From Octopus bimaculoides (lineage: Eukaryota), in contig NC_068985.1 in the NCBI RefSeq assembly GCF_001194135.2, positions 96,023,419 through 96,081,931 of the forward strand: a stretch of DNA of 58,513 nt, in the 5' to 3' direction. Below are positions 1 through 58,513 of the stretch, piece by piece. Positions within the stretch are counted from its first letter, which is position 1. Every line of letters begins with the position of its first letter. A model generated the notes under the pieces. The model saw only the letters and a list, made by a program, of their open reading frames with translations. It had not been told where the DNA came from and did not search any database. Position numbers and translations under genes: made by a program.

Positions 1-9769: not shown

Positions 9770-12587
9770 AATAAAGTGATTTTAATAATGTTATAACATG
9801 TTTAGGAAATTCCATTTCTGTCACTATTGACACCACAATTTGTCATCAATAATGGATTGCGTCAATTGCTAATCAATAAATCAATCAATAGTTCTAAATT
9901 ATGTTCTCAAGTTTTTTGCATATTACTATTTTTAACCAGAAGGTGCAGGCTATGCTACTAAGGGTGGGGCTATTAGAAATAATGCCAACTGGACACAAAC
10001 CGCATCTCGGTCAACCCCAGCTGGGTCGCCTGAGTAAGGTTGTCTGATGTTTCAAGACCCAGACATGCAATGACACCAAGATACATCACTGACAGTGTGT
10101 TCAGATGCATCACAGGATAAGGTATAGGAAAAGCATTCAGAAAAGTTAAGTATCCTTTGTTCCTTTTGTAGTTCAAGTCCAACTTGTCACTCTTCTATTT
10201 CTGTTTCATATTTCACTTTAACTCTATCAGTAATAATCGAAAGTAAAATTTTACAAGCGTAATTTTATCAGTGCAGGTTTGTCATCATTTACACACACAC
10301 ACACACACACACACATGTATATTGTATTAAATTTTGATAGTGGTTTCAAATTTAGCACTAGGCCAGCAAATTTTTGCAGGATAGGGGTTAAATTGATGAC
10401 ATCGACTCCCAGTGCTCAATTGGTACTTACTTTATCGATCCTGAAAGGACAAAAGGTAAAGTCGACCTCGGTGGAATTTGAACTGAGAATGTAATTTCGG
10501 ACAAAATGCCACTAAACACTTTGTCCAACGGGCTAACAGATTTGCCATTTCACCACCTTAAACATTAATTTTTGATTTTTACATTTTTGTTAATAAAATG
10601 AAAATTCATTCAGTCAAAAAAATTGGCCATTTGAATTCCATCATATTTTTGCACTCAAGCAGCGGTAATAATTTCACAGAAACTTCACCATTTTTCCAAA
10701 GTTCTCTGGCAATGTCATCTTTCCCAAGAGTTTTGTTGTTTTTCATATTTTTAAGGCATTTTTGTTTTCACTTGATACAACAATGATGGAGGTGTTCTTT
10801 TCTAACACAATTTATGTTTTCATCATTTTTAGATTACATTCTATTTGATAAATATCTATTGTCTTCTTCCGTAAGCTATAACACTATTCTTTCTACATTT
10901 CCTAATATTTTTTCCTTCATAAATCATATTACCATCTTTGTCTGTCATAACATTTCTTGGTGCAAATTTTCTTGTTTATTAGCTCCACCATCTTTTTTTT
11001 TTTTAATTTTTAGTATTGCTTTTGGCAGAAACTTCTTTCTCAATCTCATCACATATTTCGTTGCTATTTTCCTAATTTTTTTTTTTTCCTCATGATTTGA
11101 ATTTCATGGCTCAGCTGTTGATCCATTTTTTGTCCTATCACTGGTTTTTACAGATCTTCCTTCAGTTTTTATCTCATGTCTCGTCTGTTATTCACTTCAA
11201 TCATTTTTCTTTTTCTTCAGTAAGATGTTTTTTTCTTCTGCCTCCAAAACTCCATTTTTTAACTTTATTCCACAATTCTTCTGGATACCATTCTTCCTCA
11301 CATTGCCAAAGTTTGTGCAATCATGGTTTTTTTTTTTTCTCTCTGTTTCGACATTATATTCATTTGGAATGTTTGCAAGCTCATACTTTATTGATATGTC
11401 CATCTTAAAATATAACGTGTCTTGAATGGCACAACAATGTAGAGTGGACTATAATAACTGTTATAATTTAATTATCCATAGTCTGATATAATAATAATAT
11501 TTCGGAATACAAAAATTCTTTCTTCAGATAATAATAATAGAAAAATCTGGCATAAATCTGTATCACAGATGGGGCAGTTAGCTAGTATGCATTGATTACT
11601 GTTCCTTTGTGTGGTAATTAGCTTGCTTACCAACCACATGGTTCCAGGTTCATTCCCACTGCATGGCACCTTGGGCAAGTGTCTTCTACTATAGTCTCGG
11701 GCTGACCAAAGCCTTGTGAGTGGATTTGGTAGATGGAAACTGAAAGAAGCCCGTTGTATATATGTATGGTCTCCTGTCTACTTCATAATGCTTAACCCGA
11801 AACTTTCCCTCACATACTGGTTTTCTTGTTAGTTTCCTCACCTCATCATTTGCATCTCCAATCAGATTGAGAACATCTTTTTTGAAATGATTGATCGATT
11901 TCTTGTAGTGCATCATAGAATCTACCTACCTCATCTTCAATCATATCAATTTGTTGGAGCATAAAATTCTATAATTGGTTGTAACATTGGATTCTTTTCC
12001 TCTGCATCCGGTTTTTATAACTCAATCATAAACTGGTTTATATCAAAGCAAGGACTTGGTGACAGTTCTGTTTGAGAAAGCACCAACACCGTGGCTAAAA
12101 TTAATAGCGCTTCCTGAGAAAATTACCATTTTATTATAGTTGTTAAACAGCCATTTCCTGTCTGTTTTGTTTCTGAAAATCCAAGTGAAGATATCCATGT
12201 CTGTCCTTTCATTACATATCAGCCGAAGTTTAAACAATTAGGCATAAACCCCATTTATTTCATGTGGCATCTTTCATCTCTTATCTAAAGTACTGAAATT
12301 TTGATTGACAGCATCAGCAGCAAGAGTTATGTTAGCAGAAACTTGTCGAAGCCTCTGACTGCTCCCTTGTCGTGTTACTATCTTTCATCTTTTACTTGTT
12401 TCAGTCATTAGACTGTGGCCATGCTGGGGCACTACCTTGAAGAATTTCTAGTCAAATGCATCAACTCCATTGCTTACTTTTTAAGCCTAGTACTTACTCT
12501 ATCAGTCTCTTTTGTTGAGCTGCTAAGTTACGTGAACGTAAATGTACCAACACTGCTTGTCAAGCAGTAGTGGGAGACAACACATAG

Positions 12588-12635
<48 letters not shown>

Positions 12636-12834
12636 GTATAAATGTAGGCGCAGGTGTGGCTGTGTGGTAAGAAGCTTGCTTCCCAACCATATGGTTCCGG
12701 GTTCAGTTCCACTACATGACACCATGGGCAAGTGTCTTCTACTATTGCCTCAGACCAACCAAAGCCTTGGTCTTAATTGGACTTAATTCCTTCCCCCAAA
12801 TTTGAGGCCTTGTGCTTCCAGTAGAAAGAATTAT

Positions 12835-13020
12835 TAAGATGGTGAGCTGGCAGAATCGATAGCACACCGGGCGAAATGTTTAGTGGTATTTCATCTATCT
12901 TCATGTTCTGAGTTCAAATACCACCAGGGCAAATTATGTACCAGTTATGCACTGGAGTCGATGTAATCAACCGGTCCCCTTTTCCAAGATTTCAGGCCTT
13001 GTGCCTTTAGTAGAAAGGAT
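12835..13020 (+). mobile_element. SINE family B
   Basis: ggtgagctggcagaatcgatagcacaccgggcgaaatg...gttctgagttcaaa...ggccttgtgcc, followed by an (ATT)n tail. Confidence 0.7.
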
Positions 13021-13032
13021 TATTATTATTAC

Positions 13033-13068
<36 letters not shown>

Positions 13069-13402
13069 CATTATTATTATTATTATTTGAAATTAATATT
13101 ATAATCATTAATGTTATTCATTCGTCATCATCATCATCATAGACATCATATTATACATCTCACACTACCGGTCATCGAAGAAGTTTCTGCCTAGCTGCTA
13201 GTCCTGCTAGAAGTAGCGACCAAATCTACCTCAAATCACATTCTGTGGTGATGTGGAGGTTATATATATAAAAGGAGACGTTGGATAATGCAGTCTTTGC
13301 ACATAAGGAAAAGGGGGAAAAAGATAGGGGGCAGTCACGACTAGATTGTGGTCATCTTGTCTTTGGTCTGCTTAATCAGGACAAACCTGGAGTGAAACAA
13401 GA

Positions 13403-13403
<1 letters not shown>

Positions 13404-13437
<34 letters not shown>

Positions 13438-13450
13438 CACCACCATAACC

Positions 13451-13494
<44 letters not shown>

Positions 13495-13522
13495 CACCAC
13501 TACTACTACTACTACCACCACC

Positions 13523-13553
<31 letters not shown>

Positions 13554-13695
13554 TTACTACTACTATCACTACTACTACTACTACCACCACCACCACCACG
13601 ACTACTACTACTACTACCACCACCACCACCACCACCACCACTACTACTACTACTACCACCACCACCACCACCACCACTACTACTACTACTACTAT
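13404..13695. repeat. Compound (ACT)n/(ACC)n trinucleotide microsatellite
   Basis: Direct reading. It explains the poly-V and poly-S/G ORFs. Confidence 0.95.
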
Positions 13696-14053
13696 ACAAC
13701 GACGACAAGTCTACAATTACCACTGCAATAACGATGTATCACAATGTGTGTAAGTACTCGATGTGTTACAGTATATTTTGGTTAATTAATATTACATTAA
13801 CTAATTACACCATTAAACATGTATTCAACAAGAGTATTTGAAATGTCAAACACGGAGAGAAATCTGTACAATGCCATTTCCTAATATCTCACTGTAACCC
13901 AACGCCAAACTGACTTGCTTCTGCGTTTTAGGAATACTCAGATTTTAACCTGTTTTTAAAACCAATTGACATTTAAGTCAGAAGATAAAGGTGACTGTGA
14001 TTTAGGTAGGAGATCCACTTATGCTGAATCCATACTAACTGGCTAAATATTTA

Positions 14054-14373
14054 GGATCTTTTTTAAAACGGGGGCCACATTTTTCATTAACGAAACATTT
14101 TGAAACTTGGAACACTGGTAGAATGTGTCATATAAAACATCTTTTTCTCTTAGTCTTCTTGAAAAAAAAAAGAAATCCATAAGTTATTCCATGTTAAAGT
14201 TGTCGTATTTCTGTAATTTCAACCAATCACTGACGTCCATTCAGCCGATATACATTAAGTGCCGACTACATAAGCAAACGATTCTGAAACAATTAACCCT
14301 AACCCTAACCCTAACCCTAGGGTTAGGGTTAGGGTTAGGGTTAAAGCAAATTTAAAATGAAAAAAGCAAATAG
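14054..14373 (+). mobile_element. GGATC TIR element copy 2 (right half lost in the N gap)
   Basis: Nearly identical to copy 1 from the left TIR through the telomeric core. Confidence 0.9.
14293..14344. repeat. Perfect 52-bp telomeric palindrome TTAA(CCCTAA)3CCC-TA-GGG(TTAGGG)3TTAA
   Basis: Direct reading: four C-tracts followed by four G-tracts. Confidence 0.97.
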
Positions 14374-15180
14374 NNNNNNNNNNNNNNNNNNNNNNNNNNN
14401 NNNNNNNNNNNNNNNNNNNNNNNNNNNNNNNNNNNNNNNNNNNNNNNNNNNNNNNNNNNNNNNNNNNNNNNNNNNNNNNNNNNNNNNNNNNNNNNNNNNN
14501 NNNNNNNNNNNNNNNNNNNNNNNNNNNNNNNNNNNNNNNNNNNNNNNNNNNNNNNNNNNNNNNNNNNNNNNNNNNNNNNNNNNNNNNNNNNNNNNNNNNN
14601 NNNNNNNNNNNNNNNNNNNNNNNNNNNNNNNNNNNNNNNNNNNNNNNNNNNNNNNNNNNNNNNNNNNNNNNNNNNNNNNNNNNNNNNNNNNNNNNNNNNN
14701 NNNNNNNNNNNNNNNNNNNNNNNNNNNNNNNNNNNNNNNNNNNNNNNNNNNNNNNNNNNNNNNNNNNNNNNNNNNNNNNNNNNNNNNNNNNNNNNNNNNN
14801 NNNNNNNNNNNNNNNNNNNNNNNNNNNNNNNNNNNNNNNNNNNNNNNNNNNNNNNNNNNNNNNNNNNNNNNNNNNNNNNNNNNNNNNNNNNNNNNNNNNN
14901 NNNNNNNNNNNNNNNNNNNNNNNNNNNNNNNNNNNNNNNNNNNNNNNNNNNNNNNNNNNNNNNNNNNNNNNNNNNNNNNNNNNNNNNNNNNNNNNNNNNN
15001 NNNNNNNNNNNNNNNNNNNNNNNNNNNNNNNNNNNNNNNNNNNNNNNNNNNNNNNNNNNATTATTTTCTTCCTGAAACTTATAAAAAAAACTAGACTACT
15101 TATTCAAGGTGCCTGAAAAAATCTGTGTATCTCAGGAGTCTGTGAGTGGAGCTGGTAGATGGAGGTTGAGGGAGGCCTGT

Positions 15181-15229
<49 letters not shown>

Positions 15230-15570
15230 CTGGCACATGACTCAGTGGCTAGAGCATCAGGCTCACTATCATGGGGTAGTGAGTTCGATTCTCAGACCGG
15301 GCTCTGTGTTGTGGTCTTGAGCAAGACACTTTATTTCACATTGCTCCAGTTCACTCAGCTGTAGAAATGAGTTGCGATGTCACTTGTGCCAAGCTGTATC
15401 AGCCTTTATCTTTCCTTTGGATAACATCGGTCCCATGTAGAGGGGAGACTGGTACGCATGGGTGACTGCTGGTCTTCCATACAAACAACCTTGCCTGGAC
15501 TTGTACCACGAAGGGGAACTTTCTAGGTGCAATCCCATGGTCATTCGTCACTGAAGAGGGTTTTTACCCT
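15230..15570 (+). mobile_element. tRNA-derived SINE (family D)
   Basis: Head ggcacatgactcagtggctagagcatcaggctcac...gagttcgattctcagacc. A related copy lies at 21665-21890. Confidence 0.7.
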
Positions 15571-16438
15571 ACATGTGCATGTGTTTGCATGTGTGTGTCT
15601 GTTTGTTCCCAACCACTGCTTGACAACCAGTTTGGCAAGTTTATATCACTGTAACTTAGAGATTCAGCAAAAGAGAACGATAAAATAAATTCTAGGCTTC
15701 AATAAAAACACTGGGGTGGATTCATTTAACTGAATATTCTCCAAGGCGGTGCTCCAGTATGACCGCTGTCAAATTGTCAAATAACTGAAACAAGTAAAAG
15801 GTAAAAAACAAAATATAAACGATGGAAAAATTCTTAATGCAGTGACATGTTTCTGGAAGAAACTTTCATGATTTAAAATTTTNNNNNNNNNNNNNNNNNN
15901 NNNNNNNNNNNNNNNNNNNNNNNNNNNNNNNNNNNNNNNNNNNNNNNNNNNNNNNNNNNNNNNNNNNNNNNNNNNNNNNNNNNNNNNNNNNNNNNNNNNN
16001 NNNNNNNNNNNNNNNNNNNNNNNNNNNNNNNNNNNNNNNNNNNNNNNNNNNNNNNNNNNNNNNNNNNNNNNNNNNNNNNNNNNNNNNNNNNNNNNNNNNN
16101 NNNNNNNNNNNNNNNNNNNNNNNNNNNNNNNNNNNNNNNNNNNNNNNNNNNNNNNNNNNNNNNNNNNNNNNNNNNNNNNNNNNNNNNNNNNNNNNNNNNN
16201 NNNNNNNNNNNNNNNNNNNNNNNNNNNNNNNNNNNNNNNNNNNNNNNNNNNNNNNNNNNNNNNNNNNNNNNNNNNNNNNNNNNNNNNNNNNNNNNNNNNN
16301 NNNNNNNNNNNNNNNNNNNNNNNNNNNNNNNNNNNNNNNNNNNNNNNNNNNNNNNNNNNNNNNNNNNNNNNNNNNNNNNNNNNNNNNNNNNNNNNNNNNN
16401 NNNNNNNNNNNNNNNNNNNNNNNNNNNNNNNNNNNNNN

Positions 16439-16755
16439 AACGGAACAGCCTGCTCGTGAAATTAACGTGCAAGTGGCTGAGCACTCCACAGACACGTGTA
16501 CCCTTAACGTAGTCCTCGGGGATATTCAGCGTGACACAGTGTGACAAAGCTGACCCTTTGAATTACAGGCACAACAGAAACAGGAAGTAAGAGTGAGAAT
16601 AGTACAGCAGGGTTTGCCACCACCCCCTGCCGGAGCCTCGTGGAGCTTTAGGTGTTTTCGCTCAATAAACACTCACAACGCCTGGTCTGGGAATCGAAAT
16701 CGCGATCCTATGACCGCGAGTCCGCTGCTCTAACCACTGGGCCATTGCGCCTCCA
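16439..16755 (-). mobile_element. SINE family C
   Basis: Reverse complement of the 6535-6900 element, with its 3' end in the gap. Confidence 0.8.
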
Positions 16756-18541
16756 CCATAAGCGTATAAAAAGTATGTATTAGGCAATGAGCCCATACAA
16801 ACAAACAAACAAAAAAAGACAACGCAAGAGAGACCAGTTTTAACAAATGTATTAAGTTAAAAGAATTATTGTGCATTAGATCAAAAGAAGGGGAAAGTCT
16901 TGACATTTCGGACACTAGCTCTTCAACAGACAATAAAAGAACGGAAAGACATAAAGAGGAGGGAAGGTGATATGAAGAAAGAAAAGTGGTTATGGGCCAG
17001 GTGGGAGTGAAAACGTGGTTTCTTGCATATTCAGAATCTCCATCATCTAAACATAAGGGGAAAAAAATTTCAAAAACGTTCAAAATTTTAAGAGGAGAGT
17101 GGTGATGGTGGTGGGGTTAAAAAAATTTTTTTTTGCATATTCGTAATCTCCGACATCTAAAACATAGGAATCCGGAAAAAAAAAACATTTTTCAAGGAGA
17201 GGTGCGAAACTGCATTAGCCCCCAATTGTTTAACACGTTGGTTAAATAATCGATTGCTTGTTAGTCAAAGTTCTTTCATCGTTGTTCGCGATCGATCGTT
17301 TAACGAACACATTAAAACAAACGGTTGATTTGTTAGTCAGTTAAATATTCAACCAACTGACTAACAATAAAGAAGTGGAATTGGATCTGTGCGTGTGTTA
17401 TTGGCAAAATGACTATCCTACGACACAAAATTTATTTTCAACACATATTCTTACCAAGAATTATGCCAACCAAATTCAAACATTTTTTGAGTTGCTTCCC
17501 TTAATGTCTTCCATAGTTTCTTCCCTTGTAATTATTTATTTATTTTAAAAAAAGTCTTTTTTTGGAGTCCATTCTCATTTACCGTTTTGCTTTCCTGCAA
17601 ATCTATTTTCCAGGCCACGATAGCGATTATTGGATTTCTACTCTCAGAAAAATCTCCTTCCTTTAATCGGTTGGATGGGATTATTTTTCGTGGCAGCAGT
17701 GACATCGGCATGTGGTAGGTATCGAATCTCTCTCTCTCTCTCCCCCTCCCCCTCTCTCTGCTAATATTGATTAGCACAGTTATACGGGTTTACAACAGAC
17801 GAGGCGTTTGAATCCTGTCCACGATGTTAAACGTTTCCCATCGTCTCTCTTTCTGCGACCCCAGTGTTTCACTGGTACTTATTTTATCGACCCTGAAAGG
17901 ACGAAGAGCAAAGTCGACTCCGAGAGGATGAAAGGCAAAGTCGACTCAGAATGCAAAGACAGACGAAATAGCGCGCTAACGATTCTGTCAGCTTAATGAT
18001 AATAATAATTATTATTATTATTATTATATAACATTTTTGTACAGCCCCCCTCACCACCACCACCACTATCACCACCAACACCTCCACCACTACCACCACC
18101 ATTATCATCATTACTAACACCACTATCGCCACCACCACCACTGTTGCCGCCATCACCACTGTTGCCGCCATCACCACCCCACAGAAAACGTGACACCCCA
18201 TACCAAACTTAGTAATCAATATATTACTCAATACTCGAAGAGTGATTTCGTTGTCTTTCTTTCTTTTCTTTGTCTCTCTCTCTCTCTCTTCCTACCCCTC
18301 CTCCTGCCTCTGTCTATCTATCTCATTCTTCTCCTCCCTCTCACTCAATGTCTATCTCTTTCTTTCCCTTTATTTAACTCACTCTCTCTCTACTCTTTCA
18401 TCATCTTTTTCTCTCCTCAACTTATTCTCTCACTCACTCACTCTCTTTGTCTATCTAACATACTCTCTCTCTCCCTCCCTCTGTCTAACATTCCTTTTCG
18501 TTGTCGCTCTCTTTTTCTCCCCCTCTCTCTCTGTGCTTCTG

Positions 18542-18724
18542 TCGGACTATGTAGATTTTGAGGACAGGAATTTTGGGGAAAAACAATTGGGGGTTATTTT
18601 TAAGAACTGTTCCCCACTCGGGGGTGTTTCGGAACAAGTCGTCCATATTTGTATCCGTTCTCAAAAATAACCCCCAATTGTTTTCCCCCCAAATTCCTAT
18701 GTCCTCGGAATCTACATAGTCCGA
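18542..18724. repeat. Long inverted repeat (~65-bp arms, ~90% identical, ~50-bp spacer), probably part of a non-autonomous DNA element
   Basis: tcggactatgtagatt...gggggttatttttaagaac / gttctcaaaaataaccccc...aatctacatagtccga. Confidence 0.8.
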
Positions 18725-19569
18725 GGTATATTTATAGAGGATTTCATTTAAAAAATATCCATTTTCTTGAATGTTAAGACGAATTGAAGTGAATTCGGTG
18801 AATTTTCCGAAATTCCCCACCCCACCCCCTCCTGAAACACTTTCCTTCCAAACTTTTGTATATTTGGAATCTACACGATATAACACATATTCCTAGAAAA
18901 TTTCATTAAAAAATATCCATTTTTCTGAAAGTTATGGTCATCCAAAGTCGGGGTTGCAGAAATCTGTAGTTATACCTTGACATTTATGGTTTTATATTGA
19001 AGAATCGATTCATTGTTTGTTTCTGAAAACCTAAAACAAATTACTTAAATTGCAGACAGTTTTTGTTTCACTGTTTTATTGTTATTAAAAACATATCCGA
19101 GTTCACTGTTAATATCTATTGTTTTGTCTCGCCTTCTCCATTCGATGTTGTAAAAATTACTGTTTATTTTATCAAAGTACATTTAACCATTGTAACTCTA
19201 ATTCGTTACTATTGCTTTTAAGAGGAGACTAAATTCACATAGACATTTATGTGTATATTTACTATTGTTTTGTATCGCTTTTTGTTTCTTCTCGAATTTG
19301 TATTTATTGATGTAGCAACAGATCGTTCATTTGTGTTGGTTTGTATCTTAATTGTATCTAGCTCCCCACCTTTTCACCCGACTAGACGTTGCAAATAAGT
19401 ATCACCCATTTATTTATACAAGCCTTTTATTTCATGTATACATGTACCTCTGTTGTTTCCCTCTTCAATTGTAAATTCTGTTCATTTTATTAATAGGAGG
19501 GTCGTGCCGAAAATAATGTAACATTGAGTAAAGATTCTTTTTAATGTTACCATTATTATTAGCCATCTT

Positions 19570-20294
19570 TAGGGTTGCCAGCTCTGTTAAACAACAATAA
19601 AGGGCATAAAAACTTTATTGATATTTATTTAAGTGCACAAATTTTGATTCAGTTCCTATAGATTATAATAGATACGAATATTAAATGCAGTTCAAAATTA
19701 CATTTCTCTTAACTGAATGAAAATACAAAAGCAAGAATGAGAGGACATTTATTTTAGCTTGATCAAAAGATTCTAATCTTTAAAACTATATTTGTCCTGG
19801 CTTTTTGTTGCCTTCAGAAAATTTGTATAATCTTTGATGTTTTTAGCTAATTCCAAGTAACTATCTTTTATGTTAAAATATACGAGAAGTTCACTCTCAA
19901 TTAATTCTTCAGAACATCGGTTCCTTTCATCTCGCCATTTTAGATGACATTGTAGTGAAACCTCTCTCACAATAAGATGTTCCAGGAATTGGTAGTACAA
20001 AAGAAACTATTTTGAAAACATTGATATATTTAAAGTCCATAGATTTCAAAATAAAATACCACTTGTTGTTTTTGAGCTTATGAAGAGTTCAGAGCTTTTG
20101 ATAGTGTCGAAGTTTCTTTGAATTAATACTACTTCATCAAAAAGTTCATCCATTTTTAATTTATGCTTTACTTCTAGCTTCAAATGTTCTACTACTTCAA
20201 ATTTCTGAAACTTTGGGAACGAATGTCCTAAGAAACTTAGATTTGATAATTTGCCGAATGTTGAATTTTCATCGAAATCTATTCTGTTTTCCAA
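19570..20294 (-). mobile_element. hAT-like transposon remnant (terminus plus C-terminal transposase fragments)
   Basis: A tagggttgcca terminus at 19570 lies next to the 3' end of minus-strand fragments. One reads LKWRDERNRCSEELIESELLVYFN, resembling the hAT C-terminal dimerisation region. The frames are broken and no partner TIR was found. Confidence 0.55.
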
Positions 20295-21664
20295 ATATAT
20301 GATGTCACTAGCTGTATTGAATTCGAATTACCGACCATGACAATATTAAGCGAAAAGATACTCTATGGCCCAACGAACATGTATCTAGGCGCATAACTTG
20401 AAATGTGAACCGAAATCGAAATGCTAGCACTTGAAAAGTTGGGGCAAGACTTCCTTTTGTAACGGAGATTATAATTCTGAAACAAATTTCCCAAAAATTT
20501 TCTGGTTAGAGTTACGGAAAAAAGTGAAAAACGAAGAAATAGGGGCAAAATTCCGATTTTTAGCAATTTTCTGGAATCTCCGTATTCGAAAACGTGGGTT
20601 CTTGGCAAATTTTTTTTTAAAATAATAATTTGCGAGAAAATGGTGGTGGTGGTGGTGGGGACTTAGTGGCATTTCGTCTACCTTGACTTTCTGAGTTCAA
20701 ATTTGCGTGAAACACTGAAATCGGTGTAATCAACTAGTCCCCTCGCCAAAGTTTCAAACCTTGTGCCTTTGGTAGAAAGCATTATTATTAACCCGTGCCA
20801 GGCAGTGTGTACAAGCAATGGCTGCCTGGTCAAGAAACACGTGTGTTGTCTCTTCTCATTTTACTTAATTATCTACGTCATTAAAATACAACATAACATC
20901 TCGCAGTTTGCAAACAGAATTTTTCTTCCTAACGGTTCTATTCTTATATATGTCTGTAGTTTTAGGGGTTGAGTGGGGGCTAAATTGTTTGGACTCTTTG
21001 AGCTTAATGATGATCTATGTCTTAAAGTGGCCAATTGTACCTTAAGATGTCTCATGAGGTTCTCATTGGTCACCTATAAGGACTCTTTGGAATTTGCTCT
21101 TATTCTTATTGGTTTGGTAAAAGAGATTGATAGATTCTTTAAAACATCAGATAAGCACTGGTATTGATCTGTTCAGCTAAGCCCTTCCAGACATGCTCTA
21201 GCATGGCAACAATCCACTGCCAGAAACAAATAAAAGATTGTTACTCTTTGCGATCACAACCGAACACACCAGTTCCCTGCCACCATCGACTACTTTATCC
21301 ACCCCACCCCTCCTGCCACTTTTCATTTCTTTGTTTCTTTGGTGGGGTTTTTTTTCTTGATAATTTGATCTTTTATGCTTTTAATTTTCCTTTCTTTTCT
21401 TCCTGTAAAAATAGGTTGAGGATAAAGTTACTAAACTGTGTGCTAAGTAACCAGACAGTCTAAAATTACATACACTTGAAGCATATTTCTAATTTTCTTT
21501 CGGACTAATTGGTCAATATTCAAGTTGTTTATTTTCTCAAGCCCAAAACAGGATGTTTTAAAAAATTTTTCAGATACTTGAAATTTTAAAATCTTTTTTA
21601 ATTTTTTAAAATTTTCCATTCTGAAGTTTTGCATGCTGATGACAAAAGTCACATTCATTTTTAG

Positions 21665-21890
21665 AATACTGCACACCAGTCTCCCCCCTCCACGCCATTG
21701 ATGTTATCCAAGAGAAAAGCAAAGGCTGATACAGCTTGGCACTAGTGACACTGCAACTCTTTCCTACAACTGCTGGAACCATGTGAAATAAAGTGTCTTG
21801 CTCAAGAACACAGCACACAGCCTGGTCCAGGAATCGAACTCACTACCTCATTGTGAGCCCTACGCTCTAACCACTGAGCCATATGCTTTC
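21665..21890 (-). mobile_element. SINE family D
   Basis: Reverse complement of the 15230-15570 family. Confidence 0.65.
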
Positions 21891-22654
21891 ACGCACATTG
21901 TGTATAGTTTACTTATTAAACCCAATCTCTTGACACTGTGGTGTGTATGCATGGTTGATAAATGAGGAATAATCCCATTTGCTGCTGTTGTAACAAAAGC
22001 CAGACGTCAATCACAAAATGTCTTCGACAACTCTAATCCTGTCTAAATGCCACTTATCGTTTATCTAATAATTCCATCTCAACCGGCAACATTACAAATT
22101 ATCTACTTGACCTTCTGGGCATCATCCAGACTGACATTTTCTCTCTCCACTCTCTTTCGCTCTCCCTCTGGTCATTCTTATAACTTCTCGTGTGTGTGTG
22201 TGTACGATGTGTGTGCGTGTGTGTGTAATTTTTCCGGTGGTCCTGGTGGTGTGTTGTGTTTTTTCTGTGCTGTAGATGTTGTTGATATTTCTGCTGCTGT
22301 TGTTGTTGTTGTTGTTAAGCCCTCAGGTTCAAAGAGTATTTGCAGATGCTGGTGAGTGTAGGGGTTCCTTCATCTTGGAGATGTTTCTAGATGTATATTT
22401 GTAATTTTGTGTAGACCACTGAGATATTAAAGTAATTAGATTTCTCAATTAGCTTGTAAAAGTGCTTTTATTGTCTTCATTGGTGTGTGTGTGTGTGTGT
22501 GAGGTAATGATAATTAATTGGTTGGCGGTCAGAGCACAGTTAGAAAATCGATTGTCGAATGGTTGTCATATCCAGATATGTAGAGCAGAAATTGATGTCT
22601 GGGGAAGAGTTGTGTTTGTTAGTTGGAGAAGCCTGTGTTTGTATTGGTATAGAC

Positions 22655-22864
22655 CAGTGGTTCGCAAACTTTTTCAGGCTGCTGTCCCCTTCATGCCCAG
22701 GCCACATTCCTTGCACCCCCACCCTCACCCCAACTAACCATTGCAACCCCATTATCGCCCTATTTTTTACATGAATCACTACCCCGTTATCACTCCATTT
22801 CAATGCCCCCTTGGAACTTTCTACCGCCCCCAGGGGGCAATACTGCTCATTTCGGGAACCACTG
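22655..22864. mobile_element. hAT (Charlie-like) MITE, 210 bp
   Basis: Termini cagtggttcgcaaa...ttcgggaaccactg. 8-bp TSD gtatagac/gtgtagac (7/8), resembling the NTCTAGAN preference. Confidence 0.8.
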
Positions 22865-23186
22865 GTGTAGACTATTTAGGATGTAAAGGGAGCTAATTTG
22901 AAATTGTATTGTTAGTCTTCATGTAGGTAGGAGGGCTCTGAAAGGGTCTCGGGGAGTAGAGTCCCAGCCTTCCTGAGCTGGTTTTTCACCACATTTGTTA
23001 AAAATTGGGACCACTCATATCTAGAAACTGAGGTTGGGGGTAAGCAAGGGCATGCTCCCTGTAGAAAATCCATCTCCAAAAAAGCCTCATGATAGCAAAG
23101 GAGAATGGTCACCAGCCAGCCCAAAGGTTGGGGTGGGCTGCACCTGCCTACCTCAGTTGCTATGGCATTGAGGTAGATCCAGCCAC

Positions 23187-23866
23187 GGATCTATTTCAAA
23201 ACGGGGGCACCAGTTTTCATTTATGTTTTATGTAGTGTTTTTGGTACCGAAAGACTTTCAAACTTCGTATACTTATCTAATTTGTGTTATAGAACAGAAA
23301 AAAATTTTGTATTCGAATTTATTTCATGTAAAANNNNNNNNNNNNNNNNNNNNNNNNNNNNNNNNNNNNNNNNNNNNNNNNNNNNNNNNNNNNNNNNNNN
23401 NNNNNNNNNNNNNNNNNNNNNNNNNNNNNNNNNNNNNNNNNNNNNNNNNNNNNNNNNNNNNNNNNNNNNNNNNNNNNNNNNNNNNNNNNNNNNNNNNNNN
23501 NNNNNNNNNNNNNNNNNNNNNNNNNNNNNNNNNNNNNNNNNNNNNNNNNNNNNNNNNNNNNNNNNNNNNNNNNNNNNNNNNNNNNNNNNNNNNNNNNNNN
23601 NNNNNNNNNNNNNNNNNNNNNNNNNNNNNNAACATTTTTATGACCGCCCAGCAGTAACTCTATTCAGCTGAATAGACGTCAGTGATTGGTTGAAATTACA
23701 GAAATACAACTTTAACATGGAATAACTTGCGAATTCCTTTTTGTGTTAAGAAGACTAAGAGTAAAAGATGTTTTATATGACACATTCTACCAGTGTCCCA
23801 AGTTTCAAAGTGTTTCGTTAGTGTTTCGTTAAGAAAATACTGGTGCCCCCGTTTTGAAATAGATCC
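23187..23866 (-). mobile_element. GGATC TIR element copy 3 (subfamily B, reversed, centre in the N gap)
   Basis: 28-bp perfect TIRs ggatctatttcaaaacgggggcaccagt. TSD ccagccac/ccagccat (7/8). Confidence 0.9.
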
Positions 23867-24134
23867 CCAGCCATCCCTATCAACGGGGACAAAAGCCGGA
23901 TTTAAAACACTGGATGATGATGATTGTTGTTCTTAATGCTACCTGTGTTATTTGTAAACCAGGTGGTGTTAAGTGTATGGAAGTCTCTAATGTTCTGGGA
24001 GTGTTGAAGTGTGTGACTGTGTGATAGTAACTGGTTTAAAATATTTTCTGTTTCATTACTTTAATTGTTTATGGTACTTTAATTAATTGTGGCTGACTTG
24101 AATATTTTCGTTCAGTTATTCCATTTCTTTTTTT

Positions 24135-24500
24135 ATTCTTGTACTTGTTTCTGTCATTTGACTGCAGCCATGCTGGAGCACCACTTTTAGACAAACAAAT
24201 CGATCCCAAAACTTATTCTTTGTAAGCCTAGTACTTATTCTATTAATCTCTTTTGCCTAACCACTAAGTTATGGGGACGTAAACACACCAACATCAGTTG
24301 ACAAGCAATGGTGGGGGGGACAAGCACACACTCAAATACATACACATATAGTATATATATACATACACACACGACGGGCTTCTTTCAGTTTCCGTCTATC
24401 AAATCTTCTCACAAGGCCTTAGTCGGCCCAAGGCTATAGTAGAAGACACTTGCCCAAGGTGCTATGCAGTGGGACTGAACCTGGAACGATGTGGTGAAAG
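24135..24500 (-). mobile_element. SINE family A
   Basis: Reverse complement of the family A body and head. Confidence 0.7.
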
Positions 24501-25079
24501 CCAAATTAGACTGGGCTCTGGAGCAACTCCCCAGCTTGTCAGTACTTGTCAAACGGTCCAACCCATGCCAGCATGGACAACGGACATTGAATGATGACGA
24601 TGATTCAAGGGAGATTTGGTTGCTATTTCTAGCAAACTCAGTGACTAAACAAAGGCTCCCTAGTTAACTTGTGGTTCTTTTTGTAGTACGGCGGTAGTGT
24701 TGTCGTATGGTGTTGGTTGTAGTGTTGTGAATGACATTGTTGTACATGTGATGTGTTTGCAGTCTGTGGTGGCTGTCTCTCTCACCGTAGCAACAGATCA
24801 TAATTGATAGCTTTTACACGCAGTTGATCTATCACACATTCACAGTATAGCAGTCAAACACACACACACACAGTCACACACACACACGCAGTTACACGCA
24901 CACAGTCTCACACACACACACACACACACGTGCTGTAAATAAAGACTCACCCTTATATAATCTGACACTCATATACTCACAGTGGCACTGTTCAAACGAT
25001 ATTATTTAAACACACCCACACTGGTGCTGATATCCTCTGTATACATAGCAACAGACGCACACACTGGTGTACTCCTACC

Positions 25080-25889
25080 GGATCTATTTCAAAACGGAGG
25101 CACCAGTATTTTCTTAACGAAACACTAACGAAACACTTTGAAACTTGGGACGCTGGTAGAATGTGTCATATAAAACATCTTTTACTCTTAGTCTTCTTAA
25201 CAAAAAAACGTACATCGCAAGTTATTCCATGTTAAAGTTGTCGTATTTCTGTAATTTCAACCAATCACTGACGTCTATTCAGCTGAATAGAGTTACTGCT
25301 AGGCGGTCATAAAAATGTTATTCCCTGTAACATATTTCATCCGGTTTAATCGTAATTTATGCGCATGTATTGTTTATATAATAAATTACGCTGTGCGTAT
25401 CTATGTGTGTAACAATTTTAGAGTTCGGATTCTAGAGTTAGGGTTAGTTTTAGGGTTAGGGTTAAGTCTGGTTAGGGTTAGGGGATTAANNNNNNNNNNN
25501 NNNNNNNNNNNNNNNNNNNGGGGATTAATACGATATACACCGTTACAGCGCTAACTGTTTTCAACTGAATAGACGTCAGTGATTTGTAGAAATTATCGAA
25601 ATAAGACAATTTTTTACATGAAATAAATTCGAATACAAAAATTTTTTTCTGTTCTATAACCCTAACCCTATTCCTAACCCTAACCCTAAACACGTATTCA
25701 TTTGCACACGCGGGTTAGGGATAGACCACACAAGACTAGCTAGCGCGGACACGCGACTGCACGTTCGGGTCCGCGCTGCTTTAGTAGTACCCAAAATAGA
25801 TAAGTATACGAAGTTTGAAAGTCTTTCGGTACCAAAAACACTACATAAAACATAAACGAAAACTGGTGCCCCTGTTTTGAAATAGATCC
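25080..25889 (+). mobile_element. GGATC TIR element copy 4 (subfamily B) with degenerate TTAGGG core and an extra ~130-bp insertion
   Basis: TIRs ggatctatttcaaaac(g/a)g(a/g)ggcaccagt. Probable TSD ctcctacc/ctgatacc (6/8). TTAGGG-like tract at ~25436-25488. Confidence 0.88.
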
Positions 25890-26352
25890 CTGATACCTTT
25901 CTCTCTCTCTCTCATCGTTTACTGGTTCCAGTCATTAGACTGCGGCCATGCTGGGGCGCTGACTTGAAGAATTTTAATGGTACTTATTATTTTTAAGCCT
26001 GGTCTTTTTTGCTGAACTTCTAAGCTATGGGGACATAAACACACTGACACTAGTTTTCAAGTAGTGGTGGTGGTGGAAACAGACACACACACACACACAC
26101 ACACAGATATATATGTATACAACCAGCTTCCACATAGTTTCTGTTTACGAAATCTACTCACAAGGTTTTGGTCAGCCCGAGGCTATAAAAAGAACACTTA
26201 GCCAGGGTGCCACCCTGTGGGACCGAACCTGGAACCACGTAGTTGCAAAGCAAACATATTACCACACAGCCATGTTGTGTACACACACACACACACACAC
26301 ACACACTCCTCCTCCCATGTAGTGAGTGACTGTGACCTGCACACTTACACAA

Positions 26353-26385
<33 letters not shown>

Positions 26386-26489
26386 TGTGCACACATGTAT
26401 ACAAATACATACACTGGTGTACTGTTCACTTACATATACACACACACATTGCTGCTGATTTTCTCCTATACACCCAGTCGCTGGTATTT

Positions 26490-26910
26490 TTTTATTCTTT
26501 TACTTGTTTCAGTCATTTGACTGTGGCCATGCTGGAGCACCATCTTAAAGGGGGATTTTTGGTCGAAGAACTTGACTCCAGGACTTATTCTTTGCAAGCC
26601 TGGTACTTATTCCATTGGTCTCTTTTGCCAAACTGCTAAGTTACGAGGACGTAAACACACCAACATCAGTTGTGAAGCAATGGTGGTGGGGGACAAACGA
26701 GGACACACACACACACACACATACACATATATACATATACATACAACAGGCTTCTTACAGTTTTCGCCTACCAAATCCACTCACAAGGCTTTGGTCGGCC
26801 CAAGGCTACAACAGAAGACACTTGCTCAAGGTGCCACACAGTGGGACTGAACCCAGAACCATGTGGTTGGTTAAGCAAGCTTCTTATCACACAGCCACAT
26901 TTGCGCCTTC
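26490..26910 (-). mobile_element. SINE family A
   Basis: Near full-length reverse-complement copy. Confidence 0.75.
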
Positions 26911-26914
26911 TATA

Positions 26915-27033
26915 TACATCCACTGGTGTGGTGATATCATCTATATAACATCTGGTAGTATGGTGATGATCTCTATAAACGCTCACTTGTATAGTGATAT
27001 CATTTGTGTACATTCATTATTGCAGTAGTTTCC

Positions 27034-27080
<47 letters not shown>

Positions 27081-27290
27081 CCACTCGTGAAATATCTTTT
27101 ATGTACATATATTGTTGTGATATCGCCTATATATCCCCACTTTTGCAGTGATATCATCTGTGTACATCTACAGCTGTACTGACGTCCTCTATATACACCC
27201 ACTCATATAGTGATTTCATCAACATACATTCACTGGTGTGGTGATATCCTTTGCATATGCAAAGTCTGCTGATATCATTTGTCTGCACCA
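26915..27290. repeat. Degenerate minisatellite, ~30-35-bp unit with a gtgatatc core
   Basis: Repeated cactggtgtggtgatatc(a/c)t...tatacac units. Confidence 0.6.
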
Positions 27291-27929
27291 CGTGGATGTA
27301 CGCAGCTAGGCTGTTCCATCAATTACTCTTCCACCCTACTACTGTCACTGAAGTGAAACTGTCTGATGCGTCAAGTCACCATGGAGATGGTGCAAGTTGG
27401 TCTGCATTTCTCTGGATTTTTAACGATAATTGGTGTGGGTGGTGGTGGTGGTGGTGAGTGGTGCAATGATTGTAATGGTAGTAGTATAAGGGCGATGGTG
27501 TTGTGGCTGTGGTTTGTAGTAGTGGTGGTGATGGTGGTGGTGGTGTTACATAAGTTGTGACAGTAGTTAAAGCAGCAGTGGTTTTGGTGCTAGTACAGTG
27601 GTGGTAATGTGGTTGTAGTGTAGTAGTGGCATTATGGTAATGGTGTTGTAGTAGGAGTGGTGGTTGTATTCTATGGTGTAGTTTTGTAGTGGTTAAAGTG
27701 ATTGTGGTATATTGATGGTGGTGGTGTTTCACCCCAGGTCAACTCCCATTAAGCTGACCTGTACCCAAAGGCATTCCACCCATGCCCATCCCGTCTTTTT
27801 CCCATATTCAGAACACACATTATCCAAAGTATCTTTTTTTTTTTTTAAGATGATGGAAATATGATTTGAGAGGGATTAGGTTGCTATTTTTAGCAGGTAG
27901 GATGACCACATACGGGTGCTATCTTGATC

Positions 27930-28335
27930 TTCTGTTTCAGTTATTGGACTGTGTCCATACTGGGGCACTGTCTTGAACGGTTTAGTTGAGCAAATCAACC
28001 CCAATACTCATCTGTCTGTAACCCTGGTACTTATTCTGTTGGTCACTTTTATCAAACTCTTAAGTCACTGGGACATAAACAAACCAACACCAGTTGTGAA
28101 GTGGTGATGGGTGGGATAAACATGGGTGGGATAAACACACACATTAATACACATAGACACACACACACACTCTTATGTATATAGATATGGGCTTCTTTCA
28201 GTTTCCATCTCCCAAATCCACATGCAAAGCTTTGGTCAGCCCGAAGCTCTAGTTAGAAGACACTTGCCCAAGGTGCCATGCAGTGGGACTGAACCTGGAA
28301 CCATGTGGTTGGGAGGCAAACTTATCACACAAACA
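27930..28335 (-). mobile_element. SINE family A
   Basis: Reverse-complement copy. Confidence 0.7.
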
Positions 28336-28569
28336 TGTCTTTATCTATTAATTACTTGAATAATCCCAGGTGTTTAAAATGTTTCATCCCCCTATGGATA
28401 GTAAGAAACTCTAGGGAGAACTGAACAGCAGAAGGTCTTCCGAAAAGAAACTCCCTTCATGCAACCATGTCAGTCCTTAACTCCTTACATTTTTAAAAAG
28501 AGTCCTAGCTGTACCTAGGTCATAACACATAGATACCCCTCTGTTTCCACATTTTTTACTATCGCCTAC

Positions 28570-28830
28570 ATCGAGCGTGATCGTTACCAGTGCCGCCTGC
28601 CTAGCTCCCGTGCTGGTGGCATGTAAAAAGCACCATTTGAGCGTGGTCATTGTCAGTGCCGCCTGACTGGCTCCTGTGCTGGTGGTATGTAAAAAGCAAG
28701 GGCATCCAGCTGTAGAAACCTTGCCAGATCAGATTGGAGCCTCGTGCAGCCTCCTGGCTTGCCAATTCTCAGTCAAACCGACTGACCCATGCTAGCATGG
28801 AAAGCACATGTTAAACAACAATGATGATGG
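28570..28830 (+). mobile_element. Short retroelement with (GAT)n tail (family E, RTE-type 3' end)
   Basis: aagggcatccagctgtagaaaccttgccagatcagattggagcc...cccatgctagcatggaaag...gatgatg. Recurs at 41745, 48985 and 52855. Confidence 0.7.
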
Positions 28831-30199
28831 TGATGTGTATGCATGTAGATGTATTTGTGTGCACGTGTGGATATTTGTGTGTGTGGATGTGTTTGTGTGT
28901 ACTTGTGTGGATATTTGTGTGTGTGTGTATGTGTTATGACATTGCAACAATGTCTGGTATCTTCAGATTTCTTCATCAAATGTAATGCTTATTTATCCAT
29001 ATTGTTTAGAATTAATCATGCATTATCTCAAAGCTTTGAGACTTTCATGATGTGATTGTTTATTTTTAGAATGGCAATGTAAGGTAGATGTGAAAGCCAG
29101 ATCTAGTCAGTTTGACCATAAAATGGGTTGAATACTTTGGCCAGATATGGTCAGTTTAAATGCCATAAAAGTGTAATTTATAAACAACTCAAAACATGAA
29201 AAAAAACACTGTACAAAGCAACTCATTTCTTACAATATCTAATTTGACAAGATCTGTCATATTTCAAATTCTATTAGACTTTGTATGTGAAATGCCAATA
29301 ATCTGTTTTATGTCTCAGAATGGTAATGGTACCATAGCAGCCATTCTGTGGCATTGATATTTTTGTAATATTTGTTTGTTCCACCATAATTTTAGAAGAA
29401 GTACAACTCGGTGGCAGCACTAATTATGAGATGCAAATTAACAAAAGATTAATGTTCACAACTAGAAATCATGCCTGGAAGAATTATTAACCAATTTTGG
29501 TTTAATGTAGTTAACAGTAACACTGTTGCCAGGCATGGCTGTGTGGTTGAGAGGTCTGTTTTCCAATCACATGGTTTCAGGTTCAGTCCCACTGCGTGCT
29601 ATTATTGGCAAGTGTCTTCTGCTATAGCCACGGGCCAACAAAAGCTTTGTGAATGGATGTGTGTGTTTGTGCCATTTTGTCTTGGCATCACATGATAGAT
29701 GCAAATTAGCATCACTGTTATAAAAACGGTGTCACCCATTTCCAATATTCTGTGACATGTCTGACCTTGGGGAAATATTAGCTTCCTTGGAAACAGGTGG
29801 GGGCTGGTGACAAGAAGGGCCCCTGACTTTAGAAAACCTGCCTCAATAGACTGTCTGACCCATGCAAACATAGAACAGTTGATGTTAATATGATGATGAT
29901 GACTGACAAAATGAGGAAGTCTTCAAAATGTCCCAACCGAACTGCAGTGACCCTGGCACTGTGACTGCTAGTAATGTTGGCCAGAATCAACAGTCTGTAC
30001 TAATGGACATCAAAGCTAGAATAATCTGGCAGACTTTAGGTATATTCATAGAACTGTAAATTATTTTGTGAATCCTGTCACTGATATATTTACACCAATA
30101 ATGCTCAAGATTTCTGGGCATGTATATACATTGACCGATCAATTATAAAACCGAATCAACCACAATCATAAAGTGGTTGCATGTGAGTGAGGCATGGAA

Positions 30200-30385
30200 T
30201 CATTGTCATCATCACTGTAGTCATCTTTGTCATCCTCATTGTTGTCTTCATCATTGTCTTTGTCTTCTTCGTCATCATCGTCGTCATTGTCGTTGTCAAC
30301 GTCGTCGTCATCGTCGTCATCGTCGTCGTCATCATCGTCGCCGTCGTCAACGTCATCGTCATCATCATCTTCAACTTCAACATTG
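30200..30385. repeat. Degenerate (CAT/CGT)n trinucleotide tract
   Basis: Direct reading. It explains the poly-D/T/H ORFs. Confidence 0.9.
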
Positions 30386-30956
30386 TTGTAGTCATTTAAC
30401 ATCCGTTTTCCATGCTCTCTTGGATGGGATTGTTTGACAGGAGGCAACAAGCTAGAAGACTGTAGCAATCTCTGTTTGCTTTGGCATGGTTTTCTATGGC
30501 TGGATGCCCTTCCTAATGCCAACCACTTTATAGAATGGACTGGGTATTTTTTATGCAGCACCAGCCAAAAATGTCCAAAAATTTCAGTTGGCTGATCTTA
30601 ATGGTGTTATTTCTTTTGCGTTGTTTTTAGATTTTAACTCTTTTGATACCAACCTGGCTGAAACTACCCCTGGCTCCATAATACAAATGTCTTGTTTTCA
30701 AAAGTTCTGAATTAAAACCTTAGTCACAATTTATGCTTATATATACCCCTGGTTGCGAAAGCCCAACCAGTAGTATATATGGGTTAACTGGTTAAAAATT
30801 CATAAAGAGAAAAGGATGTAAGTAGGTCCCTTTACACTGAGTTCCATTCTTATCCTTGTAGGATCGATAATATATTCCTCAGGTGTGTAAAAGCGTCAGT
30901 TTAATCAATTATAACTTGAATCTTGTCAAAACAGGTGACGTTGTACATCTATAAAT

Positions 30957-32380
30957 TGTGGTTAAGACAGCGGACTCGCTGTCATAGGATCGCGGTTTCG
31001 ATTCCCAAACCTGGCCTTGTGAGTGTTTATTGAGCAAATACACTTGTAGTGAAACCTCTCTCTCTCTCGGGCATTCAATCACAAATGATAACGAAGCTAC
31101 TAACATCTAGCCTTCGGCTACCTTGGTCCCTTCTGTCCATCATCCTGATTGGTTCTTATTTTGCGCGGCAATTGGCCCCATGTTCTGCTTGCTAAGGGAG
31201 CATTACAACCAATCGTGGCTTTGGGATAAGGTCACGTGAGATAGTTTTTCTGGGTTTCCGGTGAGGACGGCAATCGTCTTCGATTTCAGATCTCTCACAG
31301 GCCTGGTCGTTGACCACACACATATACAGAACACAGCTACAACCAGTTCCAGCGCCGACGTCTTCACCACCAATGTACTGTCTACCATGGTCGTCGCCAG
31401 CAACACCAACATCAACAAGCGCGGTTTTATCTTCACTGTATGAGTGGAGTTTCCACTCACGAACAACAGTCAGAACTAACCAGCAAGAATATTCCGTATC
31501 AGGTAACACGGTCACAGCATTCGATGCTCAACACACACAGTGTGATACTCACAGCTCTGCTACTTGGCCACAACTTCCTGCGTATGAACATTCTAAATCT
31601 TGTGTAACTCTTATACGAACTGGTTTTTCTCTCTTTTCAGTGTTTGAAGACTTTTTACAGTCTATGTTGCAAACACGCTTTCTATGTTCTGTGTTGCTGT
31701 TACTCACACGCACACTTGTACTCTCACATATTATACACACACTATTGTTTATACGACTGTCCGTCACTTCACATTGTTGTATACATTCTCTTGTACACGA
31801 AGGCCTGACTTATCTACTGTGTTAATTTTATATGTCGCATGCACGCGCACACAGACACAAACGGTTTCACTTTGTTAATAAATTTATTCTCATTACATAT
31901 CTAACGGTTGAGTTTATCCTAAGTTCTTTTACTGGCACCACGGCTCGTATCTCACGATGAGCCTTCTATCTTATATATATCTTGTATTTTGTGTTCGACC
32001 GTGCGACATGGTAAAAATGGAGCCTTTACCGTCTGCGTCGCCATCTCCTTTGGTTCGCACGGTCGAAGTATTACACACNNNNNNNNNNNNNNNNNNNNNN
32101 NNNNNNCACTTAAGGCTCCATGAGGCTCTGGTAGGGGGGGGGGGGCGAACCCTGCCGTACTCATTCACCACAACTTTCTCTCACTCTTTCCTGTTTCTGT
32201 TGTACCTGTATTTCAAAGGGGCCGGCCTTGTCACACTCTGTGTCTGAATCTCCCCGAGAACTACGTTAAGGATACACGTGTCTGTGGAGTGCTCAGCCAC
32301 TTGCACGTCAATTTCAAGAGCAGGCTGTTCCGTTGATCCAATCAGCTGGAACCCTCGTCGTCATAACCGACGGAGTGCCA
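30957..32380 (+). mobile_element. SINE family C interrupted by a solo LTR
   Basis: The SINE breaks at ...gagcaaatacact and resumes cacttaaggctccatgagg at 32107. Confidence 0.8.
31045..32075. mobile_element. Solo LTR (Ty3/Gypsy-like), 1031 bp
   Basis: Termini TGTAGT...ATTACA. cact precedes it (31041-31044). cac follows it, and cact follows the 28-N gap. It contains CCAAT motifs, GTCACGTGA and AATAAA (31877). Confidence 0.7.
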
Positions 32381-34647
32381 CGATTATAAACTAGCATTGG
32401 TCTTACTTTAGCTTGCGATCTACCACTATCTGTAATCTACGCTGTGAAATGACTTGATCTGGGTTAAGATTAGGGTTTAGGTTAACGTTTAGGCTACACG
32501 CTTAAGTGTAAGTGACCAGGTAGACCGCACACTAAAGTGACACACCATTATTACACATCAACCGTACGAGCAATTTAAGAAAACAATATATTGTTTAGCC
32601 ACAGGTCAGATTTAAACATAATTGAATTAGCGTCAACGTGTTGTGTTGGTTATACGAACAAAGTTATCTCCCTTACTTCATTCAGAAACCTTTATCAGTT
32701 TTTATGTTGTGTTGTGCTATTTAACATCAGCCATTGTTGTTATCGACAATGGCTGTACACAACTGATAACAACATTGCTGGATGTTGAATCTCACCGTTT
32801 TGAAAGATTTATCCTGGTAGTTTGAAAATATTGACTAAAACCAAGCGAAAACTAATCACTGTGGAATAATTCTCCATTTAAGTTATATTATCAAGGGAAG
32901 TAACCTACGTGTACAGCACTATCCAAGGGAAGTAACTCTAGAATAATTTTTATTTCGTTCATTGACTGCGCGAATATTTTGTTCACAGCGAAATAGGACT
33001 GACGAATGGAGACGGCAGTGTTGAATACATGTTTAAATCTTGCAGGAATTCATTTCCTCTGATGTTCTATCGAGGTTAAATAAATCAAATACAAGTCATG
33101 TCCTGATGTCAATTTAATTGGGAATTTCTCTCGTTAAAATATATGAGAAAATAATGAAAAAATAGGCAAACATTTTATTATTACCATTTCTTATAGAAAA
33201 GACAAATATTTATATAAATTTCTAGAACATATTGTTCATTATGAAGATCTCCTTTTCGTTTTGTCTCTCATCATCACCATTTTAAGAGGCATTTCTTTAG
33301 AATACAAGAATATTTCATTGTGAGTATTTTATAAAATATGGTCTCACCAATTCCTTTTTGGTAATTAATGGGGCCCTGTTGATAGAATTTTCCATATTGA
33401 TACTTGCTCTCACAATAGTTGTCGTTTATCGTGGTGTGATATTAACACCATATTGCTATCATATAAAAGATCATCATCGTTTTGCATATGCCTAGTGTAC
33501 CCTTATCAGATGGGTAACCATGATGGGTATATTGGGCTTTGTATATTTGTACCCCCCAGCATCACTTTGTTGGTATTTGCTGCTCTCTCACTTAATGATG
33601 ATAATCACAATAACAATGAGTTATAATATAGACACGAGGCCAGAAATACCCATCAGTATACCCAACGTGATTACCCGTCTGATAAGGGAAGACAAGGCCA
33701 GAAATTGGAGGAGAGGGATCAGTCAATGTCATTAACCCCAGAACTTGGCTGTTGCTTTATCAAAACGAGAGGGATGAAAGGTGAAGTTGGCCATGGAAGG
33801 ATTTGAACCAGAGAAAATACTGCCAATTCACCGTCATTTGTGCATCAGATAAAATGCTATCCTTTTGGTTAGAGTTCAAATTATACTAAGGTCTACTGTG
33901 TTTTTCATCCTTTTGGGGTTGATAAAATAAATTTCTAGTTAAGTACTGGTATCAATGTAAATAACTTGTCCCCTCCCCTCAAAACTGCTGGCCTTGTACC
34001 AAAATTAGGAGTTGTTATTATTAAGGCAGCAAGCTTGCAGAATTGCTAGATCATCAGAAAAATGGCCTTGCAGTATTTCTTCTTTCTCTTTACAGTAGGA
34101 GTTCAAACACTGCTGAGGTCAACTTTACCAGTCATCCGTCTAAGGTCAATAAAATAAAGTGCCGGTCAAGTACTTGGGTCAATGGTATCAACTACCTTGC
34201 TCCCTTTAAAAATTTTAGGTTTTGTGTCTATATTAGAAACAGTTACTATTATTTATTATTAAGTGAGGAGTTGGCAAAAATGTTATCATTCTGGATAAAA
34301 TGCTGCCTGATTGGTAATATAACTGAAGTGAAACATAACCAGTGTGTGTCTTTCATTGATAGGATGACCCTCCCAAGATAGAACATCAATTTAAACCCTG
34401 CAAAAATAGACATAGTAGCGTGGGGTAGTTTTCTACCTGGCTGGTTCTGTCAAACCGTCCAACCCATGCCAGCATGGAAGGTGGATGATAAATGATGATG
34501 ATGATGACAATGATTTCTCATAAAAATTCTTGCAATACAAATACAAAAGCGATGGTTCACATTCATTTCTCTGTCTCAACTTGATTCTTGTTGTTCTTGC
34601 ATTTTCTTATGTAAAGTTTGTGACAGTCTTAGAAATGAGTTTGTCCT

Positions 34648-34782
34648 TTACACATTGGTACTCCGAGACTGTTGATTAGAAGGAAAATGAATAATAAATT
34701 CCTTATTGTTTTGTTTCACAATGAAGTCATGTTGACAAATTTCTGACTCTGATAAAATTGGTGAGGAAAATCTGGAGTCAAC
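34648..34782 (-). CDS. Ig-superfamily membrane protein, terminal coding exon (VDSRFSSPIL...QQSRSTNV*)
   Basis: Acceptor ctttatttcag. Phase 0 matches the upstream exon. 44 open codons to TAA at 34650-34648. Confidence 0.7.
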   Translation of the reverse strand, partial: VDSRFSSPILSESEICQHDFIVKQNNKEFIIHFPSNQQSRSTNV

Positions 34783-35346
34783 CTGAAATAAAGTAAACTT
34801 AGTGTTATACTTTCATATATACAAAATACATATTATTAACACATATTATTCTAACAGTATCATAAATAATATTTATAAATTTTGGTGGATGTTTAAAGAA
34901 AATGTGAGTGTGTGTGTGAGTGTGTATGTATGTGTATAATATATATATATATATATATATACATACATACATACATACATACATACATACACATACGAAA
35001 TGTTAGTGCCAAGCAGTGTTTAGGCATAAGCAAAATTCAGGTTGGTCAAAGTGCTTGTGGAACTCAGCCACTTTGCCTCTTTGAGGTCCAGTGCTTGAAA
35101 GGTGCTCTTTATATAAACACACACACACATGCTCATAAGAGATGCAAGCATGGCTTTGTAGTAGAAAGTTTGTTTCCTAATTAAAGGATATGGGGTTCAT
35201 TCCTGCTGCTTGGCACCTTGGGCAAGCGTCAACTATAATCCTGGGTTAACCAATGGCTTGTGAGTGAATTTGGAAGACAGAAACTGCACGACAAGTGGTA
35301 TTCCTAATTTTCAATCATAACCATACTGTAATCTCAAAACAAGGAG

Positions 35347-35378
<32 letters not shown>

Positions 35379-36020
35379 GTGTACGTACACACACACGCAC
35401 CAGCATAGAAGCCAAATGTTAAATGATGGTGATATATGATGGGCTTCTAACAGTTTCTATGTACCAAATTCATTACCTATGGACCCCTTTGGTTACTATT
35501 TTATTCTGGTGGACCCCTAGAGCCATTCATTGTTTAAAAACTAGTTTTATAGAAAGTTCTTTCAAAATTCCTATCTTGTTTTTCACACATTAACTTGTCG
35601 AAGTTGAAATATGCAAAATGTTAGAATACAAAACTAAGCTGTTTCTTGCAATAAATACATCTAAATCAAAAATTTTTTCATGGGCCCTTAATATACTAGT
35701 GTGGGTCCCTAATTCACTATTTTGCTTGTAAGGACCTCCAAAAATCTTATACAGAAAGGGATCATATGGTCCCTGGTTGAGAACTACTGCTCTACACAGT
35801 CACTAGACATTGCCAGAAATAGCAACCAGATCTTTATCATCCCACACTCTTCCTTAATAAGGTAAGAACATATGCATTAGATAATATATCACCCTAGGTA
35901 GACTGTGTCGAGATCAGACGAGATGGCATGGGCATTGCTTGAATGTTTTTGATCAAAGTACTGCTAGCTCAGAACAACAACAACTATAACAACAAATACA
36001 CAAAACATGTAACACTTTAC

Positions 36021-36069
36021 CTGGTCTTCCTGACTGTGTGGTCTTGGTTGGTCCTCTCTTATGTCTGTG
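36021..36069 (-). CDS. Ig-superfamily membrane protein, 49-nt cytoplasmic exon (TDIREDQPRPHSQEDQ)
   Basis: Acceptor caccattgcag and donor CAG|gtaaag. Phase 2 to 0, open frame. Confidence 0.7.
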
Positions 36070-36331
36070 CTGCAATGGTGAATGTTGATTTGTCAAAAAT
36101 TATTCACATATGACCAAAGAGAATAAATAAAAAAATCAGAAATATTATATAGAGATATGTGACATATTAGGCGCTGTGTGGTAAGTAGCTTGCTTACCAA
36201 CCACATAGTTCCAGGTTCAGTCCCACTGCGTGGCACCTTGGGCAAGTGTCTTCTACTATAGCCTCAGGCCGACCAAAGCCTTGTGAGTGGATTTGGTAGA
36301 CGGACACTGAAAGAAGCCCGTCGTATATATG

Positions 36332-36368
<37 letters not shown>

Positions 36369-37469
36369 NNNNNNNNNNNNNNNNNNNNNNNNNNNNNNNN
36401 NNNNNNNNNNNNNNNNNNNNNNNNNNNNNNNNNNNNNNNNNNNNNNNNNNNNNNNNNNNNNNNNNNNNNNNNNNNNNNNNNNNNNNNNNNNNNNNNNNNN
36501 NNNNNNNNNNNNNNNNNNNNNNNNNNNNNNNNNNNNNNNNNNNNNNNNNNNNNNNNNNNNNNNNNNNNNNNNNNNNNNNNNNNNNNNNNNNNNNNNNNNN
36601 NNNNNNNNNNNNNNNNNNNNNNNNNNNNNNNNNNNNNNNNNNNNNNNNNNNNNNNNNNNNNNNNNNNNNNNNNNNNNNNNNNNNNNNNNNNNNNNNNNNN
36701 NNNNNNNNNNNNNNNNNNNNNNNNNNNNNNNNNNNNNNNNNNNNNNNNNNNNNNNNNNNNNNNNNNNNNNNNNNNNNNNNNNNNNNNNNNNNNNNNNNNN
36801 NNNNNNNNNNNNNNNNNNNNNNNNNNNNNNNNNNNNNNNNNNNNNNNNNNNNNNNNNNNNNNNNNNNNNNNNNNNNNNNNNNNNNNNNNNNNNNNNNNNN
36901 NNNNNNNNNNNNNNNNNNNNNNNNNNNNNNNNNNNNNNNNNNNNNNNNNNNNNNNNNNNNNNNNNNNNNNNNGTCCTATTACAGGCATCTCTGTATTTTA
37001 AATGAATAATACATAGTCTATTGACTGTTTTTTACCCTCGCTAGACCACTGGTGGTAAATAAAATTTCTAAAATTTTTTTGCTACCCAGTATTTTATTGA
37101 TATATATATATATATATATGTATATATATGTGTGTGTGCTTGTCCCCCGATCATCGCTTGACAACTGATGCTGGTGTGTTTACATCCCCGTAACTTTGCG
37201 GTTTGGAAAAAAGAGATCGATAGAATAAGTACTAGGCTTCCAAAGAATAAGTCCTGGGGTTGATTTGCTCGACTAAAGGCGGTGCTCCAGCATGGCCGCA
37301 GTCAAATGACTGAAACGAGTAAAAGAGAGTAAAGAGTATGTTAATTCTTTAAATACAAATCCTTGATTAGTAAATTAAATTGATTGCCTGGTTAAACACC
37401 ATCATCTTGGGACCACAACCATTTAGACCTGGCCTCCAACAGGAGGATAATTTCCATCCTTCCTTCACA

Positions 37470-37692
37470 CCTGGCGAAATGCTTAGCAGAAACATTAGCA
37501 CACTGGGTGAAATGCTTAGCGGTATTTCGTTTGTCGTTACGTTCTGAGTTCAAATTCCGCCGAGGTCGACTTTGCCTTTCATCCTTTTGGAGTCGATAGA
37601 TTAAGTACCAGTTGCATACTGGGGTTGATCTAATTGACTGCTCCCCTCCCCCCAAATTTCAGGCCTTGTGCCTAGAGTAGAAAAGAATATTA
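37470..37692 (+). mobile_element. SINE family B (well preserved)
   Basis: aaatgcttagcggtatttcg...gaggtcgactttgcctttcatcc...ggccttgtgcctagagtagaaaag. Confidence 0.8.
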
Positions 37693-37884
37693 ATAACACA
37701 ATCTAATTCTGTTAAGGTTTGAATTTATCACCTATATATTGGTAATGCATCGTTTCTATCTACAAAAGTGGTTGACAGACCACATCAGGGTCACCAATCT
37801 GAATGATGTCCACCTCATAGTGTGATCTTTCTGTGGAAGACCAATACATGAGTTATAGATCTTAAGAGAAAATAGAAGACTTAC

Positions 37885-37906
37885 ACATTGTCCGTGTCTT
37901 TTCCAC
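37885..37906 (-). CDS. Ig-superfamily membrane protein, 22-nt micro-exon (GGKDTDNV)
   Basis: Acceptor ttttattttccag and donor |gtaagt. Phase 1 to 2 bridges the TM exon and the 49-nt exon exactly. Confidence 0.65.
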
Positions 37907-38345
37907 CTGGAAAATAAAATAATACAAATGTTATGAATCAGGATAAATAACTTGGGTGTGAAAAAGCTTATTTATGATTTTTAATGGCAATTCCTTTCCC
38001 ATGGCTACAAGTGTATTCTGGGAGCAGCAGCAGGAGAGAAATCGAGTTGGGGTATCAAACCAGATTATCAATATTGCATCATATCAAGGTGGTAAGCTCG
38101 CAGAATCATTACCATGCCAGGCAAAATGCTTGGTAACATTATGTACATCTTTACGTTCTGAGTTCAAATTCTGCTGAGGCTGACTTTGCCTTTCATCCTT
38201 TCGGAGTTGGTACAATAAGTACCAGTTGAGTACTGGGGTCCATGTAATTGATTCAACCCCTTCTTCTGAAGTTGCTGGTCATGTACTAAATTGTGAAACC
38301 AATATTACATCATATCTAAAGATAACGAGCTGACAGGAAAAATGC

Positions 38346-38571
38346 TTAACCCTTTCGTTACTGTATTTCTCTTGAGATGCTCTGTTTCTTTCAATTAATT
38401 TTAAATAAAACAATGAATTTAGTAAAATAACTTTATTATCATTAAGCTAGTGTTAGGAAAATAAATTGTGACTAAGGTTTGGTGGAAGATTTTAATTCAA
38501 AACTTATGAAAGCAAGACATTTGTACTACAGAGCTAGAGGCAGTTTCAGCCGGGTTGGTATCAAGAGTTAA
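38346..38571 (+). mobile_element. piggyBac-like MITE copy 1
   Basis: TTAA-ccctttcgttac...ggtatcaagag-TTAA. Confidence 0.75.
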
Positions 38572-38593
38572 GAATTGTTTCTATTATATATAT

Positions 38594-38823
38594 TTAACCC
38601 TTTTGTTACCATATTTCTGTTGAGATGCTCTGTGTTTCTTTCAATTAATTTAAAATAAAACAAAGAATTTAGTAAAATAACTTAGTTATCATTAAGCTAG
38701 TGTTAGGAACATAAATTGTGACTAAGGTTTGGTGGAAGATTTTAATTCAAAACTTATGAAAGCAAGACATTTGTACTACAGAACCAGAGATGGTTTCAGC
38801 CAGGTTGGTATCGAAAGGGCTAA
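38594..38823 (+). mobile_element. piggyBac-like MITE copy 2
   Basis: TTAA-cccttttgttacc...ggtatcgaaaggg-CTAA. Confidence 0.75.
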
Positions 38824-38835
38824 ATTAATAATTTC

Positions 38836-39058
38836 TTAACCCTTTTGTTACCATATTTCTGTTGAGATTCTCTGGGTTTCTTTCAAATAATTCTAAATAT
38901 AACAAAGAATTTAGTAAAATAAGTTAGTCACAATTTATGTTCCTAGCACTAGCTTAATGATAACCAAGGTTTGGTGGAAGATTTTAATTCAGAAAACAAG
39001 ACATTTGTACTACAGAGCCAGAGGTGGTTTCAAGCTGGGTTGGTATCAAAAGGGTTAA
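38836..39058 (+). mobile_element. piggyBac-like MITE copy 3
   Basis: TTAA-cccttttgttacc...ggtatcaaaaggg-TTAA. Confidence 0.75.
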
Positions 39059-39291
39059 TGGCATTTCGTCCATCTTTATGTTCTGAGTTCAAAACTCTGT
39101 TGAGGTCAACTTTGTCTTTCATCCTTTTGGGGTCAATAAAACAAGAACCGGTTGATCACTGGGGTGAATGTAATCAACCTCAAAATTGTTGACCTTCTAC
39201 CAAAATGTGAAGCTCAACATTTAGAGATCAAACCTCATCACTTCTTTCAAAAATTTCTGTGGTTTATTTTTTTTATTAAAATGACATTTAC

Positions 39292-39447
39292 CTTTCCATA
39301 GCCAAGGACAGATTCTCTGGAAATATTCCAAAACAACTTGTTTAGACTGAACACCATAGTATATTCCAGTTGTCAGAAGAACTATAATGGCTATAAAACC
39401 AATAATAGTCCCAACAAAAATTGCAGCATAAGAAACAGTGTTGGCAT
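39292..39447 (-). CDS. Ig-superfamily membrane protein, transmembrane exon (ANTVSYAAIFVGTIIGFIAIIVLLTTGIYYGVQSKQ...PWLWK)
   Basis: Acceptor ttttcttcag and donor AAG|gtaaat. Phase 1 to 1, with a ~23-residue hydrophobic helix. Confidence 0.85.
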
Positions 39448-40314
39448 CTGAAGAAAACAATGCGAAAGAGAAAGGGATTTTGGTAAACAGAAAGTAGAGC
39501 TTATATAGTATGGTCAGTCATAGTCAGGGGTGTAGCTAGGGTGGGGCAAGCAGGGCACATACCCTGGGTGCCACTTTGTGTGGGGTGCAGTTTTGGCAAA
39601 GATCATTTTCTAATTAAGCCTTTTCTATGCGAATTTCCACTTTTTGGGTGGTGGTGGTCGTGGTGGGATGTGTGTGTGTGTGCAATTTTAAGCTTTAATA
39701 ACTACCATGGTTGGCTACTATCCCTGATGATTATGACCAATGACTATGGCTGACCGCTAGGAGCAACCACTCTCATTGACTACTATAATTGACCATTAAC
39801 ATGACTGCTATGACCAATTCAATTGACCATGGTTGCTGGTCATTATGAATAATTACAACTCACCACTATCATTGACCACTACAACCAACGACCAAGACTG
39901 ACTACAAATGACTTCTGAGTGATAACTGAATGACCACTTTAAACATGTATGTCACAGTACCTACCATTACATTCCATTTTACCATACCATCATAGCAAAC
40001 CATCCCACACCAGTCCATCTTATCAACATAATGCTTAACATACCATACTACCATATCATACCAGACACACAGCTGATGTTAGATACAGAGAGGGCCTAGG
40101 GTCCCTCTTAACCCTCCACCCTCACAACTAGAATGATAAACACCCTTTACTCAAAGACTGTTGGCTTTAGCTCAGTCTGCCAAGCCTATAGGTCAATTCA
40201 GTACTGACCATACAATTCCTTATACCATACCATTTTACCATCATACCATTACATATTATATCTTTGTAATATTTACTTATATTGAAATCATTATCTCCTC
40301 TAGCATGCACTTAC

Positions 40315-40350
40315 TTTCAACTGGATATGTTGTATTCTTGATTCCAAGAC
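40315..40350 (-). CDS. Ig-superfamily membrane protein, 36-nt stalk exon (GLGIKNTTYPVE)
   Basis: Acceptor tctgcatttcag and donor AAA|gtaagt. Symmetric phase 1 to 1, open frame, NTT sequon. Not in the supplied ORF track. Confidence 0.7.
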
Positions 40351-41123
40351 CTGAAATGCAGAAATCAAAAGAATTAGTGGAATCATCATCATCATCATCA
40401 TCACTTTATATTTCCACCACCTGACCATCTTAATTATTAATGTCATTACAATCACTTCATTTTAACCATTAATGTCAACACCATCACCCCCACCTCCACT
40501 GTAATTACAACCTGACCATCTTAACTATTCGTGCAACAGCTACCATCACTGCCATTATTCCTTCACCACTGTCACAACCACCACCACCACCACCACCACC
40601 ATTGTCCCAGTTATCACTGCCATCTTTCTAATGTAGACCATTAATGTCAGCACCATGGACACTCCAACTATCGGCCCATCTCCACCACTATCCCCGTCAC
40701 TAGCAGCAGCACCACCACCACCCACATCATTATGGCCATTTTAAATGCTAAAGGGCTAAGATCAGTCCTAATCAGACTTTCCAGCCAGGACCATCTCTTC
40801 GTTTTTTTGTTTTTTTTCAGTCACTGCATCTAGGACCATGTTAGTCGAAATGTTTTCATGCTTTAAAATGGCAAGGTATGACTTAGGAGCCATTTGGCTG
40901 TTGTTTCTAGCAGAGCAAGTGACTATGTAGAGGCTTCTCTGCTATCTGAGAGGGAAGATATTTTAAGTAAGAGACATCAATTATCATAAACCAATTAAAC
41001 GCTAGAACTGTGTGACTAATTATACAATTTTGTTTGTTCTTTAAAAGATGACACTATAAAGAGCCCTAGATCATTTTGTCACTGAAATTTCAGTTGACTT
41101 GAACAAGTTTTTCCACTACTTAC

Positions 41124-41468
41124 CTAACACCTCTATTCTTTGAGCCAGGTTGATTTCTTTGTGTGCCATCGGACTAACAATCTCACAGCGGAACATCAAA
41201 CCAAGGTCCCAGACATTTGTCTTGTATACAATGACACTTGATCCTGACACCTGGCAGTTGTCCGTCTCCTCTGCGATGCTATCAATCTGTTTACCAAAAT
41301 ATTCTTGGAACACGTTGATGGTTTGGCGGTAGAATGACCATCGGAATCGACCATTTGGTTTGCCCAGTTTACCAGAGCATGTCAGAGAAATTTCCGTATT
41401 TTGCCAAACAGTCCAATCTGAGTGAAATGCATCAGAATAAATATTCAAAGATTCTATGAACGGTTTGG
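41124..41468 (-). CDS. Ig-superfamily membrane protein, Ig domain 2 (C2/I-like)
   Basis: Acceptor attatttcag and donor TAG|gtaagt. 345 nt, phase 1 to 1. Motifs LTCSGKLGKPNGRFRW and DLGLMFRCEI. Confidence 0.9.
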
Positions 41469-41744
41469 CTGAAATAATCACAGAAAAATAATCGATTAAC
41501 CATTTATATCAAGATATTGATTTCAGATTTTGCTTCAAGGACAGCAATTTTGCGGGAGGGGATAAATTGATTACATTGACCCCAGTGCTCAACTGGTACT
41601 TATTCTTTGTAAGCCTAGTACTTATTCTGTCGGTCTCTTTTGCTGAACTGCTATGTTGCGGGTATGTAAACATACCAACATCGATTGTCAAGGGATGACA
41701 AACACAGACATACAAATATATACATATATACCGTGTGACTGACC

Positions 41745-41935
41745 CTCTTTCCGGTGGCACGTAAAAGCACCCACTACACTCTCGGAGTGGTTGGTGTTAG
41801 GAAGGGAATTTCAGCTGTAGAAACTCTGCCAGATCAGATTGGAGCCTGGTGTAGCCTTTTGGCTTGCCAGTCCTCAGTCAAATCGTCCAACCCATGCTAG
41901 CATGGAAAGCGAACGTTAATCGATGATGATGATGA
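41745..41935 (+). mobile_element. Family E short retroelement
   Basis: ggtggcacgtaaaagcacccactacactctcggag...gatgatgatgatg. Confidence 0.75.
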
Positions 41936-42664
41936 CATATATATATATATCTACTATAATACTACTCTCGTGTTTTTCTCTGTCACAACACATGAATGAG
42001 AAAGGAAGGGGTGATAGATGAATAAGGAAGGAAGGGGTGATGGCAAACTGGTGGTAGGAGTGTTTCAACTCTATGAGTATATGTGTGTGTATGTAAAAGG
42101 GAGATATGTGAATGTGTGTGTGTGTGTGTGCGCAATGGAAGTGGAATGGTGAACATTCAATGCTGAAAAAAGAAAAATCAAACAGCGTTTCAACTCTGTG
42201 TGAGTATATGTGTGTGTTCGTGTACAAGGGAAGTATCTGAATGGATGTGTGAACCAGCATTCTTTCAGTAACAAACAATGATCGATGTCACATCTCAAAA
42301 GACAACCATTCGATAATATTGACAAGTGTATTAATTTGAATTACCATTCATTTTTATATATAAAATACAATTAGCCATCATTTTTGACAGTACAGGGCCA
42401 GCTAGTATCCACTTACAAGGCTTTGGTTGGCCTGAGGCTATAGTTGAAGACACTTACTCATGGTGCCATGTAGTGGGATTGAACCCACAACCATGTGGTT
42501 GGGAAGCAATCTTCTTACCTTAATTCTAAAAATATAATGGGATTTTTTTTTTTTTTAAACATGAAATTGTTATGGGGTTCTGAGGAAAATAGGGATCAAA
42601 GGGGTTTGCAGGTAGTGCAATGCTTATTTTATTTTTCTAAATTCCTCAATTTTATTGTTCTTAC

Positions 42665-43021
42665 CTTCTAAAATAGTATTTTCTGTCTGTGACTGAAAAG
42701 TTCCATAAGACGTTTGCATAGAACAGGAATAAACTCTTTGGTCAGAACATCGAGCTGGTGCCATTAATAATTCAACAACTGTATTGTCATCACTGGGACG
42801 GGATACTTCCACATGATGCTGAAGCTGTTGGTCAAGCCATGTGGTTCGGTTCTTCTCAATGTTCACCAAAAGAGTCCGTTCACCATTTTTAGCATTGGCA
42901 GCAAAGAATAAGATGCTGTAAATGTTGATGTTGTCTGGGAAAGAATTGACCAAACCTTGGCAGCGAACTGTCAATGTGTCTTCACCAATAACGGGTTTCT
43001 CGGGCAGAACAGAAAGTTCCA
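42665..43021 (-). CDS. Ig-superfamily membrane protein, Ig domain 1 (V-like)
   Basis: Acceptor ttttgtcttagttacag and donor AAG|gtaaga. 357 nt, phase 1 to 1. Motifs LTVRC and ARCSDQRVYSC (DxxxYxC). Confidence 0.9.
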
Positions 43022-43298
43022 CTGTAACTAAGACAAAAGGAATTGTAACATTTATTTCTTGTACAACAACATTGTTTTAAAAAGGATTAAGGATTAGAAA
43101 ATATTGGTGAAAGAAATGCTATGAGAAGTTCTGTAATTATTTCTATAAGCGTAAGAGTGGCTGTGTGGTAAGTAGCTTGCAATGGCTCCATGACTACTGT
43201 TTTGGCTATAACCTTGGAGCCCCAGTAATCTGTTACAGTACTTACCTTGCGTACCTGATCATTTAGATCACCTGTGAATTAAACCCCCATACTTTGTG

Positions 43299-43392
<94 letters not shown>

Positions 43393-44507
43393 NNNNNNNN
43401 NNNNNNNNNNNNNNNNNNNNNNNNNNNNNNNNNNNNNNNNNNNNNNNNNNNNNNNNNNNNNNNNNNNNNNNNNNNNNNNNNNNNNNNNNNNNNNNNNNNN
43501 NNNNNNNNNNNNNNNNNNNNNNNNNNNNNNNNNNNNNNNNNNNNNNNNNNNNNNNNNNNNNNNNNNNNNNNNNNNNNNNNNNNNNNNNNNNNNNNNNNNN
43601 NNNNNNNNNNNNNNNNNNNNNNNNNNNNNNNNNNNNNNNNNNNNNNNNNNNNNNNNNNNNNNNNNNNNNNNNNNNNNNNNNNNNNNNNNNNNNNNNNNNN
43701 NNNNNNNNNNNNNNNNNNNNNNNNNNNNNNNNNNNNNNNNNNNNNNNNNNNNNNNNNNNNNNNNNNNNNNNNNNNNNNNNNNNNNNNNNNNNNNNNNNNN
43801 NNNNNNNNNNNNNNNNNNNNNNNNNNNNNNNNNNNNNNNNNNNNNNNNNNNNNNNNNNNNNNNNNNNNNNNNNNNNNNNNNNNNNNNNNNNNNNNNNNNN
43901 NNNNNNNNNNNNNNNNNNNNNNNNNNNNNNNNNNNNNNNNNNNNNNNNNNNNNNNNNNNNNNNNNNNNNNNNNNNNNNNNNNNNNNNNNNNNNNNNNNNN
44001 NNNNNNNNNNNNNNNNNNNNNNNNNNNNNNNNNNNNNNNNNNNNNNNNNNNNNNNNNNNNNNNNNNNNNNNNNNNNNNNNNNNNNNNNNNNNNNNNNNNN
44101 NNNNNNNNNNNNNNNNNNNNNNNNNNNNNNNNNNNNNNNNNNNNNNNNNNNNNNNNNNNNNNNNNNNNNNNNNNNNNNNNNNNNNNNNNNNNNNNNNNNN
44201 NNNNNNNNNNNNNNNNNNNNNNNNNNNNNNNNNNNNNNNNNNNNNNNNNNNNNNNNNNNNNNNNNNNNNNNNNNNNNNNNNNNNNNNNNNNNNNNNNNNN
44301 NNNNNNNNNNNNNNNNNNNNNNNNNNNNNNNNNNNNNNNNNNNNNNNNNNNNNNNNNNNNNNNNNNNNNNNNNNNNNNNNNNNNNNNNNATAGGTCACAA
44401 CCAACCAAAGTGAGTGAATTTGGTCAGCAGAAACAGAAAGAAGCCTGTAGAGTGTGTTGGGGGTGTAGGTGTGTCCTGTTTTCAATTAATATATCTTTCC
44501 ATTTTAG

Positions 44508-44731
44508 GGCGGTGAGCTGGCAGAAACGTTAGCGCGCCGGGTGAAATGCCTAGCGTATTTTGTCTGCTGTTATGTTCTGAGTTCAAATTCTGCTGATGTT
44601 GACTTTGTCTTTTATCTTTTTGGGGGTCGATGAAATAAGTACCAGTTATGCACTGGAGTTGATGTAATAGACTTAATCCCTCTGTCCTTGTTTGTCCCCT
44701 CTGTTTAGCCCCCTGTGGGCAATAAAGAAAT
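44508..44731 (+). mobile_element. SINE family B
   Basis: ggcggtgagctggcagaaacgttagcgcgccgggtgaaatg... Confidence 0.8.
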
Positions 44732-45066
44732 AAATATATCTTTCCATATTTAAGATGGTATTGTGTGATTTGAGGGAAATTTTATCTTATTTCTAACAGA
44801 TCAAGCAAACATGTCCGTCCTCCTACATTGACTCTTCATTTTATTGTTTTATTGGCAGTGAAATCTTCATTGAGGAATGAAGTCAGTGGATTTGTGTTTT
44901 TGTATCAGTGGTTTGGAATATTGTCTCATGTGAATCAGAGTCTGCCCAGACAGGTGGGAAAGTGGGATGGAGAGGGTTTTAGAGATGATTTGATGAGAGG
45001 TGGGAGGAAATCAGCATTTAATCTGAAAATTATGAATGTCTACACTTGGTGTGAAGACGTGAGAAG

Positions 45067-45127
45067 TGATGGAATTCCAGAAGATATCCTCATCATGATG
45101 ATGAGGATATCTTCTGGAATTCCATCA
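45067..45127. repeat. Perfect 29-bp-arm hairpin with a 3-nt loop
   Basis: tgatggaattccagaagatatcctcatca-tga-tgatgaggatatcttctggaattccatca. Confidence 0.95.
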
Positions 45128-48029
45128 TCTTGGATTAGATGGTTCCATACCTTTCGTATTAGCAGTGGCATTCAGCCAGAGTGGGTCGAGCCAGCTCTGA
45201 CCAACGAGTTCACCATGTCCCCCATGAATGCAGACCACATCTGACATTCACCTCCTAATGTTCCAGCAGGCAATGTAATACTTCTGCCATGTCTTGTTGT
45301 TTTGTTCCACTAATACTGCTCAGCCATTCAACAGATATCTCTTTGGTACTTTATGACCAAATCAGCAACAGAACAGGATTAACTTGGCTTAAATTAACAA
45401 ATTAATCCACCCAAGATTTCTTCATTAATAAATTTTTTTCAAAATAACAAAAATAAAATAAAGACTAATTAACTTACTGAAAGGGAAAGAAATAAATAAC
45501 CAATATTAGTGAATCGCTAATACTATTTTAATTATAAGAACAGTCAGGAATGGCATGGTTGGAAAAATATTGCTTTGTGAGATTTCTGTACATTCATCAT
45601 TATCATCATTTTGTATCAGCTCTCCATGTTGGCATGGGTGTGATAGGTTTATAGAATCCAGTGGATCAGGGGACTATTTCTGGCCCCAGTCCTCTATTTT
45701 TAGAATTATTCCAACCTCTGGATGTTTATCTTATCACCAAAAATCCAGTTTGCAGAGCAAGCACCTTGGATAGTGCTGTAGCCGTAGTCATTGTTCATTG
45801 CTGAGGTGTAGGGGTTATGTTTGGAGTTCATGTTCTGATGGTTCCAGAGGACCCAGCTAGCCTAAGTGCTGGTCTCCGACGTCTGTTTTTTATAAAGTCT
45901 CTATGGTTCGATGCCCTTCCAAATGCCAACTCCTTTACAGTGTGTCCAAGGTGTTTCTTTCATGGTACCAACATTAAGTGGGGTCACCAGGTACCTTGCA
46001 AGACAAGACTTCTTGACCGAGTGGAGACGCAGTATTAAGGGAGGTGGGTCTTATGCCAGGTGTAGAACGGTTAAAGCATGATAGCGGGGACAGGGACATA
46101 TGTTGCTCTAGAGGAGGTACATGGGTTCTCGAACAGGAAAAGGGAGAAAGGATGGTGAAGATGAGATGTCAGGGCTTACCCTAAAGGTACAAGAAAGAGG
46201 ATAGAGAGATAATAGGGGTAGAGAATTGAAGATGGCTGGATGGATGGATGGATCGGTAGGTTTGTGAAAAGAGAACACAAATGAAGGTCATTCTGAAATT
46301 AAAAATGAGAGAGATAGCTTATGTGTAGTGGTGGTGGGAGATAACTGGGTAATAAGGTGCAAAGTTAAGTAGATGATGTGGACGGGGAGAGAGAGAGGGG
46401 TGNNNNNNNNNNATGTTATTCAGTTTAACTAAAACACCACTTTACCCAACATACCATAAATGATGTAGAAACTGGTACAACACATCTAAATTTGGGTGGA
46501 GTTTTTTAAACTGAAGGTCCACACCATCAATCTCTCAGTTATGTGTCAACTGATGAAAGTAATGGAAACTGGTGTGGGGATGGGCGAATGAAATATTTTA
46601 CTTCAACAAGTCTTATCTCAATCATACTTCAAACCTGTCATGTGGTGTCAGTTAATACCTTTCACTTTCGTTATCTTTTAAGACATAAGACATCTGATAC
46701 GTGTAGCATTGAAGACATAGCTTTACTTATACATTCACTGAAATACAATATTTATATAAAATAAACTCCAATCACTACGTACACACCCACATACATTCAT
46801 ATACATACATGCATATACGCAGACACATATATATGCAACACCACCACCATCACCACCAACATATAGTTGCTTCCCCATGTTGACCCGTCTGACCCATGCT
46901 AGCATGAAAAAACATGCATAGAATGATGGCAGTGTGTGTGTGTGTGTGTGTTCATATACAATACAGACAAAAATGCATGTATGTACACACATGTATACAC
47001 ATACATACAAATATGTTTAGAATATATGTGTCTATGTGTGCCATGCTTGCATATGTGCATATATGTGTATGGATGTGTGTATGGATGTGTGTATGGATGC
47101 ATATATATATTAGACTTGTGATTGTAAGATTGTGGTTTCAATTCCTGGAGTGGGTGGTGTGTTATTTTCTATAACAAAGCACTTTATTTCACAAAGCTCT
47201 AATAAAAGTTGGTAATCCTGCTCTGAACTGGAACCCTGTCCAGGGAGGAATGTATATTCTGGAGAAAACAGGAAACTAACCCCGTTCTCTTTGTAGAGTC
47301 ATGAGGACTAACCGTGTGTGTGTATATAGTGTGTGTGTATATATATATATATATCTGTGTATATATGTGTATATATATGTATGTGTGTGAATGTGTGTTT
47401 ATGTACGTATATATGTGTGTATGTATGTGTGTGTATGTATGTATGTATATATTGAGTGTGTGGTACATGTGAATGAAAATCGCAGTATTTGTAATCAATG
47501 CTAAGACAGTCGAAGCTGTACTCCCCCACTGACACCACTAATTACAAGCAGGTGGCTTACGAAGAAATTATTAAAAGTAACCTTAAACAAATAGAAGAAC
47601 AGACTATTAAGAGTTTATATACACCACACCTTTTATGAGGGTGTGGTGGAGGCCATTGATAATTGATAATCTAAATTGGTCCAGGACTGAAAGAAACGAG
47701 AAGACGATGGAAAGATAATAGCAGAGACAAGAAAGTACGTACCTTGTTTGTGACGCTGGGAGGTTATTAGGAGAGGAACATGGAAGAGAACAATGAAATA
47801 CTGTATAAGACCAGTCATTTTTATAAAGACTGTCTGAGCTGTTGGGATTGATTTGACCAAAAGGCAGTGTGACAGTTGGACACAAACTGGCTTGGTAAAT
47901 GGAATAAATGGATTAGTATTTATTATGCAAAGTTTTACTTCGTGCTTTGTGAAGCTAGGGAGGTCATTAAAAACACACTTGTTTTAGTATCTTTAAAGAA
48001 CCATTTTAACGAATTCGGCATGAAGCAGG

Positions 48030-48270
48030 GCTCTGTGTGTGTGTGTGTGTGTGTGTTTTGGAGACATTGTTTCACTGAGTGTAATGTTTTAAGATTGTGT
48101 GTGTGTGTGTGTGTCTACACCTGAATGTGTGTATGCATGTGTGTGTGTGTATGCTAGTGTGTATATCTTTGTGTTGAGTAAGCTGTTTTGTTGAACGCAA
48201 GATTCGAATGTGTGTGTGTGTATCTCTGAGTGTGCTGAGGACATTGTTTTACTGAATACAAGATTTGAAG

Positions 48271-48350
<80 letters not shown>

Positions 48351-48450
48351 CTCTGTGTGCTGAGGACGTTTTACTGAATACAAGATTTTAAGGAGTGTGT
48401 GTGTCTGTAAACCCATGTGTGCTTATTGGGAATACTGTTTCACTGGGTAC
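48030..48450. repeat. Composite tandem repeat: ~45-bp core alternating with variable (GT)n
   Basis: About five diverged units of gaggacattgttttactgaatacaagatttgaaga+(GT)n. Confidence 0.7.
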
Positions 48451-48984
48451 AAATTTAATCTTTTTCGATAAGTTCTTTGTTAGGGAAGCTTAATATTTCT
48501 GAGGCTTTAGTATTTCAAAATTAAGATAAGATCAAAAATGTCTATGTTGTATTTTTGTAAAAACAAACAAAAAACCCCTATAGCTGTAATGTAGGGCAGA
48601 TGAAACAAGATGTAAATTTAAAGAAAGGCCTCTACGATGATAACACACCCTTCTTTAGACGACCATTTAGATCAGTGGGGAGGAAGAGTTTATTTATCCA
48701 GATGACACCACACTACATTCTGACCTCCTCTGTTTACTCTGACATCATCTGGACTCCTCAGCAGATGTGAATCAACTTCTGTGAATAGAGAGAGAGAGAA
48801 AAACTTCAGAATCGTTTAACAATGGGGACATGTTAAACTACTTTCGTTTGATGACACTAAAACAGATACATGTCAAAATTACATGGTTTACTGTGAGTTT
48901 ATGAGGGTTCCTTGTATGTGACTGTTTGATATGCTAGAAAAGCTACTAAGTCTCTCTCAAATACACTTTAGCTACTTAGTGTTG

Positions 48985-49497
48985 TGGAAGGATCCTGACC
49001 ACCCCCACGTGACTGAAAGTCTGTGATGGCACCTGTATCAGTAGATCACTAAGAGCACCGTCTGAGCATGAGTGTTGCCAGAGCACCAGCTGTCTGACTT
49101 CCGTGCCAGTGGCGCGTAAATAGCACCATTTGAGCGTGATCGTTACCAACGTCGCTTTCCTGGCACTTGTGCCAGTGGCACGTGAAAAGACATTTGAGCG
49201 AGTTCGTTGCCAGTACCGCTGGACTGGCTCTTGTGCAGATTGCACGTAAAATACACCATTTTGATTGTGGCCGTTGCCAGTACCGCCTGACTGGACTTCG
49301 TACTGGTGGCACATAAAAGCACCCACTACACTCTCGGAGTGTTTGGCGTTAGGAAGGGCATCCGGCTGTAGAAACTCTGCCAAATCAGATTGAAGCCTGG
49401 TGCAGCCATCTGGTTCACCAGTCCTCAGTCAAATCGTCTAACCCATGCTAGCATGGAAAGTGGACGTTAAACGATGATGATGATGATGATGATGATG
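48985..49497 (+). mobile_element. Family E retroelement with internal ~60-bp tandem subunits and (GAT)n tail
   Basis: Repeated gagcgtgatcgttacc...gccagtggcacgt units, then the family E 3' end. Confidence 0.75.
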
Positions 49498-49699
49498 AAA
49501 GAAAGTGGTGAACTGTCTGTAGTTGACAGGGCTGATCGTCCATATTGGTAACTGAGTTAGTTTAATATTGTAATTCCATTTGGAGTAGTATGGAATGCAT
49601 TCTGGGTGAACATATTAATTCTGCAATAGGTTATTCCAGATAACCATATCCAAATGTTCATTTGGGCAATACTATTCTTACACCTGACGTGCACGACTC

Positions 49700-50030
49700 G
49701 TGTCATAACACTTAGTTCCCTCTGTGCTATGAGGTACATAAGACCACGACATGATTTCTCCAGCCAGTTCTGTTTTTCTGCCATTGTTCTTGGTCTCTTT
49801 TTAACTTCTCCACCCTTCTCATCTCCTTTCCTTTTGTCAATGGTCCTTCACCATGAGGTTTTAGGGTGCCCCGCTGCTCTTTTCCCCCTCAGGATGCCAC
49901 TTTAGTGCCACCATACAATTGCTTTCTTGATGTTGTCCGAGGATGTTGTCTGATCCAGTTCCAGTGTCTGCATCTTATTTCGGCTCTGATTCTGTTGATG
50001 TCGTCTCAGTTGTGTCATACGCTTTTTACA
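49700..50030 (-). pseudogene. RTE-like LINE ORF2 C-terminal fragment
   Basis: Minus frames give IRAEIRCRHWNWI... and AEKQNWLEKSCRGL, resembling RTE RRW.WIGH and A.DR..WR..V.GL. The frames are broken. Confidence 0.45.
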
Positions 50031-50677
50031 ATCTTAAAAAGACATCATGAATAATTCTGGCTTAAATATACAGAGTAAAAAGAAAAAAAAAAGCTGATCA
50101 TGACTGGGATATCTGTGACTATACTGGATCAAGACTGACCTAGGGCTAAACAACCACATGCTTCATCATATTTTCTTTTCAAGATTTATTCTGGTGTCGC
50201 ACACAATGCTTTGTGTTTATTCTGGTGCTTTATATTCTGAGATCAAATCTCGTCAATGTTAGCTTTGTCTTTCATCCTCCTGGGGTCCATAAAATAAAGT
50301 ACCAATCAAGTACTGAGAGTCAATGAAATCAGTTAATCCTCGCCCCCCCCCACTAATATTGCTGGCCTTGTGCCAAAATTTGCCACCCTCATCCAGGATA
50401 TTATTTTAAAGTTTCTTGGCTCATTGTATCGGATATGCCTGTAGCCCCTTGAATTCAACACCTCAATATCCTAGAGGAATAAACTCATAACATATTGGAC
50501 TGGACCTTTTTTTGCTTAGCCAAAGGCCATGAGTTCAAATCTACTTCAGGTAAATTTATTGCATTTCTGGTCTCAAGATACTTTATCCTACATTAACTAC
50601 TGTTCAACGATTATCAGAAACATGTAGCAGACCAGCTGAGGAGTATTTTGTTTGTTATGGTTTAGACCCCACCACAT

Positions 50678-50715
<38 letters not shown>

Positions 50716-52224
50716 GGGCTGATTTGATTCATTAAACTTTGAAGGAAGTGCTCCAGCCTGACCACAGTCCAATAACTAAAACAAGATATTTTAATAATTA
50801 CCTCCGGATTTTAATTTTCGAAAGTAATTAACACACACAAGCAGGTTAATTAGTTAAAAATATGGTAATGAATAGGTTAACCAGAGGAGGGTGCATGGGA
50901 AGTGTGTGCATTCATGCCTGTCGTGGAAACATTGTTTCATGGTGTGTGTATCTTATCTTCTGTTTGTTTCTGTCACTGAGCTGCAGCCATGCTGGGGCAC
51001 CACCTTGAAAGCTTAAGTCAAGCAAATCAACCCTTGCCAAACTACCAAGCCATGGGGTTGCAAACAAACCAACGCTGGCTGTCAAGTGATGGTGGGTGGG
51101 TTGGGGGTTACAAAGACAAACACATACATACATACTTATATATATATATATATGTACAGGTGTGCTGTGTGGTAAGAAGCTTGCTTCTCAACCACATGGT
51201 TCTGGGTTCAGTCCAACTGTGTGGCTTGAGAGAAGCTGATAAAGCCAGGGGCCACATCAGGTTCCATAGTCTGTTTTGATTTGGCTTGTACAGTTGGGGA
51301 CCCTTCTTATTGCCAGCCACTTTACAGAGTTTTCTGGGTGCATTTTATGTGACGCCAGCACCAGTGGGTTTTTACGTGGCACAAGCCCCAACATCATCAA
51401 GTAACTTGCAAGAAGAAAAAAAAAACCCCCAAAACCCCTAAAATGATTCTGGTCCTTTGTGCAATTTCCAATGCTGGTGGATGAAAAAGAAGGAACCCCC
51501 TTCTCAAAGGTTGGTGTAGTTTGAAGCAGTATACCATGAAAACGAAGTTATTTTCAATGTAGAAACCTGGTTTTGAATGGTTGTATTGGAGTGGATGTTG
51601 TTAAAAGAAGCCAAAGGCCAGGTGCTGGTGCATCCAATAAACAGACAACCAAACTCTCCAGGAAGAGATTTCTCTCTCGTCCACAACTTAATACCATCAA
51701 ACTAGACTTAAGCACCAACTGTTAAACTCTCCCCGTGGCTGTTTAGGAAGCATTTTACTTATATTTTTTCTCACATCTAAACACGTTTGCTTCAACTTCC
51801 TTATTTACACACACCAAGCAGACGTTAGATGACCATTATGATGATGATGATGATGATGACCACCATCACCAATAGATTGTCTGACTGTCTCTCTAAAGCG
51901 AGGAAATTTGACATTTATTTCATTTTTTCTTTTTCTTCTATAATCCTGCTTTACTTTATATCACATCTTCACACAGCACATATATTGGCCAGTGGGGGGT
52001 GGTTAAATAGGGTTTGAGACATTTTGGTGCTGCCTGTCTGGCATTGCTCATTCAACACCGACTTAATTGGCATCATTCGTTTTGGTGTCTCTCTTGTTCT
52101 CTCTCTCTCTGAGCATCTAATTAGGTTTCTCACTCACTCCCTCTCTCTTTCTTTCTTTGTTTCTCTCTCCTTCTCTCTCTCACTCTTCTTCGTTCTTTCT
52201 TTCTCTCTGTATATCTTTTACTGT

Positions 52225-52585
52225 TTTACTTGTTTCAATCATTAGACTGTGGCCATGTTGGGGCACCCCCTTGAAGAATTTTTAGTTGAATGAATCAACC
52301 CCACTAACTATTTTTTTCTCTTAGGCCTGGTACTTATTCTATCGGTCTCCATTTGCTGAACTACTAGGTTACAGGGATGTAAACACACCAACACTGGTTG
52401 TCAAGTAGTCGTTGGGACAAAAACACACACACACAAAGAATGGGCTTTTTTTTAGTTTCCGACTCCCAAATCCATTCACAAGGCTTTGGTTGGGTTGAGG
52501 CTAGAGTAGAAGACAATGGCCCAAGGTGTCACACGGTGGGACTGAACCGGGAACCATGTGGTTAGTAAGTAAGCTACTTACCACA
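52225..52585 (-). mobile_element. SINE family A
   Basis: Reverse-complement copy. Confidence 0.7.
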
Positions 52586-52854
52586 CAGCAACATCTACAT
52601 CTACATGCACATTTTGCAAGCACTTCTGTATGTGTTTGCCTTCTGCACATAGAAGAAATATTTCTGTGCAGTGAATCTACATTGACTGAAAGTCCAGCCA
52701 TGACCAGTCCATCTTTTCTAACAATTTGCATTCAGGGCTACTTTAACGGGTACATTCCTCCATTTTTAAGGTTTTTACTTTTCAATTTAATTTTTTCTTT
52801 TTCTTTTAGTTGAGCTCTAGGACTCATAAGATCATCAGAATATGACAATTAAAC

Positions 52855-53130
52855 ATCATCATCATCGTCGTTTAATGTCCATTTTCCATGCTAGCATGGG
52901 TTGGACGATTTCACCGAGGACTGGCAAGCCAGAAGGCTGCACCAGGCTCCAATCTGATCTAGCAAGGTTTCTACAGCTGGATGCCCTTCCTCACGCCAAC
53001 CACTCCGAGAGTGAAGTGGATGTCTTTTATGTGCCACCGGCATGAGGGCCAGTCAGGTGGTACTGGCATCGACCACATTCAGATGGTGCTTTTTAGGTGT
53101 CACTGGCACAGGAGCCAATCAGGTGGCACT
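52855..53130 (-). mobile_element. Family E short retroelement
   Basis: catcatcatcatcgtcgtttaatgtcc...ccatgctagcatggg... Confidence 0.75.
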
Positions 53131-54336
53131 ATAACATCCACCAATAATCCTTCCTGCAATAGGCACAAGGCCTGGAATTTTGTGGTGGAGGCTTGTAGAT
53201 TCCACCAACCCCAATACTCAACTGGTACTTATTTCATAGGTCCCCGAGAGGAGATTTCTTCCAGGTCTTTACTTTCTGAGAGTTGGCAATGTAATTGAAA
53301 GGAATTGAGAAGTGTGAGCTTTCAGAGGAAGCCAGGACTGTGATTCATTCTTAGAGTTTGACCTTGATTAAGCAGATTTATGATTGAACGTTCCAGCTGT
53401 GGCCAGCCCCACTTCTTTCTCGGGCAATGCATCCAGGGCTGCATTGATTAATATGTCTCTCACAAAAAACTTAGTTCAGATCTGGGCATGAATCCTGCCA
53501 TGGTCAACTTTGCCTTCTACTCTTTCAGGGTTGATGAAATAAATACCAGTCATGTTCTAGGGTTGATATAATCAACTTTCCCCTCCCCGTCAAGAGTGTA
53601 TGTTTTGTGTCAAAATAGCAGCAGTAATAATAATTCTTTTTAAAGGAAGTGGATTTGTAGAATTATCAGAACAAAATGGCAATTGGTATTTGTTCCAGTC
53701 CTTACTGTTTTGAGTTCAAATCTTGCTGAGATTGATAAAGCATCAGTCCCCTTAGGGGTCAATAAAATAACATTGTCAGTGAAGTTCTGTTATCGACTAA
53801 CCACCTTACTTTAATACATTATTATGATGATGATATGTGTGTGTGTGTGTGTGTATTTGTTTGTTCCCCACCGATGCTGGTGTGTTTATGTCACCATAGC
53901 TTAGCGGTTCAGCAAAAGAGACCGACAGAATAAGTACTAGGCTTACAAAGAATAAGTCCTGCGGTTGATTTCTTCGACTAACACCGTTTGAGGTGGTGCT
54001 CCAGCATGGCCACAGTCAAATGACTGAAACGAAAAAAGAAAGAAAAGCCATTATCTAACTTGATTAGATATCACACCTGACCCTTTAGTAAATGTTGCTA
54101 CAGGTGTTTGAGCAAGATACTTCACTCAACTTTCCTCCTATGGCTTCATTAATCTAATTACAGTTCTGGAGATAGAATAAATAACAAGAGAACAGTGACA
54201 GATAAGAAAGATGTTTGAACCCTGTTCTACAATGGTTCTGTATGAAAGCACTGGATGACAGTGCTGGCTTCAGTGTAAATATTATGGTGCGATAATCTCT
54301 GTTGAAATACACATGATTGTTAGCACTGATGCAGGC

Positions 54337-54369
<33 letters not shown>

Positions 54370-55859
54370 TGGTTGAAATATGACCATTCATGCCACCACC
54401 ACCACTGCTGCCACTGCCACGGCTCCCACTTCCAGCTCCCTAACCACCACGCCTTCTCAAAAAGAGTAATCAAGTACAAAATTTAGGATGTAATACTATT
54501 GAGTATTTCAGACTAATCAGGGAGAAAGACAAAGTAAACAATGTTGTCTGTTGCAGGCACTGCTGGGCTCTGTGTTGGCGACATATCATTTCCCTGCAAT
54601 GTACTGTTTTAGGACAGTTAACCAATAGGTCAGTCAGTTCATTTAAAGGGACTTGTACAAAAGGAGTCAAAGAAACAACAAGTGAAATGTCAGGTTGAGT
54701 TACTTATTAGCTAGACAGTGTGACAATGTTATTTAGACAAAGCAGGCAGGGGGTATTTGTTTGGAGTATTTTAGAATAATTGTTAGGGGAGTGTATGTTT
54801 ATAGCAGACATGCTGTAGGCGGGGGGGGGGGGCATTTGTCTGCCATTCAGAGTTTTCGCCCCTTCTTTTATAGAATCTAGACTATTGATATTTTTGAAAG
54901 TGTCTGCAACATAATTATTTTCTCTGCCTAAGCCTGATGGATTACCTGAGAAGAAGATTAAAGGAATAACCTGAGAGAGTTAGTTGTACCTGTGTATATA
55001 ACCAACCAATGTCTGCTTTATGGCATTCTGGACATAAAGGGAAATTTTCATTAAAAATAGATTCAGCTTGATCTTTGTAATCATAAGAAAGCGAGACAGG
55101 TTGTAAATAAATGATAATGGTTTTATGACACAAACGAACTCAAAGCAAGATCAAAGCGTTTAAACATTGGAAATCACAGCTAGAGGTGAAACTGCAAAGT
55201 AGATTACAGAAGCGAAAATGGTTCAGTAGTGAACATGAAAAGCTATATACATATATATACATACATACACACACTTATTTATATATATATATGTAAGCAA
55301 CAGATGACTGAAAGGAGAGGTGAATGAGAGCAAATGCTGCATTGAGACACGTTCTCTTCTCTGTACCAGAGTAGACTTGCTATTAAATAAGTAGAGCTGC
55401 ATCGTATTGTTTATTTAGATGCAGCCGAATCTCTTTCTCAGACTCTTAACTTTTAAGTGCTACATTCCATTCACATCGTAGAAGTGAATATGATAACAAC
55501 ATATTAAATGTTTCAGAAGAAATCCACTCTGCACATTCTCAGAGTAAAGGATTCTCAGATACAAAGGAAAATAAGCTTGAAAGATGCTGCAAACGGCCAG
55601 GTACCATTTGGGTCTTGAGGCTTCGCTTTTGATTGAGAACACAAGAAGTGAAGTTCGTATCAAGCTGAAAAAGAGAAGCTGGGTATTGAACCTGCACATC
55701 CATTTCCTTACATTCATAGTAGTAGATTCCTAAAAATAGATTCTTCGATTTGCACGAGCTCACAGCTGATAGAATATGGCAGAACTAATTTACTGTCTAT
55801 TTGATAATTAAAATTTTTTTTTTTTTTATACCTGTAGCATTATATTATGATAATAATAA

Positions 55860-56310
55860 TCTTTTCTACTATAGGCACAAATCCTGATATTTGGGGGGAG
55901 GGGGCAAGTCGATCTCATTTACCTCAGTATGCAACTGGTACTTAATTTATTGACCCCAAAAGGATGAAAGGCAAAGTCGACCTCAGCAAAATTTGAACTC
56001 AGAATGTAGCAACAGGCAAAATAACGCTAATTATTTTGTCCAGTGTGCTAACGATTCTGCCAGTTCACCACTTGAGTGATAATAATAATAATAATAATTC
56101 TTTTTACTGGAAGCACAAGGCCTGAAATTTTGGGGAAGGGATTAAGTCAATTACATCGACCCCAGTGTGTAACTGGTACTTATTTAATTGACCCTGAAAA
56201 GATAAAAGGCAAAGTGAACCTCGGTGGAATTTGAACTCAGAATGTAGTGACAGATGAAGTACTGCTAAGCATGTTGCCTGGCGTGTTAATGATTCTGCCA
56301 GCTTGACCCC
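55860..56310 (-). mobile_element. Two head-to-tail SINE family B copies
   Basis: Two successive blocks ggcacaa...aaaggcaaagt...gaactcagaatg...gattctgccag, each preceded by (AAT)n. Confidence 0.75.
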
Positions 56311-57114
56311 TTAATGACAATGACAATGATTTTTTTCTGTTGACAATGATATGGGAGAAGACAGTGGCGGGGGGGGCACAGTGTGTCCAGCTGTGGTCAA
56401 TCAGTCAGATGCCTGCTTAGAAGGCTCTGCTGCAGGTTGGTGGGCACTTGTGGCCTACTGGGACTGAATGCAAGGAGTTGGCTCTGTTTTCTTTGTGTCC
56501 CTGGGACCCTGTTCTGTTCGTAGGAAGTGGCACCTCTGTTGGTACAGCTTTGCATTATATAAGATGGTGAAGACCAACAAATAGTTTGTAGTTATTATTA
56601 TTCTAAATGCAATATTGAATACATAACATATTGTCTTGAGGTTATCAAGCACTGGTAACCTTTGTGCAGTTGCTCAACAAGCTAGTAATAGCAGCCAAAT
56701 TCCTTGAAATCACACGCTATCATCTTAAAAAAAGAAAACACACAGTGGATAATGTACTTCTAGATATATACATGCAAAGAAGATAGAATGGTCATGACTG
56801 ATACAACTTTGATTCATAGGTTTTCTCATTCAGAGCAGACCTGGGGTTAAATTAGCATTTCATGCTTCTTTTTTTTTTTTTTCTTTTTTTTTTTTTCTTG
56901 TGTGTGGTGTAATAAATATTGGATTTTTTAAAGCTTTTGGCTTAACAAACAATAATTCAAAAATGAAGGGAAAAAAAAAATATTTAATTTATTTTCCTTA
57001 TTTAAATAAATCATTAACGGAAACATTTAGAATTTATTTTCCTCTAGAATTACAGTTTGTAATATTTTCTGTTCTGAAGTCAAGAAAACTGACTGTGTGT
57101 GTGTGTGTGTGTGA

Positions 57115-57320
57115 GAGAGAAAGATAGTGAAAGAGTGAGTGAGTGAAAGAGTGAGTGAGTGAGTATGTGAGTGAAAGAGAGAGAGTGAGTATGTGAGTGA
57201 AAGAGAGAGTGAGTATGTGAGTGAAAGAGAGAGAGAGTGAGTATGTGAGTGAAAGAGAGAGAGTGAGTATGTGAGTGAAAGAGAGAGAGTGTGTGAGTGA
57301 GAGTGAGTGAGTGGAAGAGA
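57115..57320. repeat. GA-rich minisatellite, unit ~gagtgagtatgtgagtgaaagaga(ga)n, ~5 copies
   Basis: Direct reading. Confidence 0.85.
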
Positions 57321-58059
57321 GAGAGCAAGCAAAAACAAACAAAAAAACTTGTAATTCTTGTTTAACACAAAATCACTGGAATTGTTTTTCTGCTAAGAAA
57401 TCTGCTGCTATTTAAAGAGGAAGTGAAGAAAATTGGCTCAAGAATCATTCTTAAACACCTGCAACAGATATAAAAGAAACCAAAGTTTTGTTAAGTAGAC
57501 ATTTTAATTGGCATCACATATTAATGAAAATACAGATTAATTTCTTTAATTAGTAAATATCACAAATAGGGGATTCTTATTAGCACAGCATTTAGTTGTT
57601 TAGCCGTGCTAAGACCTTTCCCTCTTCGTGTATGTCTGTGGCAGCTGTCTCTTTGTTAGAACTCAAGCTGGTTAGTAAAATAGGGGATAGGTGAAATACC
57701 AAAGAGTGTCTAAACATTTGTAATTTTTGGGGGTCGAAAGCAAAAAATAATAATAAATAAGGAGCAGAAATTTACTTTCTTATCAATCATAAAACTTAAG
57801 AACGCTACCAGGCAAAGTGACTGAGTCCCTTTCGAGCGTTGGGAGGCAATGACCAAGACCTTTGGCATTATGTCATGCTTAGGTGTTTCACTCATAAACA
57901 CACACATTGTCCAATCTGAGATTCGAACCTGCAATCTCTTGACCACGAGTCCGCTGCTCTAACCACTTGGCCACATGGCTCCACTTATTGATGTTGTAAA
58001 GATGAAAAGCAAAGTTATTCCAATGAAATAATAAAGAACTTATTATATACAATGCTCAA

Positions 58060-58440
58060 ATGCACTACAACTCATCAGAAAGAGTAGCCAAATGTACCCA
58101 TGAACATTACATAGAATAATACACAGGAAGTGATCAGTGAATGAGTTGTTAAAAAACTAAAAAGGTTGAGGGGGACATCAGGTGTACTTTTGGAGAATTT
58201 CAGGAAGCTTGGAAGTTTTTGGAGGATGTAGTGTCCCAACAGCTAACAAGTGATGTGGGTGGTTTGTTCCATGTTTCGGTAATTCTGAGCATGAAACAAT
58301 GTTTCTGAAACTCATGGGTGTTGTGTTTTTTTTTCCATTTTCCTATTTTTGATTTTGTCCATGAGTGTTAGACGTATGGAATTCAAAAAGGGGTCCAAGG
58401 TTGTCGTTGGAAAGATGGTGGAAAGTCTTGTGGGTGCCTA
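58060..58440 (-). pseudogene. Possible CR1/L2-type LINE 3' fragment
   Basis: Minus-strand PTSLVSCWDTTSS weakly resembles the FFP....WN.LP motif. Confidence 0.3.
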
Positions 58441-58513
58441 CCAAGTCAGTTGATACTATTGGCCAGAGGGCTTGACTTGTACTTTGCTTTTCATCCTTTC
58501 AGGGTCAATTAAA

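What the first reader, a model, noticed from the sequence alone, without database searches (positions are those of the whole stretch)
34648..43021. Unnamed two-Ig-domain single-pass receptor with a class-I PDZ-binding C-terminus
Seen: seven exons splice in frame (phases 1-1-1-1-2-0) into ~366 aa comprising a V-like Ig, a C2-like Ig, a 12-aa stalk, a TM helix and an ~85-aa tail ending S-T-N-V. Four of these exons are absent from the ORF track. Established: V-C2-TM with a terminal S/T-x-V motif is the layout of CTX/JAM/nectin-like adhesion molecules, and V-type IgSF receptors also serve invertebrate immune and allorecognition roles. I do not recognise an orthologue. Inference: this is a lineage-specific molluscan adhesion or recognition receptor, possibly from an expanded family.
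Basis: partly seen in the sequence, partly recalled or inferred. Interest (0 to 1): 0.7.

Follow-up and report, generated by a model that had tools for sequence, protein, structure and literature searches.

The report
Octopus two-Ig-domain membrane receptor gene
This is a real, conserved octopus gene for a small cell-surface protein with two immunoglobulin domains. It belongs to an uncharacterised mollusc-wide family, and it is an ordinary kind of adhesion or recognition receptor whose partner and tissue are unknown.

Summary
On the minus strand they join through canonical AG/GT sites in phases 1-1-1-1-2-0 and end in S-T-N-V-stop.

Two corrections:
- A first coding exon (47743-47818, signal peptide) was missed.
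- The V-domain exon most likely starts 6 nt earlier (43027). The full ORF is 393 aa in eight exons.

The assembly gap (36369-36972) is harmless. It lies inside a repeat insertion in intron 6 that is absent from the gapless O. sinensis and O. vulgaris loci, which are colinear on both sides.

All eight exons, all splice sites and the open frame are kept in both species. dN/dS is 0.12-0.32, including the cytoplasmic tail.

The ectodomain is a V-set plus CD80-like C2 pair. The AlphaFold2 model has pLDDT 88, and its best two-domain fits are nectin-4 and B7-H6.

Relatives at 22-35% identity are almost all uncharacterised bivalve and gastropod proteins. They share an invariant six-cysteine V-C2 module, which may carry an interdomain disulfide (inferred, not shown).

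Octopus appears to have a single copy, so the family is not expanded there. The protein is not a nectin, CADM, JAM, CTX or Siglec member.

Adhesion or recognition with PDZ anchoring is an inference, and expression was not tested.

The parts
47743..47818 (-). Coding exon 1: start codon and signal peptide (MTGLIQYFIVLFHVPLLITSQRHKQ), phase 1 donor.
   Evidence: Matches the N-termini of P0001 and P0002. Conserved in O. sinensis and O. vulgaris, with 30 identical bases upstream of the ATG.
42665..43027 (-). Coding exon 2: V-set Ig domain with Cys48, Cys119 and Cys127 (full-length numbering).
   Evidence: Pfam V-set E = 2.7e-4, below the gathering cut-off. The AF2 model shows nine strands. The orthologue proteins read KQVTVELS.
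41124..41468 (-). Coding exon 3: C2-type Ig domain (TCSGKLGKPNGRFRW motif; Cys177, Cys218, Cys241). Phase 1-1, so skipping it keeps the frame.
   Evidence: Pfam ig PF00047 E = 3.7e-5, above the cut-off. 15 of 23 family members hit the CD80-like C2-set family. The exon is intact in O. sinensis even though its RefSeq model skips it.
40315..40350 (-). Coding exon 4: 12-aa stalk (LGIKNTTYPVEN) with an N-T-T sequon.
39292..39447 (-). Coding exon 5: transmembrane helix (residues about 275-307) and juxtamembrane segment.
   Evidence: Kyte-Doolittle segment 275-307, mean 2.73. 94-95% identical in the two other octopus species.
37885..37906 (-). Coding exon 6: 22 nt of cytoplasmic tail.
   Evidence: AG/GT boundaries kept in three species. 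The junctions agree with O. sinensis protein P0002.
36170..37338 (.). Species-specific repeat insertion in intron 6. It contains the assembly gap 36369-36972.
   Evidence: The flanks abut in L001 (28189/28184) and L002 (29378/29374). The inserted sequence matches multi-copy repeats.
36021..36069 (-). Coding exon 7: 49 nt of cytoplasmic tail.
   Evidence: Its junctions appear in P0002.
34648..34782 (-). Coding exon 8: the end of the tail, ...QQSRSTNV plus TAA stop (34648-34650).
   Evidence: The last four codons differ from the other two species only by synonymous changes: AGT to AGC and AAT to AAC.
43393..44389 (.). Assembly gap in intron 1. A second 10-N gap lies at 46403-46412, also in intron 1.
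   Evidence: Colinear blocks flank it in O. sinensis, and the O. sinensis model has no exon between exons 1 and 2.

Best explanation
This is a functional, single-copy octopus gene with eight coding exons on the minus strand (47818 down to 34648). It encodes a 393-aa type I membrane glycoprotein: signal peptide, V-set Ig, CD80-like C2 Ig, 12-aa stalk, one TM helix and an 86-aa cytoplasmic tail.

Shown:
- The gene model.
- Its conservation under purifying selection in three Octopus species.
- The two-Ig fold.
- Membership of a mollusc-wide, so far uncharacterised family built from a V-C2 module with six invariant cysteines.

Inferred:
- It sits in the plasma membrane as a rod-like two-domain ectodomain. 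The two extra cysteines (Cys119 in the D1 E-F turn, Cys218 in the D2 loop before strand E) may bond to each other and stiffen it.
- It binds a partner on another cell or surface through the membrane-distal V domain, as nectins and B7 proteins do.
- It is tethered to a PDZ scaffold through its C-terminal -S-T-N-V.

In short, it is an adhesion or recognition receptor, not an enzyme or a secreted effector.
For: - Gene model: canonical splice sites and an open frame.
- Orthologues at 93-95% identity in O. vulgaris and O. sinensis; the latter has the same tail and the same exon 5-6-7-8 junctions.
- All exons, splice sites and the 393-codon frame are kept in both genomes.
- CDS identity is 95.4%, against about 84-89% for intron blocks.
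- dN/dS is 0.12-0.32 overall and 0.12-0.23 in the tail. The deficit of non-synonymous changes gives P = 1e-6 to 7e-13 overall and 3e-4 to 2e-3 in the tail.
- Pfam ig and V-set hits.
- AF2 with the family alignment gives pLDDT 87.8 and pTM 0.76, with a nine-strand D1.
- Foldseek: nectin-4 D1-D2 and B7-H6 are the only top hits that fit both domains at once (TM 0.65-0.73, rmsd about 4.2 A). Fabs fit at TM about 0.4.
- The family profile hits CD276 (7.7e-25) and nectin-1 (4.7e-14).
- Six invariant Cys in 48 of 50 complete units. The ectodomain has exactly six Cys, so two are left over after the canonical B-F pairs.
- Hydrophobic segments at 1-20 and 275-307.
- T at -2 and V at 0 fit the class-I PDZ-binding consensus (established knowledge). 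These codons show only synonymous changes between species.
Against: - There is no expression evidence. No transcript-derived (Logan) sequence was found in either protein search, and RNA-seq could not be queried.
- The two public orthologue models disagree. The O. sinensis model skips the C2 exon. The O. vulgaris model replaces exons 7-8 with an exon 8 kb downstream.
- A [ST]-x-[VIL] C-terminus arises by chance in a few percent of proteins, and most distant relatives lack it. The three octopus species are too close for its retention to mean much.
- Some relatives carry an extra C2 copy with an unpaired extra Cys, and two units lack the canonical F-strand Cys. This leaves other pairings open.
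- No ligand, tissue or homophilic binding is known.
Confidence: 0.6

Rival explanations
1. It is an immune receptor (pattern-recognition or regulatory) on haemocytes, not a cell-cell adhesion molecule. It would bind microbial or damage ligands through the V domain.
For: Its relatives are diversified and multi-copy in bivalves and gastropods, with variable numbers of V-C2 units and with TM, GPI-like or secreted forms. That pattern is common in invertebrate immune gene families. The best PDB profile hit is the B7-family protein CD276.
Against: The tail has no ITIM or ITAM motif; its only tyrosines are at 303, 304 and 315, next to the membrane. The gene is single-copy in octopus. Ig1 is under purifying selection (dN/dS 0.04-0.35). 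The B7 hit is no better per unit than nectin-1 or antibody light chains.
Confidence: 0.2
2. The ectodomain gene is real, but the reader's 3' end is wrong. Exons 6-8 (or 7-8) would not belong to the main transcript, so the S-T-N-V terminus is not the protein's real end.
For: The O. vulgaris model (P0001) leaves exon 6 for a terminal exon 8 kb downstream. Exons 6 and 7 are tiny (22 and 49 nt). No transcript data were available.
Against: The O. sinensis RefSeq protein uses exactly exons 5-6-7-8 and ends QQSRSTNV. Exons 7-8, their splice sites and their frame are intact in O. vulgaris too. Tail dN/dS is 0.12-0.23, with P = 3e-4 to 2e-3. The O. vulgaris alternative exon has no counterpart in the window or in O. 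sinensis.
Confidence: 0.1
3. It is a true orthologue or member of a vertebrate-defined family (nectin, CADM/Necl, JAM/CTX or B7), as suggested by NCBI's automatic names for relatives such as 'cell adhesion molecule 1/2/3-like'.
For: The two-domain fold is most like nectin-4 and B7-H6. D2 of the family is of the CD80-like C2-set type shared by nectins, CADMs and B7. Some relatives carry automatic CADM-like names.
Against: The octopus ectodomain alone has no significant PDB sequence hit; the best is E = 0.012, to a nanobody. The family profile scores antibody light chains, SIRP-alpha, CEA, nectin-1 and CD276 alike per unit, which is generic IgSF similarity. Domain number, C-terminal motif and family cysteine pattern all differ (see the membership table). 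A 2026 survey places the origin of nectins and butyrophilins in gnathostomes and CADMs in vertebrates (PMC13262535).
Confidence: 0.05
4. It is a decaying or never-expressed relic, and the reading frame is a chance survival.
For: No transcript-derived sequences were found. No protein encoded by the window was listed in the protein collection.
Against: An intact 393-codon frame and 14 conserved splice sites in three species, with dS of 0.04-0.16 and dN/dS of 0.12-0.32.
Confidence: 0.05

Closest known systems
Uncharacterised Octopus orthologues: O. sinensis LOC118763481 (P0002) and the O. vulgaris 'Hypothetical predicted protein' (P0001)
   Same: 93-95% protein identity, the same eight exons and splice sites, and colinear loci.
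   Different: The public models are isoform or annotation variants: P0002 lacks the C2 exon and P0001 has a different terminal exon. Neither has a name or a known function.
Mollusc V-C2 proteins of bivalves and gastropods (Pecten 'cell adhesion molecule 3-like' XP_033758322, Lottia LOTGIDRAFT_228571, Mytilus, Patella, Pomacea, Haliotis and others)
   Same: The same V-C2 module with six invariant Cys: C-x-D-x3-Y-x-C in D1; TCxGxxGxP...W in D2; and the extra D2 Cys 23 residues before the F-strand Cys in nearly every unit. Many are single-pass membrane proteins.
   Different: Identity is only 22-35%. They carry one to six V-C2 units, some with further Ig domains. Tails and C-termini are unrelated, some are GPI-like or secreted, and there are many paralogues per species against one in octopus.
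Nectins (e.g. nectin-4 D1-D2, PDB 4frw; nectin-1, 3alp)
   Same: Best whole-unit structural fit (TM 0.66-0.73). V domain followed by a CD80-like C2 domain. Type I membrane protein with a PDZ-binding type C-terminus.
   Different: Nectins have three Ig domains and an E/A-x-Y-V afadin-binding end (own knowledge). They lack the two extra cysteines. No specific sequence relationship was found.
B7 family (CD276/B7-H3, B7-H6)
   Same: Top hit of the family profile in the PDB (7.7e-25 over two V-C units) and an equal structural fit. V-C units that can be tandemly duplicated, as in 4Ig-B7-H3 and in the multi-unit mollusc relatives.
   Different: B7-H3 has Val where the family has the extra D1 Cys (alignment). 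B7 tails are unrelated. B7 ligands are regarded as jawed-vertebrate families.
JAM / CTX family (JAM-A, CAR, ESAM)
   Same: Two-domain V-C2 ectodomain, single TM helix and a PDZ-binding C-terminus.
   Different: JAMs carry class-II type ends and an R-[VIL]-E dimerisation motif in D1 (own knowledge). Octopus D1 has none, and its only R-I-E is in strand G of D2. CTX-type genes split each Ig domain over two exons and have an extra disulfide within C2 (own knowledge). Here each Ig is one exon and D2 has a single extra Cys.

Membership tests
Immunoglobulin superfamily, V-set + C2-set ectodomain | Two Ig folds with B-strand and F-strand Cys, Trp in strand C, and D-x-x-x-Y-x-C at strand F | tested here: met
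   Pfam ig E = 3.7e-5 (above cut-off); V-set E = 2.7e-4 (below cut-off). AF2 pLDDT 87.8, with a nine-strand D1 and a seven- to eight-strand D2. Invariant C, W and DxxxYxC columns.
Mollusc six-cysteine V-C2 family (unnamed; defined here) | C-x-D-x3-Y-x-C in D1; C-x-G-x2-G-x-P...W in D2; an extra D2 Cys about 23 residues before the F-strand Cys; all six Cys present | tested here: met
   The window protein has Cys48, 119, 127, 177, 218 and 241 with exactly this spacing. 48 of 50 complete units in relatives have all six.
Mollusc six-cysteine V-C2 family | The extra cysteines form an interdomain disulfide | not testable with these tools
This is inferred from the cysteine count and from loop positions in the DSSP string.
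Nectin | Three extracellular Ig domains (V-C2-C2) | tested here: not met
   There are only two Ig exons between the signal peptide and the stalk.
Nectin | C-terminal E/A-x-Y-V afadin-binding motif (own knowledge) | tested here: not met
   The C-terminus is S-T-N-V.
Nectin | D1-D2 fold and arrangement | tested here: met
   Foldseek hit to 4frw: TM 0.66-0.73, rmsd 4.2-4.3 A. This is a resemblance, not proof of homology.
CADM / nectin-like (SynCAM) | Three Ig domains, a juxtamembrane protein-4.1-binding motif and a class-II EYFI end (own knowledge) | tested here: not met
   Two Ig domains and a tail ending STNV. The 'CADM-like' labels on relatives are automatic names.
JAM | V-C2 two-domain ectodomain with one TM helix | tested here: met
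JAM | R-[VIL]-E dimerisation motif in D1 and a class-II PDZ end (own knowledge) | tested here: not met
   There is no R-[VIL]-E in residues 26-148, read directly from the sequence. The end is class-I type.
CTX family | Each Ig domain split over two exons, and an extra intradomain disulfide in C2 (own knowledge) | tested here: not met
   Each Ig domain is encoded by one exon. D2 has one extra Cys, not two.
B7 family | Specific sequence relationship to B7 V-C units | tested here: inconclusive
   CD276 is the top profile hit, but each unit scores only 42-46 bits. Nectin-1 scores 55 bits and light chains 55-60 bits.
Siglec | Intra-sheet B-E disulfide in D1 in place of the canonical B-F pair, and an essential F-strand Arg (own knowledge; the CD33 D1 disulfide Cys41-Cys101 is) | tested here: not met
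   D1 keeps the canonical D-x3-Y-x-C F-strand Cys. The position two residues before the conserved Tyr is not conserved as Arg in the family.
Class-I PDZ-binding C-terminus | [S/T]-x-hydrophobic-COOH | tested here: met
   The sequence ends -T-N-V-stop in three species, with only synonymous changes in the last four codons. Actual PDZ binding cannot be tested here.

The most novel reading that the evidence does not exclude
The octopus gene may be the sole cephalopod member of an undescribed mollusc-wide IgSF family. Its building block would be a V-C2 module locked by an interdomain disulfide between the D1 E-F turn and the D2 D-E loop. That module would be used once in octopus but multiplied and diversified, up to six tandem units and many paralogues, in bivalves and gastropods as a recognition repertoire.
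Probability: 0.3. Interest if true: 0.5.

Novelty: new member of a known kind. Interest (0 to 1): 0.3.

Why it matters
The result gives a complete, corrected gene model for a gene whose public orthologue models disagree with each other. No protein encoded by the window was listed in the protein collection.

It also ties that gene to a recognisable but unstudied mollusc IgSF family with a sharp cysteine signature. If the interdomain disulfide and the bivalve and gastropod diversification hold up, the family would be a candidate for lophotrochozoan cell-recognition or immune studies.

For octopus biology alone it is one more ordinary IgSF surface receptor.

Tried and rejected
P0001 lacks exons 7-8, so the tail was searched only by the word-indexed search.
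- Single-sequence AlphaFold2 was useless (pLDDT 33). The run with the family alignment worked.
- The profile search of the 5.8-billion-protein collection returned only 5 hits because of its word filter.
- The octopus ectodomain alone has no significant PDB hit.
- A paralogue search within the window and in the orthologous loci found none.
- Ten other long ORFs of the window have no Pfam domain, and no tRNA was found.
- The literature has nothing on LOC118763481 or on this family in an invertebrate IgSF review.
- Co-loss of the two extra cysteines could not be used as a test, because they are essentially never lost.
- Rejected: membership of the nectin, CADM, JAM, CTX or Siglec families; diversifying selection on Ig1; and any effect of the gap on the reading frame.

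Full report
**What is there.** The feature lies on the minus strand.
- 42665-43021
- 41124-41468
- 40315-40350
- 39292-39447
- 37885-37906
- 36021-36069
- 34648-34782

Each internal exon is flanked by AG and GT. The phases are 1-1-1-1-2-0, and the joined frame is open until TAA at 34648-34650, ending ...QQSRSTNV. Exons 4, 6, 7 and 8 give no ORF of 30 aa or more in the mechanical ORF list.

**Two corrections.**
- The first search found two close relatives: an O. vulgaris 'hypothetical predicted protein' (P0001, 95% identity) and O. sinensis LOC118763481 (P0002, 93%). Both start MTGL...ITSQRHKQVTVELS. That N-terminus is encoded in the window at 47743-47818 (ATG...CAAG|GTACGT, phase 1).

The complete ORF is 1182 nt, or 393 aa, in eight coding exons.

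**The gap.** The 604-N gap (36369-36972) lies in intron 6. It is 916 nt from exon 6 and 299 nt from exon 7. I fetched the gapless orthologous loci of O. sinensis (L001) and O. vulgaris (L002).
- Both loci are colinear with the window across the whole gene.
- Window positions 37338 and 36169 abut in both (L001 28189/28184; L002 29378/29374).
- The 1.17-kb stretch that holds the gap is therefore an insertion specific to the window's species. Its readable parts match multi-copy repeats.
- No orthologous sequence is missing, order and orientation are confirmed, and exon 6 joins exon 7 in frame exactly as in the O. sinensis protein.
- The two other gaps (43393-44389 and 46403-46412) lie in intron 1.

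**Is it a real gene?**
- All eight exons, all 14 splice sites, the start, the stop and the 393-codon frame are kept in both other species.
- Coding identity is 95.4%, against about 84-89% for intron blocks.
- Nei-Gojobori dN/dS is 0.24, 0.12 and 0.32 for the three pairs. The tail gives 0.12-0.23, Ig1 0.04-0.35 and Ig2 0.11-0.13.
- The deficit of non-synonymous changes is significant overall (P = 1e-6 to 7e-13) and in the tail alone (3e-4 to 2e-3).
- So the small tail exons are coding, and Ig1 shows no sign of diversifying selection between species.
- Expression itself was not tested. No transcript-derived sequences turned up in either protein search.

**What the protein is.**
- Pfam gives 'ig' (E = 3.7e-5, above cut-off) for domain 2 and V-set (2.7e-4, below cut-off) for domain 1.
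- Hydropathy shows an N-terminal signal-like segment (1-20) and one TM segment (275-307). That leaves an 86-aa tail with no ITIM or ITAM motif.
- A full scan of 1.84 billion representatives with P0001 found 37 proteins at E of 1e-3 or below. Apart from the two octopus orthologues, 30 have a source that names an organism. Of these, 29 are bivalve or gastropod proteins at 22-35% identity. Most are 'uncharacterized', and a few carry automatic names such as 'cell adhesion molecule 1/2/3-like'. The other is a frog Fc-receptor-like protein, a generic Ig match. The remaining five have no name, or were not looked up.
- No second cephalopod protein and no paralogue in the window or the orthologous loci was found. 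In octopus the gene looks single-copy.

**The family signature.**
- An alignment of 23 V-C2 units (A1) has ten invariant columns. In D1 these are the B-strand Cys and C-x-D-x3-Y-x-C. In D2 they are C-x-G-x2-G-x-P...W, an extra Cys and the F-strand Cys.
- 48 of 50 complete units in the relatives carry all six cysteines. The extra D2 Cys sits 23 residues before the F-strand Cys in nearly every unit.
- The octopus ectodomain has exactly six cysteines. After the two canonical B-F pairs, Cys119 and Cys218 are left over.
- In the model's secondary structure, Cys119 is in the short turn before strand F, at the bottom of D1. Cys218 is in the loop before strand E, at the top of D2.
- I therefore infer an interdomain disulfide. 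I could not measure it, because no coordinates were available.
- There are counter-indications. Some relatives have an extra C2 copy with an unpaired extra Cys, and two Argopecten units lack the canonical F-strand Cys.

**Structure.**
- With alignment A1, AlphaFold2 gives pLDDT 87.8 and pTM 0.76. Without the alignment it gave 33.
- In Foldseek against the PDB, only nectin-4 D1-D2 (4frw) and B7-H6 (3pv6, 6yjp) fit both domains together (TM 0.65-0.73, rmsd about 4.2 A). Fab chains fit only domain by domain (TM about 0.4).
- The family profile's best PDB sequence hit is CD276/B7-H3 (7.7e-25 over two units). Per unit, that is 42-46 bits, no better than nectin-1 (55 bits) or antibody light chains.
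- The octopus sequence alone hits nothing significant.
- 15 of 23 family members match Pfam's CD80-like C2-set family in D2.
- The similarity to nectin and B7 is therefore architectural and generic to IgSF proteins. It is not evidence of membership.

**How it most likely works.**
- Shown: it is a conserved type I membrane protein with a V-C2 ectodomain.
- Inferred from the families it resembles: the membrane-distal V domain binds a partner on another cell or surface.
- Inferred: the short glycosylated stalk and possibly disulfide-locked domains hold it as a rigid rod.
- Inferred: the -S-T-N-V end, which fits the class-I PDZ consensus and shows only synonymous changes in its last four codons, tethers it to a PDZ scaffold.

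The PDZ motif is weak evidence. Such ends occur by chance in a few percent of proteins, most distant relatives lack one, and the three species are close.

**Comparison with known families.**
- It fails the defining features of nectins (three Ig domains, E/A-x-Y-V end).
- It fails those of CADMs (three Ig domains, 4.1 motif, EYFI end).
- It fails those of JAMs (R-[VIL]-E in D1, class-II end).
- It fails those of CTX proteins (split-exon domains, an extra intradomain C2 disulfide).
- It fails those of Siglecs (B-E disulfide, essential Arg).
- The B7 test is inconclusive.
- A 2026 survey dates nectins and butyrophilins to jawed vertebrates and CADMs to vertebrates (PMC13262535).
- An invertebrate IgSF review does not mention this family (PMC11999971), and no paper mentions LOC118763481.

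**Verdict.** It is a new, uncharacterised member of a known kind, an IgSF single-pass receptor. It has orthologues already in databases and a modestly interesting family-level cysteine signature. The 'expanded family' idea holds for bivalves and gastropods but not for octopus.

Noticed in passing
window 38345-39049: A 250-nt unit repeated 2.9 times in tandem (83% matches) inside intron 5.
   Followed up: partly
window 36173-36368, 37100-37336, 37486-37700, 38085-38262, 39047-39182, 41729-41958, 44503-44736: SINE-like multi-copy repeats fill the introns. Each has several copies within the 41-kb O. sinensis locus. ARAGORN finds no tRNA-like gene in the window.
   Followed up: partly
window 43021-43029: Two acceptor AGs lie 6 nt apart at the start of the V-domain exon. 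The orthologue proteins use the upstream one, which adds Val-Thr. Alternative use would add or remove two residues just after the signal peptide.
   Followed up: partly
L001 20750-21100 (O. sinensis): The RefSeq protein of O. sinensis (P0002) skips the C2-domain exon although the exon is intact in its genome. Skipping keeps the frame (phase 1-1) but would leave Cys119 without its proposed partner. It is either a real isoform or a model artefact.
   Followed up: partly
L002 40190-40258 (O. vulgaris): The O. vulgaris protein model ends in an exon 8 kb downstream of exon 8. That exon has no counterpart in the window or in O. sinensis, while exons 7-8 are intact in O. vulgaris. This is probably an annotation artefact.
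   Followed up: yes
P0003 units 96-339 and 348-590 (Argopecten irradians): Two V-C2 units replace the canonical F-strand Cys of D1 with Phe but keep both 'extra' cysteines. This hints that disulfide pairing in the family may not be the simple scheme assumed.
   Followed up: no
window 1-34000 and 48500-58513: No other gene was recognised. Ten long ORFs have no Pfam match, and much of the sequence is microsatellite or low-complexity, for example a trinucleotide-type run of about 350 nt at 13372-13723. There are eleven assembly gaps in all.
   Followed up: partly
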